A model generated the notes under the pieces. That model was given only the letters and a program-made list of their open reading frames with translations, was not told where the DNA came from and ran no database searches. The position numbers were made by a program, and so were the translations under genes. This document shows positions 1-60,463 of a stretch of 60,463 nucleotides of DNA, one piece after another (the stretch's first letter is position 1; every line of letters begins with the position of its first letter). This DNA comes from a virus (Duplodnaviria > Caudoviricetes). The stretch lies in IMG/VR virus record IMGVR_UViG_3300011335_000321, positions 1 to 60,463 of that record, one strand, 5' to 3'.

Positions 1-225
1 GAAAGAACTCTAGCAGTTTGGGCAGGCCAGAGATCAGCAAACCGCCAAGGGTTGAGAATAAAGATAGCATTTAAAGTCCAATCATTCCAAGAAGTTTATC
101 CACAATCTTTCCCGCCAACTCGTCTGGAAGGTACTGGAGCAATCCGAGCACCCACCACGCCACGCACAGCCTGACAAAGACTTTGAGAAACATATCAAAC
201 TGTTTCTGGTACTCATTCACCGCCC
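1..225. repeat. Terminal direct repeat, left copy (circular assembly overlap or terminal redundancy)
   Basis: 1-225 is identical to 60239-60463 except G127 vs T60365. Confidence 0.97.
71..220 (-). CDS. Small membrane protein (49 aa) in the lysis region; not in the ORF track
   Basis: GTG start overlaps the TGA of the upstream gene; translates as MNEYQKQFDMFLKVFVRLCVAWWVLGLLQYLPDELAGKIVDKLLGMIGL; its TAA abuts the ATG of the next gene. Confidence 0.65.
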   Translation of the reverse strand: MNEYQKQFDMFLKVFVRLCVAWWVLGLLQYLPDELAGKIVDKLLGMIGL

Positions 226-717
226 ACACCTTGTCTTAGCGCACAGTTCGGCCATTTCGTTAATACCCCAGCCAATAGCGCCAAGGAGCATCACGATCAC
301 CACAATACCTACTGCCCATTCCATCTGCTCTTGCTCGGCCTCTTTGCGGCGCTTCTCTTCTTCCTTGGCCTGCCTTGCGGCTATGGCATCATCCCTGTCC
401 ATCTCAGCGGCTCTTGCCTTAATCTTGTTCCAGACGTCTATGTGGCCAGTCTGCATATAGAGCATCTGAAGCTCGGCCTCCAGCTTGGCCGTATTCATCA
501 ATGCATTTTCTATCTGCATTGCCAAAGCAAAATTGGACTTATTGCCCGACCGCTTGGCCTCAACCATCGCCTTGGTAGCCTGACTCTTGGCATCAAAGAG
601 CCGACCAACCATCACCCCCAAGCCGCCTAGATCATTGGCAACTTGACTTGCTTTCTTGACAAGCCCAATGGCTTTTTGCAAGCCTTCTAACGCCGTGACC
701 GGATCTATTGGAATCAT
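217..717 (-). CDS. Hypothetical coiled-coil protein with C-terminal transmembrane helix
   Basis: 166-aa ORF with hydrophobic WAVGIVVIVMLLGAIGWGI; lies upstream of the holin/endolysin genes across the wrap. Confidence 0.75.
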   Translation of the reverse strand: MIPIDPVTALEGLQKAIGLVKKASQVANDLGGLGVMVGRLFDAKSQATKAMVEAKRSGNKSNFALAMQIENALMNTAKLEAELQMLYMQTGHIDVWNKIKARAAEMDRDDAIAARQAKEEEKRRKEAEQEQMEWAVGIVVIVMLLGAIGWGINEMAELCAKTRCGR

Positions 718-753
718 AGGTACAACTTAAAATCATTCCAGTAACCCAACGGC

Positions 754-774
754 AGGGGCCGAAGCCCCTTTTAT
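754..774. terminator. GGGGC-UUCG-GCCCC hairpin (terminator or stabilising hairpin)
   Basis: aggggccgaagcccct; same hairpin as 10492-10505, but the U-tract is only on the plus strand. Confidence 0.5.
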
Positions 775-777
775 AGA

Positions 778-1005
778 TTACTTGGGTTCTACATCAGACA
801 CAGCTGGCTGTGCTAACGCTTGCTTCAGTAACTCAAAGAAGGCATTTCTTCCCACTTGGAGTTGATCCACGTTAAATCTGGCTGAGTCTAGTTTGCGATC
901 TAAATCTGCGACATGATTCAGTAGCGCTTGCTGCTGGGGTGTCAAGTCTTCAAACTGATGTTCAACGCCGTCAATATTCACAGGGGTCTTTTCGTTTTTT
1001 CCCAT
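778..1005 (-). CDS. Small coiled-coil protein, possibly a tail-fibre assembly chaperone
   Basis: ATG at 1005 after AAAGGAAA; heptad-like LLNHVADLDRKLDSARF; follows the fibre genes. Confidence 0.7.
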   Translation of the reverse strand: MGKNEKTPVNIDGVEHQFEDLTPQQQALLNHVADLDRKLDSARFNVDQLQVGRNAFFELLKQALAQPAVSDVEPK

Positions 1006-1055
1006 GATGTTTCCTTTGTATGCCACCAAGATCAGGTGGTGGCTTCTCGTTTAAC

Positions 1056-1355
1056 TTAGGCTGACCAAGGTGTGCCAGAGGCAACAACAGGGTTTTTCTG
1101 CAAAGCGATCTGAGCCGCCAAGGAAGCCTCTGTAGCTGCTTTATCGACCGACTCCCACACCCAACCTAATACAGTAGCTTCTGTGAGATTTGCATAGGGA
1201 ATCGTAGGAGTACCTTCAGCCCATGAGACTGTAGCGTAGCAAGAGGCAGAGTGTTCTCCATCTACTGCTGTGCAAATCCAATGACAGCAATCGACATAGC
1301 CTGTGGCGACTACGCTCTCAAGTGTTGGGGCTTTCCAAGTGTATGTAATAGACAT
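1056..1355 (-). CDS. Tail-fibre-associated small protein
   Basis: 99 aa, SD AAAGGAAA, ends GTPW; directly downstream of the tail fibre gene. Confidence 0.7.
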   Translation of the reverse strand: MSITYTWKAPTLESVVATGYVDCCHWICTAVDGEHSASCYATVSWAEGTPTIPYANLTEATVLGWVWESVDKAATEASLAAQIALQKNPVVASGTPWSA

Positions 1356-1366
1356 GATGTTTTCCT

Positions 1367-3967
1367 TTAAGCTACTTTAACGATAATTCTGGCTCTGCCA
1401 TCTGCTTCAATAGCGATAACTTTACCAACGGATGATTGATATTGTTCAAATGTTGGGTTGCTTACTGCTTGACCTTTGATTGCACCATTGTCATTGACTG
1501 GAATTATGTATTGACCAGCAGTTGCGCCTGTAACATTAACTGGAACTTGTCCTGCAAAAGCAATGCGATCAACAGTCTGACGGGCGACTTCTAAATCATT
1601 TTCTTCAAGATCGCCACCCCATTTGTCATTACCAACATATGAGGGGTCTGTTGACTTCACAACAAAAGACACAGCATTGGCAAACACATTAGTCAACTTG
1701 CCTTGTGAATCAATACCAACCACATCACCTTTGGCAACAGTAAAGTCGCCAGATTTAGTCATGTATTCAGCATAGTCAGCACATGAAGCATTGATAGTTC
1801 CTGCCGCATTGATTGACGGACCAGTTGCGCCAACACTCCACACTTTTAATGGAGCATTTGCGGCATTAGGTGTACCGCCATCTCCATTGTAAAAAATACA
1901 ACCAACATTATTACCAATAACCTCAAGAACAGCATTTCCAACAGCAACAGCTTTCTTTATTTGATGGTTACTTCCACTCGTAGTACCCACTAGCAAATTA
2001 CCAGATGTGTCTATACGGCAACGCTCCGATGGCAAAAAGGCAGTTCCAATAGTCAGCCCAGAATTGGTTGAAAACCACATAGAACCGTCAGGATCATAGT
2101 GAGTACCTGAAGATCCTGTTCTAACAGGCATAAAAGTAAAACTGTTGTCGTAATACGCATTGTTTTGCATATACGCACCAACTGCGTCAGCAACAGCACC
2201 CGCATAAAGGATTTGATTTCCAGAACCACCCTTTAATTCAAGTTGTTTAAAAGACCCAGCAGGACCATGCACAGTTAAGTTAGTAGCAGGTGAACTTGTA
2301 CCAATACCAAAATTACCAGATGTGTCTATACGGGCACGTTCTGCGTTTCCAGTTACAAAACCAACAGGATGGCTACTTAGCGAGCCTATCTTTATATAAT
2401 CATTAGAGCTATCTACGCCACCAATATAAGTCTTTGTGCCATCGTAGGCTTGATAAAAGTTGGTTGTTGCTCCACGACTTAACAACACTCCCAAATCGTT
2501 ACCACCACCGCCATTTCCAATTGTCAAATTGGTGGTAGCGTTTGTTGTTCCAACTAATAGCCGACCACTAGCATCCAGAGTCATTGCCTGAGTAAAGGTA
2601 ATGGCGTTTCCTGCTGTGCCTGATGGGGCTGTTGACCAAGTATGCGCGCCTGACTGTTGTAAATACTGTGTTGCGTTATAGCCTGTGGTTTTGTATTTAG
2701 CGCCACTATTAAAATAAGCATTTGATAAAATTGCTAAATAATTACCGCCACCAGAAATAAATGCTTCTGATTTCAAATCTAAAGAAGTTAAACCACTTCC
2801 CCAAGCACTAGGAGTAACTCCTAATCCAAGGTTGCCAGAGCCATCAAGCCTCATTTTTTCGGTGGAATCGGACGCAGTTACATCAGGCCCTGTATTTGTA
2901 TAAAACGCCAAGGATGTGTTGTTGTACCAATTAGGAGAGCCTGATACTGCAACTACTCTTGCACCTGCGGATGAACTTGCTCCAGTACCACCTTTGTTTG
3001 AAAGCGAAAGTGAAGCCGCAATAGTATTTGCTGATGTAGTGTTGTTGTGAATTACAGCAACACCGTAAACATCCAACTTCTCGGCAGGTGAACTTGTACC
3101 AATACCTAGACCTGTAGAGGTTAGGCGCATTTGTTCTGAGCCTCCAACACCCCAAGATTGGATGCCTGTAATACCAGCAATACGATAATTTTCTATTGCC
3201 GCACCAACATCGTAAAAAACTAAACTTCTTGACCCACGCTCGATATAAATACGCTGTGTTCCAGTATCAGCAAGAAAGTTCAGTTGCGTGTCTGTTGATT
3301 TGCTTCCAGAGCCTAAGTTGGCATTTCCAGTTGTTCCAAAGTTAGTCCCATCAAAAGTAAGCGCAGAGCCACTTGTAACAACTTTAGAGCCGTTTAAATA
3401 AGTAACACCATTGGCAGTGCCTGCTGACAACACTGGGTTGGAAACAAATGAAATAACGCCTGTGCTGTTGGCAATCGATGCGGCAGCTGTTCCATCAAGC
3501 GCCCTAATGTTTGTGACTTCAAGGTTGGTCACATCAAGGGTTGTAAACACCGCCGAGCCGCCCGTATTGCTGACCTTCACAAAGTCAGAACCATTCCATG
3601 CACAGACAGCAGACTCACCAGCAACAATCGTCACGCCCGTAGTCGGGCCAGCGCCTACCAACTTAACGGAGAAGCCGCCTGTGGTGGCGTTGATGACTGT
3701 GTAAATCTTTGACTGCGCTGGGGCTGTAACCGTACGTAATGCCGTACGTGCGCCTGAGAAGAGCAGGATCGCCTGACGAGCCGTGTTCGCAGCGCCTGTG
3801 GTTGTGGTCAGTGTGACATCTGTATCAGTGCTGACGTTGGTCGTACCCGCAACAGAGGTGTCAAGCAGGGATGTAATGCTGTTGTTTACCGTATCACCCC
3901 ATGTGCCGCTCAGTTCGCCCGTGACTGGCAGTGCCAGACCCAAGAGTGATGTGTATGCTGTAGTCAT
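1367..3967 (-). CDS. Tail fibre / receptor-binding protein with a C-terminal chaperone-like domain
   Basis: 866 aa, Gly/Ser/Thr-rich; repeated MRLD.SGN.GIGT-type modules; C-terminal ADYAEY...GQVPV segment typical of auto-cleaved fibre chaperones. Confidence 0.85.
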   Translation of the reverse strand: MTTAYTSLLGLALPVTGELSGTWGDTVNNSITSLLDTSVAGTTNVSTDTDVTLTTTTGAANTARQAILLFSGARTALRTVTAPAQSKIYTVINATTGGFSVKLVGAGPTTGVTIVAGESAVCAWNGSDFVKVSNTGGSAVFTTLDVTNLEVTNIRALDGTAAASIANSTGVISFVSNPVLSAGTANGVTYLNGSKVVTSGSALTFDGTNFGTTGNANLGSGSKSTDTQLNFLADTGTQRIYIERGSRSLVFYDVGAAIENYRIAGITGIQSWGVGGSEQMRLTSTGLGIGTSSPAEKLDVYGVAVIHNNTTSANTIAASLSLSNKGGTGASSSAGARVVAVSGSPNWYNNTSLAFYTNTGPDVTASDSTEKMRLDGSGNLGLGVTPSAWGSGLTSLDLKSEAFISGGGNYLAILSNAYFNSGAKYKTTGYNATQYLQQSGAHTWSTAPSGTAGNAITFTQAMTLDASGRLLVGTTNATTNLTIGNGGGGNDLGVLLSRGATTNFYQAYDGTKTYIGGVDSSNDYIKIGSLSSHPVGFVTGNAERARIDTSGNFGIGTSSPATNLTVHGPAGSFKQLELKGGSGNQILYAGAVADAVGAYMQNNAYYDNSFTFMPVRTGSSGTHYDPDGSMWFSTNSGLTIGTAFLPSERCRIDTSGNLLVGTTSGSNHQIKKAVAVGNAVLEVIGNNVGCIFYNGDGGTPNAANAPLKVWSVGATGPSINAAGTINASCADYAEYMTKSGDFTVAKGDVVGIDSQGKLTNVFANAVSFVVKSTDPSYVGNDKWGGDLEENDLEVARQTVDRIAFAGQVPVNVTGATAGQYIIPVNDNGAIKGQAVSNPTFEQYQSSVGKVIAIEADGRARIIVKVA

Positions 3968-3977
3968 GTTTTAAACC

Positions 3978-4799
3978 TCAAGTTACAATTTCTTCCCATT
4001 CGGGAGTTTGTGCTGTCGTGACTGTAGTCCAAGCAGGCGTCTGCGAATTGCTGATATTTTGCCAGTTTGCGTTCTGGCTGTCATCTATTGGTTTCCAATA
4101 TACAGCAATTATTTCACCCGTAAAACCACTGGCAAGGTTCCCAGTCAAAGAGAGCACCCGTGGGCCAAGAGCCATAGAGCCAACTGCTGCGCTGGCGCTT
4201 ACCCCGGTCAAGGCAATTACCCTGTCAGGCGATACCGATCCAACTTCACCCGTAGCCGTATTTGGCAAGAGCGGAACAATCACTTGCCCCGCAATACCCT
4301 GCGCCTCAACACCGCTCAGCGCAACCAATGCCGACTGAACAACTGTACCGACAGCGCCTGCGGCTTCTACGCCTGAAACGCTAACTGTCTTGGCATGATC
4401 GACTGTGCCAACAGCGCCTGTGCCCAAAACCCCAGACAGTGCAACAGTGCTACTGTTTACAACAGAGCCAACTGCGCCCGTAGCCAGAACACCCGACAGA
4501 GCAACCGTCTTGGCATGGTCAACAGAACCAACCGCGCCCGTAGCCGCTACGCCCGTGAGGGCAATCGTTCTGTCAGCTACAACAGTGCCAACAGCACCCG
4601 TTGCTAAAGTGCCATCCTCGCTTGGACTGTTTGTCTCAGTAACATCCCCAACCGCGCCCAAAGCGCCAACGCCTGAGAGAGCAACAGTGAGTACGGGCGA
4701 CGCAGTGCCGACCGCACCTGAAGCGGCAACGCCTGTTGCATCGAGAGTACCGCCCCAGCCATTACTCCCCCACGCGCCGTCACCCCAGCCGAGAGACAT
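3978..4799 (-). CDS. Repetitive virion structural protein
   Basis: 273 aa; about ten ALSGV.A.GAVG.V repeats; N-terminal WG.G.WG motif. Confidence 0.8.
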   Translation of the reverse strand: MSLGWGDGAWGSNGWGGTLDATGVAASGAVGTASPVLTVALSGVGALGAVGDVTETNSPSEDGTLATGAVGTVVADRTIALTGVAATGAVGSVDHAKTVALSGVLATGAVGSVVNSSTVALSGVLGTGAVGTVDHAKTVSVSGVEAAGAVGTVVQSALVALSGVEAQGIAGQVIVPLLPNTATGEVGSVSPDRVIALTGVSASAAVGSMALGPRVLSLTGNLASGFTGEIIAVYWKPIDDSQNANWQNISNSQTPAWTTVTTAQTPEWEEIVT

Positions 4800-4809
4800 G
4801 GCTTACCTT

Positions 4810-5286
4810 TTAGGTTGTGGACAAGCGCAGCAATGCGGTTGACGTTGTGTTGGAAGGCATGGTCAGTGTGAATGTGCCAGCCGTGATGGTCTGTGAGCCA
4901 AATGTGTGAACAGACACAGCCTTATTAGACTGCGAGCTGTTGTAAATCAGAACCGCATCAAACGCTGTGCTCAAAGTCACAGTCGTGTAAGTGATGGATG
5001 CTGAAGGTGTCCAGTAAGCCACGCCCGCAGTCGCAGAACTGTTGGTGGCAATAGGCGCCGTAGCGTTGGTCACAGTCACGCCGCCCGCTGTGTAGCCCGT
5101 ACCAGTCACTTCATTGGTGGATGAGTAGGCTGTGGTAGCGGCATTAACAGTAGCGGATGTCAGGTACAAAGCCGCTTTAAACGTGTCGGCAGTTGTTGCC
5201 GCACGGATGGGTGCTGTACCGAAATTGTGGGTGGCCGTCATGAGTTCGCCCATGAACGAAGTGCACATGCTTTGAGTGTTAGCGAT
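4810..5286 (-). CDS. Virion structural protein, paralog of 5987-6433; probable ATC start
   Basis: FKAALY...NEVTGTGYTAGG motif; frame open to ATC at 5286 with SD AAAGGA 6 nt upstream; first ATG (5268) lacks an SD. Confidence 0.75.
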   Translation of the reverse strand: MANTQSMCTSFMGELMTATHNFGTAPIRAATTADTFKAALYLTSATVNAATTAYSSTNEVTGTGYTAGGVTVTNATAPIATNSSATAGVAYWTPSASITYTTVTLSTAFDAVLIYNSSQSNKAVSVHTFGSQTITAGTFTLTMPSNTTSTALLRLSTT

Positions 5287-5315
5287 GATAGTTCCTTTCG
5301 TGTGCTATGCCCATC

Positions 5316-5774
5316 TTACGTTTGTACTCTATGCCCGCGATTTTCACCACGGATGAAACTTATGTGCCCTTGAGACACTCCAAGAAAAGCTGCAATTTCT
5401 CGCTGTAGCCCCGGAGCAGTTTTTGCAAATTCAACTTGTTGATCTGTTAATTTTGCTCTGCCATGTGACTCACCAATACGCATACGCATTTTTCTTTTAG
5501 CGTCTTGCATATTTTCTTTTCTTGTTCCAAGACTTAAGTGTGCTGGATTTACGCAAGCGGGATTATCACATGAGTGCATAACATCACGCGAATCCAAGTC
5601 GCCATTAAAAAGTCTGTATGCTGCACGATGTGCCAGCTCATTTCTGGCAGGAGTTCTAAAAAGTCCGTAGCCATTCTTCATGCAATAGGCCTCCCACATC
5701 CAGCAGCCATTTTCCGCTTTATGTACTTTTGACATAAAACGTTCAGCTTCTGGCATCCGTGGTTTCCCCGCCAT
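5316..5774 (-). CDS. HNH homing endonuclease
   Basis: CW.W...GYG...AHR..Y and VMHSCDNPACVNPAHL..GT..EN..D motifs, with a C-terminal HTH-like segment. Confidence 0.92.
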   Translation of the reverse strand: MAGKPRMPEAERFMSKVHKAENGCWMWEAYCMKNGYGLFRTPARNELAHRAAYRLFNGDLDSRDVMHSCDNPACVNPAHLSLGTRKENMQDAKRKMRMRIGESHGRAKLTDQQVEFAKTAPGLQREIAAFLGVSQGHISFIRGENRGHRVQT

Positions 5775-5783
5775 GGTGGCTCC

Positions 5784-5978
5784 TTATGCAATTGAGGCCG
5801 CTTCAGCAGCCATGTAAGTTAATGGTTTCTTCAAAGTCACATGTGCAGAACGGTGAACCAACTCACCCTCTAGCCAGTACTCCACCCAAGTGGTGTTCTC
5901 GTTGTCATTATCCACGACCCCTTCTCTTTTCTCAAGAAGAGAATCATCCATTTCGCCTTTAGTAGTCGTGACTAGCAT
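5784..5978 (-). CDS. Small hypothetical virion-module protein
   Basis: 64 aa, SD TAAGGA, tightly packed in the late operon. Confidence 0.75.
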   Translation of the reverse strand: MLVTTTKGEMDDSLLEKREGVVDNDNENTTWVEYWLEGELVHRSAHVTLKKPLTYMAAEAASIA

Positions 5979-5986
5979 GTGTGTCC

Positions 5987-6433
5987 TTAAGAGATGCGCA
6001 CAATGGCGCTGTTTGAGTTGGCTACTGGGAATTCAACTGTGAAGCTTGTGCCGCTTACTGTCTTGTCCGAACCAAAGTCAAGGATGGCCACAGACTTGTT
6101 ACCCTGCGTGGCGTTGTAAATCAGCGCGGCTCTGGCCGTAAACGAAGCTGATGCCCACGATGTGTTGGCAAACGAGATGTATGCCGTTGGGATGCCATAG
6201 CTGTTGTTGTCTGCCGTAGGAGAGACGCTGATGACCAGCGTGTTGCCCCCTGCCGTATAGCCTGTGCCCACCACTTCGTTTAGGGTTGAGTACACCGTTG
6301 TCGTAGCGTTTAGGTCGGCTGCAGCTGTGTACAGCGCAATCTTGAACGTGTTGGCTGATGTCGGGCCAAAGTTGTGTACCGCTTGCAACAGTTCCGTTTT
6401 GAACGATGTGGTCGATGTTTGAACAATACTCAT
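5987..6433 (-). CDS. Virion structural protein, paralog of 4810-5286
   Basis: SFKTELL..VHNFG...FKIALYT...NEVVGTGYTAGG; ATGA overlap with the upstream gene. Confidence 0.8.
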   Translation of the reverse strand: MSIVQTSTTSFKTELLQAVHNFGPTSANTFKIALYTAAADLNATTTVYSTLNEVVGTGYTAGGNTLVISVSPTADNNSYGIPTAYISFANTSWASASFTARAALIYNATQGNKSVAILDFGSDKTVSGTSFTVEFPVANSNSAIVRIS

Positions 6434-7101
6434 GCCACGCCTCTATTCTGGGGCAGGGGTGCGACACGGAATTGGCCGCTTCTGTAACTGTCAGAACGCT
6501 CCAGACCATCACCCAAACGTTTAGCCAACTCAAGCGCTTCTTTGTACTTGCCGTCGTACAGTTGCATCATGTCGGTCTCACCCTTCATGAATGTGTACGC
6601 TTCCACCAGAGTGCCGTACAACAGTACGGAGTCAAAGTTATCGCCCAGCCATGATGTGCCAGCAGTTACGATGGACTCAGGGTAGTAGAAGTAGTGCAAC
6701 TCAACGGTGTACGTTGCGTCAGGTGTTGGGCCAAGAATAAAAGACAACTCGTTTGCAACGGCTGAATTGGGGCCGAACAAGGCGTAGTACTTGGGGATGG
6801 CCGTATCCGTGGGCTGTGGATATGCCTGACGGATAAAGTTCACATCCTTATTGAGCAAGTACTCGTACGCGCCTGTCGCATCCACCACCGCCAACGAAAA
6901 GGTTGACAAGTAGTCCAAAGGGCAAGACAAGTACTTGTTGTTGGCCGTGATCGTGCCCGTGACATTCTTGCGAAGAGACGGGAACTGTATTGTGTTGTAA
7001 ATGCGCTGCTCGGCCTGCTGGATGAACGTGTTCATCTCAGCGGTCTCAAACGTGTTCTCCGTGTAATCGGAGACGGCAGTTACAAGCTGGGCGTAGTTCA
7101 T
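6430..7101 (-). CDS. Head-tail adaptor / tail tubular protein A-like
   Basis: 223 aa; FIQQAEQRI, P.YYA, GPTPD..Y.VELHY, LLYG.LVEA pattern of podovirus adaptors; position after the head genes. Confidence 0.65.
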   Translation of the reverse strand: MNYAQLVTAVSDYTENTFETAEMNTFIQQAEQRIYNTIQFPSLRKNVTGTITANNKYLSCPLDYLSTFSLAVVDATGAYEYLLNKDVNFIRQAYPQPTDTAIPKYYALFGPNSAVANELSFILGPTPDATYTVELHYFYYPESIVTAGTSWLGDNFDSVLLYGTLVEAYTFMKGETDMMQLYDGKYKEALELAKRLGDGLERSDSYRSGQFRVAPLPQNRGVA

Positions 7102-7104
7102 GTC

Positions 7105-7302
7105 TTAAGCCATCGGGCCGCGAGCCATCACACCTTTAGTGGCGCATCCTGTACCGCGAATCTTGATGCCTGAAGTCTTTGTGCCGGGATAGGGGTTGCT
7201 ACGCTCGTTGGCCAACGATTGATTGGCTTTCAAAGCTTGCTTGACCGGCATCTCACCAACGATAACCGTTGGTTCTTTTTTGGGTTGTCTGTATGTAGCC
7301 AT
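7105..7302 (-). CDS. Small basic virion-module protein
   Basis: ATG at 7302 after GGAGG; Lys-rich; ends RGTGCATKGVMARGPMA. Confidence 0.7.
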   Translation of the reverse strand: MATYRQPKKEPTVIVGEMPVKQALKANQSLANERSNPYPGTKTSGIKIRGTGCATKGVMARGPMA

Positions 7303-7303
7303 C

Positions 7304-7495
7304 TTAGCCTCCACGACCAACAGAGCGCTGGTTCATCACCTTGGCCATGTTGCGGCCATACTTGAGCATATCGCCGTTGGTTTTACCACCAGCTTTGAGC
7401 TTTGTAGGCTTTTTGCCGGGGTGCATGTTTTTCTCATGCTTGCCCACAGCAGACTTAATCATCTTCTTGTCTTGGGCTAAATCTTTCTTGTCCAT
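7304..7495 (-). CDS. Small basic protein
   Basis: 63 aa, Lys-rich, contains LKAGG. Confidence 0.7.
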   Translation of the reverse strand: MDKKDLAQDKKMIKSAVGKHEKNMHPGKKPTKLKAGGKTNGDMLKYGRNMAKVMNQRSVGRGG

Positions 7496-7496
7496 T

Positions 7497-7889
7497 TTAG
7501 GCTCCTATCGTTACCGTTACTGTACCAACTTGCACCGCTAATGCCAAGTAGTTTGGCGTTAGTCCGTTATCAAAATTTCGTGATCCACCAACAGGGTTCC
7601 AGCCCCACTGAATGTCTCGCGAACCACCCGTCAAAGACCCTTGCGAGTTTGGCCCTGCCGTCACGTACGTTGTATCGCGACGAGGATTACGCACTGCTTG
7701 TGGATCATCCACTGGGTACATACCCAGTTGCAACTGCGGCTGATCTGGATCCCAACACGTAGGGCACACAAGCAAATTGTAAAGCTTTGTCTTGAGAACT
7801 TCTTTCTTTAGGGCAGTTAACTTAAACTGAAAGCCACAGCGATCGCACATGGCGATACTGTTCTTGCCAGAAGCAAACCGATTGCCCAT
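7497..7889 (-). CDS. Zinc-ribbon protein (head completion region)
   Basis: CDRC...CPTC Cys pairs; abuts the upstream stop. Confidence 0.75.
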   Translation of the reverse strand: MGNRFASGKNSIAMCDRCGFQFKLTALKKEVLKTKLYNLLVCPTCWDPDQPQLQLGMYPVDDPQAVRNPRRDTTYVTAGPNSQGSLTGGSRDIQWGWNPVGGSRNFDNGLTPNYLALAVQVGTVTVTIGA

Positions 7890-8819
7890 TTACGTACCGC
7901 TTCCAATGAACATCTGACGGGGCACAAACCGAACAGCGGCCTTCTCACGGTCTTCGTCCGAAGCCAACTGCCAAGCCTCATCGTACTGAGCTTTGAGCAC
8001 ATCAAGGCGCTGTGCGCCATCGGGAATCTTCAAAGCCAAGTAGTACGCCAAACCTGCCACCATGCAGTTCAAAAATCTGAACGGTACATCCATTGTGTTT
8101 ACACCGCCACCAGCATCGTCAATACGGCGCATGCGCCAGTACACGAGTTGATACGTTTGGCTATTGTCAGGAGTCGGCCACACAGTGATCGAGGGCAGGT
8201 TTTGTGCGTACACAGGTGCGCTGATGGCGTGCCCTGTCGCTGTTGTTCCTGCTTGACCGCGTGTGCAGTACAGCAGTTGGTTACCGCTGATTGAGCCGTA
8301 GTTGATGGTCTCTGCGCCAATCAAAACAAAGCCTGTGGTTGCCAAACCCGCAGTAGAAGCTACTGTGATGGTTGTGTCTGTGGCTGTAATGGCCGCTGCC
8401 AAGGTTGTGCCGATGGCAGAACGCTGGCCATCTAAGCGCTGAAACCACAACTGAATGGGGCGAGCTTGCTGAAGCTTGTTTGGAATCGTGGCATACGTAG
8501 AAACACTGATACGTGTGATGGTCAGGTCAGCTTGGGTAGACGCGCTACCAGCGCCTGTACGGATCACATGTTCTAGCAAATCCACGGTGTCTGTCGGCAA
8601 AGCGTATGTGGCAAGCCCCGGAGTCAGGTTGATTGTGCCCTGCTCAAAAGTCCACATGTTGATGCCGCGGTTTGCCCAATCGGCAAACATCAAGTTCAAG
8701 GAACGGCGAGCCGTGCGCAGGTCATAGCCCGTACGCAACTCCGAGCCGCATCGCTCAAACGCTTCTTCAACGATCTCAGCAAGATCGAGGTTAAAAGATG
8801 CTGTTCCTGAGATGGTCAT
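7890..8819 (-). CDS. Neck / tail structural protein
   Basis: 309 aa; ARRSLNLMFADWANRG, WPTPD, P.RF..C.VAGLAYY; Thr-rich insert; late operon. Confidence 0.7.
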   Translation of the reverse strand: MTISGTASFNLDLAEIVEEAFERCGSELRTGYDLRTARRSLNLMFADWANRGINMWTFEQGTINLTPGLATYALPTDTVDLLEHVIRTGAGSASTQADLTITRISVSTYATIPNKLQQARPIQLWFQRLDGQRSAIGTTLAAAITATDTTITVASTAGLATTGFVLIGAETINYGSISGNQLLYCTRGQAGTTATGHAISAPVYAQNLPSITVWPTPDNSQTYQLVYWRMRRIDDAGGGVNTMDVPFRFLNCMVAGLAYYLALKIPDGAQRLDVLKAQYDEAWQLASDEDREKAAVRFVPRQMFIGSGT

Positions 8820-9049
8820 CTAAATCCTGCCGTTTTCTTTGCAATCGTTTTAGGTTGCGCTACGAATTGCTTTCCGGCTTTTTTGCCGGCACGTTTTGCT
8901 TTGGTAGTCGCAGCGTATTCCGCAGGGCTGAGAGATTTGATCGCAGCTTCTGGAAGATAGCGCTCGCCTGTTTTACTAGACGGTTTTCCACTCTTGGTTC
9001 TCCATTTCTGGTCGCCCCAATCCTTTAAGGATTTTTGAGGCGCTTTCAA
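8816..9049 (-). CDS. Small basic protein (DUF5872-like C-terminal part, recalled not searched)
   Basis: SLKDWGDQKWRTKSGK...ERYLP motif; very Lys-rich. Confidence 0.7.
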   Translation of the reverse strand: MKAPQKSLKDWGDQKWRTKSGKPSSKTGERYLPEAAIKSLSPAEYAATTKAKRAGKKAGKQFVAQPKTIAKKTAGFR

Positions 9050-9321
9050 TCTCGGTAACCCCCGCCAGCTTCCTTGTACTTCTTGGCAACAAGCTGTGCT
9101 TTACGTGCTGACCATTGACCTGCGCCTGTGCCATGCGTTGCCGCGGCTTTGACCTGAGACACAATCTTCTTGCGAAGACCGGGCTTGGTGTAATTGCCTG
9201 CTTCGTTGACTTTCCCACCGTCTTTGTATTGAGTAAAGTCAGTGTCGTCACGGCGTGCTTTTTTCACGCCCTTGGGCATTTTGGAGGGGGCAATATCCCC
9301 CATCCCACGGCTGGCCATCAT
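9046..9321 (-). CDS. Small basic protein (DUF5872-like N-terminal part, recalled not searched)
   Basis: GNYTKP.LR...GQWSARKAQL..K.YK..GGGY; contains YKDGG. Confidence 0.7.
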   Translation of the reverse strand: MMASRGMGDIAPSKMPKGVKKARRDDTDFTQYKDGGKVNEAGNYTKPGLRKKIVSQVKAAATHGTGAGQWSARKAQLVAKKYKEAGGGYRD

Positions 9322-9325
9322 GGTC

Positions 9326-9745
9326 TTAGCAGGTCTTGCCGCCGTAAGCCATCTTCTTGGTCATGCCACCCTTTTTCATACCCAAAGGAGTGCTGCCCTT
9401 CATAGAGACCATAGTGCCCTTGGTCTTGCCTTTAGAAGCAATACCGTCACGGCTAGGAGCCGCTGTGCGCACTGAACCCATTTTGGCAGTAGTGATGCCA
9501 TTGTTTTTTGTAGCCATGATCGATCCACCTTCTTTAAAAAGAGCCATTTTCCCGTGATTGGTTTTTGGCTTATTTACACCTTGAACATCTGGACGGGTTC
9601 TCCCGCCAGAACCAAACTTCTTACCCTTATCCGCATCGTTGAAGTCTTTTCCAACGCTTTGCGGTACTCCAACCTTTTTGGCAAACGCAGGGTTGTGCGC
9701 TATAGCCGCCATAAAGTTGTGTTGTTTTTTGCTTGTGCTAGGCAT
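9326..9745 (-). CDS. Basic protein with four xxGG motifs
   Basis: ATG at 9745 (MPSTSKKQ) just after the upstream stop; FGSGG, FKEGG, MKKGG, MAYGG. Confidence 0.75.
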   Translation of the reverse strand: MPSTSKKQHNFMAAIAHNPAFAKKVGVPQSVGKDFNDADKGKKFGSGGRTRPDVQGVNKPKTNHGKMALFKEGGSIMATKNNGITTAKMGSVRTAAPSRDGIASKGKTKGTMVSMKGSTPLGMKKGGMTKKMAYGGKTC

Positions 9746-9746
9746 G

Positions 9747-9935
9747 TCAAACCTTAATGATCCAGCCCTTGCCAAACACAAAACCGACAACAATTAGGCC
9801 AATCCAGATCAGCGCTTTTTCTACAACGGTCTTACCAACCTTTTTGTAAAACTCGCTAGACATCTCTTCAAGGGCAATCTTTGCCGCTTTCTTAGCAATA
9901 GCTTCTTCGCGTTCGGTTAGCGTAATGTCAGTCAT
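9747..9935 (-). CDS. Small membrane protein
   Basis: 62 aa with one C-terminal hydrophobic helix. Confidence 0.7.
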   Translation of the reverse strand: MTDITLTEREEAIAKKAAKIALEEMSSEFYKKVGKTVVEKALIWIGLIVVGFVFGKGWIIKV

Positions 9936-9936
9936 A

Positions 9937-10191
9937 TCAGCAATTCCAAGCCCGAAGGCTTTTGTTGATGCGGGAGTTCGGGTCTTTCTTGGCCTTCTCT
10001 CCGGTCAGCTTCTTCTTCATGCCTTCCATGCGGGCGCAGAAAGAGTCGCGGCGTTTGCCGCCCTCGGGTTGAGGACGCTTCAAGCCCGGCTTGCCGGGGT
10101 TTGCCTTGTTGTACGAGGCCCGTCCCTTGGCGTTCAAGCCGCCCTTCTCGGACTTCCCCTCTTTGCGTTGCCATGCTGGAGATTTAGCCAT
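9937..10191 (-). CDS. Small basic conserved phage protein
   Basis: MAKSPAWQRKEGK..GGLN.KGR...SFCARM...SLRAWNC. Confidence 0.8.
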   Translation of the reverse strand: MAKSPAWQRKEGKSEKGGLNAKGRASYNKANPGKPGLKRPQPEGGKRRDSFCARMEGMKKKLTGEKAKKDPNSRINKSLRAWNC

Positions 10192-10477
10192 AAAAAATTG
10201 TCACCGCGTCAGCGTTGCCTGTATCACAATAAATACCGTTTACTGCGCGAATACCTTCAGCCGGAATCACAACGGTGTGTGCACCAGCGGCGGTTACGCC
10301 CACTCTAAGTAAGACTGTGCCAGAAGCGGCGGATGCGTTGTCATAGAAAGTAACAGGGGTTGCTCCGCCCGTACCCACAGACACGTACGCACCTTTGAGA
10401 CGGACAGGATATGCAACCAAGGCTGCATCTGCCGCTGTGTACGCGCTCTTTACGTCATATTGCATCGTCATAATCAA
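10184..10477 (-). CDS. Small beta-rich virion protein
   Basis: 97 aa, SD AAAGGAG, ends VTIFYG. Confidence 0.75.
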   Translation of the reverse strand: MIMTMQYDVKSAYTAADAALVAYPVRLKGAYVSVGTGGATPVTFYDNASAASGTVLLRVGVTAAGAHTVVIPAEGIRAVNGIYCDTGNADAVTIFYG

Positions 10478-10485
10478 GCTCCTTT

Positions 10486-10505
10486 AAAAACGGGGCCGAA
10501 GCCCC
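10486..10505 (-). terminator. Rho-independent terminator
   Basis: Minus strand GGGGC-UUCG-GCCCC-GUUUUU just after the 10515 stop. Confidence 0.8.
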
Positions 10506-10514
10506 TTGGGTTGA

Positions 10515-10916
10515 TTAAGCGGCAACAGCGCCATTCAAAGCAACAATAGCCCAACCAGCAGCGGTGTAGATCAGCATGGCAGACTCACCAACGCCAGTGA
10601 AAGTAATGGTTGTAAAACCAATTTTAGTTGTAGGGGTCAAAACAGCAGAGCCGCCATCCACAACGTGGGTAATGATCTTGATTTCGCCAGCAGTGCCGTT
10701 AGCCAAAGTCAAAGCTTGTGCCGCGCCTGTGGTTGTCAAAGCAGTGAAAGCGCTAGTAATGTTGACTGCGCCAGCGCCAGACAAAGACTGAACGCCTAGA
10801 ACAACGTCAGTACCGAAAGAAGAATTGACAGTGACAGCGCCAGTGGTGCTATTTACAGTGACTGATTGAAAGCCGTTCTGCGAGCGAACTGGGCCGTTAA
10901 ACGTGGTATTTGCCAT
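10515..10916 (-). CDS. Head decoration / head fibre protein
   Basis: MANTTFNGPVRS.NGF N-terminus, Thr/Ala/Gly-rich, downstream of the capsid gene. Confidence 0.7.
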   Translation of the reverse strand: MANTTFNGPVRSQNGFQSVTVNSTTGAVTVNSSFGTDVVLGVQSLSGAGAVNITSAFTALTTTGAAQALTLANGTAGEIKIITHVVDGGSAVLTPTTKIGFTTITFTGVGESAMLIYTAAGWAIVALNGAVAA

Positions 10917-10924
10917 GATGTTTC

Positions 10925-10997
10925 CTTACATGCAAGTGGGGGTGCTCTGTCTGCATGTCGTCAGCCGGGACTGTCAGAACACCGGATAAGCCCGGAT
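10925..10997 (-). ncRNA. Pseudoknotted structured RNA, probably the Mu-gpT-DE motif
   Basis: Pairings GGUGUUCUG/CAGAGCACC, CCGGG/CCCGG, ACAUGCA/UGCAUGU and CAG/CUG; downstream of a Mu-gpT-like capsid gene; family name from context, not a covariance search. Confidence 0.6.
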
Positions 10998-11010
10998 TAC
11001 TGTGTTTATA

Positions 11011-11613
11011 TCACGGCGTTTCTGTGTGTGCAACAAGTTTGTTGGACTTCTTTAAATTTTCTTCTTGCGTGATAACACGCAAGTTCCATGGCACATGCAG
11101 GCCACACACTATGGGGTTGATTAACGGCACTATGTGATCTACAACATACCGCTCCCCCGTAATTTTTGTAAGTTGTGCGGCTTGTTCATAAAGATGCCGC
11201 ATCGTCTGCTTCTGCACCTTTGTGATCCAAGGTGGTGTTGCGTTACGGTGGCGGCGCTTGCGTACATTATTCAAAGTTGTGTAGTACTCAGGAAACTTTT
11301 CTTTATGTCTACGTTTGTAGTTTTGTTTTTCTTCTAAAGGGCGTGCGTTTGCTCTGGCAACCACGGTTTCTTTGTTTCGCTTGTAGTACTCCTGCTTAGC
11401 GGTTACGCCAGCGTCAGACTTGTTGTATTGACGAAAGTATTCGGCGCGTTCAACACTACCCTTGGCCCATTCGACTTTCAAACACTCAACACACGCGCCT
11501 TTAGTTTTGCGTGGGGCTATGTGCCCGTGTTTGCATGGCTGTCCAGTGAAATAGTACTTACTGCCGGTTTTCTTTGCTTCTTCCCGTGTGGCGGGCATGT
11601 TGGATGTGTCCAT
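11011..11613 (-). CDS. HNH homing endonuclease
   Basis: ATG 11613 after AGGAGAA; CKHGH...CVEC N-terminus; VDHIVPL....CGLHVPWNL..IT..EN..KSN. Confidence 0.92.
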   Translation of the reverse strand: MDTSNMPATREEAKKTGSKYYFTGQPCKHGHIAPRKTKGACVECLKVEWAKGSVERAEYFRQYNKSDAGVTAKQEYYKRNKETVVARANARPLEEKQNYKRRHKEKFPEYYTTLNNVRKRRHRNATPPWITKVQKQTMRHLYEQAAQLTKITGERYVVDHIVPLINPIVCGLHVPWNLRVITQEENLKKSNKLVAHTETP

Positions 11614-11654
11614 TGTTTTCTCCTGAGTTACGATACAGGTAATGATAACACAAT

Positions 11655-11680
11655 AAAAAAGCCACCCGAAGGTGGCTTTT
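11655..11680 (-). terminator. Rho-independent terminator after the capsid gene
   Basis: AAAAGCCACC-UUCG-GGUGGCUUUUUU. Confidence 0.88.
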
Positions 11681-11696
11681 AGAGGGGTCGGAGAGA

Positions 11697-12626
11697 TTAA
11701 GCTCCGGCTGAACCCCACATACCCAAAGGATCTGACCAGCCAAAGGAATAACGCTCACGTGCTTTGTAGCGAACGTTTCCAGTATCAAAGTCTCCGTCCA
11801 TTGAGTTAGCCAAAGGCATACGCTCAAAGTGCTTCATGCCGTTTGGCACGTCGGTAATCAAATACCAGCCGTTGCTGTCGGTCAAGAAGTGGTTAACGGT
11901 GTAACCTTCTGGGATTGCGCCCATCTGCTTCAACGCGTTGATATCGTTGTCAGCAGTTTGTACACGCAGTTCAGTGTCAAGCAAACGCTTGGCAACGAAC
12001 ATCAGTGCTGGAGGAATCACCATTTTACGGGGCTTGGCGGCGATCAACAGACCGCGCTCATCAGTCCATGCGGCGATTTGAATCACAGCATTTTCCAAAG
12101 AGGTTTCGTTCAAGTCAACACCAGTAGTTGGGCTGTTGAAGTTCACACCACCGTTAACGAGTGGGTGACCAACACGAACGCTAGAGGAGTTCACACCGAA
12201 CAAGGATACGCCGTCACCACCGAGGTAGCTACCGCTGAAGCCGTTGTTGATAACGGAAGCAGCTTTAACTTGCTTGGTGTAAGACATGGCACGGGCCAAA
12301 GCCTTGGTGTAACGTGCAGACAAAGAGTCATACAAGTTATCTTCCACAGCTTCTTCAGTAATACTGAAGCCCAGAGCGATAGTCTCGTGGTTGTAACGTG
12401 CGGTGAAAGCTTCTTGCGCATTGTCATAAGCAATGGCAGAGCCTTCGTTCTTGACGGGAGCAGAACCAAAGCCCGCAAGCTTTGTCTCTTCTTCGAAGCT
12501 ACGCTCAGATTTCTCTGTTTCGTAGATTTCTTTGTGCTCTTCGCCGTAGCGTGCGTATTCCATACCGAACAAAGCGTTCAGGCCGGGGAGCAACTCTTTC
12601 AATAGTTGTGCGCGTGAAATTGCCAT
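11697..12626 (-). CDS. Major capsid protein (Mu gpT-like family)
   Basis: 309 aa, MAISRAQLLKELLPGLNALFG...RYKARERYSFG; follows the scaffold; strong SD and terminator. Confidence 0.9.
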   Translation of the reverse strand: MAISRAQLLKELLPGLNALFGMEYARYGEEHKEIYETEKSERSFEEETKLAGFGSAPVKNEGSAIAYDNAQEAFTARYNHETIALGFSITEEAVEDNLYDSLSARYTKALARAMSYTKQVKAASVINNGFSGSYLGGDGVSLFGVNSSSVRVGHPLVNGGVNFNSPTTGVDLNETSLENAVIQIAAWTDERGLLIAAKPRKMVIPPALMFVAKRLLDTELRVQTADNDINALKQMGAIPEGYTVNHFLTDSNGWYLITDVPNGMKHFERMPLANSMDGDFDTGNVRYKARERYSFGWSDPLGMWGSAGA

Positions 12627-12639
12627 GGTAGTTTACTCC

Positions 12640-13257
12640 TTACAGGCCAACGTTGTTTAAGTACGAATGGGCACTGGGATTGAATTTAACAAACACATCA
12701 GTATACGCATCGCCAATTTCTGAGAAGCCTTCCAGTTCAACAAAACCAACAATACGGAAAGCCGCGGCAGTGGTTACCACGGTTGATTCCAAAGCGCTGG
12801 TTGAGTTGCCTGTGGTAGTCGACCCAGTTGAAGTGCTCTGTACAGCGGCAAAGAAGGTGTTAGTGCCCAAAGCAGATTGACTGGCAGAACCGTCAAGCTG
12901 TGCTTGGAAGGTAACAAACGGGTCAGTGATGACCTTGGCTGTTACTACACCGGTTGTGCCGGAAGGATAGTACTGAGAGTTAATCACTTGACCTTGTGCA
13001 TTGACATATTCGCAGCCGACGAAAACGCCGATTGCACCTACGCCGTTGCCGCCAAGGTTGTTAGTCGTAATGTCGGCACCAGTGGCAGTAGAGATGGCTA
13101 GATAGCCGTCCGAACCAATGATGACTACTTGACCGTAGAAAATGTTGGTGGCTTCGCCAGCAGGATCAATCAGAAAAGTCTGAGTTGCGCCTGCGTAGGG
13201 CATGCCATCAACGCGGTTTACGGGGCGAAGCCCGTAGGGAGAAGCGGTAGATGCCAT
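12640..13257 (-). CDS. Capsid-associated (minor capsid / cement) protein
   Basis: 205 aa immediately upstream of the capsid gene; PYGLRP, GVFVGC.Y motifs. Confidence 0.7.
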   Translation of the reverse strand: MASTASPYGLRPVNRVDGMPYAGATQTFLIDPAGEATNIFYGQVVIIGSDGYLAISTATGADITTNNLGGNGVGAIGVFVGCEYVNAQGQVINSQYYPSGTTGVVTAKVITDPFVTFQAQLDGSASQSALGTNTFFAAVQSTSTGSTTTGNSTSALESTVVTTAAAFRIVGFVELEGFSEIGDAYTDVFVKFNPSAHSYLNNVGL

Positions 13258-13272
13258 TTAAGGACTCCTAAG

Positions 13273-13722
13273 TTATTTAGAACCAGAACCAAACCCACCA
13301 CGAGTTGTTGACGACTTGCGTTCGGCAAACAACGGCATGCGTGAGTCATTTTGTCGCATGAAGCTATTGTCTACTGAGTCCATCTGGTTTTGAGCTTGCT
13401 GGTTATAGTACTCATCACGGGCTTCCGCTTTTTCTCTGGCTATCTTGCAAAGCATGAGGCCACCGATTTCCACGTTCCCAGATTTTTCATTACCCATCAT
13501 CATCAATTCCGGATGGTCAGCTGCCTTCACCGGCTCCCAACCTTCACGCATTCTGCGTGATACATTGGTCACTTCCGACTGTCCCAGCACATGAGTCGCT
13601 ACCCAGCGATACACGTAGCCCGGTTCAGGCGTTGGATCAGGCAAGTTTGTCGGCGGTACGTATACAGCACGAGCAGATTTTTCGCGTGACACCAAGTCAC
13701 GATTTGTACGGTTTTCAGCCAT
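13273..13722 (-). CDS. Conserved head-module protein
   Basis: YRW......G....NV..R.REGWEPV...IGGLMLCK; between scaffold and capsid. Confidence 0.75.
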   Translation of the reverse strand: MAENRTNRDLVSREKSARAVYVPPTNLPDPTPEPGYVYRWVATHVLGQSEVTNVSRRMREGWEPVKAADHPELMMMGNEKSGNVEIGGLMLCKIAREKAEARDEYYNQQAQNQMDSVDNSFMRQNDSRMPLFAERKSSTTRGGFGSGSK

Positions 13723-14659
13723 TCGATTTCTCCATTTTTACCAATTCAGCAGCGTATTGCTGCGGGGTTAAGCCAAACTTTTTTGCCAACGAGACTTGCG
13801 TTGGGCTTAGTTGGACTCTTTTTGCGCCTGTCGAACGAGTCGCAGAGGCAACAACCGTGGAAGGCTTTCTGGAGCCATCGCCGGACTTCGGCCTGCTTTG
13901 TCCACCGAAAACATCAGGGAACGTAGCTTTCATGCGAGCATCAATGCGCTCGAAATATTCGTCAGAGCGGGGGTCTATTCCCGAGTTCACTAGTTTTTGA
14001 TGCAGCCCTAGTGAAAAGCTGGTGAGTTCCTCGTACCCGGGTGATCCGAACCACTGGTTTCTTGCCTGCCAGCGCAGTGTTTTGTCATCCGGTTGGACTT
14101 GTTCGGGTACTTGTTGACTAGTTTGTACTACATCAGAATCATATTGTAAAGGGGTTGGACGGAAATTTTTTGCGGCTGTTGCACGCATCTTCGCATCGGC
14201 CAATTCCTCTTGTGCAGTAATGATTGCATCAGTGTCAAACGCTTCGTGTGCTTCCTTGAGCTTTTTACGGGCCATAGCCAATTCAGCTTCGGTTGCACTT
14301 TGAATCGTGGCGGCATACTGCTGCTCACCATTATTCACGTATTGTTTAAGCTTGTTGTTCTCGGCCAACAGGTGTTGGGCCATTCTCTCAAGCTCTTGTT
14401 TTTCGCGCATTGTCGCTTCTTTGATACGGCGCTCATCGTGACGGGCATGAGTGAGTTCCTTGATGCGCTTTTTAACGCCCTCAGAGTAATTCTCAATTTC
14501 GTCATCGGTTGGATCGGCCACTTCACGATCCAATGGCTTGCGGCCACGGTCACGTTCGGGTGTGTCGTCTACGATCTCTATTTCAACATCAGCTTCAGAC
14601 GTTTCCGCGGGTGCGGAGCTGTCCTCAATTTCGTCGGGAAACTTATATTGTTCAGGCAT
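13715..14659 (-). CDS. Capsid scaffolding protein
   Basis: Acidic N-terminus, long coiled coil, C-terminal AKKFGL...YA; position between portal and capsid. Confidence 0.75.
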   Translation of the reverse strand: MPEQYKFPDEIEDSSAPAETSEADVEIEIVDDTPERDRGRKPLDREVADPTDDEIENYSEGVKKRIKELTHARHDERRIKEATMREKQELERMAQHLLAENNKLKQYVNNGEQQYAATIQSATEAELAMARKKLKEAHEAFDTDAIITAQEELADAKMRATAAKNFRPTPLQYDSDVVQTSQQVPEQVQPDDKTLRWQARNQWFGSPGYEELTSFSLGLHQKLVNSGIDPRSDEYFERIDARMKATFPDVFGGQSRPKSGDGSRKPSTVVASATRSTGAKRVQLSPTQVSLAKKFGLTPQQYAAELVKMEKSNG

Positions 14660-14668
14660 GTTTATCCT

Positions 14669-15103
14669 TTATGCGCGGGTCAAACCGCGGGGGTCTTGCA
14701 CAACAGCATCAATTTGGTCATCATTGATGAGACGGAACTCCTTACCAAAGATTTTGAATCTTGTGCCGGAGTAAGTACGCACTAACACAAAGTCGCCTTC
14801 TTTACACCATGCGCCTGTGGGGAACTTGGTGGTGTCTTTGTACGCATCGGGGCCTACACGCAATACAAACAGCACCGTGGTGGCGTGTTCTTCTTGACGC
14901 ATAGTGGCTGTATCTCTCACGAGATCAAGGGACGTACCTGCAATCTTTGCTTCAACTTCAGGCACGATGCAGAGAATCTTCCAACCTGTTGGGGTCGGTA
15001 GCGCTCCGGCTTTAGTCTCATCCGTATCGTCCTCTTCAGGCTGTTCAACGGGCTGAATACTTTTAGGCAAGACAATGCCCGGTGGCAAAATGAGTTCACT
15101 CAT
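14669..15103 (-). CDS. groES: GroES-like co-chaperonin
   Basis: P.PTG.KIL...V..VGPDAY...WCKEGDFVL...YSGTRFKI.GKEFRLINDDQI pattern of the GroES fold; ATG 15103. Confidence 0.8.
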   Translation of the reverse strand: MSELILPPGIVLPKSIQPVEQPEEDDTDETKAGALPTPTGWKILCIVPEVEAKIAGTSLDLVRDTATMRQEEHATTVLFVLRVGPDAYKDTTKFPTGAWCKEGDFVLVRTYSGTRFKIFGKEFRLINDDQIDAVVQDPRGLTRA

Positions 15104-15290
15104 CGGATTGTTCAACTTTCTGTAGCAGGTCAAGGAGATAACGCTCTGCAAGGGCTAGACCCGAAATAATCCCGCAGAGTTTTTGGTATTCATCAAATGA
15201 TCGACATGATCCCGCAGCCAAGTCATCTGCGTAGTTGTTCATGTCAGTGCGTATTTTGTCGCGCAATACGGATGCGAATTCTTGGATCAT
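15096..15290 (-). CDS. Small conserved protein downstream of the portal
   Basis: 64 aa, L..G....F.EY...CG.I.GL; overlaps both neighbours. Confidence 0.75.
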   Translation of the reverse strand: MIQEFASVLRDKIRTDMNNYADDLAAGSCRSFDEYQKLCGIISGLALAERYLLDLLQKVEQSDE

Positions 15291-17890
15291 TTGGGTTCCT
15301 TGTTATTGGATGTGCTTTGCAAAGCAGTTGTGCGGGCTTGCAAATCCATTTCTTTCTGACGCTTAGAAATTTCAGAGCCTAGCTTCACGCCTGCAAACTC
15401 TTGGTCAAACTGTTGTTTGGCCTTGCTCTCGTTAATCTGCGCACCGATGCGCATACCTTCAAGTTCTTTGTCACTGCGCATCTTCTCCGTGTCCAACTCC
15501 AGCTTGTCAGACTTAGCCGTGATGTCAGCCACCATCTTCTGGGCATCAAGCTGTGCGGCTTGCTGTTTAAGCTGGAAGTCTTGTTGCATCTTCTGCGCTT
15601 CCATTTGCAAGCGTTGTTGTCCCAACTGGATGTTGGCCTGAACTTCTTGCTGCTTGACCTGCATCTCAGCTTGCTTGAGTTGCAACTCTTGCTGTTGCAT
15701 CTGGATAAGCGGGTCTTGCGCTTGTTGCTGTGCTTGCTGTTGAGCCGCTTGTGCTTGGTTCTGTTGCAACATTTGCTGTGCGGCCTGCGCCATCATGCCG
15801 GCCATTGCGTTGGCAATCTCTGTTGGCAACTGCTCGTCTTCTTTTGGTATCGACATGCCAAGTTGTTTTTCCAACTGCAACTTGTACTGGAACCCAACGT
15901 GCTCTGCGATGTGTGCAGTCAGCGCCGCTTGAATCTGAGGAGCCTTGGGGTTCTGGCCGATCAACTGCATGACTGTTGGGTCTTGCATCATGCTGGTGTG
16001 AACAGCGATGTGCGCTGTGTGGTCTTGCTCCACAAACGCTTGGATTGGCTCGCCCTTGAGCACAGCCATGTTCTCCGCCACGGGATCTTTGGGTTTCTGA
16101 TCGTCTGGCAAAGGCACAAGCTTGTCTGCGTTCTTGATGCCAAGCACTTCAAGCATGTTGCGGTGCAACTGTGGCAAGTCATAAATGTCTGGAGCCATCT
16201 GCGCCATCTGAATGACGGCTTGATACTGCACCACACGCTGGCTCATGGTGGCCGCATTGGGGTCAGACACAGGGATAACTGCTACAAGTGCGTAGTCAGC
16301 TTTCTTGGCTTTGGGGCCGTCATCGCCTTCTGGCTCGTATGTGTATGAGTCATCTGTGTAGTCACGGATGATGTCACGAAGCAGTTGCAACTCTTGCTTC
16401 AACGCATAGTGCACACGGGCTTGAACCGCCGTCATCACTTTAAGCTGGCGCTCAAGGAGGGCTAGCGTTGTGCCCACGGGGGCTTGCGCACTCATGTCAG
16501 ACACTTTCATATCTGCAGTTGCGGCAAACCTACGGCCTTCGTCTACGATCTTATCAAGGAGCGCTGCCAACACGGCAGATGGCTCTTTGTACGGCAGGGG
16601 CAGGATGCTGTCACGGATCGTGCCAGAGCCAATATCTACATCACGGAATTCACCCGGTGCGATTGGCGTGTCGTCGCCCTTGATGCGCAAACCACGGGAC
16701 TTCAAACCACCGGGCAAGTTGGACAGCGTGCCAGCGTCAATCAACTGACGCATGATGCTTGTCGCAGACTTGGCAAAACCGCCGATCAGGTGGAACAGAC
16801 CGAAGCCATATGCACCAAAGCCGGGGATGTACTGGTAGTGCACAAAGTGCTGGCGCTTGAGTTTGAGGGGGTCATCTTCTTCCCAATTACGGCGGATGGC
16901 CAGCACATCGTTTGTGCCGCGGATGATTGTCACCACGTATGGCAGAGCAATGCCTGTAGGTTCTCCGTCATCGTCCAAGTCCTCATGGCCCTTAATGTCC
17001 AAGTCCACATGGCACTCAAGCAAAGTGAAGCGGTCGTCGTTTAGATCACTAAAGCCTGTCTCTTTGTCCTTGGCTTTTTGAATGTCGCCAACAACCTTGT
17101 CGGGTTCGCCCAGATCAACTTCGCAGTAAAAGCCCGCTTGCTGTAGTTTCAAAATCTCATTCTTGGTCTTGCGCATGACGTGCGTGACGCGGTAGCAAGT
17201 CTGAATGTCTGATGTGCCATAGGGCAAGATCATGTCTTCTGCTGGAATAAAGATCGACACTTGACGGCCAAGCGCGGGGTCGAAGTACACCTTCTTAAAC
17301 GCAGAGCCCGTAGCTGGCAGTGACCACAACATGCGCTCATGCTCTGGACGGAACTCCACCATCTTCTCAGTCAACTGGTAGTTCATGTCCGCTTCTACGC
17401 GAACAGCCGCTTCTTGTTTCTGCGGTGTCTCTTTACCAAGAATTTTGGTACGTACAGGGCCTTGCGCAGGGAATGTCTCAGTGATTGTCTCAGACTGAAA
17501 GCGCACAACGGCTTCTGTAATCATCGGGTGGAACACGCCAGATGCGCCGTTCCAAGGCTCTGTTCTTTCTTCCATCTGCAAACCCAAAAGCTTCAAGCCT
17601 TCTGTGTATGCTTTCTCCCAATCCTTGCGGGAGTTCTTGTCTTGCTCAATGTCCCCCGCCAAGTCACTGGCCAGCGTTGCCAAGGCGCTCTCGTCCATGT
17701 ACTCAGCAAGGTTAGCATCAAAGTCTTCAGCAGACGGCTCTGCCGGCTCGATCTCAATCTCCATGCCATCTATGCCAATCCGTACAGCTTCAGGATCAAC
17801 GATCTCAATCTCGATGGGAGACTCGTCCTGCGCTAACTCTTCGATGCCTGTTGGCGACTGGTACAGCGCCTTGTCAATGTTCGTTGCCAT
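15287..17890 (-). CDS. Portal protein with Gln-rich C-terminal coiled coil
   Basis: 867 aa directly after the terminase; long Q-rich helix like a podovirus portal barrel. Confidence 0.88.
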   Translation of the reverse strand: MATNIDKALYQSPTGIEELAQDESPIEIEIVDPEAVRIGIDGMEIEIEPAEPSAEDFDANLAEYMDESALATLASDLAGDIEQDKNSRKDWEKAYTEGLKLLGLQMEERTEPWNGASGVFHPMITEAVVRFQSETITETFPAQGPVRTKILGKETPQKQEAAVRVEADMNYQLTEKMVEFRPEHERMLWSLPATGSAFKKVYFDPALGRQVSIFIPAEDMILPYGTSDIQTCYRVTHVMRKTKNEILKLQQAGFYCEVDLGEPDKVVGDIQKAKDKETGFSDLNDDRFTLLECHVDLDIKGHEDLDDDGEPTGIALPYVVTIIRGTNDVLAIRRNWEEDDPLKLKRQHFVHYQYIPGFGAYGFGLFHLIGGFAKSATSIMRQLIDAGTLSNLPGGLKSRGLRIKGDDTPIAPGEFRDVDIGSGTIRDSILPLPYKEPSAVLAALLDKIVDEGRRFAATADMKVSDMSAQAPVGTTLALLERQLKVMTAVQARVHYALKQELQLLRDIIRDYTDDSYTYEPEGDDGPKAKKADYALVAVIPVSDPNAATMSQRVVQYQAVIQMAQMAPDIYDLPQLHRNMLEVLGIKNADKLVPLPDDQKPKDPVAENMAVLKGEPIQAFVEQDHTAHIAVHTSMMQDPTVMQLIGQNPKAPQIQAALTAHIAEHVGFQYKLQLEKQLGMSIPKEDEQLPTEIANAMAGMMAQAAQQMLQQNQAQAAQQQAQQQAQDPLIQMQQQELQLKQAEMQVKQQEVQANIQLGQQRLQMEAQKMQQDFQLKQQAAQLDAQKMVADITAKSDKLELDTEKMRSDKELEGMRIGAQINESKAKQQFDQEFAGVKLGSEISKRQKEMDLQARTTALQSTSNNKEPK

Positions 17891-17898
17891 GTGTGTTC

Positions 17899-19440
17899 CT
17901 AATAGTATGCGTACGACTTGCGGCGGAAGTAATCAGGGTCATCCTTCGCATCCGTGTTCAAAGTGATAAAGCCGCCTTGCCTAAAGCGTAGCAGCGCCTG
18001 TGTGGTCGTGTCCACGAAGTCATCGTGCTCCCCAACTGGGAAAGCCGCCATCTCTTCGATCACTTCTCGTGCCCATCGTGTGTCCGGTGCCCAGACCATG
18101 CCAGAGGCAAACAAATCAGCCACTGCGTTTAATCGTACCATCTTGTCGTTGCCACGGCTAGGGTTTGTTTCCTGCACAGGAATGTCCATGGCCCGCAGTT
18201 CTTGGATCAGTGGCGCACCAGCGGCCTTCTTCTCCACGATAAACGCGTCTGGCTCCCACTCTTTGTAGTGCTTAAGCGCTGTGGCCTTCAGATCGGGGAA
18301 CGTCATGCGGTCTTTGAACGCATCCAAGAGAATAATCTGCGTTGCGTCCTTCTCTTCTTCGTTGAAAAACACGCCCCATGTGGTGCACGCTGAATAGTCA
18401 GAGTTATTCTTGGTCTCAAACGCCGTATCCCACGACTGAATGACGTAGTCGCACTGCGGTGGGTCTTCGTGCTCCCATATTCGCCACATCTTGCGCCCAA
18501 CGATGGCCGAATTCTCAGAAGTGGGCTGCTGCATGTACTGCGCGTTCCAATACCTAGGCTCAATGGACGCTTTTGTTGCTTTAAGCGCGGTCAGTGGCCA
18601 CTGCTCAGGCCACAATGACTTCTCGTCCTCGGTGTCTTCGTGCAATATGGCCGGAAGCTCCACAATTTCCCAAGGAATGGCTTCTGGGTTGCGTGCTTGG
18701 TAGTCAATCAGGCGCCCAGTGAGGTCTAACAGCGACCATCTGGTCATAATCACAATGATCGCACCACCGGGCATCAAGCGCTGAAGTGGGCCAGTCTGGA
18801 ACCAAGACCATGCAGTGTCAAACGCAAGGCGGCTATTGGCTTTTACGTCCTGTTCAGAGTGTGGGTCATCAATAACGAACAGATCAGCACCACGACCGGC
18901 CAGTGCACCGCCCACACCAGCAGCATAGTACTGACCGCCAGCAGAAGTCGACCACTTTCCTGCGGCTTTTTGGTCATCTGCCACCATTGTTTGAGGAAAA
19001 ACTTCACGGTACTCCTCCGACTCGATCAAATTTCGCACCCTACGGCCAAAGTCCTCAGACAGACCCGCGGTGTGCGTGCCCATGATAATTTTCTTATTAG
19101 GGTATTTACCTAGGAAGTACGCAGGGAACAGGTATGAGCTGAACTCAGACTTACCCATACGTGGCGCAATGTTGATAATCACGCGCTTTTTCTTGCCCTC
19201 GACCACATCTGTGAAGATTTTGGCAAGCTTCCTGTGGTGCGGCCCGATCTTAAAGCCCGGATAGACGCTCTGAGCAAACCCCAGCATGTTTGTTTTGGCC
19301 GCTTGCAAGCTAGCGCGGGCTTCGCGCATCTCCAAGTCTTGGAAGAGCTCCATCTTTTCTTGCAGTGTCATGTGCGGAAGCGCTTTGGCCATGGCCTCGA
19401 GCTCCAGCTTGCTGAGCGTTGTGAACTTCTCAGTCTTCAT
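17899..19440 (-). CDS. terL: Terminase large subunit
   Basis: Walker A APRMGKS, Walker B FVIDDP, coupling motif MTRW, RNase H-like SWDTA and HDDFVD; ATG 19440. Confidence 0.95.
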   Translation of the reverse strand: MKTEKFTTLSKLELEAMAKALPHMTLQEKMELFQDLEMREARASLQAAKTNMLGFAQSVYPGFKIGPHHRKLAKIFTDVVEGKKKRVIINIAPRMGKSEFSSYLFPAYFLGKYPNKKIIMGTHTAGLSEDFGRRVRNLIESEEYREVFPQTMVADDQKAAGKWSTSAGGQYYAAGVGGALAGRGADLFVIDDPHSEQDVKANSRLAFDTAWSWFQTGPLQRLMPGGAIIVIMTRWSLLDLTGRLIDYQARNPEAIPWEIVELPAILHEDTEDEKSLWPEQWPLTALKATKASIEPRYWNAQYMQQPTSENSAIVGRKMWRIWEHEDPPQCDYVIQSWDTAFETKNNSDYSACTTWGVFFNEEEKDATQIILLDAFKDRMTFPDLKATALKHYKEWEPDAFIVEKKAAGAPLIQELRAMDIPVQETNPSRGNDKMVRLNAVADLFASGMVWAPDTRWAREVIEEMAAFPVGEHDDFVDTTTQALLRFRQGGFITLNTDAKDDPDYFRRKSYAYY

Positions 19441-20011
19441 CGGACTTCTCTTCAGACACATCAACCACATCAATCACGCCCATGAACCTATTGAGCTTGT
19501 CCTTGATGCGGGTCTCAAGCTCTACGTCCGTCATCTCAGTCTTCTTAACCTCAACACGCTCTGTAAAGAGCGCCACTTCCGTAACCTTACCCAACATGTC
19601 TAGCGCCTTGAGCCGGATACGGGCGTCTGGGTGTTCTACTTCTTCGAGGATCTTAGCCACGGCAAAACCGCGCAGTTCTTTGGCCTGCTCCACAAACGCC
19701 CAGTCGTAGGCTGTGAGCATTCCCACTAGGTGCTGGACTGCCGCTGGAGCTTTGACGGATGTTAGCGCTTGTTGTGTTGTTGCAACGGACTGGCCTGTGA
19801 CTAGGCTTGCAAAAGACTTACGCGCTGCTTGGGCGTCTGCCTTGGTTTCAATTTCTTCATCATCTAACCCCAAGTCCTTGAGCCAGTCTGCCGTCTTGAC
19901 TTTGGCGTCGATCGTAGTTGTGGGGTCAGCTTTGTCAAACGGCAAAAGCGTAGCCGCAGTCATGTCGACCACGTCTGGGTGAAATTCGCCGTGAATAAGA
20001 TGTTCTAGCAT
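19430..20011 (-). CDS. Probable terminase small subunit
   Basis: First late gene, overlaps terL; RLKALDMLGK motif. Confidence 0.7.
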   Translation of the reverse strand: MLEHLIHGEFHPDVVDMTAATLLPFDKADPTTTIDAKVKTADWLKDLGLDDEEIETKADAQAARKSFASLVTGQSVATTQQALTSVKAPAAVQHLVGMLTAYDWAFVEQAKELRGFAVAKILEEVEHPDARIRLKALDMLGKVTEVALFTERVEVKKTEMTDVELETRIKDKLNRFMGVIDVVDVSEEKSDED

Positions 20012-20058
20012 TGCGTAGGTTGGCACCGGAGCTGCCCCTACGGGCGCTCACTTGGCGC

Positions 20059-20087
20059 TTGTTGCCTCGTTGCAGTTAGTGTACACT
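20059..20087 (+). promoter_or_regulatory. Sigma70-like promoter of the predicted sRNA
   Basis: TTGTTG-17 bp-TACACT; shares the palindrome AGTGTACACT with the late promoter. Confidence 0.5.
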
Positions 20088-20107
20088 TCTTTTCGGCAAT
20101 GGTGCAA
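20078..20107 (-). promoter_or_regulatory. Sigma70-like promoter of the late operon
   Basis: TTGCAC-18 bp-TACACT on the minus strand. Confidence 0.6.
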
Positions 20108-20180
20108 GTTTTTTGTTCTGTTGCTTCTCCTTGAGGTTCGCCTCCTTGTGGCCCCGGTCTAACCACCGGGGCTCTTTTTT
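20094..20180 (+). ncRNA. Predicted anti-Shine-Dalgarno small RNA
   Basis: Bounded by a promoter and a terminator; contains UUGCUUCUCCUUGA, the reverse complement of the early-gene RBS consensus TCAAGGAGAAGCAA. Confidence 0.6.
20151..20180 (+). terminator. Rho-independent terminator with no upstream plus-strand gene
   Basis: GCCCCGGU-CUAACC-ACCGGGGC-UCUUUUUU. Confidence 0.85.
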
Positions 20181-20188
20181 ATGGGCAA

Positions 20189-20204
20189 TGTCAAACCTTG
20201 GACA
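20189..20204. promoter_or_regulatory. TGTC-N8-GACA operator-like box, copy 1
   Basis: TGTCAAACCTTGGACA; near-identical boxes at 27098 and 36248. Confidence 0.55.
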
Positions 20205-20536
20205 AGAGTCTTTGAAAATTTTTATAGTGGGGTGGGGGGTGGCGTTTTGGCGTTGGGGAAAATGAGTTTCTGTATTGAGGGGGTGGGGTTTGAGATTTTG
20301 AAAAATTGTATTTGCGGGTGAGGAACAGTGTTCACGTGACGACCTGCCGCCCCCTTGATTTAGGGGGGATGGGAGTGGGGTGGGGTTCGCCAAAACCCGA
20401 AAAACTAGGCAAAAAACGATTCAGACTGCATCGTTTTGGGGTAGCTCAACCCCTATCGGAAGGGGGTGTATGCACAATGGAGACAGCCAATAGGGATTCG
20501 CCCTGAGGCAACAATGACATTTCAAGGAGAAACACC

Positions 20537-20920
20537 ATGTCAAAACAAAACGAAACCAAAGCCTTTGCAGTACTCAACAAATTCGCTGACTCTCGTGTAG
20601 CGCTTATCCAAGGCATGAAGGATGCAGGATTCGAGACAATCGAGGAGTGCGAGCCCATCGTCATCAAGTGGGCGTGTGCCAAGGTAGGCGCTGAGTGGCA
20701 GATCAAGGCGGAGAAGGTTCGCTTCGTCAGCACACACCCAAAGTACAACACGGCAAAGACTGTCAAGAATGACATCATGCTCATGCTCAAAGGCACGACA
20801 CGCCATGCACAATCAAACGGCAAGGCTGAACCTGCTGACAAGGTCACAAAGATTATTGAAGCTTTCAACAAGCTCACACCCGCAGAGCAACGCAAGGTTT
20901 TGAAGGCGCTGTCTGCATGA
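20537..20920 (+). CDS. Early hypothetical protein
   Basis: 127 aa, SD TCAAGGAGAA; first gene of the plus arm. Confidence 0.85.
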   Translation: MSKQNETKAFAVLNKFADSRVALIQGMKDAGFETIEECEPIVIKWACAKVGAEWQIKAEKVRFVSTHPKYNTAKTVKNDIMLMLKGTTRHAQSNGKAEPADKVTKIIEAFNKLTPAEQRKVLKALSA

Positions 20921-20953
20921 ATCCGATTCAGACTGAATCGCTTTTCCCCCCGA

Positions 20954-20990
20954 ACCGCACAAGAGAGAGGCTTGTGCGGTGTTTCATTTC
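20954..20990 (+). terminator. Hairpin / probable terminator
   Basis: ACCGCACAAG-7 nt-CTTGTGCGGT followed by GTTTCATTTC. Confidence 0.6.
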
Positions 20991-21040
20991 TTGTCCAATG
21001 CGTTTACACGCAAACCCTAAACCACTTCAAAGGAACCATC

Positions 21041-21262
21041 ATGCGTAACTACTTCATGCCCGTCATCAAAGATGTCAAGACCGTTCAACTAGGTGCAACA
21101 CGCTACTCACTCCAATACTATTACCCCAATGGCGGTAGCAACTATGTCGTCTATGTATACAAGCGAGACGCCCTGCAAGAACGAGGACGCACCTACACCC
21201 CTCAACAGTTCGATCAATGGCTCTCCAAGCAACGCATACAAGGCGATCTCTTTGATTACTGA
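21041..21262 (+). CDS. Early hypothetical protein
   Basis: ATG 21041 after AAAGGAA; 73 aa. Confidence 0.7.
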   Translation: MRNYFMPVIKDVKTVQLGATRYSLQYYYPNGGSNYVVYVYKRDALQERGRTYTPQQFDQWLSKQRIQGDLFDY

Positions 21263-21328
21263 CTGCCAAAACCGATTCAGACTGAATCGTTTGAGATTAT
21301 TGAAGTCAATAATCTTCGTTTTGTAAAC

Positions 21329-21620
21329 TGTCCGTGTGTATTGCCTACTTGCTAAGAAGCGTGTAACCCCGCAACCCGCATGAACATTGGCGTGGCTCAA
21401 TTTGCGTCCAATATATATAATTTTTTATTTATTTATATATATATAAGAGAGTATTTATGGGGGTAAGCATTTCTCCATTCTCTTGGACAAGCTTTTTTGT
21501 CCATGCCTTTTAGCACTTCAGAAAAAAACTATATACAACGGACACTTTTCGCTCAACGCTAGTGTTCATGCGGGTTCAGACCTTACACGCTTCTTAGCAA
21601 CTACCCAACACACACGGACA
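21329..21620. other. Candidate replication origin: 65-bp inverted repeat around an AT-rich core
   Basis: Arms 21329-21393 and 21556-21620 match at 54/65; AT-rich tract ~21410-21457. Confidence 0.6.
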
Positions 21621-21665
21621 TTTCATGGTAAACTTACCTACTTCTTCTCTATTGGATCAATTATC

Positions 21666-22397
21666 ATGTACGAAGACTACATCAACCTCACCCCAAACGA
21701 GCTTCATCAAAGATTGGTGAAGCGCAAGATGCACCCGCAAGCCATCAATCAAATCAAAGATGAGGTGGCAAAGCTCAAAGAAGCAAGGCGTGTGAACCGC
21801 ATCACGCTGACCCATCGCAAGGCAGAGTGGGCGAATGTGCTTGACCCGCTACGCTACGAACTCAATAGCGCCAAGGTTGGACGCAAGTATGACCTGACCG
21901 ATGAAGCTAGGGTTGAAGCGTTCGATGCCTACATTGCAGTCATGGAGAAGGTCTTAGCCAAGCTGATGCACCCATCCAAGCTACTCGAACAAACGCCCAT
22001 GCAGATAGCCAAGGAACACAACGCCCAAGGCAAGGGCTCTCCCATCACCAACGATGGTGAGCATTGGACTGACTGGGTGCCAGCTCGAATCAAGGAAAGG
22101 GTAGGGCAAGCGTTCTTCGAACTACCGCACAGACCAAAGGCAAAGCGCAAGGTTCCCTTCCAACGGGTAATGCTGCCTGACCAACACGAGGAAGCAAAGA
22201 AAAGATTATTGAAGGCGACACACAAAGAGATCGCCACGCTTGAGCGCAGACAGATGGTTGCACCAACAGACGAACGAAAGGAGAAGATCGAACGCATGAA
22301 CAAAGCAATCAAGATTATTGAAGCAATGACAGACAACGAAGCTGTACCTGCAACATGGAACACGCTAAGTGGATTGGACGAAACCGATTCAGTCTGA
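21666..22397 (+). CDS. Early hypothetical protein
   Basis: Probable ATG 21666; contains HWTDWVP; stop codon lies inside palindrome copy 4. Confidence 0.8.
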   Translation: MYEDYINLTPNELHQRLVKRKMHPQAINQIKDEVAKLKEARRVNRITLTHRKAEWANVLDPLRYELNSAKVGRKYDLTDEARVEAFDAYIAVMEKVLAKLMHPSKLLEQTPMQIAKEHNAQGKGSPITNDGEHWTDWVPARIKERVGQAFFELPHRPKAKRKVPFQRVMLPDQHEEAKKRLLKATHKEIATLERRQMVAPTDERKEKIERMNKAIKIIEAMTDNEAVPATWNTLSGLDETDSV

Positions 22398-22474
22398 ATC
22401 GTTTTATGGGGTGTTGCTTGTGACAGAGCTGTTACCCCTGCCGATACTAAATTTTTAACCCAAGGAGAAACCAA

Positions 22475-22726
22475 ATGAGTTCAATCAAAGTAATCAATGT
22501 CGAGGGCTACTGGCACTCGGACGCATCGCCTCTTGAGGGGCACTGTCTTGTCATGCCCAATGATTTGAGCGACTCGATGACCGACTACGCACTCAAGCAT
22601 CTTGTGGACAGCAACTATGTGTTCCACATCTTCGGCTCAGGTGATCGCATCTTAGGCGACCACTCGATGTTCACCATCACGGACTACACCCCCATCGAAA
22701 CAATTAACTTAGGAGCAGTGCAATGA
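22475..22726 (+). CDS. Early hypothetical protein
   Basis: SD CAAGGAGAA; 83 aa. Confidence 0.75.
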   Translation: MSSIKVINVEGYWHSDASPLEGHCLVMPNDLSDSMTDYALKHLVDSNYVFHIFGSGDRILGDHSMFTITDYTPIETINLGAVQ

Positions 22727-22947
22727 AGAAAGCTAAACACCAAACCAACGCAGAGCTAATCAACGGGCTCATGTCATACAGCAAGCAAGGCCCCCTCATG
22801 CAAGCGTTCCTCATCGAGGCGATACGCCACTACGCAGACCAGACCAAGCTCTCACCCAAGTGGGCGAACGAGGGGTTCATCAGCGAGGCGTCATGGAGAG
22901 CGTGTGCTGACGAAGCATTGGAAGCTATCAACAACAGGAGTAAGTGA
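22723..22947 (+). CDS. Early hypothetical protein
   Basis: SD AGGAG; ATGA overlap. Confidence 0.75.
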   Translation: MKKAKHQTNAELINGLMSYSKQGPLMQAFLIEAIRHYADQTKLSPKWANEGFISEASWRACADEALEAINNRSK

Positions 22948-23174
22948 TGCATGACCCCGCATACATACAGAACGAACTGTTCAAAGCATGGCGCTCAGTC
23001 ATGCAAGCAGGTGACCTTATCAATACGAATGGACTGGAGACTGAGCGCCAACACGCACACAACCAAGACATTTATGAACGCTCTCTGTCCGCTGTGACAG
23101 AGGCAGGCAAGCAAGTCCTCATTGCGTATGACTTGTTAAGTGGTATCGAGAAAACAAAAACCGATTCAGTCTGA
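22947..23174 (+). CDS. Early hypothetical protein
   Basis: SD AGGAG; stop codon inside palindrome copy 5. Confidence 0.7.
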   Translation: MHDPAYIQNELFKAWRSVMQAGDLINTNGLETERQHAHNQDIYERSLSAVTEAGKQVLIAYDLLSGIEKTKTDSV

Positions 23175-23205
23175 ATCTTTTTATATAACTCAAGGAGAAA
23201 ATCAA

Positions 23206-24936
23206 GTGACTACATCTAACAACACATATGACTGGCAAGACATGATGTCCATTATGGCTCAAGGTGCTCAAGCTATCCGCAATGTTGACCGTGACCTCAG
23301 ACGGGCGTGGCACGCTTCGGATGACGAGGATGAGATGCAAGCAATCAGCGCCAAGCGCAACGAGAGGCACTGGATCATTCGTGAGTTCGACAGGTATCCT
23401 GCACACCCCTCTGTCGAAGCAGCTATCAAGCTCGTGCGTCCCATCAACTGGCACCTGCTACTGCTTGAGCATCCGCACATATCCCAAGGTGACCGCTCTC
23501 GTATCGCATACACACAGAACGAAGCCAAGGGCAAGCGTGACATACAGACCACAACCTCTGTCGGCAAGTACTTGACGCGTCACTTCCCCCTGCCAGATCA
23601 CACCATTCGTGATCTCGTCTCACGCTATGGCTCAGCCGATACCTACAAGTTCGTGCACACCACAGCCGAGATGATCTATCACCTACACAAGGGGCCAGGC
23701 TCTTGCATGGTGTGGTCAAGCAACAAGTCTGTGCGCTGTGACGATGGTGTCAACCGACATCCATACGAGGCATACAACCCCAAGTACGGATGGCACATGG
23801 CTGTGCGTATTGCAGGTGATGAGACCATTGGTCGTGCGCTGTGTATGACTAGCCCAATAGACGGCAAGAAGTACTATGTGCGTAGCTATGCTAGACCCTC
23901 TAACGCTGGCAACTACAGCGAGACAGACAACGGCATGGAGAACTGGCTCAACGAGCAGGGCTATCAAAAGCTCCACTACTGGCGTGATGGCGAGAAGCTT
24001 GCGTATCACCCATCGAGCGATCACTTCCTTGCTCCATTCCTTGACGGCAACGAGAAGCGTGTGAGTGTTGACAGCCCCAACGAATGTTTTATCGTTGACG
24101 CCAAAGGCGAGTACATCTGCGATCAGACGGGCGGTGTGCCTACCTACGAGGACGATGACTACTTCGACTGTGAGGACTGTGGTGACCGCACCTCAGACAA
24201 TGACGGGCATTGGGTCGGCTATCACGAGGACACCCATGTGTGTGAGAGTTGCTACGAGAACGACTATGTGTATGGCTATGGTCGCAATGGTCGTGAGTAT
24301 TCGTTCCCAAGTGATCGCTCTGTGTACATCGACTCGCAGTCTGAGTACTACCACGAGGACTACCTTGATGACAACAACATCGTGTGTCTTGAGAATGGCA
24401 GTTACGAGCACATCGAGGAGGCTATCGAGATCGATGGCGAGTGGTATGACATTGACGATGAGCGTGTCTGCCGTGCCGAGGACACCGATGAGTATATGCT
24501 TGTCGACAACGGGTGCTGGCAATGCGAGGGGTCATGCAACTGGTACACCGACAGCGTTGACTTCGTTGAGGTAGACGGCAGTAAGTATCACCCTGACCAT
24601 GCACCCGAGCAGGACGATGACGAGGACAGCGACATTTGCGTGACGCTACCGCCAGTCGTGGCTGTTGCCCCTGTCGTTACTAAGCCCGAGGCAACGATGC
24701 TGACCATGGAGATGCTGAACCTGACACATATGCTATGGGACTACTCGGTCTCTATGGAGCAGGTCACAGTCAGCCTGACATACACGCACGATGGCCACAA
24801 GCTATACGCTCAGCGCGTCTTCACACAGGAGTTCGTCAATGGTGTGGACAGGACGCAGTTCAACCGCATCCTACGCAATGAGCTGTGCACCGAGCTACTC
24901 TCTCAGGCACACAAGAACTCACTCGCAACAATCTAA
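23206..24936 (+). CDS. Large early protein with acidic, Cys-rich (CxxC) repeats
   Basis: GTG 23206 after TCAAGGAGAA; CEDC, CESC, CWQC..C; Asp/Glu/Tyr-rich region. Confidence 0.85.
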   Translation: MTTSNNTYDWQDMMSIMAQGAQAIRNVDRDLRRAWHASDDEDEMQAISAKRNERHWIIREFDRYPAHPSVEAAIKLVRPINWHLLLLEHPHISQGDRSRIAYTQNEAKGKRDIQTTTSVGKYLTRHFPLPDHTIRDLVSRYGSADTYKFVHTTAEMIYHLHKGPGSCMVWSSNKSVRCDDGVNRHPYEAYNPKYGWHMAVRIAGDETIGRALCMTSPIDGKKYYVRSYARPSNAGNYSETDNGMENWLNEQGYQKLHYWRDGEKLAYHPSSDHFLAPFLDGNEKRVSVDSPNECFIVDAKGEYICDQTGGVPTYEDDDYFDCEDCGDRTSDNDGHWVGYHEDTHVCESCYENDYVYGYGRNGREYSFPSDRSVYIDSQSEYYHEDYLDDNNIVCLENGSYEHIEEAIEIDGEWYDIDDERVCRAEDTDEYMLVDNGCWQCEGSCNWYTDSVDFVEVDGSKYHPDHAPEQDDDEDSDICVTLPPVVAVAPVVTKPEATMLTMEMLNLTHMLWDYSVSMEQVTVSLTYTHDGHKLYAQRVFTQEFVNGVDRTQFNRILRNELCTELLSQAHKNSLATI

Positions 24937-24946
24937 GGAATCAATC

Positions 24947-26101
24947 ATGTCTAAACGCAAATCAAAACAACAACCCATCATCGTTCGTACACTTGAACGG
25001 GCACTATCACGCAAGCGTCCACACAATACCTTCGAGGTGTCAACCTTCACATCGTGGCTGTTCGAGCATCTGCCTACTGACCTGCGTAGCTTCTGCTTCA
25101 CCGACAAGGCGGGCAACCTTCATGTCGACAATCGCTTTGGCAAATCCAAGACGCTGTTCATTGCCCATGTGGATACAGTACACAAGGACACAGGTGTCAA
25201 CAAGATCAAGAAGACGCAGACGCATTGGTATGCAGATGGCGCACCTCTCGGTGCTGACGATGGTGCGGGCTGTGCCATGCTCATGCACCTGATCCATGCA
25301 GGTATCAAGGGCTACTACATCTTCAGCCAAGGCGAGGAGTGCGGTGGCATCGGTGCCAAGCACATCGCTACGAACCACACCCCCTTGCTCAAGCAGTTCG
25401 ACAGGGCTATTGCGTTTGATCGCAGGGGTATCGACAGCGTCATCAGTCATCAGGGTATGGGGCGCTGTGCATCAGATACATTCTGCCAAGCACTAGCCGA
25501 TGCGCTCAACGAGCACAACACCAACCTCATGTACTCGCCTGACGACACAGGTGTGTACACCGACACCGCTGAGTTCACCGAGGACATACCCGAGTGCACC
25601 AACATCAGCGTTGGCTACTACCACGAGCATGGTGATCGTGAGAACCTTGACATCGTTCACTTTGCTGCCCTTGCTGTGGCTGTGGCCAAGGTTGATTGGG
25701 AGAACCTGCCCGTTGATCGTGACCCAACTGTGCCTGACTACAAGTCATACAAGTACGGCAACTACGACACCGCATGGTGGTCAGGCTATGGCGTGTACAA
25801 GGATGACAAGGACGGCAAGACATCCAAGAACAAACAGCTTGACTGGTATGACGATGACGAGTACTTCGCTACCGAGATGCTGTTCGATGCCTTGTACGAT
25901 GCGCAAGCTGGGTATGCCGATGACCTGATCGCCATGATCGCTGAGTGTGTGTACCCCGAAGACCCAGACATGGCAGTCAAGTTCCTATCCAAGCGCAAGC
26001 TGACCGATGACTTATTAGAAGAGGCCAAGCAAATGGCCCGAGCTTATGACTCAGCCACTGTGCTGTGTACATTGTTTGACGCTATCCACTGTGAAGCATA
26101 A
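24947..26101 (+). CDS. Zn-dependent exopeptidase-fold protein (M28/M20-like)
   Basis: Metal-ligand motifs AHVDTVH, LGADDGAG, GEECG, FDRRG, GYYHEH. Confidence 0.85.
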   Translation: MSKRKSKQQPIIVRTLERALSRKRPHNTFEVSTFTSWLFEHLPTDLRSFCFTDKAGNLHVDNRFGKSKTLFIAHVDTVHKDTGVNKIKKTQTHWYADGAPLGADDGAGCAMLMHLIHAGIKGYYIFSQGEECGGIGAKHIATNHTPLLKQFDRAIAFDRRGIDSVISHQGMGRCASDTFCQALADALNEHNTNLMYSPDDTGVYTDTAEFTEDIPECTNISVGYYHEHGDRENLDIVHFAALAVAVAKVDWENLPVDRDPTVPDYKSYKYGNYDTAWWSGYGVYKDDKDGKTSKNKQLDWYDDDEYFATEMLFDALYDAQAGYADDLIAMIAECVYPEDPDMAVKFLSKRKLTDDLLEEAKQMARAYDSATVLCTLFDAIHCEA

Positions 26102-26116
26102 CCAAGGAGAAAGAAG

Positions 26117-26275
26117 ATGAAAGTAAGAGAACTAATCGCACTACTGAAAGAGTGCAACCCCGACAGGGAAGTGTATGTGTGGGTGGATGGTGACCGCTAT
26201 CCAACGCACAGCGTTGACGGCAACTTCGATGACAACATCGTAGACATCAACGCAGATACAAGGGAGAGCAAATGA
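26117..26275 (+). CDS. Small hypothetical protein (52 aa); not in the ORF track
   Basis: SD CAAGGAGAA; MKVRELIALLKECNPDREV. Confidence 0.7.
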   Translation: MKVRELIALLKECNPDREVYVWVDGDRYPTHSVDGNFDDNIVDINADTRESK

Positions 26276-26451
26276 AACGCTACTACATACAAGCAAGCTA
26301 TGTCGTATGGTGTGATGCCATCATCGAAGCTAACAGCGAGGAGGAGGCAAGGGATATAGCGCAAGCTATGGACGGCAGTCACTTCGAACCTAATGGTGGG
26401 GGTGACTGGGGTATTGACTGTGTAACTGAAACAGAATGGACTTATGTATGA
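26272..26451 (+). CDS. Small hypothetical protein (59 aa); not in the ORF track
   Basis: ATGA overlaps at both ends; IEANSEEEARDIA motif. Confidence 0.7.
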   Translation: MKRYYIQASYVVWCDAIIEANSEEEARDIAQAMDGSHFEPNGGGDWGIDCVTETEWTYV

Positions 26452-26816
26452 ACGGACTAGACGCACATTACAACGGGCTGTTGGCTAACTACCAACGAGG
26501 CGTTGACGAGCAAGCATATCAAGAGGAGCAACATGACAAGCTCAAGGACAAGATAGCCATGCTACTTGAGGAGAATCATCCCGCTGAACTGGAGAGGCTA
26601 ACGGGTGAGGACGACACGATCTGCAAGAAGATCGTGCATGAGCTATACATGGAAGGGTTCAACGATCGCAACTGTTGGGAGCCTGAGAGGGTAGGTGACA
26701 TATGGGTCATCTTCGGCAAGACCTTTGCAGGTGAGTGGATCAACGAAGACGGGGACTACATGGCCTTCGACACCAGACGCGAAGCTAACGATTACATCAA
26801 GGAGACATTCAAATGA
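26448..26816 (+). CDS. Hypothetical protein
   Basis: ATGA-coupled on both sides. Confidence 0.75.
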   Translation: MNGLDAHYNGLLANYQRGVDEQAYQEEQHDKLKDKIAMLLEENHPAELERLTGEDDTICKKIVHELYMEGFNDRNCWEPERVGDIWVIFGKTFAGEWINEDGDYMAFDTRREANDYIKETFK

Positions 26817-27004
26817 ACTACATAACGAAAACATTTACAGAGAACACAGGCGGGGGCTGTTGGGTTGACTTCATCATCCTCAAAGACGGACGCTGTATTG
26901 GGGTGAACGATGAGTGCATTGCGCTCTACGATTCGTATGAGCAGTTCTTCGATGGGCCGTTTGAAGATGTGCAGATCATTGACTTATTCAAGGAGAAGGC
27001 ATGA
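26813..27004 (+). CDS. Hypothetical protein
   Basis: SD AAGGAG; ENTGGGCWVD motif. Confidence 0.72.
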   Translation: MNYITKTFTENTGGGCWVDFIILKDGRCIGVNDECIALYDSYEQFFDGPFEDVQIIDLFKEKA

Positions 27005-27093
27005 TGACACGATGGGAGAAATTTGAACGCGTACTACTTTTGTTAGCTGTAATGGTACTTATTGCCGATCTTTTTTATTGGAGACCCTATTGA
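27001..27093 (+). CDS. 30-aa single-pass membrane peptide; not in the ORF track
   Basis: SD TCAAGGAGAAG; MMTRWEKFERVLLLLAVMVLIADLFYWRPY. Confidence 0.6.
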   Translation: MMTRWEKFERVLLLLAVMVLIADLFYWRPY

Positions 27094-27119
27094 CTTCTGT
27101 CCAACCCTAGACAAATAAT
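27090..27119 (+). promoter_or_regulatory. Sigma70-like promoter with a TGTC-N8-GACA box in its spacer
   Basis: TTGACT-18 bp-AATAAT; TGTCCAACCCTAGACA at 27098-27113. Confidence 0.6.
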
Positions 27120-27139
27120 ATCAACTCAAGGAGAAAATA

Positions 27140-27358
27140 ATGAAACATACACCTTACGACACGGGCAAGGTCAAGATTGGCTTGCTCTACACACCCCCTC
27201 CCTCTATACCTACGCCCGAAGAAACTTGGGTGCAAGGCCTGTTGCTTGGCGATAGGCAGGGGATGGATGAGCTTACTCTCACCACAATACAGTCCATCGG
27301 ACTCATTGCTTTCATCGCCATCGTCATGCTACTTACTGGAGGAACCTCAAATGCCTGA
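27140..27358 (+). CDS. Small membrane protein
   Basis: SD TCAAGGAGAA; PYDTGKVKIG motif; C-terminal hydrophobic helix. Confidence 0.72.
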   Translation: MKHTPYDTGKVKIGLLYTPPPSIPTPEETWVQGLLLGDRQGMDELTLTTIQSIGLIAFIAIVMLLTGGTSNA

Positions 27359-27989
27359 CATTCAAACTGCCCTTAAAACTGCACTTAGTACCACTCTGCG
27401 CGAGTGGGATGATGACGGGGAGGATGCCCCTCCTACGCCCTCTGTTCAACCAGTGTCAATCTCTTTTCCCGCAACCTCAAATCAAAAACCAGCCATGCTT
27501 AATCAACACAAAATTACCAACAATGTCTCGCGTGTCACTTTCAACTATGTCAGAGACAACCCCGGCTCTACGCGTCAAGAGATCATCAGAGAGCTTGGGC
27601 ATCAAGGCTTTGGCAAGGGGTCAATCTCGTCTTTGCTAGCACAGATGCGCAGAAGCAAAATGATTCACGACACCAACGGGCTGTGGTACGCAGATGTGAA
27701 AGAGTACGCGCCAATCAAGAACCCCAACTACAAGAGCAAGGCCAAGCCAAAGCCCGAGAAGAAAGCTACGACAGGCCTCGGTGCGCTTTTGAAAGCCAAG
27801 CTGGAGAACACGCCTATGCCTAGCCAAGCCGCGCTCGATGCCGCGGCTAGAGCAATGGAGCCTGCACCACAGCGTAAAGCGTTCGTGACTCTTGTGCGTA
27901 CGAAGACACCGCACGACATTCTCAAAGACATGACTGTGTATCAGGCGCATGAGTTGTATGTTCACTTGAAGCAGATGTTCGGAGGTTAA
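27351..27989 (+). CDS. Putative DNA-binding protein (winged-helix-like)
   Basis: ATG 27351 after GGAGG; FNYVRDNPGSTRQEI...SISSLLAQM. Confidence 0.7.
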   Translation: MPDIQTALKTALSTTLREWDDDGEDAPPTPSVQPVSISFPATSNQKPAMLNQHKITNNVSRVTFNYVRDNPGSTRQEIIRELGHQGFGKGSISSLLAQMRRSKMIHDTNGLWYADVKEYAPIKNPNYKSKAKPKPEKKATTGLGALLKAKLENTPMPSQAALDAAARAMEPAPQRKAFVTLVRTKTPHDILKDMTVYQAHELYVHLKQMFGG

Positions 27990-27990
27990 G

Positions 27991-28206
27991 ATGCAAGATA
28001 AAAATACACCAGCGTTTCCCATGAGCGCCCTCGTATACAACTACGACGATAAAACGCCCGACACAATTGTCAACGAAGGTATGACCCTGCGCGATTACTT
28101 TGCGGCTAAGGCTATGCAAGCGTTGATGCCAACAAATTACATAGATTCCAATGCAAAAGTGGCCTATCAAATGGCGGATGCTATGTTGAAAGCGAGAGAA
28201 GAATAA
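27991..28206 (+). CDS. Conserved small phage protein
   Basis: PAFP...GMTLRDYFAAKAMQA...AY.MADAML.AR motif. Confidence 0.85.
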   Translation: MQDKNTPAFPMSALVYNYDDKTPDTIVNEGMTLRDYFAAKAMQALMPTNYIDSNAKVAYQMADAMLKAREE

Positions 28207-28382
28207 TGGACGATGATGACACACAAGATTATGTCAGCGCCACAGGCGCGGCATTCACTCGAAAATTCCGTCAGATCGTGCGTAACGAAACGCTTGAAGA
28301 AGTGGCGCGTGAGTTTGAGAAAATGCCATTTGGCGACACGAGCGCCAGCTTCGCAATCTATGTAAGGAGTATGAAAGAATGA
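28206..28382 (+). CDS. Small hypothetical protein (58 aa); not in the ORF track
   Basis: TAATG and ATGA coupling; RNETLEEVAREFEKMPFGDT. Confidence 0.68.
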   Translation: MDDDDTQDYVSATGAAFTRKFRQIVRNETLEEVAREFEKMPFGDTSASFAIYVRSMKE

Positions 28383-28579
28383 ATGGGTTTGTTAGACGCC
28401 AGTTATCTATTGGCAGTACACAGCCGATGCATAAGTACAAGGAGTGCGCACAGTGCAATGAATTAAAAGCGCCTGAAGGCGGCATTCAGATGAGCCACAC
28501 CAAGTGGCATTGTGCAACCTGCTGGACTAACCGAGCAACAAGAAGGAACTCACAAAGTGCCAAGACCAAAGCCACTTGA
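28379..28579 (+). CDS. Small zinc-finger protein
   Basis: CAQC...CATC. Confidence 0.7.
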   Translation: MNGFVRRQLSIGSTQPMHKYKECAQCNELKAPEGGIQMSHTKWHCATCWTNRATRRNSQSAKTKAT

Positions 28580-28778
28580 GCCATTAGAGCCAAGGTATAT
28601 GCGAATGTCTGACAGGCATTGGATGATATTCAAACAGCTTGGCGGTTCTGATTGGTTGCGTGGGTTGCTTGACAAGAAAGCGCCCATGCCCAAGAAGTAC
28701 TACGACAACGAAATTGAGCGGATACGCAACCCAGCCGATGCCGCGTTTTTAAACAGAAGGAGAGACGAGAATGACTAA
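28557..28778 (+). CDS. Putative ribbon-helix-helix-like DNA-binding protein
   Basis: GTG after AAGGAA; PRPKP...RMSD..W..F..LGG..WLR. Confidence 0.62.
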   Translation: MPRPKPLEPLEPRYMRMSDRHWMIFKQLGGSDWLRGLLDKKAPMPKKYYDNEIERIRNPADAAFLNRRRDEND

Positions 28779-29076
28779 GCCCCCCATACCGACAAGCGAC
28801 CAGCTTGATCTGTTTCATGAGACCACGCGCAAGCACATACAAGCGCTTGACCACATACAAGCTCTTACAGCCAACGATGTGCAAGTAGCGGGCACTCACT
28901 ACAAGGGTAAAGCCATCCAGCCGTGGGACTACATTGTTGCAAATAACCTTGGCTACCTTGAAGGCAACATAGTAAAGTATGTGTCCCGCTGGAAGGACAA
29001 GGGCGGCCTTGATGACCTGAAGAAGGCGCGGCACTACCTAGACAAACTCATTGAGGTGAACAATGGAAAAGCTTAA
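28771..29076 (+). CDS. DUF3310 (T7 gp1.7-like nucleotide kinase family) protein
   Basis: QV.G.HY....QPWD.I...GN.VKY..R...K....DL.KA.HYL. Confidence 0.85.
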   Translation: MTKPPIPTSDQLDLFHETTRKHIQALDHIQALTANDVQVAGTHYKGKAIQPWDYIVANNLGYLEGNIVKYVSRWKDKGGLDDLKKARHYLDKLIEVNNGKA

Positions 29077-29314
29077 GAAAAAAGACTGGATGACCTTGCG
29101 GCTCCTGTACCTCATACTGGCGTCTGATCCAAGCGCTGTGTTCTTGCCTGATGTGGCAAAAATCATAGATCACTACGGGTACAGGACTGTGCTGCTTGCG
29201 TTCGGCTTGCTCAACAAAGAGCTTGCCAATGACGGCAAAACTTTCGGTAACCCTGAAGTCAACCTGACAAGGTATGTCGAGCCAAATGGAGACCGCCATG
29301 GCTTCGACACCTGA
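29063..29314 (+). CDS. Hypothetical protein
   Basis: SD GAGGTG; overlaps both neighbours. Confidence 0.65.
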   Translation: MEKLKKKDWMTLRLLYLILASDPSAVFLPDVAKIIDHYGYRTVLLAFGLLNKELANDGKTFGNPEVNLTRYVEPNGDRHGFDT

Positions 29315-29603
29315 ATCAAAAGTAAAAGCAAGCGTAAGGAAACTACTTGACACACTCAACATCTATCACTTCATGCCCCCCGCTAATGGTTTTGGCCGAG
29401 CGGGTATACCTGACATCGTTGGCTGCATGGACGGACACTTCATCGCCATCGAGTGCAAGGCCGGCAAGGGCACAACCACCGCTCTTCAAGACAGGGAACT
29501 CAACGCCATCCTCAACCATGGCGGAACCGTGTTCATTGCCCGTGAACACAACCTTGACGACTTGAAGCTGTTACTCACGGAGCTACGCGATGCTAGAAGC
29601 TGA
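29298..29603 (+). CDS. VRR-NUC nuclease (Holliday-junction resolvase-like)
   Basis: PE..VK...G.PD.......F.AIECKA......LQ...L..I...GG. Confidence 0.9.
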   Translation: MASTPESKVKASVRKLLDTLNIYHFMPPANGFGRAGIPDIVGCMDGHFIAIECKAGKGTTTALQDRELNAILNHGGTVFIAREHNLDDLKLLLTELRDARS

Positions 29604-29880
29604 TTTCTCAATGACCGAAGCTGAACTTGAGCGCAGAGTACACGCCATGTCAGACGAAGAGCAAGCCCACTTCAAGCTACTGATCCACAAACTGGTGATG
29701 TGCTACGGAGAAGGCAAGGCACAGGGCGTGGTCATCATTGGCCGCGCTGAAGATCAATTGGCAGGAGTCGTTACCCTAAACTGTAACGAGATGGAGGCGT
29801 CGCAGCTCATGCTGGCGGCAAACGATTTTTTCGGCTTTCTAAACCTGTTAGACGCACCACCAAAAGAAAACTTTAACTGA
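29590..29880 (+). CDS. Hypothetical protein
   Basis: SD GGAG; operon-packed. Confidence 0.72.
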   Translation: MLEADFSMTEAELERRVHAMSDEEQAHFKLLIHKLVMCYGEGKAQGVVIIGRAEDQLAGVVTLNCNEMEASQLMLAANDFFGFLNLLDAPPKENFN

Positions 29881-29890
29881 AGGAGAAGCA

Positions 29891-30121
29891 ATGGCAAAAC
29901 TACCATACACATACACAATCTGCTCCGACCAAGAGGCACCGAAGAATTTCACCGCCAGTTGTAAAGACATGGGTGAGTTGCTACGGCACAGCCCCAACGG
30001 GGATTTAACCATTAACCAAAAGCGCACAGCCGCATGGGACATGTGGTCAGGCAATCACATGGGGCACATTGAGGAAGCGTTGCATGAGATGGCGAAGAAG
30101 GAAAAACCCAATGACAAGTGA
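29891..30121 (+). CDS. Hypothetical protein
   Basis: SD AAGGAGAAG. Confidence 0.72.
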   Translation: MAKLPYTYTICSDQEAPKNFTASCKDMGELLRHSPNGDLTINQKRTAAWDMWSGNHMGHIEEALHEMAKKEKPNDK

Positions 30122-30299
30122 CGAAGTTTATAAACTGATTGAAGCCAACGGACTGACTTTGCACGGCGACATTGAACACTTTGCCGCCCTTGTCGCTTCT
30201 GCCGAGCGTGAGCGTATCCTTAATATGTGCAAAGAAGGGTTGTGGGATGCGGAGGGGATTCGTTACCACTTAGACAACCAAGAAAGGGGACAAGCATGA
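30111..30299 (+). CDS. Hypothetical protein (FAALV...ERE motif)
   Basis: ATG 30111 after AAGGAA. Confidence 0.68.
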   Translation: MTSDEVYKLIEANGLTLHGDIEHFAALVASAERERILNMCKEGLWDAEGIRYHLDNQERGQA

Positions 30300-30715
30300 C
30301 TAAAGACGAAGCATTGAAGCTGGCGCTGGAGGCGTTGGAGGAGGCTTGGTATCACGTTGGCACATTTCAGCCAACCGAGAAAGCAATAGACCTGTATGAC
30401 GAAGCAAGAACCGCCATCAAAGAAGCCTTGGCACAGCCAGAGCAGGATGGGAAGTGCAAATACTGCACAGATGGTTGCCCCGCTTGTGACGCTAGGAAAT
30501 TACCAGAGCGAGAGCGTTTTCTTGTTGCTACTATTGGAAACTGGGGGCGTGTTGAATGGGCTGATGGAGTTTTTCCATCACTCGGAGACAAGATGTATTC
30601 AGCCCCACGCACATGGGTTGGGCTGACGGAAGATGAAGCGTTTGCCTGTCAAGGGCGTGACTACTTTGAAACCTACAAAGCCATTGAAGCCAAACTCAAG
30701 GAGAAGAACACATGA
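30296..30715 (+). CDS. Hypothetical protein ending in the WVGLT...AIEAKLKEKNT module
   Basis: ATGA coupling; C-terminus shared with the 30825 and 31157 genes. Confidence 0.75.
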   Translation: MTKDEALKLALEALEEAWYHVGTFQPTEKAIDLYDEARTAIKEALAQPEQDGKCKYCTDGCPACDARKLPERERFLVATIGNWGRVEWADGVFPSLGDKMYSAPRTWVGLTEDEAFACQGRDYFETYKAIEAKLKEKNT

Positions 30716-30828
30716 ACATTGACCCGTTTTCTTTTTTTGTTGGGGTAGGAATTGCCATTTTTGCAAGACTGTGCATTATGGTGACAGACGCAATTATTGA
30801 AAAAATAAAAGAGGAGAAGAACACATGA
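30712..30828 (+). CDS. 38-aa membrane peptide; not in the ORF track
   Basis: MNIDPFSFFVGVGIAIFARLCIMVTDAIIEKIKEEKNT; SD and ATGA overlaps. Confidence 0.6.
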   Translation: MNIDPFSFFVGVGIAIFARLCIMVTDAIIEKIKEEKNT

Positions 30829-31160
30829 CAGACTGGACACCTGAAGAAGACGAAGCTTTCAACATGGTTGAAAAGAACAGCAACCTTGGCAAGCAGATAC
30901 TGCGTGACATGGGGCAGCCTTATTACTTTGACCCATCCAACGGCACGATAAGCAAGGACAAGAATGATCCGCGGTTCACACCGCTGGGGCAACTGTGGCC
31001 TGTGTCTATCAAGCGTGAGTGGGTTGGGCTGACAGATGAGGAAACAGTTGCAATTGAGTTGGGTTTAAGAATTCCTACTGGTTATCGGGATGCTTACGAC
31101 TTGTCTTTGCAAGATTTTGCCCGAGCCATCGAAGCCAAACTCAAGGAGAAGAACACATGA
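30825..31160 (+). CDS. Hypothetical protein ending in the WVGLT...AIEAKLKEKNT module
   Basis: SD AGGAGAAG; shared C-terminus. Confidence 0.75.
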   Translation: MTDWTPEEDEAFNMVEKNSNLGKQILRDMGQPYYFDPSNGTISKDKNDPRFTPLGQLWPVSIKREWVGLTDEETVAIELGLRIPTGYRDAYDLSLQDFARAIEAKLKEKNT

Positions 31161-31435
31161 CAGCTGCATACTTTGAAGACCCCCCAACAGACCCTGATAA
31201 ATGGGTTTTGCGTAAGCCACGGCTTGACCAAGGGCCAGACTACGAGCGCGGGTTTATTGACGGCATGATGTACCAGACGCAGACCAGCGTGTACAGGGCA
31301 GTCGATGCAATGGCAAAGCGCCCATGGGTCAACCTGACCAGCGAAGAGATCGGTGAAATCTACCGAGTCGGGTGGGCTAACAACATGGAACTGGCCCGAG
31401 CAATAGAAGCAAAACTAAAGGAGAAGAATGAGTAA
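31157..31435 (+). CDS. Hypothetical protein ending in the WVNLT...AIEAKLKEKNE module
   Basis: SD TCAAGGAGAAG; shared C-terminus. Confidence 0.75.
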   Translation: MTAAYFEDPPTDPDKWVLRKPRLDQGPDYERGFIDGMMYQTQTSVYRAVDAMAKRPWVNLTSEEIGEIYRVGWANNMELARAIEAKLKEKNE

Positions 31436-33413
31436 ACCATACGACACGATCTTAACGATCGACTTCGAGACCTATTGGGACACCAAGATAGGTTACACAC
31501 TAACAAAAATGACAACTGAGGAGTACATACGCCATGACTTATTTCACGCGTTTGGATGCTGCGTTCATGAGTTCGGATCTGACAGCCCAACTACGTGGGT
31601 TAGAGGAGATGGACTACGTGAATACTTTTCTGGAATCGACTGGGGACGAACCGCTGTGCTTGCGCACAACGCACAGTTCGATGTATCCATTATGGAGTGG
31701 CGCTACGGCGTATCACCCTGCTTCATCTTCGACACCCTATCAATGGCGCGAGCTCTCAGAGGCGTTGAGGTTGGCAACAGTCTCGCCAAACTTGCAATCG
31801 ATTTTAATCTTCCCGCCAAAGGGACAGCCGTATACAGCACCAATGGTGTGGCCGAGTTGGACGAGGTCATGGAATCTGAACTATCGGACTATTGCAAACA
31901 CGACGTATATCTATGCGAGCGAATCTTTGCACGCTTGGTCAATGGATACCCGTCCAAGGAACTCCGACTGATTGACATGACCCTCAAGATGTACACCCGT
32001 GCATGCCTTGAGCTTGACCCCAACATGCTGACCGATGCCATACTAGATGAAAGAGAAAAACGTGAAGCCCTATTACAAAAGCTCGGCGTGGACGAAACTG
32101 CTCTGGCGTCGAACCCGCAGTTTGCTGCACTCCTTGAGAAACTCAATGTGGTTCCGCCAACCAAGACAAGTAAGACGACTGGGAAAGAGACGCTTGCACT
32201 CGCTAAAAACGATGCCCTATTTCAAGCGTTACTCAACGGTGAACGTGAAGACGTTGCCCTACTTTGTGAAGCGCGTCTTAAGGTTAAATCTACCACTGAG
32301 CGCACCCGTGCGCAGCGCTTCTTGGACATCAGCCAACGTGGCCCGCTTCCAGTTCCGCTATCGTACTATGGTGCACAGACAGGCCGCTGGACAGCGAGCA
32401 AAGGCTCGGCCATCAACATGCAAAACCTCAAGCGAGGCTCGTTCCTTCGTAAAGCGATTATGGCTCCCGAAGGTCACCAACTCGTCGTGGGCGACCTATC
32501 GCAGATTGAACCGCGAGTGCTTGCGTGGCTTTCAGATTACACAGACATGCTTGACATCTTCAGGGCTGGAGGCGACCCTTACGCCGCGTTCGGTTCGCAG
32601 ATGTTCAACATACCCGGACTCACTAAGGAATCTCACCCTGACCTTCGGCAGTCTGCGAAGAGCGCGCTCTTGGGTTGTGGCTACGGACTTGGCTGGGCTG
32701 CATTCGCTTCCCAGTTACTCACAGGGTTCCTCGGGGCGCCTCCACAACGTTACGACTTGGGCTTTGCGAAGAAACTCGGGGTCACACAAGCCGCCGCGCA
32801 AAAGTTCCTCGACTGGGAAGTCAACGCTGAGAAGCTCCAAGGGATACCGCATACCTGTACAACCAAGGAGCTAGTCATTCACTGCTTGGCGGCCAAGGCC
32901 ATCATCGACAAGTACAGGGCTACGGCTACGCCTGTGGTGGACTTCTGGGACTTGAACACCCAGCTTATCGGTGAGTGCCTGTACAAGGGGCGTGAGTACA
33001 AGCACAAGTGCCTGATCTACCGCAAGGGGGAGATTGAACTGCCCTCGGGCATGAAGCTGTTGTATCCAGACCTCAACATCAGGCGCTACAAAGACGAGAA
33101 AACAAATAAAGAACAACTGGAGTGGACATACGGGCCAGATCGTACTAAGATATACGCAGGAAAAATAACCAACAATGTCACGCAGGGCGTAGCGAGATGC
33201 GTGATGACTGATGGGATGGTGCGTACTGCGAAGAGATACTTCGTGGCGGGAACAGTACATGACGAACAGATCGTTGTGGTTCCTGACGCTGAAGTTGCAG
33301 AAGCTAAGACTTGGGTCTTGGCGCAGATGACTATGGAGCCGCCTTACATGCCGGGCATTCCACTAGACGCTGACGGTGGTGCACATCGTCGTTATGGGTT
33401 AGCAAAAAACTAA
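31428..33413 (+). CDS. polA: Family A DNA polymerase with 3'-5' exonuclease
   Basis: ExoI DFET, ExoII HNAQFD, ExoIII YC..D; TGRW; motif A DLSQIE.R, motif B RQSAKSALLGCGYG, motif C VHDE. Confidence 0.95.
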   Translation: MSKPYDTILTIDFETYWDTKIGYTLTKMTTEEYIRHDLFHAFGCCVHEFGSDSPTTWVRGDGLREYFSGIDWGRTAVLAHNAQFDVSIMEWRYGVSPCFIFDTLSMARALRGVEVGNSLAKLAIDFNLPAKGTAVYSTNGVAELDEVMESELSDYCKHDVYLCERIFARLVNGYPSKELRLIDMTLKMYTRACLELDPNMLTDAILDEREKREALLQKLGVDETALASNPQFAALLEKLNVVPPTKTSKTTGKETLALAKNDALFQALLNGEREDVALLCEARLKVKSTTERTRAQRFLDISQRGPLPVPLSYYGAQTGRWTASKGSAINMQNLKRGSFLRKAIMAPEGHQLVVGDLSQIEPRVLAWLSDYTDMLDIFRAGGDPYAAFGSQMFNIPGLTKESHPDLRQSAKSALLGCGYGLGWAAFASQLLTGFLGAPPQRYDLGFAKKLGVTQAAAQKFLDWEVNAEKLQGIPHTCTTKELVIHCLAAKAIIDKYRATATPVVDFWDLNTQLIGECLYKGREYKHKCLIYRKGEIELPSGMKLLYPDLNIRRYKDEKTNKEQLEWTYGPDRTKIYAGKITNNVTQGVARCVMTDGMVRTAKRYFVAGTVHDEQIVVVPDAEVAEAKTWVLAQMTMEPPYMPGIPLDADGGAHRRYGLAKN

Positions 33414-33422
33414 GGAGAAGCA

Positions 33423-33728
33423 ATGAGATTACCAACGCGTATGCGTGTGGGCAAGAGGTGGTACAGCGTGGAGGTGGTGGAAGCCATGCTTCACCGCAGG
33501 GACATGGGGCGTACGTTCTACCCAGAAAACTGTATCCGTCTTGGCAAAGCCAGCAACGTGACAGGCCGCAAGTTCACCAAGAACGAGATGGCCGATACGT
33601 TCTGGCATGAGGTCGTCCACGCCATACTTGAAGACATGGGACAGCATGAGCTTAACAACAACGAGGCGTTCGTCACACAGTTCGCCAACCGATTAACAGT
33701 AGCAATCAAGACTGCGAAGTTCGAATGA
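33423..33728 (+). CDS. Small HExxH metallopeptidase-like protein
   Basis: TFWHEVVHAILE...NEAFV. Confidence 0.72.
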   Translation: MRLPTRMRVGKRWYSVEVVEAMLHRRDMGRTFYPENCIRLGKASNVTGRKFTKNEMADTFWHEVVHAILEDMGQHELNNNEAFVTQFANRLTVAIKTAKFE

Positions 33729-34390
33729 AAAAGCCAGCATGGTCACACAGTAGCCTCAAAGATTTTGAGGGCTGTCAGCGCAGATACCACGAGGTCAAGG
33801 TGTTGAAGAAGTACCCCTTCCAAGAGACCGAAGCCACGCGGTACGGCAACGAGGTGCACGAGGCCATCGAGTTCTACATCAGGGACAAGAAGCCAATACC
33901 ACCTGAGTATGCGCAGTTCAAGCCTGTAGTGGACGCCATGCTGAATAAGCCCGGAAGGGCTTTGGCTGAGTACGAGATGGCGCTGACTGTAGACCTACGC
34001 CCTACCAACTGGAAGGCTCCCGATGTTTGGGTTCGAGGCATTGCCGACATCCTGATCGTTGATGACGAGAACCTTACGGCATGGGTGGGAGACTGGAAGA
34101 CCGGCAACAACAAGTACCCCGACAGGGATCAGCTCGTGCTCATGTCGCTCATGGTCTTCGCCCACTTCCCGCACATCCGCAAAGTTAACTCTGCGTTGCT
34201 GTTCATTGTCAAAGATGATATGGTCAAGATGCAGATGACACGCGACCAAGCCGAAGCTTTTTGGTGGAAGTATCGTGAGCGTACTGCACGTCTTGAGGCA
34301 TGCTTTGAGACAGGCGTATGGAACCCCAATCAAACCCCACTTTGCGGATGGTGTCAGGTCACCGGATGCGAGTTCAACCCTAAACACTAG
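33725..34390 (+). CDS. PD-(D/E)xK exonuclease (Cas4/RecB-like)
   Basis: S.S.L..F..C, G..VH, RG.AD, DWKTG, QL, C..C...C. Confidence 0.9.
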   Translation: MKKPAWSHSSLKDFEGCQRRYHEVKVLKKYPFQETEATRYGNEVHEAIEFYIRDKKPIPPEYAQFKPVVDAMLNKPGRALAEYEMALTVDLRPTNWKAPDVWVRGIADILIVDDENLTAWVGDWKTGNNKYPDRDQLVLMSLMVFAHFPHIRKVNSALLFIVKDDMVKMQMTRDQAEAFWWKYRERTARLEACFETGVWNPNQTPLCGWCQVTGCEFNPKH

Positions 34391-34398
34391 GAGGAAAC

Positions 34399-34638
34399 AT
34401 GACACAGACTAACGGCAAGCGTGACTACAAACACGCATACAAACTTCAGAAGGCAACTGGAGAAACCAAAGATCAGATTGAGCGTCAAAAGGCACGGCGT
34501 ACCTATGACAAGAAAGGTATTGACCGCGCTGGCAAAGACATCGATCACATTAAACCGCTACGGGCAGGGGGCAAGTCAACAGCAGGCAACACCCGTCTGC
34601 GTAACAAGAGCGCCAACCAGAGCGACAACGGAAAATAA
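34399..34638 (+). CDS. Small HNH-motif protein
   Basis: DIDHIKPL..GG....N.R......N. Confidence 0.75.
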   Translation: MTQTNGKRDYKHAYKLQKATGETKDQIERQKARRTYDKKGIDRAGKDIDHIKPLRAGGKSTAGNTRLRNKSANQSDNGK

Positions 34639-34653
34639 TAGCTTGGAGAAGCA

Positions 34654-36213
34654 ATGGAAATCGTAGAAGACAGAGCACTTATCTTACGTACAAGGAACCC
34701 GCACAAATACTCCATCATCCCTAAGAGCAAGGCAATGCCCCGTGCAGACGGAGGCTACGATGTCGCTGTGTATTGGGGCTTGGATGAAGCGCGGGTCTTG
34801 CGTAACCTAGGTGTCAAAGATGTACCATCGCCTATCACTAGGCGCTATGACTGGCCGGGGCGCTACAAGCCCATGGCGCACCAGATCGAGACTGCGGCAT
34901 TCCTCACGATGTACAGGAGAGCCTTCGTGTTCTCTGAGCCCGGCACGGGTAAGACGCTGTCTGCATTGTGGGCGGCTGACTACTTGATGAAGCTCAAGAA
35001 AGTGCGTAGGGTTCTCATCCTGTGCCCCTTGTCGATCATGCACAGCGCATGGATGGGTGACATCAACAACAGCGTGATACATCGCTCTGCCGTTATCGCG
35101 CACCATGCTCAGGCTAGTCGCCGCATCGAGATGATTCAGCGTGACTATGAGATCGTCATCACCAACTACGAAGGGCTTAACCTGATCGCAGACGAGGTGC
35201 GTAACGATGGCCGCTTTGATCTTGTGATTGTCGATGAAGCCAACGCATACAAAACCATCACCACACGCAGATGGAAGGCGCTGAACTCTATCCTCAACCC
35301 CAACACGTATCTGTGGATGATGACAGGCACACCCGCCTCGCAGTCACCTGTCGATGCGTACGGCTTGGCCAAGTTGGTTAACCCCGAAGGTGTGCCCAAG
35401 TTCTTCACAGCATGGCGCGATCAGGTGATGAACAAACTGACGATGTTCAAGTGGGCGGCAAAGGCGGATGCCAAGGACAAAGTGCACGAAGCACTGCAGC
35501 CTGCGATACGCTTTACCAAAGCAATGTGCCTTGACCTGCCCCCTGTCATTACCATGACCCGTGAGGTTGCTTTGACCCCACAGCAGAACAAGTACTACAA
35601 CTTGCTCAAGGAGCGCATGCTGGTGCAAGCCGCAGGCGAGACCATCACGGCAGTCAACGCCGCCGCTGGCGTATCCAAGCTTCTCCAGATCAGTTGTGGT
35701 GCGGCATATACAGACGACAAGGAAGTGGTTGAGTTTGACTCAGCGCCTAGGCTTGCCGTGCTTGAGGAAATCTTGGAAGAGACCGATCGCAAGGTCATCA
35801 TCTTCGCGCTGTTTCGAAGCACCATCGATACGATCAGCAACTACCTCACCAAGAAAGGCATCAACAACGAGTGCATCCACGGGGACATCTCACCAAGCAA
35901 GCGTGGTCAAACGATAAGCCGCTTTCAGAACGAGTCTGACCCAAGGGTACTGGTGATGCAGCCTGCGGCCTCTGCGCACGGCATTACGCTGACTGCCGCT
36001 GATACTGTGGTGTTCTATGGCCCGCTCATGTCCGTTGAGCAGTACATCCAGTGCTGTGCCCGTGCTGACCGCAAGGGGCAGGACTCCGACAAAGTTACTG
36101 TGATTCACATTCAGAGTAGCGCCATCGAGAAGAAGATGTTTAAAGCGTTGGAAGGGAAAGTTGACGACAACATACTCCTGACCGACATGTTCGAAACTGA
36201 AATTAAATCTTGA
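34654..36213 (+). CDS. SNF2-family helicase
   Basis: EPGTGKT, VDEA, MTGTP, HGITLT, Q...R..R.GQ. Confidence 0.92.
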   Translation: MEIVEDRALILRTRNPHKYSIIPKSKAMPRADGGYDVAVYWGLDEARVLRNLGVKDVPSPITRRYDWPGRYKPMAHQIETAAFLTMYRRAFVFSEPGTGKTLSALWAADYLMKLKKVRRVLILCPLSIMHSAWMGDINNSVIHRSAVIAHHAQASRRIEMIQRDYEIVITNYEGLNLIADEVRNDGRFDLVIVDEANAYKTITTRRWKALNSILNPNTYLWMMTGTPASQSPVDAYGLAKLVNPEGVPKFFTAWRDQVMNKLTMFKWAAKADAKDKVHEALQPAIRFTKAMCLDLPPVITMTREVALTPQQNKYYNLLKERMLVQAAGETITAVNAAAGVSKLLQISCGAAYTDDKEVVEFDSAPRLAVLEEILEETDRKVIIFALFRSTIDTISNYLTKKGINNECIHGDISPSKRGQTISRFQNESDPRVLVMQPAASAHGITLTAADTVVFYGPLMSVEQYIQCCARADRKGQDSDKVTVIHIQSSAIEKKMFKALEGKVDDNILLTDMFETEIKS

Positions 36214-36220
36214 AAGGGGG

Positions 36221-36263
36221 TTGCAAGATCAAGAAATCCATGTAAACTGTCCAACCTTAGACA
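36221..36263 (+). promoter_or_regulatory. Promoter with a TGTC-N8-GACA box over the start site
   Basis: TTGCAA-16 bp-TAAACT; TGTCCAACCTTAGACA at 36248-36263. Confidence 0.58.
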
Positions 36264-36284
36264 ACAAAACAACAGGAGAAGCAA

Positions 36285-36686
36285 GTGTCAGAAGACTCAG
36301 TACCGCTAGACAAACTAGCAAAAATCTACCGCAAACTGCGTAGCAAGATTGCCGACCTGACCCAAGAGTACGACACGCAAGTGGAGATACTCAAGGCGCA
36401 ACAGGAAGAGATCAAGAACGCAATGAAAGACCAGATGAAGGCGATTGGCGTCACATCTGTACGAACCACAGAAGGCACAGTCGTGCTGTCTGTGAAAACA
36501 CGCTACACCACACAAGACTGGGACTCGTTCAAGAAATTCATGATCGAGCACGAGGCCATTGAGTTGTTGGAAAAGCGCATCGCGCAGACCAACATGAAGC
36601 AGTTCTTGGAAGAAAACCCCGGGGTCGTACCGCCCGGACTCAACTCAGCATCTGAGTATGACATCTCTGTACGCAAACCTACTTAA
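36285..36686 (+). CDS. Conserved replication-module coiled-coil protein
   Basis: GTG after AGGAGAAG; DW..F..F......LLEKR...PPGL. Confidence 0.8.
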   Translation: MSEDSVPLDKLAKIYRKLRSKIADLTQEYDTQVEILKAQQEEIKNAMKDQMKAIGVTSVRTTEGTVVLSVKTRYTTQDWDSFKKFMIEHEAIELLEKRIAQTNMKQFLEENPGVVPPGLNSASEYDISVRKPT

Positions 36687-36698
36687 TTGGAAAACAAA

Positions 36699-37682
36699 AT
36701 GAGTAACATTACCATGTTCAGTGCATCTAACGTTCCTGCTTTCGCTAAGAACGCAGAACTCTCAGCAACCACTTTGGCCTTGGCCGGTAACGTGAACGCC
36801 GGTGGCGGCATGAAGCGCGTCTCGATCAAGGGCGGTGTCTTCCGTCTGCTGTCTAGCGGTAAGGAGATTGCCTCGATTGAAGACCGCCACTTGGATGTCA
36901 TCATCGTCAAGGCCGCACCCAAGGTCAGCCGTATTTTCTACGCTGGTGGCTACGATAAAGACGCGGCTGCAGCCGCCCCTGACTGCACCTCTGCTGATGG
37001 CGAAAAGCCCGATGCTGGTGTGAAGAACAAGCAGTCTTCAAGCTGTGCCACATGCCCACAGAACATCGCTGGGTCTGGCAATGGTCAAAGCCGTGCATGC
37101 CGCTACCAACAGCGCTTGGCTGTGGTGTTGGCCAACAACCCCGAAGGCGATGTCTTGCAGGTCACCCTGCCCGCCACATCCATCTTCGGCAAGGAAGACG
37201 GCGAGAAGCGCCCATTACAGGCATACGCCCGCTACATGGCGGCTCAGACTCCTCCTGTTAACTTGGACTCCATCGTGACCCGTATGAAGTTTGACACCAA
37301 GGCTGAGTCTCCCAAGTTGTTCTTCGCCCCTGTGCGTTGGTTGACTGAAGATGAATACGATTCAGCGCAAACGCAAGCCAAGTCTAAGGACGCTGAGAAG
37401 GCCGTGGCTGTCACCCCTGCCTCTGCTGATGGCGTTGCCGCCCCTGCACCGCTGGCCATTGAAGGCAAGCGCCCCACAGCCAAGCCCATGGGCGAGATGA
37501 TGGATGAGGACGAAGCCGAAGCCATGGCCGAAGTTAAGGCCAAGCCCAAAGCCAAGCCCAAGGCTGTCGAGGTGGAAGCCGAGGAAGAGCCAGAAGTGCG
37601 TAAAGCCGCACCCAAGGTTGAGTCTGTGCCAGCTAAGAAAAGCAAGCTGGCCGACATCGTGGCTGACTGGGACGATGAGTAA
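36699..37682 (+). CDS. ssDNA-binding / annealing protein
   Basis: R.SIKGG.F, PDC.S.DG..P, C..CPQN..GS...AC; acidic tail WDDE. Confidence 0.72.
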   Translation: MSNITMFSASNVPAFAKNAELSATTLALAGNVNAGGGMKRVSIKGGVFRLLSSGKEIASIEDRHLDVIIVKAAPKVSRIFYAGGYDKDAAAAAPDCTSADGEKPDAGVKNKQSSSCATCPQNIAGSGNGQSRACRYQQRLAVVLANNPEGDVLQVTLPATSIFGKEDGEKRPLQAYARYMAAQTPPVNLDSIVTRMKFDTKAESPKLFFAPVRWLTEDEYDSAQTQAKSKDAEKAVAVTPASADGVAAPAPLAIEGKRPTAKPMGEMMDEDEAEAMAEVKAKPKAKPKAVEVEAEEEPEVRKAAPKVESVPAKKSKLADIVADWDDE

Positions 37683-37689
37683 TTGAATC

Positions 37690-37766
37690 GGGGGCGGGTA
37701 ACCCGGCAACCAAGGTGGTCATGGAACTGAATCTGTAAGCCAGCATCCCATGCCCCGCCCCCACCT
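37690..37766 (+). ncRNA. Structured RNA element 1 (leader of the 37782 gene)
   Basis: 9-bp closing stem GGGGGCGGG/CCCGCCCCC; inner CAUGG/CCAUG. Confidence 0.55.
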
Positions 37767-37781
37767 TACAAGGAGAAAACA

Positions 37782-38003
37782 ATGGACAGCGAAAATAAAT
37801 TCTGGCTCAGCATCTGCGGCATGGTGACTATTGTCCTCGTATGCATGATCGGCTCTTGCACCTTGGGCATGCAAGACAAACGCGACAAGTGGGAGAAGGC
37901 CGTAACCAACGGCGCTGATCCTATGGTGGCTTCGTGCGCAGTTTTTAACAAAACACGTATGGACGAAGCCGCTTGTTTGTTAATGTCACAGAACAGGAAA
38001 TAA
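37782..38003 (+). CDS. Small membrane protein (73 aa)
   Basis: SD CAAGGAGAA; N-terminal hydrophobic helix. Confidence 0.72.
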   Translation: MDSENKFWLSICGMVTIVLVCMIGSCTLGMQDKRDKWEKAVTNGADPMVASCAVFNKTRMDEAACLLMSQNRK

Positions 38004-38008
38004 AGATC

Positions 38009-38098
38009 GGGGGGAAAGCGGATGCTGCGGGATCGCCTTACAGAGAACCCAAGTGGTGCCCCAAAAGCTCTGACGCAGTGCAGCGAGTACCCCCACCT
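38009..38098 (+). ncRNA. Structured RNA element 2 with a loop-E/sarcin-ricin-like motif
   Basis: GGGGG/CCCCC stem, GAA opposite AGUA, then CUGCG/CGCAG and CAGAG/CUCUG helices. Confidence 0.6.
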
Positions 38099-38104
38099 AA
38101 CACT

Positions 38105-38383
38105 ATGGCCTATTCACAAAAAATCATTGACGATGTAGCGAAGACACCCAAGTCTCTGGGCAACCAGCTTGGGCGTTGGGCAATCCATCTTGACTTTCCG
38201 GTCACGAAGATTGCGTTCGCTCTCGGAGTCTCACGGCAGACCGTTTACAACTGGTTCACGGGCACGGAAGTGTTCGTGGCCTATCGTAACCGCGTCGAAT
38301 TCTTAACCAAAATAATGCAGACCTCTCGCACAGCAGACGAGGCATGGAGAAAAATATGTACGGAATACAACCTCGATCCCTGA
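38105..38383 (+). CDS. Cro/XRE-like HTH regulator
   Basis: VTKIAFALGVSRQTVYNWFTG helix-turn-helix; probable ATG 38105. Confidence 0.82.
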   Translation: MAYSQKIIDDVAKTPKSLGNQLGRWAIHLDFPVTKIAFALGVSRQTVYNWFTGTEVFVAYRNRVEFLTKIMQTSRTADEAWRKICTEYNLDP

Positions 38384-38541
38384 CCACACAGGAACTCGTG
38401 CGCTACAGCGCTGAACTGATTGAGTTGCCCACAGGTATGCCAAAGGAATGGCAGATAGAAGTCTTGCGCCGCTTGACCGTCATGGCACCGCTTGACGAGC
38501 ACCAGTCTAGAGACCCTAAACAGCTCGACCTATTCCTGTAA
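38344..38541 (+). CDS. Small hypothetical protein (start 38344 or 38359)
   Basis: Between the HTH gene and the primase; ends QLDLFL. Confidence 0.65.
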   Translation: MEKNMYGIQPRSLTTQELVRYSAELIELPTGMPKEWQIEVLRRLTVMAPLDEHQSRDPKQLDLFL

Positions 38542-38557
38542 CCTACCAAGGAACTCA

Positions 38558-41449
38558 ATGACCCCGCTTGATTTTTTAGCGGTTGTTCTGCCGCCGCCAG
38601 AATATGGCCGGTACTGCGTAGCAGAACTTACGAAGAAGAAAGAGCATGCCTTTGTGGACACGCTCGATCAGACATCAGCGCCAATTGCCCGTTGGCACGA
38701 AGACAAGTGTGACGTCTACTTTGCCTTGGCTACCTTTGGTGATGAAGACAACCGCACTGCTGCAAACGCAAAGTATGTCAAAGCCCTGTTCATCGACATG
38801 GATGGCTACGCCACAAGAAAAGATGCCGCGCTTGCGCTCAATGCGTTCATGGAGAAGACTGGGCTTGAGGCTGTTGGGACGCCTTACGTTGTGGCATCTG
38901 GTGGCGGCTTGCACTGCTACTGGCCTTTGACTGAGGCTGTGTCCATCGACTCATGGAAACCTGTGGCCGAGAACTTCAAGCGCTTGTGCAAACAAGAAAG
39001 CTTGGCGATCGACATGACTGTGACGGCTGATGCCGCCCGAGTCTTGCGTGTGCCCGGAACTACCAACTTCAAGAAGAAGTACGCAACGCCGCGCCCCGTG
39101 CGCATACTGTCTGACGGCGACACGTTTGACTTCGACTTGCTGGCCGAGCATCTGCGCAACAAGTTGGTGGGTACTGTGTACGAAGCGCAAGCTCCCAAGC
39201 TTGAGTTGCCCGGCTCCCGCCCCTCTGCCGCCTCTGCCTCGGCAACCAGTGTCACTCTTTTCTCCAACAGCGTGACCAAGTTCAAACCAATCTGGTTGGC
39301 TACGCAAAACGCAAAGGGTTGCAATCAGCTTGCACACTACGTTGAACACGCAACCGAAGAAGGCATGGAGCCGATCTGGCGTGGTCTTCTGTCATGGACT
39401 AAGGTCTGTGAGGACGGCAACAAGGCGGCTGTGTGGTTGAGCAAGATGCACCCGTACGAGCCAGAGCGTATGAACCAGAAGCTTCAAAGCATCAAAGGCC
39501 CGTATCCTTGCATCAAGATGGACTGCGAGAACCCCGGCATCTGCCCAAGCTGTCAGCACTGGGGCAAGATCACGAACCCTCTGTTGCTAGGACGCGAGAC
39601 TTCTGTCGAGGTGCAGGAGAAAGAGATCGAAATCACCCTTCCAAGTGACAGCACCGCAACAGTCAAAGAAACGCTCAAGGTCATGCGCCCAACACCGCCC
39701 CGTGGCTATGCCTACGGCACCAATGGCGGTATCTTCATGGAGCGCACAGTCGAGGACGATGATGGGGCTAAGACCAAGAAGCAAGTCATGTTGCTTCCAT
39801 ACGAGTTGTTTGTGGTGGACATCTTGAACAGCAACAGCGATCACACAGTGCACATGATTGCGCTCAAACCTGAAGGCGCTGTGAATGTGACGATGCCGCA
39901 GAAGGCTGTGGTCAGCAAGGACGAGACAGTCAAGGCGTTGGCAAGTCAGAATGTGGTGGCAGCTTTCGGCTCCAACAACGATAAAAATCTTTTTGAATAT
40001 GTGAGGGCATGCGTGGAAGAATCTAGTACAAACAAGGTAGCCGTCAAGGTTCCCGACAGTTACGGCTGGCAAGCCGATAATACATACGTGTATGCAGGGC
40101 GAATCTTTAGCAAAGGTCTGCCGCCAATCAAAGTGCCGATGCCCGGCCTTGAGAACATCACAGTCAACACCGAACCCAAGGGAACGATGGACAACTGGAG
40201 AGCGTTCGTCAATATGCTGATCGCCAAGAAGATGTGGAACCACTTGGCCATTTTGCTTGTCGGTGCTGGAGCGCCATTCATGCGCTTCACGGGCATCTAC
40301 GGCATGACGTACCACTGTGCCAGTACCGAGTCCGGTACGGGTAAGTCTCTGTCTTTGGAAGCCGCCGCATCTGTCTGGGGTCACCCCACCCACTACCGCA
40401 CAGGCAAGAGCACATCGCCTGTGGCCATGCAACAACGCTTGGGTTTACTCAACAGCCACCCACTCATCACGGACGAGATCACCGCGAAGAACCGCAAGGA
40501 CTTCGAGTGGTTGCCTGAGTTCTTGCTTGACATGACTGAAGGCCGAGGCAAGGAGCGTATGGAGTCCGGCTCCAACAAAGAGCGCTTGAACTTGTCCACA
40601 TGGATGACCAACGCCATCATGTCTTCCAACACGCACATCGTGGACTACCTGACTGGTGGACGCAACCATTCATCCGAGGGTGAACTGCGCCGCTTGCTTG
40701 AGTTTGTGCTTGAGGATGAACTGACTTGGGAGCCCCATGAGATTGAGATCATCAAGTCACTGCAGCACAACTATGGCGTAGCAGGTTTTGCCTTGGCTCA
40801 GTACCTTGCCGACAATGTGGCGACCTTCCCAGAGATGGTCAGTGCAGGTGTCACAGCCATGTACAAAGAGTTCAACGCCACCAACGATGAGCGCTTCTGG
40901 ATGGCCGGTATTGGCGCTACTGTTTGCGCTCTGAAAGCTTTTAAAGAGCTTGGCGTGATCGAGATTCCCTACCGCCCCATCATCAATGCGTTTAAGAAGG
41001 TTGTGGAGAACATGCGGGCAAGCATGAAGAGTAGTGTGCGCACTGCTGAAGATGTGCTGAACGCCTACACCCGTGACAGCTACGGCAACTTCGTGGTGAT
41101 CCGTCCAAGCACTGGCGGCTTGATGGCAGAACTGGGTAGCGGCAAAGAGATCGACATCTCCATCACCCGTAACAAGGTGCTTGGCAGGGTCGAGCATGAG
41201 TTGACGCCCAAGTACATCGACTACTACATCGAGGAGCAGTTGCTCAAGTCCTATTGCGCTTCCATGAGCTTTGGCTACACTTCGTTCAAGCGCCAGCTTG
41301 AGGACACCTTTCAGGTTGAGTTCGTCAAGAAGGACATGATGGCCAAGACCAAAGGCCCTCAGATGCGGGTAAGCGTGATGAAGATCAGGCGCAAAGTGGA
41401 GGACTTAGATGAAAGTATCCTCAATCCAGTTTCCGTGGACGAAAGTTGA
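38558..41449 (+). CDS. Primase-helicase (AEP/RepB-like primase plus DUF927-type P-loop helicase)
   Basis: IDMD, SGGGLHCYW, RVLRVPGT.N primase motifs; Cys cluster; SGTGKS Walker A and ITDE Walker B; ATG 38558. Confidence 0.88.
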   Translation: MTPLDFLAVVLPPPEYGRYCVAELTKKKEHAFVDTLDQTSAPIARWHEDKCDVYFALATFGDEDNRTAANAKYVKALFIDMDGYATRKDAALALNAFMEKTGLEAVGTPYVVASGGGLHCYWPLTEAVSIDSWKPVAENFKRLCKQESLAIDMTVTADAARVLRVPGTTNFKKKYATPRPVRILSDGDTFDFDLLAEHLRNKLVGTVYEAQAPKLELPGSRPSAASASATSVTLFSNSVTKFKPIWLATQNAKGCNQLAHYVEHATEEGMEPIWRGLLSWTKVCEDGNKAAVWLSKMHPYEPERMNQKLQSIKGPYPCIKMDCENPGICPSCQHWGKITNPLLLGRETSVEVQEKEIEITLPSDSTATVKETLKVMRPTPPRGYAYGTNGGIFMERTVEDDDGAKTKKQVMLLPYELFVVDILNSNSDHTVHMIALKPEGAVNVTMPQKAVVSKDETVKALASQNVVAAFGSNNDKNLFEYVRACVEESSTNKVAVKVPDSYGWQADNTYVYAGRIFSKGLPPIKVPMPGLENITVNTEPKGTMDNWRAFVNMLIAKKMWNHLAILLVGAGAPFMRFTGIYGMTYHCASTESGTGKSLSLEAAASVWGHPTHYRTGKSTSPVAMQQRLGLLNSHPLITDEITAKNRKDFEWLPEFLLDMTEGRGKERMESGSNKERLNLSTWMTNAIMSSNTHIVDYLTGGRNHSSEGELRRLLEFVLEDELTWEPHEIEIIKSLQHNYGVAGFALAQYLADNVATFPEMVSAGVTAMYKEFNATNDERFWMAGIGATVCALKAFKELGVIEIPYRPIINAFKKVVENMRASMKSSVRTAEDVLNAYTRDSYGNFVVIRPSTGGLMAELGSGKEIDISITRNKVLGRVEHELTPKYIDYYIEEQLLKSYCASMSFGYTSFKRQLEDTFQVEFVKKDMMAKTKGPQMRVSVMKIRRKVEDLDESILNPVSVDES

Positions 41450-41612
41450 AAAGGGGCAGGGGTTTTTTGTCCCCTGCCTCGACACGGACGCGGTGCGTGA
41501 ACTAGGCTTAAAGAAAGCCACCCTCAGTAGGATACTGGATGCCCGCGCTATTGCAGGCATCCAGAACGGTTTTACTGGGGTTTGGTTTTATCGAAAACCT
41601 CCCGCACAGTAG
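41409..41612 (+). CDS. Small conserved protein, last gene of the early arm
   Basis: SD GGAGG; FPW......GFFVP motif; overlaps the convergent late gene end. Confidence 0.7.
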   Translation: MKVSSIQFPWTKVEKGQGFFVPCLDTDAVRELGLKKATLSRILDARAIAGIQNGFTGVWFYRKPPAQ

Positions 41613-44600
41613 TCGCTATCCTGATCTTTGTCTGACGGATATTGTCAAGGCGCTCACGCTTCTCTTCTGGGGACATGTTAGACGCTCTGATGGCTGCTTC
41701 TGCTTTGGTCAGCATGTTCATCTGCTGAGTGATGTTGCCCGCCATCGTTGACTGCGCGTACAGCGTGATGTTCTTTTGCAAGTACTCCGTAGCCTCAGCG
41801 CGTCTGCCTTCCTTGACCAAGTTGTTAAACGTCTTTTGGACTTGCTGTGCTTCTTTCAAATGCTCGTACATATCGCTAAGTCTGCCGCCGGCATCTTCAG
41901 GCTGGAACAAACCACCAAATACAGGCGTGTCAGACAAGCGCTTGGCGGCTCGTTCTGGTGAGCCAGTGGTAGGCACGGCCATGCTGACAGCCTGTAAGAA
42001 CGCAATACCCATACCGCCTGTGTAACCGCGCACAAGGTTCTCTACCTTGATAGGCGAGACGTCAAACATCTTGCCGATGCCTTTGGCAATCTCTGTTGTG
42101 TTGTCGCGGTAGCGGTACGCAGGCTCAACCATCTGCTCTTTAGCAGACTCGATCTGACGGCCACTAAAGAAAGAGTAGCCAGTCACGTTCTCAACCATAG
42201 GTTTGACAGCTTGGGGCAGCAGCAACGAGGAGCCACCGGGGATGGTCTGAAGCGCAATAGACTTGAACGCCTTGAACGCTTCTTCACCGCCACGTTCTGA
42301 ACTCATTGTGTTGATGATAGCTTCGGGGATACCCTTGAAGATGTAGCCAACCTCAAACGGCACAGGGATACGCAACGCGCCTTCCATGCCGGGCACATGC
42401 ACAAAGAAGTTACCGTACTTCTCTTCGGGGTTTGCATTTTTGTACGTCTCATCATCCTGCATGAGCAAGGTGTACGCCACGGCTGTAAGCGCCAGCAAAG
42501 ACCCACGTTGAAGCAACTTGCTCTGAATGGCCAAGCGCTCGTTCATGGGCATCTTGCCAGCAAATGCGCGGTACAAAACGTCCAAACTCTGCAACTGTGC
42601 GTTGAAGAACGGGATCATTTTGGAGGCCAACGCCACGCTTGGGGACACGCCACGGCGGTTAAAGTTCATGGACTCCAGAGACATCAGCGTGGCTTCCATC
42701 TCAGACAAGCCCTGCTCAAGGTAGCTGTTGTACTGGGCGCGGCGTGTAGCGGCATCCGCTTCCATCGACAAGCCTTCGGCTTTGCTAATTAGTGTTGACC
42801 AGTTCATGGTCTTGCCTGCTTGCAGATCGCGTAGGATTTTAGTCAGGTCTTCGTTCGTGCCAGTGAAAATCTGACCGCCTGTGATACCGCGGCGCTCAAG
42901 CTTGTTCTTTGTAGCAGACGCGCCCATCTCTTTAATTGCGCCCATGACAGGAACAAAGTTAGCGCCAGACAGCAACGGGGCTGCTACAGAGTCGCGCACT
43001 AGCTGACGGAACGCATACAGCGGCGAAATCGTAACGGCCCTACGCAAGAACGTAGCGGGCATGCCCATGACAGCCACCACACCACTGTTGTTAATTGGTA
43101 TGCCCTCCATGCCCTTAACCAGCAAATCTGACGGGATGCCCAACTCGTTGGTGGCTACTTGCACGTACTTTTCAACACCCTTGTCTTTGAACGACACGAT
43201 GTCCTTGCCGGATGTGGCAGTGCCAAGGAAGTTTGCCAGTTTCAAACCAACCAACTCGTACATGGCGTTCTTAGCGGCAAGATTGCGCAGGGACATGTCA
43301 ATCAGCATCGATGTGTTTTGCACAGAGCTAGTCATGAAGTCGAGCACTTTTTCTTCGCCGCCAATCAACTCTTTCAAATAGGGCTGCTCACGCAGGTTAC
43401 CAATTTTGATTGTGCCCTCACCGCCAATGACCAACACAGCGTTGCCGTTTTGTTCGCGGTAGTATGGGATGTAGTCGTTGCTGGCAGACAAGCGAGCGCC
43501 TTCTTCTGGTGTGATAGAGCCGCAGTCGATGGCCAGCTTGATTAAGTTTTTGTTGTAGCTGTTGTACTCGTCACGGGCTTTTGTAAACACATCACGCACA
43601 GGCTTGTCGCCATCAATCTGCTTAACCACAGCGCGAAGCTCGGCTTCTGGCACTTTAAAGTTCAGCTTGTCGTAACCCAAACGCTCGGCACGTTTACCCA
43701 GCAGGTACATGGTGAACAGCTTGTTGGCGGCTTCAGCGTTCATGTTGGGCGTGTCTTTGAGGATACCCACCACGCTTGCCAAGCTTGGGCCTTCCACGCT
43801 TTCAATGATGTACTCTGTGCGACCATCTTCACGCTTTTTAGCCACACGCTGGGGCACACCAAAGCCTACGGCCTGTTGTGTGTATGACATACGCTGATCA
43901 TACATACGCAAGTAGTACATCATTTGCATGCCCTTAAGCGGCTCAAGCATCTCGTTGGCCACTTTCTCAAGCGGTGCCAAACGATCAAGCACTTGGGTGC
44001 GGAAAGCCAAGCCAAGGTTAGCCTCAACCCGCTGACGGATTGTCTTAGGCGAAGCAATGATCTGGTCAACAGTCTCAAGAGCGCTCTCGTAACCCGGAGC
44101 ACTTGGCTTGGGGGCGTAACGGATTGGATCGTCAGTTTCAGTCAACGCCTGTACAGGCGGTGCTTCGGCAATCATCTTGGGCGCTGTGATACTGCCTTCG
44201 TCTGCCCCGATCATGTCTGTAGAACTAAACAGGTCATTAAATCTAGCGCCGATAGACATGCCTTCTTTTAATGACAAATCTCCACCGCGGCTAAACAGCC
44301 CGCGTTTTTCCATTGACATTAAACCAAAGTATTCAGTGACGTTTTCTATGTTGACCGTGCCGCCATCAGCGTCAAGTCTGTCGTAGACATCATCCAAAAA
44401 CTTTTTATCTATTCGTTTGCCGGCATCGACAAAAAACCGATTCATGATTACAAGCGGCTCGGGTTCAAAATCCGCAAACGGCAAATCGTTGGTAAAGCGG
44501 TCTATACCGGACTCTTTTAATTTTTTCTTTAAAGCGGCTTGCAAACCACTGGCAATAGTGTGTGCAAGGCTGATTAAGTTGCCGTCATTTTTGAACACAT

Positions 44601-47600
44601 TTACGTACAACGCATCAGGGGCTTCCAAATGCAATGGACGGAAAGAAGTGCCAAGTTTTCTAACGTCAATAAACTGAACCGCGCCTGTAACTTTTATGTG
44701 CGAAGGATCTTTCCCCCAAGCGTTGGCATTTTTAACAACACTTCCGGGGGCCAACTCAAGTTCAGCTTGTACCGGTTTACCGTCATCATTTACAGCGCTA
44801 AACACAGTCAGTTCGTTTACGTTTTTAACTAACGGCAGAGACAGCCTAACACCGTTATGCATATCAATTTTGTTCACATGCTCCAGCGCAGGTAGTGTTG
44901 AAAGCGGTCTCTTGTTGTTCCACGAACTTGCACTGAGGTTACCTACGGCTTTGATTTCGTCTTGGCGTACTTTGTATTCTTGGCCGTTAAATGTAAACGT
45001 GTGTAAACGGTCTGGATCTGAAGGCTCTACAGCAGCTGGCCCACCAATAAAATAGTTTTGCTCATACGCGTTTGTGTATGCAACATTAAACTTATCTGTT
45101 ATATCTTTGATTACTGATTGAGAAGGGCTTGGGCGACCGCCGTAACCATCAACTGTGCGGAAATTTAACATTCCTTCAATTTTGTATTTAGATAGTTTTT
45201 CATTGCTAACTAAGTTCCATTCAGCAGATGACGCCAATTCTTGTGGGGTCAACTCCCGTTTGTTGGATAACACATCAATTAACAACTGTTTGCGCTCAAA
45301 CTCAGCGGTGTATTTGTTTGTTCCTTCAAATTTATTGCTTTGCAAAAACTCAAACGCAATATTTTGCTGTGCTTTAGTCAGCGCTTGGTTGGGTGAATTA
45401 CCACGAATCTCACCAATGCTGTCCGTGCCATCCATGCGCACGGCAACTTCAGGTTTACCATTCTGGTAGTAAATATAGAAATCACCACGCTCAATTTGGT
45501 TGCGTGCTGTGCTTACACTAGCGCCTGTACACCAAGGGGTTCCAGCAGCACCTGCGTTCAAAGCAATTGCGGCTTTCTCGTCTTTGGACTGTACAAATTT
45601 TTGCCAGCCGTTTTTGTTGCCGTTCTTCTTGGCGTTCTCGTCAGCGTTGCGTTGCATACCATCAAGGAACGCTTGCTTTAAACCTTTGCCAGCACGTAGT
45701 TCTTCAATCACACGCCCAGCGTCTTCGGCACTTACAACGGCAATGCTGTGGCGATTGTTGGCTTCAATACTTGCAAGTTTTAGACGACCTGTTTTGTCAG
45801 ACAACACAGCATACTTAGCCGCAGCCCTTGCCACCAACGCTTGTTCAACGGTGGTGTAGAACGGCTCGTCCATCAAATTTTTAATTAAAGACTTCAAGTC
45901 TTTCTTGCGTTGAGTATTGATTTGCGTTGCTTCTCTGTCGCGCAAATCCCAGTCTTGCTGTGCTTTTAGGTTAGCAAACACTGCCGCGTCAGCTTCAACA
46001 TAGTGCAGAGCATTGTCGGGGTCAAACTTTTTGCCGTCAGACATGATGGTGGCAGACGTATAGTCAAGCTTGTCTGGGTCTGCCCTTTGTACATACTCAT
46101 AAGGGTCGTTGTACATCTTGTCCATGTAGTCCGTACCAATACGCTCTGCGTCCTGTACTGTGCGGTCTTTCTGCTTGATGTCAGGGCCAAACTGCTCGGC
46201 AAACTGTTTCATCGAGTTACTACCGGTATGGAGCGCGGCAATGTCCTTCTGCGCCAGCTTACGTTTGGTAGGCGCCTTGACTTCAACTTTGGCACTGGCA
46301 GGAACCAAAATAGCATCGACTGACTGAATGGCTGCGCCCAACATTGTCTCTGGGCTATCAATGCCCAACATGCGCAAGATGATGCTCTTAAAGCCGTTCC
46401 ATGCGTCAGACATCTTCCATGCTTTGGTGCGCATCTGCTCTTGCAAAACTCGGTTAGACAGAATCTCGGCCACAAACTCAGACAGACTGCCCTTGGCGTT
46501 AGTACTAGTAATGCGTGGATCGTTCTTTACTGCGGCATGTAACGCCAATAACTCACGCACGGCTACACGCTGTGTCTCTGTTAGCTTAGATGGGTCTGTC
46601 TCGTACTGCATGATGACGCGTTCAGCGCCAATGTGTACACCCTCGTGGAGCAAAACTTCTTGTGACAGACCGCCATCACGGCTAATCGTGATCCGGTTGC
46701 GGTTGATGTTGGCTGCGCCAAATACGGGATTGCCATCGTTGTCAACAAGAGTGTCTTCCACCAACACCTGAGTTGTATCAAGAAGCCCAGCCAAGCGTGT
46801 TGCCACGATGCTGTTTAGCTTGCTTGTACGAGGATCCTTGGCCATGTCGTTCAAAGCTTTGCGAACATCGTTGTTCTCAAGCGCTGTGACTTGGGCTTCT
46901 GTCAGGTCAGGAGTTACACCCTCAACACCACGGGCAGGCAGTTCTCTTTCAGACGCAATGCCCTCATCAAAGTCTTTCTTAATTCCTTTTAGGCGGTTGT
47001 AACGCTCGACACGCTTTTCAGTTTCGGCTTTGCTTTCCGGAGAAGACGTGCGGAACTGGCCGGGAGCACCTGTAGCTTTGCGCGTAACCTGTGGTGTGCG
47101 TTTGGAAACGTTTTCCAAAAGACCTGTACCTTTGACAGCCTCTTTGAGCTTCTTGGCCTGCTCGTCCAAAGCTTTCTTGTACTCAGGCGACTTGCGGCCA
47201 AGTTCTTCCGCTTTGATGGGACGCTCGCTTGTAATCTGAATGCGGTACGCATTAACGGCCTTATCGTCTTTGCCGTACTTGTTAACCAGCTTACTTAGAC
47301 GTTTGGCAGTGTCGGCAGCATAAGCTTGGTATTCGGGTGTCTTCTCTCCCAACTCACGCGCCAACTGAGACAGTTCCACTGTCTTCATGGCTTCTTTGCG
47401 GAAGTCCCCTTCTCTTATGCGCGTAATTGTTTTGGTAGCCTTGCTGACAACCGCACCAACGCCTTTATTGCCTTCTTTTGGTGTGCCTGTTTTTCTTGTA
47501 GATGCAACTTGGCGTTCAGATTCGGCAGCTTTTGCCGCTTTAAGCTGGTCTGCTGTTTGGGCAGGCTCAGTCGTGAACATGCCGTTGTACAAGTCGTAAA

Positions 47601-50037
47601 TCTTTTGGCGGTAGGGCGCAACCTTGCTTGTTTCTAATGCGTTGTAGCGCTTGACCAACGAGTCCAATTTACGGCGTACGTTGTGACGCTCACTTGCATC
47701 CATCTGGCGGTTAGCGGGGGGTGCTTCGCCCTTACCCAATTTGGCTTGCAGTGCCGCAGTCTTTTCTCTTAATGTCGGTTCAGCAACACCAGACTCAAGC
47801 CTTGCGCTCAGACGCGCATGCTCGTCTGTAATGTCCTGCAACATCTGAAGCACGGATTTCTTGGCATTGCCTTGCGGGAACTCAACGTGACGGGCAAGCG
47901 CCTCAATCTCGTCCATTGTGCGCTGGTATGTGTCTTCATCAACAACACGGGTGCGCTTTGTGCCGGCCAAATTTAAACGCTCATCCAAAGACTTAGTCAA
48001 GTTCTCACGGACTGTGCGGTCAGCTTCAGCGGTCTTGCGTTTCTCAGCACGGATTTCTTCTGTAACAGGCTCCGCCACTTGCAAGGCAGTTTCTAAGTCC
48101 CCTTCATTGATGGCCGTACGCATGACGTTGGTCTTGCTAAAGATGTCGTCTGAAGCCAGTTTAGGTCTGCGGCCAATTTGCAAGCGGTCAAGTTCAGCTT
48201 CAAGCGTGTTGATTTCTTTCAGCTTGGCGTCTAGTTTGACGGGGTCTTTTGAAAGTGCGGGAAGCTCTGCGTTGGCTTTGTCCAGCTTCTGCTGGGCGCT
48301 TGTAATTGCTTGTTCACTTGCCGCCACTGTTTTAGTTGGCGCGGCAGGTGTGACGGCCAAAGCTTCTGCTTGCGTTGTAGCAATACCGGGCGTCATGGGT
48401 TCGCCCTTGATGTTTGCAAACTTCAGCGGTGGAATCGTTGGCTGTTCTGGCGTCTCCTTGAACAAGTCACGGGTCTGGCCACGCATGGCCATGTTGTCCA
48501 GCTTCTCTTGCAATACTGCACGGCGGCTACTGAAGTCTTGTGTGACTTGCTGAATGGATAGCGCAATCTTATTGGCTTTCTCCATCTCGCCTTTTTGTTT
48601 GGCATCCTCAAACTTCTTGTTTAAGTTTGTCAGAGTTTTGTTTACTTGCGTATCAAACTCAGGCTCACTGGCGGCAACGCCTCCAGCGTCGTGGATTTGC
48701 TTGCCCAGATCGTCCATCTGAGTTTTTGTCTGCACATACACAGGGTGTAGTTTGGCAAACTCTTCTGGCGTAGCCGCCACCATCTTGTCTTCAAGAGAAC
48801 TAAAACGGTTACGCAACATGTCGTGCTGTTCCATAGCACGGGTCACATTAAACGCTTCTGTTGTCGATGCAGGAATGGTAGGCGTTACAGGCTCGGGGGG
48901 CAGACTGGTATCTGTAGTACCCATGACAGCACCGGGGCGAACTGTCTCCCTGATGCCTGTTGTTTCAGGCGCTGGGGTTGGTACGAGCGCTTGCGCAGGA
49001 ATCTCGCCTTGTGTCTCTTCTGGTAATACTGGTGCAACCGCTTCTGGTTCAGACACGCCCAACTCTTCTGGCGACACTTGTGCGACTTTTTGGGCTGCGT
49101 CCTCTGCACGGGCTTGCATGTCTTCCAACTTGTCTTGGCGTTGGATGCCGCTACGCTCTGCCAAACGTCCCACCGGGGCAAGTGTGCCGCCCAACACCGC
49201 ACCACCAAGGAAGCTGTCAAAGTATTCTTTACGAGCTTCTACATCGTCTAAATTTAACCCCGCTTGCAAGCGCTCAAGAACTTGCTGGCCTGCTTCAGTC
49301 AGACCTTCTACACCCATAACTTTGCCTGTGGTCAGGGCGTAGTCTTGTAGGGTTTTTCCTAATCCTTGTTTAGCAATTGCTTTAGCTTGTTCTGCTGTTA
49401 GTTTTTCACCTGCTACACCTGCAAGTCTGCGAATGCCGGGGATCATGCCCAAAGCTACAGTATCAAGCAGTGCTTGCGGAATAGCAGTGCCAGCGGCAGC
49501 TGCTAAATTTGTATCCGCTAAAGAAACGCCAGTATCTACTTGTCGAGATAAGTTTGAGCCAGCAAACTGCAATATGCCAGCGCCAGTACGAGCAAGGGCG
49601 GCGGCTCCAATCCCAGCAACAGTGGCTCCGGGAGCGGCAAGGGCTGCGGCTCCACCGGCCACCACAGGAGCAACCATATAGGGGATAGAACCCCCAAGCA
49701 ATTCGGCAATTTTTGTTCCGGGCGCTTCAGTCCAACCTTTTTCTGTGGGTTGGAAAATATTACCGGCTTTTTCTTGTTGAGCACGTTGATATGCCGCCGC
49801 CTCATTAACATCTGTAATGCCAACACGACCTGCTAAAGCGGCAACATCGCCTTTAAGTCTTTCAACGCCAGAAGACAAGGCTGGCATAAAGCCAGACTCA
49901 GGTTTAGCTACAGGGGTTGTTGGCGCAGGCTTTTGCGCCGAAAGCATTTGGGCTATCTCAGCCAGTCTCCTTGCCGCCTCCGTGTCTCCTGCAGCATCTG
50001 CGTTACGAAGGGCTTGAAGTACTTGGCTGAGTTCCAT
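41572..50037 (-). CDS. Giant polyvalent internal virion (ejection) protein, 2821 aa
   Basis: Gly/Ala hydrophobic N-terminus, coiled coils, zincin LLHEGVH...EFVAE, PWCT segment, LPD38-like C-terminus (IPVPFEVG). Confidence 0.85.
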   Translation of the reverse strand: MELSQVLQALRNADAAGDTEAARRLAEIAQMLSAQKPAPTTPVAKPESGFMPALSSGVERLKGDVAALAGRVGITDVNEAAAYQRAQQEKAGNIFQPTEKGWTEAPGTKIAELLGGSIPYMVAPVVAGGAAALAAPGATVAGIGAAALARTGAGILQFAGSNLSRQVDTGVSLADTNLAAAAGTAIPQALLDTVALGMIPGIRRLAGVAGEKLTAEQAKAIAKQGLGKTLQDYALTTGKVMGVEGLTEAGQQVLERLQAGLNLDDVEARKEYFDSFLGGAVLGGTLAPVGRLAERSGIQRQDKLEDMQARAEDAAQKVAQVSPEELGVSEPEAVAPVLPEETQGEIPAQALVPTPAPETTGIRETVRPGAVMGTTDTSLPPEPVTPTIPASTTEAFNVTRAMEQHDMLRNRFSSLEDKMVAATPEEFAKLHPVYVQTKTQMDDLGKQIHDAGGVAASEPEFDTQVNKTLTNLNKKFEDAKQKGEMEKANKIALSIQQVTQDFSSRRAVLQEKLDNMAMRGQTRDLFKETPEQPTIPPLKFANIKGEPMTPGIATTQAEALAVTPAAPTKTVAASEQAITSAQQKLDKANAELPALSKDPVKLDAKLKEINTLEAELDRLQIGRRPKLASDDIFSKTNVMRTAINEGDLETALQVAEPVTEEIRAEKRKTAEADRTVRENLTKSLDERLNLAGTKRTRVVDEDTYQRTMDEIEALARHVEFPQGNAKKSVLQMLQDITDEHARLSARLESGVAEPTLREKTAALQAKLGKGEAPPANRQMDASERHNVRRKLDSLVKRYNALETSKVAPYRQKIYDLYNGMFTTEPAQTADQLKAAKAAESERQVASTRKTGTPKEGNKGVGAVVSKATKTITRIREGDFRKEAMKTVELSQLARELGEKTPEYQAYAADTAKRLSKLVNKYGKDDKAVNAYRIQITSERPIKAEELGRKSPEYKKALDEQAKKLKEAVKGTGLLENVSKRTPQVTRKATGAPGQFRTSSPESKAETEKRVERYNRLKGIKKDFDEGIASERELPARGVEGVTPDLTEAQVTALENNDVRKALNDMAKDPRTSKLNSIVATRLAGLLDTTQVLVEDTLVDNDGNPVFGAANINRNRITISRDGGLSQEVLLHEGVHIGAERVIMQYETDPSKLTETQRVAVRELLALHAAVKNDPRITSTNAKGSLSEFVAEILSNRVLQEQMRTKAWKMSDAWNGFKSIILRMLGIDSPETMLGAAIQSVDAILVPASAKVEVKAPTKRKLAQKDIAALHTGSNSMKQFAEQFGPDIKQKDRTVQDAERIGTDYMDKMYNDPYEYVQRADPDKLDYTSATIMSDGKKFDPDNALHYVEADAAVFANLKAQQDWDLRDREATQINTQRKKDLKSLIKNLMDEPFYTTVEQALVARAAAKYAVLSDKTGRLKLASIEANNRHSIAVVSAEDAGRVIEELRAGKGLKQAFLDGMQRNADENAKKNGNKNGWQKFVQSKDEKAAIALNAGAAGTPWCTGASVSTARNQIERGDFYIYYQNGKPEVAVRMDGTDSIGEIRGNSPNQALTKAQQNIAFEFLQSNKFEGTNKYTAEFERKQLLIDVLSNKRELTPQELASSAEWNLVSNEKLSKYKIEGMLNFRTVDGYGGRPSPSQSVIKDITDKFNVAYTNAYEQNYFIGGPAAVEPSDPDRLHTFTFNGQEYKVRQDEIKAVGNLSASSWNNKRPLSTLPALEHVNKIDMHNGVRLSLPLVKNVNELTVFSAVNDDGKPVQAELELAPGSVVKNANAWGKDPSHIKVTGAVQFIDVRKLGTSFRPLHLEAPDALYVNVFKNDGNLISLAHTIASGLQAALKKKLKESGIDRFTNDLPFADFEPEPLVIMNRFFVDAGKRIDKKFLDDVYDRLDADGGTVNIENVTEYFGLMSMEKRGLFSRGGDLSLKEGMSIGARFNDLFSSTDMIGADEGSITAPKMIAEAPPVQALTETDDPIRYAPKPSAPGYESALETVDQIIASPKTIRQRVEANLGLAFRTQVLDRLAPLEKVANEMLEPLKGMQMMYYLRMYDQRMSYTQQAVGFGVPQRVAKKREDGRTEYIIESVEGPSLASVVGILKDTPNMNAEAANKLFTMYLLGKRAERLGYDKLNFKVPEAELRAVVKQIDGDKPVRDVFTKARDEYNSYNKNLIKLAIDCGSITPEEGARLSASNDYIPYYREQNGNAVLVIGGEGTIKIGNLREQPYLKELIGGEEKVLDFMTSSVQNTSMLIDMSLRNLAAKNAMYELVGLKLANFLGTATSGKDIVSFKDKGVEKYVQVATNELGIPSDLLVKGMEGIPINNSGVVAVMGMPATFLRRAVTISPLYAFRQLVRDSVAAPLLSGANFVPVMGAIKEMGASATKNKLERRGITGGQIFTGTNEDLTKILRDLQAGKTMNWSTLISKAEGLSMEADAATRRAQYNSYLEQGLSEMEATLMSLESMNFNRRGVSPSVALASKMIPFFNAQLQSLDVLYRAFAGKMPMNERLAIQSKLLQRGSLLALTAVAYTLLMQDDETYKNANPEEKYGNFFVHVPGMEGALRIPVPFEVGYIFKGIPEAIINTMSSERGGEEAFKAFKSIALQTIPGGSSLLLPQAVKPMVENVTGYSFFSGRQIESAKEQMVEPAYRYRDNTTEIAKGIGKMFDVSPIKVENLVRGYTGGMGIAFLQAVSMAVPTTGSPERAAKRLSDTPVFGGLFQPEDAGGRLSDMYEHLKEAQQVQKTFNNLVKEGRRAEATEYLQKNITLYAQSTMAGNITQQMNMLTKAEAAIRASNMSPEEKRERLDNIRQTKIRIATTVREVFDKTKPQ

Positions 50038-50041
50038 GCTG

Positions 50042-52054
50042 TTACCTTAGATATTTTTGCACCAGACTTTGATCTGCTGCGCTTAATTGTGTGCCCGAAG
50101 CACCACCGCCCATGGCAGATGCCGCCATTTTAAGGTAATCCTCAAAGTTTGGATACTGTTGTTGCAACAAAAAGTTAGTACTCCATGTCTTTGCCAGAGT
50201 TTCACGAGTCACTGGCTCACGCTTAGATTGCGCAAACTGATCGTATGCTTCACGGAACTTTGGATCGGAGGCGTATTTCTCAATCATCTGCACGTCAGCC
50301 GCTGGGCGGTTTGCCTGTGCAATAAGCGCTTCTTTGTACAGTTTGTCAGATGCACCCTTTTCGCGTTCTTTCTTGTTTGCAAGAGTTTGAAGTCCTGCTT
50401 CGCCCAAAGCGCTTAAGAAACGTGGTGACTTGTTAGACATCAAGCCCAGACCCAACACCAACAAATCTTCCGCATCAAACCCTTTGCGCTCTTTGGCAGG
50501 CGTGACTTCCTTGGCCGCTTCAATAATGGCCTTCTTTTCTTCAGGCGTACCAAACTCGTCAGGACGCACAGCGGGCAAATTCAATAACGGGTTAGCCTCA
50601 GGAGCGCCTCTTCCACCAAGCTGTTGTTCTGCAAACTGCGTTGCAGATAGGGTACGGGCAGCATTTGCCGCTTTGGCAGCGTTCATTGCTTGTGCGTTAG
50701 GGATGGCCGCAATGCCTTCTTCAGCAGTACGCGCAATCTTGGAAGTTGCGTTGGCGGCTTTTACGGACTGCTCTGCGGCTTTTGCCGCTTGTACGTCTTG
50801 TTCTACGCCACGGGCACGACGGGCGGCTTCTGCTGCAGCGCGAGTTGCTTGCGAAGCTTCGTCCAATGCTTCCAGACCTGCTTTTGCAGGGGGTAGTAGG
50901 CGTGGTGTTTCTGCAACTTGCTTGGCTTGTTGCGCTTTGGCAATCATCTCAGGCGTTGCGGCCAGTTCGTTAGACGCCATACCAACAGCACGGTTTACCC
51001 TGCTGACAGGAGAAGCATATCCGCCCATGGCGTTTAATGTGTTGCTGATATTGCGCTGATATTCTTGGGGGATACCGAGTCTGTCAGCAAGACCGCCAAA
51101 GTACGAGTTTTGCTGGTCGTAAGTAGATGCAGGCGCTGGTGTGCGCTGGCCGGGGATTTGTGATGCTGAGTCTTTAGTTTTAGGTTCTGCGGCTACAGCA
51201 GTGCCCATAGGCAAAATCTTAGTTAGGTAGTCTGCTGTTTCTTTAGGCAAACCCACTCTGTTAAGTTGACCTTCGTTTTTGGCTAAATGTTTGTCCACAT
51301 TGCCGGGGCCCCAGTTATAGGCGGCAAGCGCCTTCTCAGGATCACCGCCGTATTTGTTTAGCTGTTTCTTCAAATAGCCCACAGAAGCGGAAATATTTTT
51401 GTTGGGATCAAAACGGTCTTGTGGAGACAAGCCCATTTCTTTAGCCGCAGGAATCATCAACTGGCCAAGACCTGCCGCACCCTTTGGCGACACTGCATCT
51501 TTTCTGCCAGCCGACTCGGTCATGAACAGACGCACGGCTAAGTCAGGATCAATGCCCTGTCTTGTCGCTTCTTCACGAATTTGTGATTCAAAGCCGCCCA
51601 CACCACCGTTAGCCATACGAATAACAGGTTGGCCATTGCTCATCACATCTTCATCGGTGTAGCCACCATCGGCAAACGCCACGATACCACCGCCGGCCAT
51701 GTTCTGGATGTTGGGTGCGGGTAGTTGTGCAATGCCTTGCTCTTCTGGCAAAGGCCCGCCTTGGGGTGGCATACCCTGTGGGGGCATACCTTGGGGCGCA
51801 GGATTCATATTCTGAACCACTTGTTGGTTGACAGGGGGCAGCTGACCACCCTGCTGTGCCATCATGGCGTCTGCAAACTCTTTGTGTTTTGAGTGCACGG
51901 CCTGTGCGGCAGACAGCATGATGGGGTCGTCTTCATTTGCGGCAGCAAACGCCTGAAGCTGTTGGGGGTTCATCACCGCAAGCTTGGCCAAAACCGATTT
52001 AAGGTTTGGGTTGGTAATGTCCCCGCGTGTTTGATAGATGCTATCTAAAGACAT
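50042..52054 (-). CDS. Internal virion protein with an SLT lytic transglycosylase domain
   Basis: ES.G...AVSPKGAAGLGQLM, ALAAYNWGPGNV, ETADY. Confidence 0.9.
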   Translation of the reverse strand: MSLDSIYQTRGDITNPNLKSVLAKLAVMNPQQLQAFAAANEDDPIMLSAAQAVHSKHKEFADAMMAQQGGQLPPVNQQVVQNMNPAPQGMPPQGMPPQGGPLPEEQGIAQLPAPNIQNMAGGGIVAFADGGYTDEDVMSNGQPVIRMANGGVGGFESQIREEATRQGIDPDLAVRLFMTESAGRKDAVSPKGAAGLGQLMIPAAKEMGLSPQDRFDPNKNISASVGYLKKQLNKYGGDPEKALAAYNWGPGNVDKHLAKNEGQLNRVGLPKETADYLTKILPMGTAVAAEPKTKDSASQIPGQRTPAPASTYDQQNSYFGGLADRLGIPQEYQRNISNTLNAMGGYASPVSRVNRAVGMASNELAATPEMIAKAQQAKQVAETPRLLPPAKAGLEALDEASQATRAAAEAARRARGVEQDVQAAKAAEQSVKAANATSKIARTAEEGIAAIPNAQAMNAAKAANAARTLSATQFAEQQLGGRGAPEANPLLNLPAVRPDEFGTPEEKKAIIEAAKEVTPAKERKGFDAEDLLVLGLGLMSNKSPRFLSALGEAGLQTLANKKEREKGASDKLYKEALIAQANRPAADVQMIEKYASDPKFREAYDQFAQSKREPVTRETLAKTWSTNFLLQQQYPNFEDYLKMAASAMGGGASGTQLSAADQSLVQKYLR

Positions 52055-52063
52055 ATGTACCTC

Positions 52064-54145
52064 TTAACCCATTTTGTGAAGGAGTAATTTTGCCAGACCG
52101 GCGTTGGGGCGCTCTTTAATTACACCACCTTTTTTACTGCCAAACATTTTGTAAGCGCCGTATGCGGCTGTACCTAGACCTGCAACTTGTTGCAAAGCCG
52201 AAGGCGGTGATGTGTACATAGTGCTGCCTTGCTGAGACAGCGGTGCACCTCGATACATGTCAGACAAGAAGCCCATCTGTTTGTATGGGTTGTTCTGCGC
52301 AGTCAAGTAGTCCTGATACTGATTGTTCAAGATGTTCTGCACACCTTGCTGTTGCTGTGTACCGAACTGATTCTGCATGCCCAGATTGCTCATGTTCTGG
52401 CCGTACAAATTCTGGCCTTGAGCGCCGAGGTTCTGATAGCCAGTCATACCCGCTTGCATTCCTTGCAAGCCCAGACCTGCGCCAAACTGTGACTGCTGTG
52501 CGTTGAGTTGGTTTGCCGCTTGGCCATACTGCGCCAAGTTCTGTGCGTTGTTCATCTGCTGGCCATAACCATACTGGCGAGCTTGCTCTTGCATCTGCTG
52601 GGCGCTCAAACCATACTGCTGGTTAGCCAGTTGGGCTTGCATGTTCTGACCAGAACCAAGTTGTTGCTGTGCCAAGTTAGCTTGCAGGTTTGCGTTGCCA
52701 ACGTTGTAGCCCATGTTCTGATTAGCCAGCATAGCTTGCTGTGCCAACTGAGGGTTTTGCATAGCCGCGGCTTGGTTGAACTGACCCTGCTGAAGACCGT
52801 ACTGACCGAGCATTTGCTGATTAGCCAGATTGGCTTGCTGTTGGTTGGCTGTGTTAGCCATACCAGTTTGCTGTGCCATCTGCGCGTTTTGCAGTCCGTA
52901 CTGGCCACCCAAGGCTTGATTAGCCAAAGCCGCTTGCTGTTGCATTTGGGCATTTTGCAAACCAGTGTTGTACTGCATCTGCTGATTGGATTGACCAGCT
53001 TGCAGTCCAGTTTGTTGGTTAGCCAACAACGCTTGCAGGCCTGTCTGTTGGTTTAACTGCTGTGCTTGCAGGCCTGTCTGTGCGCCCAAACCTTGCGTTT
53101 GTAAACCCGCACTTAAGTTTTGCACGTTGGCTTGTTGCTGAACGCCTTGGTTAGCTAGGTTGGCTTGCAAACGCGCTTGCTGTTCTGCATTGAACTGAGC
53201 CTGTGCTTGAGTGAAAGCGTCTTGTGAACCTTTGGCTTGGATGTCGCCTTTTTGAATGGCCAAGTTACGAGCCGCTTCTGCATCCATAATGGCTTGGCGG
53301 CTACCGCCAAACGCGCCTGCCTTGACTGCTTGTGCATTGGTTTGCGTTCTGGCAATATCCGCCGCACGCTGGGCTTCCCGTTGCTGAATACCCACCACAC
53401 TTTGCATGTAGGGCGACATGTACTGGTCAACAGTACCGGGCTGAGTCAAGCTTTGTGTGCTTACGTCTTTAGCCGCTTGCATGCTCAGAGCCTGCAACTG
53501 TGGTGCGTTAACTCGTTCGGCGGCAACTCGTTCGGCTTGCAAAGCCGCAGGGCCTTGGAACTGAGCGGCGTTGATTCTTTCTGCTGGGCCTGCTTGCGCG
53601 GCTGTGCCCATGGCGGCTTGTGTTATAGGCGCTGCACTCAATTGTGCGGCAGTAGCTTGCTGACCCTGTACATCTCGGGGGCCTTGCATCTGGTAGTTCT
53701 GCAACTGAGGGGCGTTTACCTCTCGAGCACTGAACTTAGAGGGATCGTATGCTTGCTGGCTTGTGTACTGATTGCTAAACCTTTCAGGGGTGTAGGTATA
53801 CGCACCTGCCTTTTGAGCCAGACCTTGTAAACCCTGTGCCGCGGCTGTGGAGTACGGGTCGTAGCCAAGTTTCTCTGCGCCAGTAAACGCTTTCTTTTGC
53901 AGATCAGTAAACTGCGCTACACGTTCTGGGTTGGCAAAGCCTTGTTGCTGTGCCCACTGTTGGTAAGTGGGTTGCTGCTGAAAACCCGAAATAATTGGCA
54001 GACCCTGTGAGTCAAGCATTACTTGACCGTTGGCGTCTTTCTTGTATGTAAACGCAGTACCCTGCGCCATACCCATAAGGTTTTGCGCGAACGGCGCAAT
54101 CTCAGGCGCGAAGCCTATTTGATTTCGTACGATTTGTTCTGCCAT
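52064..54145 (-). CDS. Gln-rich internal virion / DNA ejection protein
   Basis: YMSPY, GAFGGSRQA, many Q..LANQ repeats. Confidence 0.8.
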   Translation of the reverse strand: MAEQIVRNQIGFAPEIAPFAQNLMGMAQGTAFTYKKDANGQVMLDSQGLPIISGFQQQPTYQQWAQQQGFANPERVAQFTDLQKKAFTGAEKLGYDPYSTAAAQGLQGLAQKAGAYTYTPERFSNQYTSQQAYDPSKFSAREVNAPQLQNYQMQGPRDVQGQQATAAQLSAAPITQAAMGTAAQAGPAERINAAQFQGPAALQAERVAAERVNAPQLQALSMQAAKDVSTQSLTQPGTVDQYMSPYMQSVVGIQQREAQRAADIARTQTNAQAVKAGAFGGSRQAIMDAEAARNLAIQKGDIQAKGSQDAFTQAQAQFNAEQQARLQANLANQGVQQQANVQNLSAGLQTQGLGAQTGLQAQQLNQQTGLQALLANQQTGLQAGQSNQQMQYNTGLQNAQMQQQAALANQALGGQYGLQNAQMAQQTGMANTANQQQANLANQQMLGQYGLQQGQFNQAAAMQNPQLAQQAMLANQNMGYNVGNANLQANLAQQQLGSGQNMQAQLANQQYGLSAQQMQEQARQYGYGQQMNNAQNLAQYGQAANQLNAQQSQFGAGLGLQGMQAGMTGYQNLGAQGQNLYGQNMSNLGMQNQFGTQQQQGVQNILNNQYQDYLTAQNNPYKQMGFLSDMYRGAPLSQQGSTMYTSPPSALQQVAGLGTAAYGAYKMFGSKKGGVIKERPNAGLAKLLLHKMG

Positions 54146-54154
54146 TTTCTTTCC

Positions 54155-56728
54155 TTATGCAGGTAAATACTTTTCAGCGCGGGAGTTTTTAGCCACGCGG
54201 CCTTTGCCCACTGTTTTGCCTCGTGCGGCCTGAATTCTGTCCATCATTTTGTAGAGCTTACGAGCACCTGCTTCAGTAGAGCCGTTGCCCAATTCTGACA
54301 CGATACGGGCTGGAACAACAAACTCACCATCGGCAAGGCGTGCGGGTTGCCTTTTACCAATCATGGCAGGGATGCTGTCGGACACACCATCACCGGGGCC
54401 ACGAAGCAGACGGCCACCATCAGAGTAGCCGCCCAAAGAACCAAGACCGCCGCCCATGGCGTAGCCGGGGGACATCAGACCGCCGTTTGCGGCAAACATC
54501 TCACTAGAACTTAAATCGTCAAGATATTTTCCACCGCCACCGCCACCACCCATGCCGCCAAAGCTACCAAGGTTGCCAAAGTCGTCGGACTGCTCATAGC
54601 CGGTGTCACCAAAATCGCCACCAGCATCGCCAACTTCAACGTAGCTGCCAGTATCAGGATCAAATGTGTCCGCCACATCAGCAGGTACGTACGAAGATTC
54701 GGGCAACGTTACTGTCGCACCGCCATCGGGGGTGTCTTGTACAACAGGGGCATTAACTACTTTTTCTACGACCTCTGGCATATTGACTGTTGCACCGCCA
54801 TCAGGTTGCGTAACCGCAGTTTCTGCGGGCATTGTGACCGTAGCCCCGCCATCTGGCGTTGCAACTGTTTCTGGTTTGATGTACTGGTCAAACTCTTCTG
54901 GCAGATCGCCACCACCACCTTTTCTTGGCCCAACTTCCTCCGCAGGAAGAACGCCGGGAGTGGCGGGTTGCATATCCACAATACCCGTTCTATCAGGCAC
55001 AGCTGGGATTTCAGGCAAGTCAAGTTCTCGCTCTGGAATAATCCTAGGTATTGTTTCGCGGTAAACATCATCCGTAATAGTACTGACAATTGGTTTAGTA
55101 CGAATACTTGGCACAAAATCATCAGTTATGGTTGTAGCTGTGGGTGTTGTAGGAGTAACAGGTGTTGTAGGAGTAACAGGTGTTGTAGATGGGAAATCAG
55201 CGTCTGGACTTGGCATCACAGGCGTTGTCGTTGTAGTAGGCAGTGTTGTAAGACCGCCACCTATGATGGGACTAGCGCCTCCACCGCCACCGCCACCGCC
55301 AGTTGTAGGTGCAGCCGGAGTAGTGGGTGTTGTTGGTTGTGGTATGTAAACAGGCTGCGGTGTGTATGCAGGCGCGTCTGGTCTTGTTGAGTTTGTTAAA
55401 CCCATCAAATAGTTGTACGCGGCTTGTGCGCTACCGTCACGAACACTAGTAGCACCACCTTCGGCAAACTTTTTGTACAGATGTGACAAACCACCTTTAG
55501 CAAAAGCGCCATCAGCACCAACACCATCACTACCGGGGCCACCAGAACCATCACTACCGGGGCCAACACCATCGGAGCTTGAGCTATCACTACTACTGCT
55601 GGTATCACCAAAATCGGCTGAATCCGAAGCAGAAACGCCTGCGCCAGCCGTACCAACTCCACCCGAGCCGCCGCCAACGCCAGAGCCGCTATCGCCACCA
55701 CCAAATTCATAGTTTGAAACAGTTGCAGGTGCAGGTTTAGTTTCTGTTTCCCCGTTTGCAGGGATAAATGTGTAGGCTTTCTTGTCAGAATCCCACGCGT
55801 AACGACCCTCAGCCGCAGGGTTAATTGAAGTCTGTGTTTGCGTCTGTGTATTTTGTTGAGGTTCTTTAGGTGCAATACCCATCAAGTATTCATACGCGGC
55901 TTGGGAGTCCCGATAAGGGCTTGTGCCGGGCATTTGTGTAATTGTTTTGGGTGCGCCAATCTCACCACCACCGGCATAGCCTAAGTCTCTAACACGGACA
56001 GGGTTTAACGCTCTGGCCGTTTGTGTCATTGGGTCGTAGTCAAAGTTACGGATATAGCCGGGGTTATCCAGTTTTGTAACAGTTTGAACGCCTTGGTCAG
56101 CCAGCAACGGAGATGTTGCAGCCAAAAGTGAACCAGCATTTTGCTTGGCAAAGCTACCAAATGCGGAAGGGTCTTTTGTGATTGCGTTGAAGCCCGCACC
56201 AAGCTTGTCAAAGTTAGATGCGGCTGCGGCGTTAGCTGCAGGGGCAGTAGCTGCGTTTTGGAACCCTAAAGATTGTGCTTGAGCATCTGTCAAAGAGCTT
56301 GCCAAATTAGCGCCTTCTTGTGCAGCAGCACCCACACCCGCACCCATCACACCACCAGCAAGGCTAGCGCCACCATAAGCACCCAAGCCAGCCATCAAAC
56401 CTTTTTGTAAGTTTCCAGTAGCCAAACCTGTAATACCACCAAGGCCAATCGCTGTACCAGCCGCACCGCCCACGCCCAACATACCGCCAATAGCTGTACC
56501 AAAGCCGGGAGCAAACGCATTAAGTGCAAAGCCAGCAAGTGCTGGCAACAACTTCTTAAGGAAGCCCGCTTCTGGCAGACCTGTGTCTGGGTTGATGGTT
56601 AACGAGCCGCCATGCGCCAAAGCCAAAGCTTGCAAGCCTGCAACTTCTTGGGGGGCCATGTGCACCAGCGTTGTGTCTGGGCCGCGACCGCGTGCGGCCA
56701 TGTGATCTGCGAGGGCGTGTAGGCTCAT
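54155..56728 (-). CDS. Low-complexity internal virion / pilot protein
   Basis: INP.TGLPEA N-terminus, Gly-rich hydrophobic segment, Pro/Thr repeats, C-terminal GPGDGVSDSIPA...LADGEFV domain. Confidence 0.8.
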   Translation of the reverse strand: MSLHALADHMAARGRGPDTTLVHMAPQEVAGLQALALAHGGSLTINPDTGLPEAGFLKKLLPALAGFALNAFAPGFGTAIGGMLGVGGAAGTAIGLGGITGLATGNLQKGLMAGLGAYGGASLAGGVMGAGVGAAAQEGANLASSLTDAQAQSLGFQNAATAPAANAAAASNFDKLGAGFNAITKDPSAFGSFAKQNAGSLLAATSPLLADQGVQTVTKLDNPGYIRNFDYDPMTQTARALNPVRVRDLGYAGGGEIGAPKTITQMPGTSPYRDSQAAYEYLMGIAPKEPQQNTQTQTQTSINPAAEGRYAWDSDKKAYTFIPANGETETKPAPATVSNYEFGGGDSGSGVGGGSGGVGTAGAGVSASDSADFGDTSSSSDSSSSDGVGPGSDGSGGPGSDGVGADGAFAKGGLSHLYKKFAEGGATSVRDGSAQAAYNYLMGLTNSTRPDAPAYTPQPVYIPQPTTPTTPAAPTTGGGGGGGGASPIIGGGLTTLPTTTTTPVMPSPDADFPSTTPVTPTTPVTPTTPTATTITDDFVPSIRTKPIVSTITDDVYRETIPRIIPERELDLPEIPAVPDRTGIVDMQPATPGVLPAEEVGPRKGGGGDLPEEFDQYIKPETVATPDGGATVTMPAETAVTQPDGGATVNMPEVVEKVVNAPVVQDTPDGGATVTLPESSYVPADVADTFDPDTGSYVEVGDAGGDFGDTGYEQSDDFGNLGSFGGMGGGGGGGKYLDDLSSSEMFAANGGLMSPGYAMGGGLGSLGGYSDGGRLLRGPGDGVSDSIPAMIGKRQPARLADGEFVVPARIVSELGNGSTEAGARKLYKMMDRIQAARGKTVGKGRVAKNSRAEKYLPA

Positions 56729-56762
56729 ATCTGCCTCTTAAAATGGGGGTTAATTGAGTTTA

Positions 56763-57431
56763 TCATGGTGGGAGCGCAGACACAAATGAAAGTGTGGCTA
56801 CAACAGAAGCAGTGGACGGTTTAGTTGGCGTGCCAGAGGCCGCATAGTGTTCAATCGTAACTAGGGCGTTTGTGGTTGACCAATAAATTTGAACGTAGTC
56901 GTCAACGTTCATAGACAAAAAGTAATTCCAGCCTTTAATGTCATGGTACGGCACGCCAGCGCTTTTCCTTGCAGGCAAGCCAACCTTACCAGTTGAGCCA
57001 GTAATGTCTGTGCCATTTTGTTTAAGCCAAATAAAAACATCTTGCGGAGCATTGTCTAGGTTTTGAAACTGCGTGCTGAATTGCAAGTTATAGATACCGG
57101 GCTTAGTCACTTTAATCTTGGAGCCAATATCAAGGCCAACACTGTTTGAAAAGTCCGTTACAGATAACGCCATCAACGTAGCAGTGTTAGCTGTTGTTGT
57201 TTGGGATGTAAAGTCTGAAAATGCCCCATACGGAAACCTAACCCCAGAGCCATCGATAGCGCCTGATCCTGTTTTTAACTGACCAATAATGTTGTCAAGC
57301 TGATTAAAGTACAGGCGCAGAATGTTATTGAGTTGGTCAACGTAGTGAGGGTCGTACTGCTTTGTAGCAACGGGCAGGCGCGGAGCGACAACCCTATTGA
57401 GTTCGTACTCTGACGTAACAATCAAAGACAT
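56763..57431 (-). CDS. Tail-associated structural protein
   Basis: NILRLYFNQL coil followed by a beta-sandwich (GIYNLQFS.Q). Confidence 0.75.
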   Translation of the reverse strand: MSLIVTSEYELNRVVAPRLPVATKQYDPHYVDQLNNILRLYFNQLDNIIGQLKTGSGAIDGSGVRFPYGAFSDFTSQTTTANTATLMALSVTDFSNSVGLDIGSKIKVTKPGIYNLQFSTQFQNLDNAPQDVFIWLKQNGTDITGSTGKVGLPARKSAGVPYHDIKGWNYFLSMNVDDYVQIYWSTTNALVTIEHYAASGTPTKPSTASVVATLSFVSALPP

Positions 57432-59293
57432 CAGCCACCCCTGCGGCCATCAGGCCGGATGTCCATACGGGGAGCGCCCAACTGCCACGTCACACCAAGC
57501 GCATTAGAGTCAATCTTAAACGCCATCTGACGACCGCGCACACGGGTGTTGATCTGCCCCGTAAACTGCTCAACTGGAATGACGGCGGTACGGGTTACAG
57601 CGCCACTGTTGGTGCCCGCTACGGATGCGGGATTGTTATATCCAGAACCTGAGTTTTGCAAGGGCTGCAAATACATCGTAGCTTGCGGGCTTGTGGCAGT
57701 CGACCCGCGGAACGTAATGTCGGGCAGAATACGCCAGACAAAGCCAAAGTTGTGGCCGTCCCCAATGTCAAATTCTGACGAAGAAATATACGCCTCAATT
57801 GGCGTAGCAGTGCCAGTAGTGTTGTCGTCCACACCCTGCTCGTGATTCACCACATTGTAGTTGTACGTAGCGGCCAGTGGGTAGTTACGCAAACCTGAGT
57901 CAAGCCAAGCTGTACGCGCCATAGTGCCGTAGTACCAGATGTCTTCTTCGTAGTTATACACCACGTACTTGTCAACTGTAAATGAATTTTCAGAGCAGTA
58001 GAAGAACCACACCTCATTGAAACCCTCGTTGGTACTTGCAAACACTTGCTCGTACTGGGCTTGGTTGATGACACTGAAAATGTATTCGCGCAGGGCACAA
58101 CGCAAAGTCTGCACACGGCCATCGTATTTGTAGAACTTGTCCACACCCATCCAGTACGTAACGCCAGAAGCAATAGCCGCGGCGTTGGGGCCTACGATAG
58201 AGATGTTGTCTGCAAGCAACTGTGAACTCCACACAAAAGGCGGGCCAAGGTACTGGAGCGAGTACAGAGAAGAGTCTGTCCAGACCACAATCTCTTGACG
58301 AGACTGTAGCGCAGTCACAATGCGTGAGCCGTGCGATAGGCGGATGCTGCCTGCTTGGTTGGTAATGGCGGGTGTCCACTGCACAGGGTCTTCTTGGTCA
58401 GACCAACGAATCAGCATCGGGTCAAGGATGGTGTCACCAATTTCATTAGTACCAAACACAATCACAAAGCGGCTGGCGTCTGAGACAAGCAGGAAGTTTT
58501 GGTGCAACGGCACATCAGATGCACCGGGCAAAGAGGACAAAAGTACGCCGCGTGTGGTCAAACTTGTAGCCGCGTCCCAGTAGTAAATGCCTTCACCGCG
58601 TGGGCCAAAGATCAAGTTCTGACCAAAGTTAGTTTGGTTCCAAATACGCAGTGCATCGGTTGATGCAGAGCCAACACCCCATGTGCCAGACCCCCAAGAG
58701 CCAGCGCCCCAACCAGACAAGGGTACTGCATATTCAGGGCCGGGATTGATTTGATATGCCGCTGATACTGCGGCTCCACCGCCCACAGCCGTTGAAGTTG
58801 CAGGGGATGCCGCCGTGATCTCATATGTGGTGGTTGCTGTGCCGGGAATCGTGATCTGGTACTGACCATTGAGGGTCAAACCGCCCACAGCAGTAGCGCC
58901 ACTGAACGTCACAAAAGCACCATTGGCATAGCCACCAGCGGCATCCGTCACCGTGACGGTGGTTGAATTAAGGGTAGTGGAGAAGGGGTTGTTGGCCAGC
59001 GTAAGGGTTGCGCGGATGGGGGTAATGTCGTTGTATGCCCCGCCGTTCTCGATGTAGAACTTCAAGTTTGTGCCCACACCCAGCAGGTTCTGGCTACCCA
59101 GCGTCACCCAATTCCACAGTGACCTGCACACACCCAAGAAGGTGGTCGCAGAGATGCGTTGCCACCCGCCGATTTTCTCAGGCGTGCCTTGGCGGAACCG
59201 AACTTTGTCACAGTCGTACCAGCCACCTTCGGTTGTGTACCTTGTATTCTCCCGGTTGACGCCCGGCTTGAAGAGGATTTTCTGTAATGGCAT
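57431..59293 (-). CDS. Tail nozzle / tubular protein B-like
   Basis: 620 aa; VRFR.G.PEKIGGW, IRWSDQE, beta-propeller-like; precedes the ejection proteins. Confidence 0.75.
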   Translation of the reverse strand: MPLQKILFKPGVNRENTRYTTEGGWYDCDKVRFRQGTPEKIGGWQRISATTFLGVCRSLWNWVTLGSQNLLGVGTNLKFYIENGGAYNDITPIRATLTLANNPFSTTLNSTTVTVTDAAGGYANGAFVTFSGATAVGGLTLNGQYQITIPGTATTTYEITAASPATSTAVGGGAAVSAAYQINPGPEYAVPLSGWGAGSWGSGTWGVGSASTDALRIWNQTNFGQNLIFGPRGEGIYYWDAATSLTTRGVLLSSLPGASDVPLHQNFLLVSDASRFVIVFGTNEIGDTILDPMLIRWSDQEDPVQWTPAITNQAGSIRLSHGSRIVTALQSRQEIVVWTDSSLYSLQYLGPPFVWSSQLLADNISIVGPNAAAIASGVTYWMGVDKFYKYDGRVQTLRCALREYIFSVINQAQYEQVFASTNEGFNEVWFFYCSENSFTVDKYVVYNYEEDIWYYGTMARTAWLDSGLRNYPLAATYNYNVVNHEQGVDDNTTGTATPIEAYISSSEFDIGDGHNFGFVWRILPDITFRGSTATSPQATMYLQPLQNSGSGYNNPASVAGTNSGAVTRTAVIPVEQFTGQINTRVRGRQMAFKIDSNALGVTWQLGAPRMDIRPDGRRGG

Positions 59294-59301
59294 CGGCAGT
59301 C

Positions 59302-59808
59302 CTAGGATAGAAACAGTGCTTTTTCAGCGTCCCTGCGCTTTTTTAGCCCTGCGAGTATTTTGCCACCAGCCATGCAATACAGCAAGAGTGCGTCTGCTGC
59401 GCCTTCCCAGTCTCCTCGGTTTATTTTCATCCGAATAGAAGACCGCTGAAAAGCCCCCACTCCGGCGTTGAAGGCAAAGCTGACGCACGCATCGAAAGCC
59501 CCTTGACGACCAGATAAAGCGGGAGCAAGTCTAAGAACACCACGTTCAGTAGGCCCGACGTCATCTTCGAATAGTTTATTGATTTCTTCTTTAGTCCAAA
59601 CACGGTTGTCCTCCGGTCTTAGTGGCATTTCTTTGCGGATCATCGGGGTGTCTTTACCTTCTACCCTGACCACGGGAAGCTTGATTTGTTCTTGGTACAG
59701 AACATGACCATAACCAATCGTCCAAATATGGGCTGGGCAAAGGTACGGCTTAGTGCGATACCCCTCCCACTGATGCATCAACTTAGCGCCAGCTTCGCCC
59801 AGTTTCAT
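59302..59808 (-). CDS. Endolysin, GH24 phage lysozyme
   Basis: EG....PY.C....WTIGYGH, FDA.VSF.FN.G, GL..RR..E..LF. Confidence 0.92.
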   Translation of the reverse strand: MKLGEAGAKLMHQWEGYRTKPYLCPAHIWTIGYGHVLYQEQIKLPVVRVEGKDTPMIRKEMPLRPEDNRVWTKEEINKLFEDDVGPTERGVLRLAPALSGRQGAFDACVSFAFNAGVGAFQRSSIRMKINRGDWEGAADALLLYCMAGGKILAGLKKRRDAEKALFLS

Positions 59809-60308
59809 TTCTTGCTCCAGCCGCGAGAGCCGAACCAGTAACCAATGATAGCGCCCAACATAGCCATTTCGTCAGAGCTAAAGATAACCTCAGACAGACG
59901 AATCAGGTCGTCCATGTTCAGAACCAAATGCGGGTTGTTGTAGACGTAGAACGCAATCCAAGCATTAATCAAGCACAGCTCAACCACAAAAATGTAGGTG
60001 ATTGTTGGGCGTACAGTGCCTACATAACTAGAAACCCAGCCCGCAGCTTTTGCCAATACAGCCTTGTCATGGTCGTAAGCCGCCACGGTCATCTCTGCAT
60101 CGGTCTGCATGGCGATCTGATCGGTGCGGATTTCTTCAATCTTTTGCTGGGCGGCAAAGCCTTGAGCCAGCATCTGAAGCTCTTTCTCCGTCTGAATACG
60201 AGCCAATGCTAGCTCATGGCGCTGGTCAGCTTTGTTCTGAAAGAACTCTAGCAGTTTGGGCAGGCCAGAGATCAGCAAACCGCCAAGGGTTGAGAATAAA
60301 GATAGCAT
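59805..60308 (-). CDS. Holin-like membrane protein
   Basis: VRP.ITY, transmembrane helices, IIGYWFGSR; ATGA-coupled to the endolysin. Confidence 0.72.
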   Translation of the reverse strand: MLSLFSTLGGLLISGLPKLLEFFQNKADQRHELALARIQTEKELQMLAQGFAAQQKIEEIRTDQIAMQTDAEMTVAAYDHDKAVLAKAAGWVSSYVGTVRPTITYIFVVELCLINAWIAFYVYNNPHLVLNMDDLIRLSEVIFSSDEMAMLGAIIGYWFGSRGWSKK

Positions 60309-60463
60309 TTAAAGTCCAATCATTCCAAGAAGTTTATCCACAATCTTTCCCGCCAACTCGTCTGTAAGGTACTGGAGCAATCCGAGCACCCACCACGCCA
60401 CGCACAGCCTGACAAAGACTTTGAGAAACATATCAAACTGTTTCTGGTACTCATTCACCGCCC
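60239..60463. repeat. Terminal direct repeat, right copy
   Basis: Matches 1-225 with one mismatch; genes continue across the junction. Confidence 0.97.

What the first reader, a model, noticed from the sequence alone, without database searches (positions are those of the whole stretch)
20059..20180. Candidate anti-RBS small RNA that could silence the whole early/replication arm
Seen: a ~85-nt non-coding plus-strand unit lies between a promoter (TTGTTG-17-TACACT) and a strong terminator (20151-20180). It carries UUGCUUCUCCUUGA (20121-20134) ahead of a GAGG-UUCG-CCUC hairpin. The reverse complement, TCAAGGAGAAGCAA, matches in 8-12 contiguous nt the RBS of ~15 plus-arm genes: 20522, 22461, 23190, 26103, 26988, 27126, 29880 (12 nt), 30696, 30812, 31141, 31418 (polA), 33412 (12 nt), 34645 (helicase), 36274 and 37769. 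Several matches reach the start codon. The late-gene RBSs I inspected (capsid TAAGGAGTA, portal TAGGAAC, TAAGGAAA, AAGAGGTA, TAAGGTAA) lack the GGAGAA extension; the exceptions are the HNH at 11613 and the gene at 13722. Inference: early mRNAs carry a common extended-SD address that one trans-acting sRNA occludes when late transcription starts. That would be an RNA-based early-to-late (or dormancy) switch in a phage with no evident CI/integrase. I do not know of this being described.
Basis: partly seen in the sequence, partly recalled or inferred. Interest (0 to 1): 0.92.

Follow-up and report, generated by a model that had tools for sequence, protein, structure and literature searches.

The report
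Conserved phage anti-RBS small RNA
A small structured RNA gene, kept in a large family of uncultured phages, exposes a sequence that can pair with the ribosome-binding sites of the phage's early genes and of its terminase leader; whether it silences them is untested.

Summary
Window 20059-20180 (+) carries a promoter-like pair (TTGTTG-17-TACACT), three hairpins and an intrinsic terminator. The same unit sits between terS and the early promoter in more than 100 related IMG/VR contigs.

All 50 unique copies folded form SL1, an unpaired UUCUCCUU, SL2 and a terminator. The stems covary: 93.5% of cells pair against 84.3% when shuffled, and 11 of 25 pairs change on both sides. Many G-U pairs make the fold specific to the plus strand.

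TTGCUUCUCCUUGA is invariant in 77 of 77 copies that were selected by the promoter alone. No Rfam family reaches its threshold.

The early/late asymmetry is also real. Sixteen of 41 early start regions, and 0 of 41 late ones, match the seed over 8 or more contiguous nt.

The "global early-to-late switch" is not shown.
- No expression timing is known.
- I found no seed/RBS covariation across clades.
- GGAGAA-type early RBSs also occur in sister clades whose sRNA lacks that extension.
- The seed's complement is itself an SD+ATG at the head of terS in most relatives, so the sRNA may act in cis.

Verdict: a genuine new phage sRNA family with an anti-Shine-Dalgarno seed. Its targets are unresolved.

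The parts
20058..20072 (+). Conserved -35 region, CTTGTTGCCTCGTTG (TTGTTG at 20059-20064)
   Evidence: Nearly invariant across 58 unique relatives; the exceptions read GTGGCC or GTAGCC. Unique in the window.
20078..20087 (+). Palindrome AGTGTACACT that holds the -10 hexamer TACACT (20082-20087)
   Evidence: The hexamer is TACACT, or TACAAT in the more divergent relatives. The 3-6 nt of spacer just upstream vary freely. Unique in the window.
20094..20180 (+). Predicted sRNA transcript, about 87 nt; the 5' end is inferred from the -10 hexamer
   Evidence: Fold z = -4.1. Covariance model hits in 78 of 78 sources. Pair counts.
20095..20125 (+). Stem-loop 1
   Evidence: Seven outer pairs are 99.2% paired across 72 distinct sequences, and every variable site keeps its pair through G-U. 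In the common short form the stem closes on a GCAA tetraloop.
20121..20134 (+). Invariant seed UUGCUUCUCCUUGA; the unpaired core is UCUCCUU at 20126-20132
   Evidence: Present in 58 of 58 unique copies and in 77 of 77 chosen by the promoter alone. Mean unpaired probability 0.87, minimum 0.77, over 50 copies.
20133..20144 (+). Stem-loop 2 (GAGG-UUCG-CCUC)
   Evidence: Swapped for GAUGG...CCAUC, GAGGA...UCCUC or GAGG-GAAA-CCUC in relatives, and the pairs are kept by changes on both sides.
20150..20180 (+). Intrinsic terminator: stem 20150-20173 followed by a U-tail
   Evidence: Seven of 10 stem pairs change on both sides among relatives. The T-run lies on the plus-strand side in every copy in the alignments.
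20121..20134 (-). SD-like TCAAGGAGAAGCAA on the terS strand; the window has no start codon behind it
   Evidence: In relatives it is followed by ATG. Of 108 unique loci, 38 have a uORF that stops 9 nt before the terS ATG, 16 are fused in frame to terS, 23 have no start, and the rest use other frames.
19430..20026 (-). Small terminase gene (the ATG at 20011 is the likely start), first gene of the late arm
   Evidence: ORF list. It lies directly upstream of the terL gene, which matches PHROG phrog_38. It has 4266 homologous clusters. terS itself gave no PHROG hit.
20186..20228 (+). Palindromic operator-like site over the -35 of the early promoter (TGGACA-18-TATAGT, 20199-20228); context, not part of the sRNA
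   Evidence: Conserved in relatives as ATGTCCAACGTTTGACAT.
20522..20535 (+). RBS of the first early gene; 10 nt complementary to the seed
   Evidence: TCAAGGAG is held by at least 80% of 87 unique relatives, while the flanks vary.
29878..29891 (+). Early RBS with a 12-nt match that runs into the ATG
33410..33423 (+). Early RBS with a 12-nt match that runs into the ATG
31141..31154 (+). Early RBS with a 12-nt match; one of four copies of a repeated linker (30696, 30812, 31141, 31418)

Best explanation
This is a genuine, independently transcribed phage sRNA of about 85-95 nt. It has its own sigma-70-type promoter, two hairpins and a Rho-independent terminator. A CU-rich anti-Shine-Dalgarno segment is always unpaired. 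Most likely it is a base-pairing translational repressor acting in trans: the exposed UUCUCCUU(GA), extended into UUGC, pairs with start regions of the (UC)AAGGAGAA(GCA) type and keeps 30S subunits off them. In this phage those start regions belong to about a third of the early genes, starting with the first early gene directly downstream. Late genes use shorter UAAGGA-type sites and escape.

Shown: the gene, its strand, its fold, the invariance of the seed and the early-specific complementarity.

Inferred: that the RNA is made, that it pairs in vivo, that pairing represses, and the timing of any of this.
For: Gene and strand:
- The promoter is conserved and its spacer is free to vary.
- All 50 unique copies folded give the same three-hairpin fold. 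The plus strand is more stable than its reverse complement in 49 of 50 (mean -35.3 against -26.5 kcal/mol).
- 93.5% of pair cells are paired, against 84.3% when shuffled (0 of 500 shuffles reach it) and 31-54% when the partners are slid. The covariation score is 0.321 against 0.164. Eleven of 25 pairs change on both sides.
- No other plus-strand gene lies upstream for the terminator to serve.

Seed under sequence constraint:
- It is invariant in 77 of 77 copies chosen by the promoter alone.
- That set includes 23 loci whose opposite strand has no start codon. Those 23 still show 12 different downstream segments.
- A purely cis-antisense RNA has no need for sequence invariance.

Sister clades (terS about 52% identical):
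- They carry a unit at the same position with an unpaired 5' CUCCUUCGUUGU or CUCCUCCGUUGU, and often ACCUCCUC in the terminator loop.
- In the L202/L204 type no start codon lies opposite the motif, and terS has its own SD outside the sRNA.
- The window-clade model finds 11 of 15 of these loci at the syntenic place (E from 8.6e-6 to 0.08).

Targets:
- 16 of 41 early and 0 of 41 late start regions match the seed over 8 or more contiguous nt.
- Shuffling the seed flanks while keeping CTCC reaches 16 in 1 of 1000 trials. Keeping TCTCCTT reaches it in 18 of 1000.
- Pairing energy to a generic 16S anti-SD tail (a short motif recalled from memory) does not differ between early and late start regions (p = 0.11).
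- The asymmetry repeats in 107 related loci: 163 of 536 early against 3 of 390 late. These loci are related, so they are not independent.
- TCAAGGAG of the first early gene is conserved in at least 80% of 87 relatives.

Cellular sRNAs with unpaired CU-rich anti-RBS stretches are known, for example RF02278 (passages read in PMC5688073). Such families are the best, though sub-threshold, Rfam matches here.
Against: - There is no transcript evidence with strand or ends. Only Logan contigs of relatives from three runs could be laid on the region.
- I found no covariation between seed and RBS. Cognate sRNA/RBS sets are not the best-pairing combinations across 8 loci.
- The first early RBS keeps CTCAAGG even in relatives whose sRNA reads UUGAUGG.
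- GGAGAA-type early RBSs exist in sister clades whose seeds match only AGGAG. The extended early SD is therefore not explained by the sRNA.
- Whole-molecule cofold energies are not seed-specific. Seed-shuffled control sRNAs bound early start regions as well or better (mean -10.5 against -9.4 kcal/mol).
- The seed's complement ranks only 5th of 36 early GGAG sites in similarity to the others. It looks like a typical member rather than a super-consensus.
- Four of the matches are duplicated linkers.
- A perfect cis target exists on the opposite strand.
Confidence: 0.4

Rival explanations
1. The sRNA is a cis-antisense regulator of the late operon. The late mRNA would start upstream of the sRNA gene on the minus strand. 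The sRNA would then be perfectly complementary to its leader and would block the SD+ATG that begins a short leader ORF or an N-terminal extension of terS. terS has no SD of its own in this clade, so its translation would depend on that upstream start. The logic is that of sok/mok-hok or of P22 sar/ant.
For: - In 81 of 106 classifiable unique relatives, the complement of the seed is TCAAGGAGAAGCAA followed by a start codon (ATG in the copies read).
- 38 of those are uORFs in the terS frame that stop 9 nt before the terS ATG, and 16 are fused in frame.
- Gene callers list N-extended terS forms of 218-219 aa.
- terS has no SD before its ATG in this clade (direct reading).
- The L213-type sister clade also has an SD+ATG opposite its sRNA, with a 23-codon uORF that ends just before terS.
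- Phage antisense RNAs against late or antirepressor genes are established: a review lists OOP, PaQ and sar (passage read in PMC5415839).
Against: - The window and 22 other unique loci have no start codon behind the SD, yet they keep the seed unchanged.
- Frames and lengths of the opposite-strand ORF are heterogeneous: 12 read into terS out of frame and 15 are other uORFs.
- The peptide changes freely (EKK, GNK, GNE, GID, ENN).
- In the L202/L204 sister type no start codon lies opposite the motif, and terS has its own SD outside the sRNA.
- The late transcription start is unknown, so overlap of the two RNAs is not shown.
- Cis-antisense pairing does not explain why the sequence is invariant.
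Confidence: 0.3
2. The sRNA acts in trans, mainly on host mRNAs with strong AAGGAG-type ribosome sites, or on one or a few specific phage genes. Its match to many early RBSs would be incidental. The early extended SD would exist for another reason, for example an S1/RegB-like recognition site or simply an optimal A-rich start region.
For: - The only motif shared by all clades is the generic CUCC(U) core.
- The early GGAGAA motif predates this seed.
- T4 early start regions share a long GGAG-plus-A-rich site, GGAGRAYARAA, which RegB with S1 recognises (passage read in PMC3014915).
- Lambda PreS is a phage sRNA that mainly targets host mRNAs (passages read in 10.1101/2024.10.31.621285).
- In L201, a 9-nt match (CACAACGAA) links the sRNA 5' end to the RBS of the homologue of the first early gene.
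Against: The host is unknown, so no host start region could be examined. A generic anti-SD would also hit the phage's own early mRNAs, which carry 8-12-nt matches. No RegB-like gene was sought.
Confidence: 0.12
3. The conservation reflects DNA-level function rather than a regulatory RNA. The region could be a divergent or overlapping promoter pair built on the palindromic -10, with a terminator that insulates the early operon. It could also be a terminase recognition (pac) region next to terS. The short transcript would then be a by-product.
For: - The most conserved block (20054-20109) is the promoter region rather than the seed flanks.
- AGTGTACACT gives a TACACT hexamer on both strands. In five divergent relatives both hexamers move towards the consensus, to TACAAT and TATACT.
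- The element adjoins terS.
Against: - Compensatory changes in three hairpins, plus-strand-only G-U pairs, a seed kept unpaired and invariant, and a U-tail in every copy are all RNA-level signatures.
- A -35 for the minus-strand promoter is absent in the sister clades (direct reading).
Confidence: 0.08
4. The functional product is a small protein of about 23 aa encoded on the minus strand (MTCAITEKKCTLT...), and the plus-strand features arose by chance.
For: An ORF with a strong SD+ATG exists in most relatives, and one of similar length exists in the L213 type.
Against: There is no start codon in 23 of 106 classifiable loci. At least three frames are used, stops occur in frame, and many changes are non-synonymous. 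In the window the ORF would have to start at a GTG inside the terminator stem.
Confidence: 0.04

Closest known systems
P1/P7 c4 antisense RNA (immI operon c4-icd-ant)
   Same: A small phage RNA encoded upstream of, and in the same direction as, the genes it controls. It is needed to repress a downstream gene of that operon (passages read in PMC8198154). That it pairs with the icd ribosome-binding region is my recollection of Citron & Schuster 1990, which I did not read.
   Different: As I recall, c4 is processed from the operon's own leader transcript. Here the sRNA has its own terminator, and a separate early promoter follows it. No Rfam match of any kind to a c4 family was listed at E <= 10. 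P1 is temperate, whereas no integrase was found here. The candidate targets here number about 16 rather than one.
P22 sar RNA / ant, and hok-mok/sok
   Same: Short cis-antisense RNAs that cover the start region of a gene, or of a leader ORF to which the real gene is translationally coupled. Here the seed is the exact complement of an SD+ATG that leads into terS in most relatives. A review lists sar as inhibiting anti-repression (PMC5415839). The coupling logic of mok-hok is recalled from memory.
   Different: The window itself lacks the start codon. Overlap with the late mRNA is unproven. The seed is invariant and also matches many unlinked start regions.
Cellular CU-rich anti-RBS sRNAs: Rfam RF02278 (Betaproteobacteria 'toxic' sRNA, ncS27 and relatives) and RF00519 (mmgR)
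   Same: [quoted passage not shown] Their predicted interactions concentrate on start regions (passages read in PMC5688073). These families give the best Rfam scores here.
   Different: The scores are far below the gathering thresholds (21.3 against 50; 24.5 against 41). Those sRNAs are chromosomal and bacterial rather than phage-borne. The architecture also differs: three hairpins here and two there.
T4 RegB (with S1) and RegA
   Same: A phage-encoded post-transcriptional shut-off aimed at early start regions. RegB cuts GGAG in early intergenic SDs that share GGAGRAYARAA, and most middle and all late mRNAs escape. RegA competes with ribosomes on about 30 mRNAs (passages read in PMC3014915). 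The early-only GGAGAA sites seen here echo that split.
   Different: Those regulators are proteins; here the candidate is an RNA. No homology is implied, and no RegB or RegA gene was sought in the window.
Lambda PreS and vibriophage VP882 VpdS
   Same: Trans-acting, phage-encoded sRNAs with an unpaired seed (passages read in 10.1101/2024.10.31.621285).
   Different: PreS acts mainly on host mRNAs such as dnaN and alaS, and neither seed is described there as an anti-SD. There is no sequence relation: a blastn search of the phage collection with 19400-21000 found nothing.

Membership tests
Rfam RF00519 (mmgR/suhB) | Covariance-model score at or above the gathering threshold (41 bits) | tested here: not met
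   24.5 bits, E = 0.033, at 20119-20188 (+).
Rfam RF02278 (Betaproteobacteria toxic sRNA) | Covariance-model score at or above the gathering threshold (50 bits) | tested here: not met
   21.3 bits, E = 0.3.
Rfam RF02278 (Betaproteobacteria toxic sRNA) | CU-rich anti-RBS stretch in an unpaired region | tested here: met
   UCUCCUU is unpaired in the minimum-energy fold. Mean unpaired probability is 0.87 over 50 copies.
Trans-acting base-pairing sRNA (Hfq-type architecture) | Own promoter and Rho-independent terminator with a U-tail | tested here: met
   The T-run of six or more is present in all 50 unique copies.
Trans-acting base-pairing sRNA (Hfq-type architecture) | Conserved, accessible seed set among covarying stems | tested here: met
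   Seed invariant in 77 of 77 copies. Covariation.
Trans-acting base-pairing sRNA (Hfq-type architecture) | Detected transcript, and chaperone or target binding in vivo | not testable with these tools
   Only contigs of relatives from three runs were available, with no strand or end information.
Cis-antisense RNA against a start region (sar/ant, sok/mok type) | The opposite strand carries a functional SD and start codon under the sRNA | tested here: inconclusive
   The window has an SD but no start codon. Among relatives, 81 of 106 have a start and 23 have none.
Cis-antisense RNA against a start region (sar/ant, sok/mok type) | The target mRNA is transcribed across the sRNA gene | not testable with these tools
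   The late transcription start is unknown. One candidate minus-strand promoter lies at 20334-20305 and another overlaps the -10 palindrome (direct reading).
P1/P7 c4-type immunity RNA | Complementarity to the ribosome site of the gene downstream in the same direction | tested here: met
   A 10-nt match to the RBS at 20522-20535, conserved as TCAAGGAG in at least 80% of 87 relatives.
P1/P7 c4-type immunity RNA | Sequence or structure homology to c4, and processing from the operon leader | tested here: not met
   No c4 family appears among the Rfam matches at E <= 10. The unit ends in its own terminator ahead of a separate early promoter.
   16 of 41 early against 0 of 41 late. 163 of 536 against 3 of 390 in relatives.
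   The seed is invariant within the clade. No cognate advantage appears across clades. Sister clades keep GGAGAA RBSs without a UUCUCC seed.
   The promoter motif is unique in the window and there are no time-resolved data.

The most novel reading that the evidence does not exclude
One phage sRNA acts as a global translational silencer of the phage's own early mRNAs. This would be an RNA counterpart of T4 RegA/RegB. Early genes carry (UC)AAGGAGAA(GCA) start regions, and an invariant anti-start-region seed occludes them. Late genes, with short UAAGGA-type sites, stay translatable. The same seed, read on the other strand, would gate the first late gene, terS. A single 14-nt sequence would then couple early shut-off to late onset across a very abundant lineage of uncultured aquatic phages.
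Probability: 0.2. Interest if true: 0.85.

Novelty: new variant of a known kind. Interest (0 to 1): 0.62.

Why it matters
Few phage-encoded regulatory RNAs have been characterised; the introduction of 10.1101/2024.10.31.621285 says so (passage read). No Rfam family covers this one.

The unit is kept at the junction of the early and late arms in a very large environmental phage lineage. That lineage has 4266 terS clusters at E <= 1e-5. I found more than 100 unique sRNA loci in IMG/VR, plus sister clades. The nearest cultured relatives are HTVC023P-type pelagiphages, with terL only 49-52% identical.

The case is unusually clean for testing. The seed is invariant, the candidate targets are listed, and there are two concrete mechanisms, in cis on terS and in trans on early RBSs. 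If the trans model holds, a lytic-type phage would use an anti-Shine-Dalgarno RNA to sort its own mRNAs by RBS type. To my knowledge that has only been described for protein regulators such as T4 RegA and RegB. My literature searches for such an sRNA found none, but the searched library is incomplete.

Tried and rejected
Searches and measures that gave nothing or were not usable as evidence:
- A blastn search of 19400-21000 against 50,697 phage records found no match.
- Public runs. Only three runs hold small shares (0.05-0.08) of the sampled words. When laid on the region they are Logan contigs of relatives, without strand or end information. One metatranscriptome has contigs over 19694-20104 and 20119-20338. 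In two runs the bin 20070-20136 has the highest depth in the intergenic region. The tool warns that contig depth cannot rank parts of a sequence, so I draw nothing from this.
- RNAalifold on the plain MAFFT alignment recovered only SL1 and part of the terminator, because indels misalign SL2. I replaced it with a model-guided alignment, which leans towards the given structure.
- Cross-clade cognate test. There was no diagonal advantage. The measure uses RNAduplex on whole sRNA bodies and is confounded by length.
- Whole-molecule cofold energies. Early sites bind better than late ones (mean -9.4 against -6.1 kcal/mol). However, seed-shuffled control sRNAs bind early sites at -10.5, so the measure is not seed-specific and I rejected it as evidence.
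- Centrality test. The seed's complement ranks 5th of 36, which is not decisive.
- A search for further copies of the sRNA promoter motifs, or of the conserved GGAACAGTGTTCA block, as a route to a late-promoter consensus. The counts were at chance level.
- Two cultured relatives (DSL-LC04 and 023Pt_psg01) showed no comparable unit by eye, by the terminator scan or by the model.
- The minus-strand small protein and a pac or DNA-only reading were considered and ranked low (see the rival explanations).
- Supplementary files of papers were closed and I did not ask for them. Supplementary transcript tables for HTVC023P-type phages (for example PMC12753301, seen only in a search listing) might bear on early/late classes.
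Full report
WHAT THE WINDOW IS. The window is a whole IMG/VR virus record of 60,463 bp, estimated 96% complete. A minus-strand late arm starts with terS (19430-20026; the likely ATG is at 20011). It continues with terL (17899-19473), the portal and capsid genes, and wraps around to 41572. A plus-strand early/replication arm runs from 20537 to 41449. The finding lies in the 510-bp gap between the two arms. The nearest cultured phages by terL are HTVC027P, HTVC023P, DSL-LC04 and 023Pt_psg01, at 49-52% identity.

All motifs are at the stated coordinates. The terminator has 9 pairs followed by a T-run. RNA 20094-20180 folds as SL1 (20095-20125), unpaired UCUCCUU (20126-20132), SL2 (20133-20144) and the terminator (20150-20173). 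The energy is -33.5 kcal/mol against -22.1 +/- 2.75 for shuffles, and 0 of 200 shuffles fold as well. The promoter matches the E. coli consensus only weakly, at about 7 of 12 positions by my count, and the scanner did not list it.

The complement of the 14-mer, with up to 3 mismatches, occurs 23 times against 7.05 +/- 2.63 expected (0 of 100 shuffles reach 23). Twelve of these hits lie at early ribosome sites.

IT IS A REAL, CONSERVED sRNA GENE ON THE PLUS STRAND.
- terS has 378 confirmed relatives in IMG/VR, of which the best 80 were kept, at 80-89% identity. In the wider protein collection it has 4266 clusters at E <= 1e-5.
- Among 95 loci that hold the region, 88 held it in full, giving 58 unique sequences. 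In these the -35 block CTTGTTGCCTCGTTG is almost invariant. The next 3-6 spacer bases vary freely. The -10 hexamer is TACACT or TACAAT.
- SL2 and the terminator are replaced by different but self-complementary sequences.
- A T-run always follows on the plus side. TTGCTTCTCCTTGA never changes.
- To avoid selecting on the seed, I scanned IMG/VR with the promoter alone. All 77 unique downstream segments carry the 14-mer.
- Fifty unique copies all give the same three-hairpin fold, with the seed unpaired (mean probability 0.87, minimum 0.77). The plus strand folds better than its reverse complement in 49 of 50 (-35.3 against -26.5 kcal/mol).
- A covariance model built on these copies hits 78 of 78 sources. 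On its alignment 93.5% of 1763 pair cells are standard pairs. The figure is 84.3% after shuffling (0 of 500 reach the observed value) and 31-54% with slid partners. The covariation score is 0.321 against 0.164, and 11 of 25 pairs change on both sides. This alignment is fitted to the model, which favours the structure.
- Several SL1 pairs are G-U in most sequences. They would be A-C mismatches on the other strand.
- No Rfam family reaches its threshold. The best sub-threshold matches are anti-SD-type sRNAs: RF00519 at 24.5 of 41 bits and RF02278 at 21.3 of 50 bits.

THE FAMILY REACHES BEYOND THE WINDOW'S CLADE. I took a terS representative only 52% identical to the window's (P0123) and used it to fetch 17 loci.
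- All 15 loci with enough upstream sequence show a GC hairpin plus T-run on the strand opposite terS, 113-158 nt from its start.
- I folded nine of them. Each has a sigma-70-like promoter, an unpaired 5' CUCCUUCGUUGU, CUCCUCCGUUGU or ACCUUCGUUGU, a hairpin, and a terminator whose loop often reads ACCUCCUC. The L213 type instead carries an internal unpaired UUUUCUCCUAUG.
- The window-clade model finds 11 of 15 loci at that place (E from 8.6e-6 to 0.08). It finds none in the two cultured relatives.
- An exposed CUCC(U) anti-SD motif is therefore the family-wide feature.

THE EARLY/LATE ASYMMETRY IS REAL.
- With automatic start calls, 12 of 38 early and 0 of 41 late start regions match the seed over 8 or more contiguous nt (Fisher 5e-5). 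Pairing to a generic 16S tail (a short motif recalled from memory) does not differ between the two arms (p = 0.11).
- I corrected two start calls and added three short ORFs. The count then became 16 of 41 against 0 of 41.
- Shuffling the seed flanks while keeping CTCC gives a mean of 2.5 matching early sites and reaches 16 in 1 of 1000 trials. Keeping TCTCCTT gives a mean of 8.4 and reaches 16 in 18 of 1000.
- In 107 related loci the counts are 163 of 536 early against 3 of 390 late. These loci are related, so they are not independent.
- The early GGAG sites have the consensus ACTCAAGGAGAA. The late ones have no flank consensus.
- Four of the window's matches are copies of one repeated linker.

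(i) No data show that the RNA is made, or when.
(ii) The seed is invariant, so covariation cannot be seen within the clade. Across eight loci from different clades, cognate sRNA/RBS sets do not pair best. The first early RBS keeps CTCAAGG even where the sRNA reads UUGAUGG.
(iii) Sister clades have GGAGAA(t/a)cA-type early RBSs, but their seeds match only AGGAG. The early motif is older than, and independent of, this seed. T4 offers a protein-based precedent for an early-specific GGAG-plus-A-rich site, GGAGRAYARAA, recognised by RegB with S1 (passage read in PMC3014915).
(iv) Cofold energies for the whole sRNA are not seed-specific, because the seed-shuffled controls bind as well.

On the terS strand the seed reads TCAAGGAGAAGCAA. 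In most relatives ATG follows directly. Of 108 unique loci:
- 38 have a uORF in the terS frame that stops 9 nt before the terS ATG, and terS has no SD of its own in this clade;
- 16 are fused in frame to terS;
- 12 read into terS out of frame;
- 15 have other uORFs;
- 23, the window among them, have no start codon;
- 2 are too short to classify and 1 is unclassified.

The peptide is poorly conserved. If the late mRNA starts upstream of the sRNA gene, the sRNA is a perfect antisense to this start region. That is the logic of sok/mok-hok or of sar/ant.

Three points argue against this being the whole story. The 23 start-less loci keep the seed unchanged although their neighbouring segments differ. 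The L202/L204 sister type has no start codon opposite the motif and has a separate SD for terS. Antisense pairing by itself does not demand sequence invariance.

JUDGEMENT. I put the odds that this is a functional plus-strand sRNA at about 0.9. For its action I rank the readings as follows:
- a trans-acting anti-start-region repressor whose likeliest targets are AAGGAGAA-type early RBSs, first among them the gene directly downstream: 0.4;
- cis-antisense control of the terS leader: 0.3, and not exclusive of the first;
- mainly host or other specific targets: 0.12;
- a DNA-level element: 0.08;
- a minus-strand peptide: 0.04.

COMPARISON WITH KNOWN SYSTEMS.
- It works like the CU-rich anti-RBS sRNAs of bacteria (RF02278; passages read in PMC5688073). 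It also works like phage antisense regulators such as P1 c4 (passages read in PMC8198154), and P22 sar, lambda OOP and PaQ (list in PMC5415839).
- It is not a member of any Rfam family tested.
- Phage-encoded trans-acting sRNAs are still few; PreS and VpdS are examples (passages read in 10.1101/2024.10.31.621285).
- My two literature searches for a phage sRNA with an anti-SD seed acting on early genes listed none. The library lacks most subscription journals, so this is weak evidence of absence.

LIMITS. The host is unknown. Supplementary files of papers were closed.

Noticed in passing
window 20186-20203 (relatives): A near-palindrome, ATGTCAAACCTTGGACA, directly after the sRNA terminator. 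It is conserved in relatives as the perfect 18-mer ATGTCCAACGTTTGACAT. It overlaps the -35 of the early promoter (TGGACA-18-TATAGT, 20199-20228) and looks like a repressor operator.
   Followed up: partly
window 20228-20245, 20279-20289, 20362-20386: Conserved G-rich tracts (GGGGTGGGGGGTGG, GGGGGTGGGG, GGGGGGATGGGAGTGGGGTGGGG) on the plus strand, in the roughly 300-nt leader before the first early gene. A G-rich tract (GGGGAGGGTGGG) also lies in the equivalent gap of phage 023Pt_psg01. I do not know their function.
   Followed up: no
window 20296-20335; L204, L207, L210, L215: A block containing AACAGTGTT, preceded by GCGG(G)TGTG, is conserved in the window clade and is recognisable in sister clades. 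It could be a regulator site or an unusual promoter on either strand. The 13-mer is not repeated above chance in the window.
   Followed up: partly
window 20027-20053; L087, L092, L062: The window and a few relatives carry an extra segment of about 20 nt with a GC hairpin (GCGCCC-GTAG-GGGC...) between the sRNA promoter and terS. In the window it supplies a possible GTG start at 20026. Sister clades have a palindromic hairpin (GCGCTATATAGCGC type) at the same spot, directly before the terS SD.
   Followed up: no
relatives L047, L023, L077, L075, L055, L031 and others; proteins P0028, P0094: terS exists in two forms across the clade. One has an in-frame N-terminal extension of about 27 aa that starts at the strong SD+ATG opposite the sRNA seed. 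In the other, a TAA sits three codons before the internal ATG (TAA against TAC). This suggests termination-reinitiation, or an extension that is dispensable.
   Followed up: partly
window early arm, e.g. 23188-23199, 27124-27135, 30694-30705, 31139-31150: The early GGAG ribosome sites share a 5' extension, ACTCAA, that neither 16S pairing nor the sRNA of most relatives explains. Together with the A-rich 3' side it recalls the long RegB/S1 site of T4 early mRNAs (PMC3014915).
   Followed up: no
window 30670-30720, 31115-31165, 30795-30830, 31395-31433: A repeated linker, GCCATYGAAGCCAAACTCAAGGAGAAGAACACATG. It encodes the C-terminus of one small gene and holds the SD and start of the next.
   Followed up: yes
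window 41572-50037 (-): A 2821-aa ORF at the end of the late arm. Only its last 660 residues or so match PHROGs, and those families have unknown function.
   Followed up: no
L201 (sRNA about 3869-3932, minus strand in the locus; early gene at position 835 of the reversed arm): In this sister clade the sRNA 5' end (ACCUUCGUUGUG) has a 9-nt match (CACAACGAA) to the RBS region of the homologue of the window's first early gene. The proteins share a C-terminal LTPAQ/EQR motif. This hints at a specific conserved target.
   Followed up: partly

What the first reader, a model, noticed from the sequence alone, without database searches (positions are those of the whole stretch)
37687..38100. Two mutually complementary structured RNAs bracket a small membrane-protein gene
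Seen: both intergenic elements start ATCGGGGG and end CCCCCACCT, each closing a terminal stem followed by ACC. Element 2 has GGAUGCUG (38020-27) and CUUACAGA (38037-44). These are the exact complements, in antiparallel order, of CAGCAUCC (37741-48) and UCUGUAAG (37732-39) in element 1. The same UGUAAG can instead pair with CUUACA (37765-70), which abuts the SD of the 73-aa membrane ORF. Established: phage P1 C4 and P4 CI are RNase P-processed antisense RNAs acting through short bipartite pairings. Inference: an analogous antisense switch or type I toxin-antitoxin-like module controls the membrane protein and perhaps read-through into the HTH-primase genes.
Basis: partly seen in the sequence, partly recalled or inferred. 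Interest (0 to 1): 0.8.

Follow-up and report, generated by a model that had tools for sequence, protein, structure and literature searches.

The report
Two framed phage RNAs, not partners
The two look-alike RNA hairpins around a small lipoprotein gene are real, but each occurs alone in other phages, and the second belongs to a large, undescribed family of phage RNA hairpins with a fixed base and an ever-changing tip.

Summary
E1 (37690-37765) and E2 (38009-38097) have the stated ends and an exact 8+8 nt antiparallel complementarity. No dinucleotide shuffle reached it (0 of 5000).

The antisense-switch reading is not supported. E1's core occurs in 16 other viral contigs without E2. E2's tip occurs in two other genomes without E1. 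Six of six homologues of the small ORF have no upstream element. Two other two-element loci show no such pairing. Half of the complementarity (GGAUGCUG) is invariant scaffold sequence.

E2 belongs to a widespread scaffold hairpin found in at least 119 viral contigs, with 101 distinct versions. It has a 5-bp G:C stem, a GAA/AGUA loop-E-like motif, a conserved purine loop, a covarying helix, a hypervariable structured tip and a 3' RCC tail (100 of 101). It starts 1-12 nt after a stop codon, most often that of an SSB-type gene. Rfam 15 has no match.

My best reading is a tRNA-acceptor-like or 4.5S-like intercistronic RNA that is cut out by RNase P-type processing. The window carries two because a gene-plus-element cassette was inserted.

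First readers noted the same scaffold in at least seven other genomes of this scan. None of those notes was followed up.

The parts
36687..37682 (+). 331-aa gene (phrog_27714) whose stop codon precedes E1. It occupies the position that SSB genes hold in other phages carrying the scaffold.
   Evidence: SSB identity was not shown.
37690..37765 (+). E1, a 76-nt framed RNA. The closing stem is 37690-37698 with 37754-37762, the conserved core is about 37703-37752, and the unpaired tail ACC is 37763-37765. It is not a member of the loop-E scaffold family.
   Evidence: I2; 10.2 bits, E 1.4
37732..37748 (+). E1 17-mer UCUGUAAG-C-CAGCAUCC, complementary to two blocks of E2.
   Evidence: (I7)
37766..37781 (+). 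Cassette junction with a strong SD (TTACAAGGAGAAAACA). The same junction follows the first element in L123.
37782..38003 (+). 73-aa small ORF, read as a lipoprotein. It has an N-terminal hydrophobic stretch ending in the lipobox MIGSC.
   Evidence: No Pfam or PHROG family matched.
38009..38097 (+). E2, an 89-nt member of the loop-E scaffold family. P1 is 38009-13 with 38090-94. GAA is 38014-16, opposite AGUA at 38086-89. P2 is 38018-19 with 38083-84. The loop GGAUG is 38020-24, opposite UGCA at 38079-82. P3 is 38025-29 with 38074-78. The tip is 38030-38073 and the tail ACC is 38095-97.
   Evidence: 69.7 bits; E2 is a seed member of the model
38105..38383 (+). HTH gene without a Shine-Dalgarno sequence, starting 7 nt after E2's ACC.
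38492..41449 (+). DUF927 primase/helicase gene.

Best explanation
E1 and E2 are two independent members of a superfamily of discrete, horizontally exchanged intercistronic RNA hairpins in freshwater phage replication modules. Each has a G:C-rich closing stem that begins a few nucleotides after the upstream stop codon and is followed by an unpaired RCC. This resembles a tRNA acceptor end or, as I recall it, the ends of 4.5S RNA. E2 carries the common scaffold: P1, a GAA/AGUA loop-E-like motif, a conserved purine loop and a covarying P3. That scaffold displays a hypervariable but structured tip. E1 has its own frame around a 49-nt core, and in other phages that core sits as the tip of the E2-type scaffold. 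The inferred mechanism is as follows. The element is transcribed with the flanking genes and cut at the 5' side of G1 by an RNase P-type activity, with the RCC read by the enzyme; RNase E could instead cut the U-rich leader. The cut separates the upstream (SSB-type) message from the downstream replication genes and releases a stable small RNA whose tip is the variable payload. The window has two elements because a cassette of SD, lipoprotein ORF and E2 was inserted behind E1 between two copies of CCCCCACCT. The E1:E2 complementarity is then half generic, since E1's core matches the invariant scaffold sequence. The other half is a by-product of shared or rearranged modules, not a conserved switch.
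For: Shown:
- The slot between the 331-aa gene and the HTH gene is polymorphic. It was delimited in 66 of 81 loci, giving 42 distinct sequences of 170 nt or less. Of these, 27 end stem+RCC, 8 more end (G)CC, and 7 are simple hairpins with A/T-rich tails.
There are 91 distinct elements of 43-131 nt.
- By an end-independent count, 100 of 101 distinct versions carry RCC after the C run.
- 112 of 113 scaffold elements start within 60 nt after a same-strand stop codon, nearly all at 1-12 nt with a mode of 5.
- P3 covaries. Column pair 23-87 reads UA in 31 and CG in 4 sequences. Pair 25-85 shows six pair types. None of 500 shuffles reaches the covariation score. G.U pairs number 27.
- P1 covaries in L240 (GGGCU/GGCCC, with ACC kept). 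In E1 variants the changes in P1 are C to U, giving G.U pairs.
- Identical elements sit between unrelated genes: there are 33 upstream and 32 downstream gene clusters, and the composite E1-core element lies in four gene contexts.
- Tips show their own compensatory changes, GCGG/CCGC versus GUGG/CCAC versus ACGG/CCGU.
- There is one scaffold per locus in 97 of 100 loci.
- Upstream genes are mostly SSB-type families: 29 loci carry annotated SSB families and 44 carry phrog_27714.
- A 332-nt insertion is bounded by the repeat CCCCCACCT (D3; compare L059).

From the literature (passages read, PMC4919922): bacterial RNase P pairs a GGU of its L15 loop with R73, C74 and C75, and it processes 4.5S RNA, tmRNA, mRNAs and phage regulatory RNAs, citing the C4 paper.
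Against: - No RNA end was observed. The only RNA runs were assembled contigs of relatives.
- N(-1) is C in 66 of 82 sequences, whereas the review describes a preference for U.
- Two scaffold versions lack RCC: L172 has ACU and L099 has an A/U-rich P1 with no RCC.
- Invariance of the 5' frame is partly by construction, because it was the search pattern.
- The strongly conserved internal loops are not explained by RNase P recognition. They point to another, unknown binding partner.
- The E1:E2 second block remains unlikely by chance, at about 2e-4 for this pair by my own arithmetic.
Confidence: 0.45

Rival explanations
1. E1 and E2 are an antisense pair, or E1 alternates between pairing with E2 and with the CUUACA next to the SD. 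This would control the small membrane ORF and read-through into the HTH-primase genes, like P1 C4 or P4 CI, or like a type I toxin-antitoxin module.
For: The exact 8+8 complementarity is beyond chance (0 of 5000 shuffles). The second block occurs in only 1 of 95 scaffold versions, and that one lies 250 nt from E1. UCUGUAAG is about half unpaired in the predicted ensemble. The local duplex is -22 kcal/mol.
Against: E1 and E2 each occur without the other. Six of six ORF homologues lack an upstream element. Two other two-element loci (L069, L123 type) show no pairing beyond 6-mers. GGAUGCUG is buried in E2's conserved helix. The opening costs of 6.2 and 12.5 kcal/mol leave about -3 to -5 kcal/mol net. 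The target in E2 lies 60-85 nt before the HTH start, not at a ribosome-binding site. The ORF carries a lipobox. The CUUACA junction recurs without a matching UGUAAG.
Confidence: 0.12
2. A purely cis-acting mRNA element. A stable hairpin right after the SSB-type gene protects the upstream message from 3' exonucleases, or marks an RNase E or RNase III cut. This would set a high SSB to primase ratio. The tip would need only to fold, and no trans-acting RNA would be made.
For: The element is tightly coupled to the upstream stop codon. In relatives the same slot holds a plain GC tetraloop hairpin with a U/A tail (15 of 66 slots). In some loci a terminator or promoter-like sequence follows the element, so it belongs to the upstream 3' UTR (3' flanks listed). 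The leader is U-rich.
Against: This does not explain the near-invariant RCC, the loop-E motif or the conserved purine loop. It also does not explain tip modules that are kept identical across unrelated phages and moved between frames.
Confidence: 0.25
3. A DNA-level element. A hairpin extruded from single-stranded DNA would serve as a cassette boundary or recombination site, like an integron attC, or as a priming or loading signal in the replication module.
For: The element has conserved imperfect inverted ends with a hypervariable centre. It lies directly after ORFs. Elements bracket inserted genes in the window, in L069 and in L123. The insertion is bounded by a 9-nt repeat. It neighbours SSB, primase, polymerase and exonuclease genes.
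Against: No attC core sites are present, by reading. No integrase or recombinase was found among the 17 window ORFs scanned, although the scan was partial. There is one copy per locus in 97 of 100 loci. The tips show RNA-like features: G.U pairs, T-loop-like hairpins and compensatory changes. The RCC tail has no role in this model.
Confidence: 0.1
4. A protein- or polymerase-binding regulatory RNA. The loop-E motif and purine loop would bind a host factor or the phage SSB itself. Examples would be autoregulation of the SSB gene or a put-like antitermination signal.
For: The internal loops are invariant in 94 of 95 versions. The element is associated with SSB genes of several unrelated families. 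In L108 and L154 an intrinsic-terminator-like hairpin follows directly.
Against: No partner was identified. In 37 of 113 loci none of the five upstream-gene families searched for lies within 2.5 kb. The upstream and downstream genes are very diverse.
Confidence: 0.08

Closest known systems
P1/P7 C4 and P4 CI antisense RNAs (RNase P-processed phage immunity RNAs)
   Same: Small phage RNAs embedded in an operon, framed by an acceptor-like stem with a CC-containing 3' tail, with variable loops. PMC4919922 lists phage regulatory RNAs as RNase P substrates (passages read).
   Different: The Rfam scan gave no match to any family at gathering score, and at E up to 10 it listed only two unrelated, weak matches. 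No conserved target overlaps a ribosome-binding site. The supposed partners occur apart. The phage has no visible immunity region. Details of C4 and CI are recalled; the primary paper was not held.
tRNA acceptor minihelix and the 4.5S RNA precursor as RNase P substrates
   Same: G at +1, a G:C-rich terminal helix continued by stacked non-canonical pairs, and an unpaired R-C-C straight after the helix with a free fourth base. These are the three positions that pair with L15.
   Different: ARAGORN finds no tRNA or tmRNA. N(-1) is mostly C. The helix is much longer than 12 bp before any T-loop-like hairpin. The likeness to the termini of 4.5S RNA is recalled, not tested.
Intercistronic processing or stabiliser hairpins (T7 RNase III sites, 3'-UTR-derived small RNAs cut by RNase E)
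   Same: The position straight after a stop codon, irregular hairpins with internal loops, and a possible role in differential expression within an operon.
   Different: Here the sequence is conserved across unrelated phages, the RCC tail is invariant, and the tip is modular and hypervariable. The comparison rests on recalled knowledge.
Integron attC sites
   Same: Conserved imperfect inverted ends, a variable central structure, a position directly after cassette ORFs, and elements that bracket inserted genes.
   Different: No RYYYAAC/GTTRRRY core sites (consensus recalled), no integrase found, usually one copy per genome, and RNA-like features in the tips.

Membership tests
Loop-E scaffold hairpin family (model R1 built here) | Full-length match to the covariance model: P1, GAA/AGUA, P2, purine loop, P3 and the RCC tail | tested here: met
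   E2 scores 69.7 bits, E 2.6e-15, but E2 is one of the 35 seed sequences. Non-seed members score 20-79 bits.
Loop-E scaffold hairpin family (model R1 built here) | The same model applied to E1 | tested here: not met
   E1 scores 10.2 bits, E 1.4, matching only the leader, P1 and ACC. E1-type loci score nothing at E up to 0.1.
P1 C4 / P4 CI-type antisense RNA | Similarity to the curated RNA family model | tested here: not met
   Rfam 15 gives no match at gathering score in the window. At E up to 10, the stretch 37600-38200 gives only two unrelated weak matches. That a C4 model is in Rfam is recalled.
P1 C4 / P4 CI-type antisense RNA | Loops complementary to a target at a ribosome-binding site of the same operon, conserved among relatives | tested here: not met
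   The complement lies inside E2, 60-85 nt before the HTH start. The partners never co-occur elsewhere in what was fetched.
P1 C4 / P4 CI-type antisense RNA | 5' end made by RNase P | not testable with these tools
   Only assembled RNA contigs were on hand.
RNase P substrate of the tRNA-acceptor / 4.5S kind | G+1, a terminal helix, and an unpaired RCC directly 3' of the helix | tested here: met
   100 of 101 scaffold versions. 27 of 42 distinct slot sequences, plus 8 that end (G)CC. Both E1 and E2.
Type I toxin-antitoxin module | A small hydrophobic toxin without an export signal, paired with an antisense RNA, kept together in relatives | tested here: not met
   The ORF has a lipobox (MIGSC, or LIASC in L006; one homologue lacks the Cys). 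Six of six homologues have no upstream element, and their downstream elements are of four tip types.
tRNA / tmRNA | Cloverleaf or tRNA-like domain found by ARAGORN | tested here: not met
   0 genes in the window and in 22 loci.
Intrinsic terminator | A GC hairpin followed by a U tract | tested here: not met
   No terminator-like site on the + strand in 36000-39000. The tails read ACCUUACA and ACCUAACA.
Integron attC | R''/R' core sites and an IntI integrase | tested here: not met
   The core sites are absent by reading. No integrase was found among the 17 window ORFs scanned. The remaining ORFs were not scanned.
REP / MITE-type repeat | Many copies per genome | tested here: not met
   Two framed elements in the 60-kb genome. 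One scaffold per locus in 97 of 100 loci.

The most novel reading that the evidence does not exclude
The scaffold is a mobile RNA display cassette of freshwater phages. It would be excised in a tRNA-like way and carry more than 90 interchangeable structured payloads. E1's core would be an anti-scaffold RNA, because its CAGCAUCC pairs with the invariant GGAUGCUG of scaffold RNAs: in cis in the composite elements and in trans in this phage. Phages would then regulate or interfere with each other's scaffold RNAs, and the extra 8-nt match to E2 would be a selected specificity contact.
Probability: 0.1. Interest if true: 0.85.

Novelty: new variant of a known kind. Interest (0 to 1): 0.6.

Why it matters
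The claimed two-RNA switch does not hold up. The follow-up does expose a large RNA family that Rfam 15 does not match. The family has a rigid, sequence-conserved hairpin base with a loop-E-like motif and a tRNA-like RCC tail. It sits directly after SSB-type and other genes in hundreds of phage contigs, and its tip is swapped wholesale between near-identical phages.

If the element is an RNase P-type substrate, it would show that phages widely use tRNA-like punctuation to split replication operons and to release small RNAs. It would also give a natural scaffold with dozens of payloads whose functions could be tested.

The work also shows how shared modules can produce a strikingly non-random complementarity that is not a conserved interaction.

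Tried and rejected
- **Rfam.** At gathering score there were no matches in the window or in 20 loci. At E up to 10 or 5, the region and 11 scaffold loci gave nothing at the elements.
- **ARAGORN.** No tRNA or tmRNA.
- **Phage collection.** blastn with 36000-40000 found no match.
- **RNAduplex on whole elements.** Uninformative. Long hairpins pair with each other, and E1-E2 ranked 132nd of 465 pairs with 189 of 1000 shuffles as good. I replaced it with the block statistic.
- **Generic scan for stem+RCC in the window.** About 20 hits per strand, which is background.
- **Hypothetical ancestral hairpin.** I searched viral contigs for one holding both arms in cis. Result: 0.
- **E1 core in bacterial species genomes.** 0 matches.
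- **Scaffold frame in bacterial species genomes.** 16 hits, of which only 4 are real. These lie on small contigs of beta-proteobacterial MAGs. The other 12 are chance matches without the 3' frame. This is only a weak host hint.
- **Sequencing runs.** All runs served were assembled contigs. The RNA runs held relatives at 88-95% likeness, with the slot replaced or skipped. Nothing can be said about transcript ends, strand or level.
- **SSB nature of the 331-aa protein.** No PDB match by sequence or by profile. The AlphaFold model was unusable, with mean pLDDT 30.9. hhalign against an Enc34-type SSB gave nothing.
- **Literature.** A word search for phage hairpins after stop codons gave nothing relevant (listing only). 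The C4 primary paper is not held.
- **Ideas considered and dropped.** A conserved mini-ORF from the scaffold's AUG was dropped because the reading frames differ between versions. A split SD bridged by the hairpin applies only to a subset of loci.
Full report
**What is in the window.** The window is a whole viral record of 60,463 bases, rated 96% complete. On the + strand a replication module runs in this order:
- DNA polymerase;
- exonuclease;
- SNF2 helicase (34654-36213);
- a 133-aa gene;
- a 331-aa gene (36687-37682, phrog_27714);
- E1;
- a 73-aa ORF (37782-38003);
- E2;
- an HTH gene (38105-38383);
- a DUF927 primase/helicase gene (38492-41449).

The frame pattern occurs twice in the window and in none of 100 shuffles. 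The 8+8 complementarity was reached by 0 of 5000 dinucleotide shuffles, and it is the highest value among 465 allele pairs. Single-sequence folding energies are not better than shuffles. Rfam and ARAGORN find nothing.

**The slot is polymorphic.** The 331-aa protein has at least 594 relatives in viral contigs, and 80 loci were fetched. I delimited the stretch between its stop codon and the HTH start in 66 of 81 loci. It holds very different things.
- 15 slots have a plain GC tetraloop hairpin with a U/A tail.
- Many have framed elements that begin (A/T)TC-GGGGG and end CCCCC-ACC, with unrelated interiors of 50-130 nt. Some of these contain T-arm-like hairpins.
- Others have two further structured classes closed by different stems and followed by GCC.

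L059 has E1 alone, directly before the HTH gene. L030 and L031 have E1's core inside E2's outer frame. L006 has the small ORF directly behind the 331-aa gene, followed by yet another element. Of 42 distinct slot sequences of 170 nt or less, 27 end stem+RCC, 8 end (G)CC, and 7 are the simple hairpins.

**E2 belongs to a large scaffold family.** In 115 new loci there are 91 distinct elements of 43-131 nt. All share the 5' strand GGGGGGAAAGCGGAUGCYG, which is the search pattern and so invariant by construction. The 3' strand CRG-(AC or U)-GCAGCGAGUACCCCC-ACC was not constrained by the search, yet it is nearly invariant. It matched my pattern for the frame (which allows two variable positions) in 94 of 95 versions, and 79 of these carry the commonest form.

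The inferred architecture, from base to tip, is:
- P1, formed by five G:C pairs;
- GAA opposite AGUA, the bulged-G or loop-E signature (recalled, and also noted by other first readers);
- two G:C pairs;
- a purine-rich internal loop (GGAUG opposite ACGCA or UGCA);
- P3;
- a hypervariable tip.

P3 covaries. Column pair 23-87 reads UA in 31 sequences and CG in 4, with none unpaired. Pair 25-85 shows six pair types. None of 500 shuffles reaches the covariation score, and slid registers pair far worse (with 27 G.U pairs). P1 itself covaries in a metagenome relative of E2, as GGGCU/GGCCC with ACC kept. It becomes A/U-rich in an AT-rich phage (L099).

In a count that does not use the tail to find the end, 100 of 101 distinct versions have RCC after the C run: 97 ACC, 3 GCC and 1 ACU. 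The base after RCC is free: U in 59, C in 18 and A in 5 of 82.

Tips are not filler. One tip type shows compensatory changes, GCGG/CCGC versus GUGG/CCAC versus ACGG/CCGU. Modules also recur in different frames: E1's core does, and by my reading of the listings so do the double T-arm and a GUGCAA...GCUUGCGGACGA hairpin.

No Rfam family matches 11 scaffold loci even at E up to 5.

**Position and neighbours.** In 112 of 113 loci the scaffold starts within 60 nt after the stop codon of a same-strand ORF, nearly always at 1-12 nt with a mode of 5. In 111 of 113 a same-strand ORF starts within 120 nt downstream, at widely varying distance. In some loci a terminator-like hairpin or a promoter-like sequence lies between the element and the next gene (3' flanks). 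The element therefore belongs to the upstream gene's 3' end.

The upstream ORFs fall into 33 clusters and the downstream ORFs into 32. The upstream side is dominated by ssDNA-binding protein families that are unrelated to each other:
- DUF669/phrog_2300;
- phrog_7364;
- Enc34_ssDNA-bd (gp2.5-like).

Together these are found within 2.5 kb upstream in 29 of 113 loci. The 331-aa family (phrog_27714) is found in 44 loci, and 37 loci have none of the five upstream-gene families I searched for. I could not show that the 331-aa protein is an SSB.

Downstream genes include the HTH gene (30), a phrog_1123 protein (18), a Cas4-like exonuclease (12) and AEP primases.

The model R1, built from 35 versions, finds one scaffold per locus in 97 of 100 loci. 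Three related loci have a second, weaker element about 600 nt upstream. In bacterial species genomes only 4 of 16 pattern hits are real elements. These lie on small contigs of beta-proteobacterial MAGs.

**E1.** R1 matches E1 only through its leader, P1 and ACC (10.2 bits, E 1.4), so E1 is not a scaffold member. Its 19-nt core motif occurs in 16 viral contigs. Five have E1's own frame, and 11 have the core as the tip of the E2-type scaffold. Those 11 lie in four different gene contexts with almost identical element sequence and unrelated flanks. The elements therefore move as discrete units whose borders are G1 and ACC.

In my listing, the E1-frame variants differ from the window's E1 at three sites. 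Two are C to U changes in the 3' strand of P1 that give G.U pairs, which is allowed only on the sense strand. The third is a C to U change in CAGCAUCC.

In one composite element a double change (CCGUGAA/UUCACGG) keeps the local P3 helix. It does not keep a GGAUGCUG:CAGUAUCC pairing.

**The claimed partnership.**
- Five E1-bearing records (26-57 kb, 42-85% complete) contain the E2-arm pattern only as E1's own antisense strand.
- E2's tip occurs in L099, a 95% complete 35.7-kb phage without an E1 arm.
- It also occurs in L240, behind a gene whose product ends like a bacterial-type SSB (my reading of the sequence) and next to ORFs that I read, unscanned, as an excisionase and an integrase. There is no E1 in that 8.7-kb locus.
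- A search for a single hairpin carrying both arms found nothing.
- Two other architectures with two elements around inserted genes exist. L069 holds a lipoprotein ORF plus a small membrane ORF, and L123, L183 and L195 hold two soluble ORFs. Their elements share no more than isolated 6-mers.
- Homologues of the small ORF occur in six other loci. All six lack an upstream element, and each is followed by one element: a scaffold with three tip types, an L051-like frame, or the E1 type.
- The ORF has a hydrophobic N-terminus ending in a lipobox. It reads as a small lipoprotein, a typical moron, not as a type I toxin.
- The junction ACC-TTACAAGGAGAAA before the ORF recurs behind L123's first element, which has no UGUAAG.
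- GGAUGCUG is scaffold sequence, so 88 of 95 scaffold versions are complementary to E1's CAGCAUCC over 8 nt or more. Only the window's E2 has the second block.
- E2's tip also shares a forward motif with E1's core, AACC(C)AAG(G)UGGU (by reading). This suggests that the two are rearranged relatives.
- Thermodynamically the local duplex (-22 kcal/mol) is largely offset by opening costs (6.2 and 12.5). The cofold gain is -4.7 kcal/mol.

**How the window's arrangement arose.** CCCCCACCT occurs at 37758-37766 and at 38090-38098, with a start-to-start spacing of 332 nt (D3). L059 shows E1 followed directly by AACACTATGG. The window therefore equals an L059-type genome plus a 332-nt insertion of SD, lipoprotein ORF and E2, bounded by the repeated 3' end of the elements.

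**Mechanism.** I commit to the following reading. These are tRNA-acceptor-like or 4.5S-like intercistronic RNAs, processed at G1 by an RNase P-type activity. The pattern of a terminal helix, then invariant R-C-C, then a free fourth base matches the three substrate positions that pair with the L15 loop of bacterial RNase P. The same enzyme is known to process 4.5S RNA, tmRNA, mRNAs and phage regulatory RNAs (passages of PMC4919922).

What is shown is the anatomy, the covariation, the strand, the position and the mobility. What is inferred is the cleavage, the stability of the product and any trans function of the tips. The conserved loop-E motif and purine loop point to an additional, unknown binding partner. 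The rivals are a purely cis-acting stabiliser or processing hairpin, a DNA-level hairpin site, and a protein-binding regulator. They are scored in their own sections.

**Earlier notes of this scan.** First readers described the same loop-E element between an SSB-like gene and an HTH gene in at least seven other genomes, and none was followed up. One recalled a named orphan motif. I found no Rfam match and no held paper with that name.

Noticed in passing
window 37712-37738: E1's conserved core contains an SD-like AAGGUGG followed by a five-codon mini-ORF, AUG GAA CUG AAU CUG UAA. The UCUGUAAG block includes its stop codon. The core hardly varies, so selection on coding cannot be judged.
   Followed up: no
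window 38098-38107: The HTH gene has no Shine-Dalgarno sequence. Its AUG lies 7 nt after E2's ACC, in an A/C-rich leader. The same holds for all slot alleles in relatives.
   Followed up: partly
L002:4994-5130 and L071-L079 (same slot): Two further structured RNA classes of about 120 nt fill the same slot in relatives. They are closed by GCUAGG/CCUAGC or by GGGAGGUAGC/GCUACCUCCC, are followed by GCC, and have a variable centre. Neither has an Rfam match.
   Followed up: partly
L176:9-92: A c-di-GMP-I riboswitch aptamer (66.6 bits; gathering score 35) on a viral contig that also carries a scaffold element.
   Followed up: no
L166:1894-1960 (- strand): A near-threshold match to the int-alpA RNA family (34.3 bits against a gathering score of 35.8).
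   Followed up: no
L240:about 2650-4320 of the reversed locus: An E2-type element in a 124-kb metagenome contig. It lies directly behind a gene whose product ends like a bacterial-type SSB, and ORFs that I read, unscanned, as an excisionase and a tyrosine integrase lie nearby. This looks like a prophage or integrated element.
   Followed up: partly
L007, L013, L043, L152, L171, L115, L122, L169 (tips of the elements): Several tips carry one or two hairpins with tRNA T-arm-like loops (GGUUCGAUUCC-like), some directly abutting the 3' strand of the supporting helix. ARAGORN calls no tRNA in the six of these loci that were scanned, L007, L013, L043 and three loci with tips like those of L122 and L169.
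   Followed up: partly
L069:5313-5848: A cassette between two elements. It encodes a 135-aa lipoprotein-like ORF (lipobox LAAC) and a small membrane ORF.
   Followed up: no
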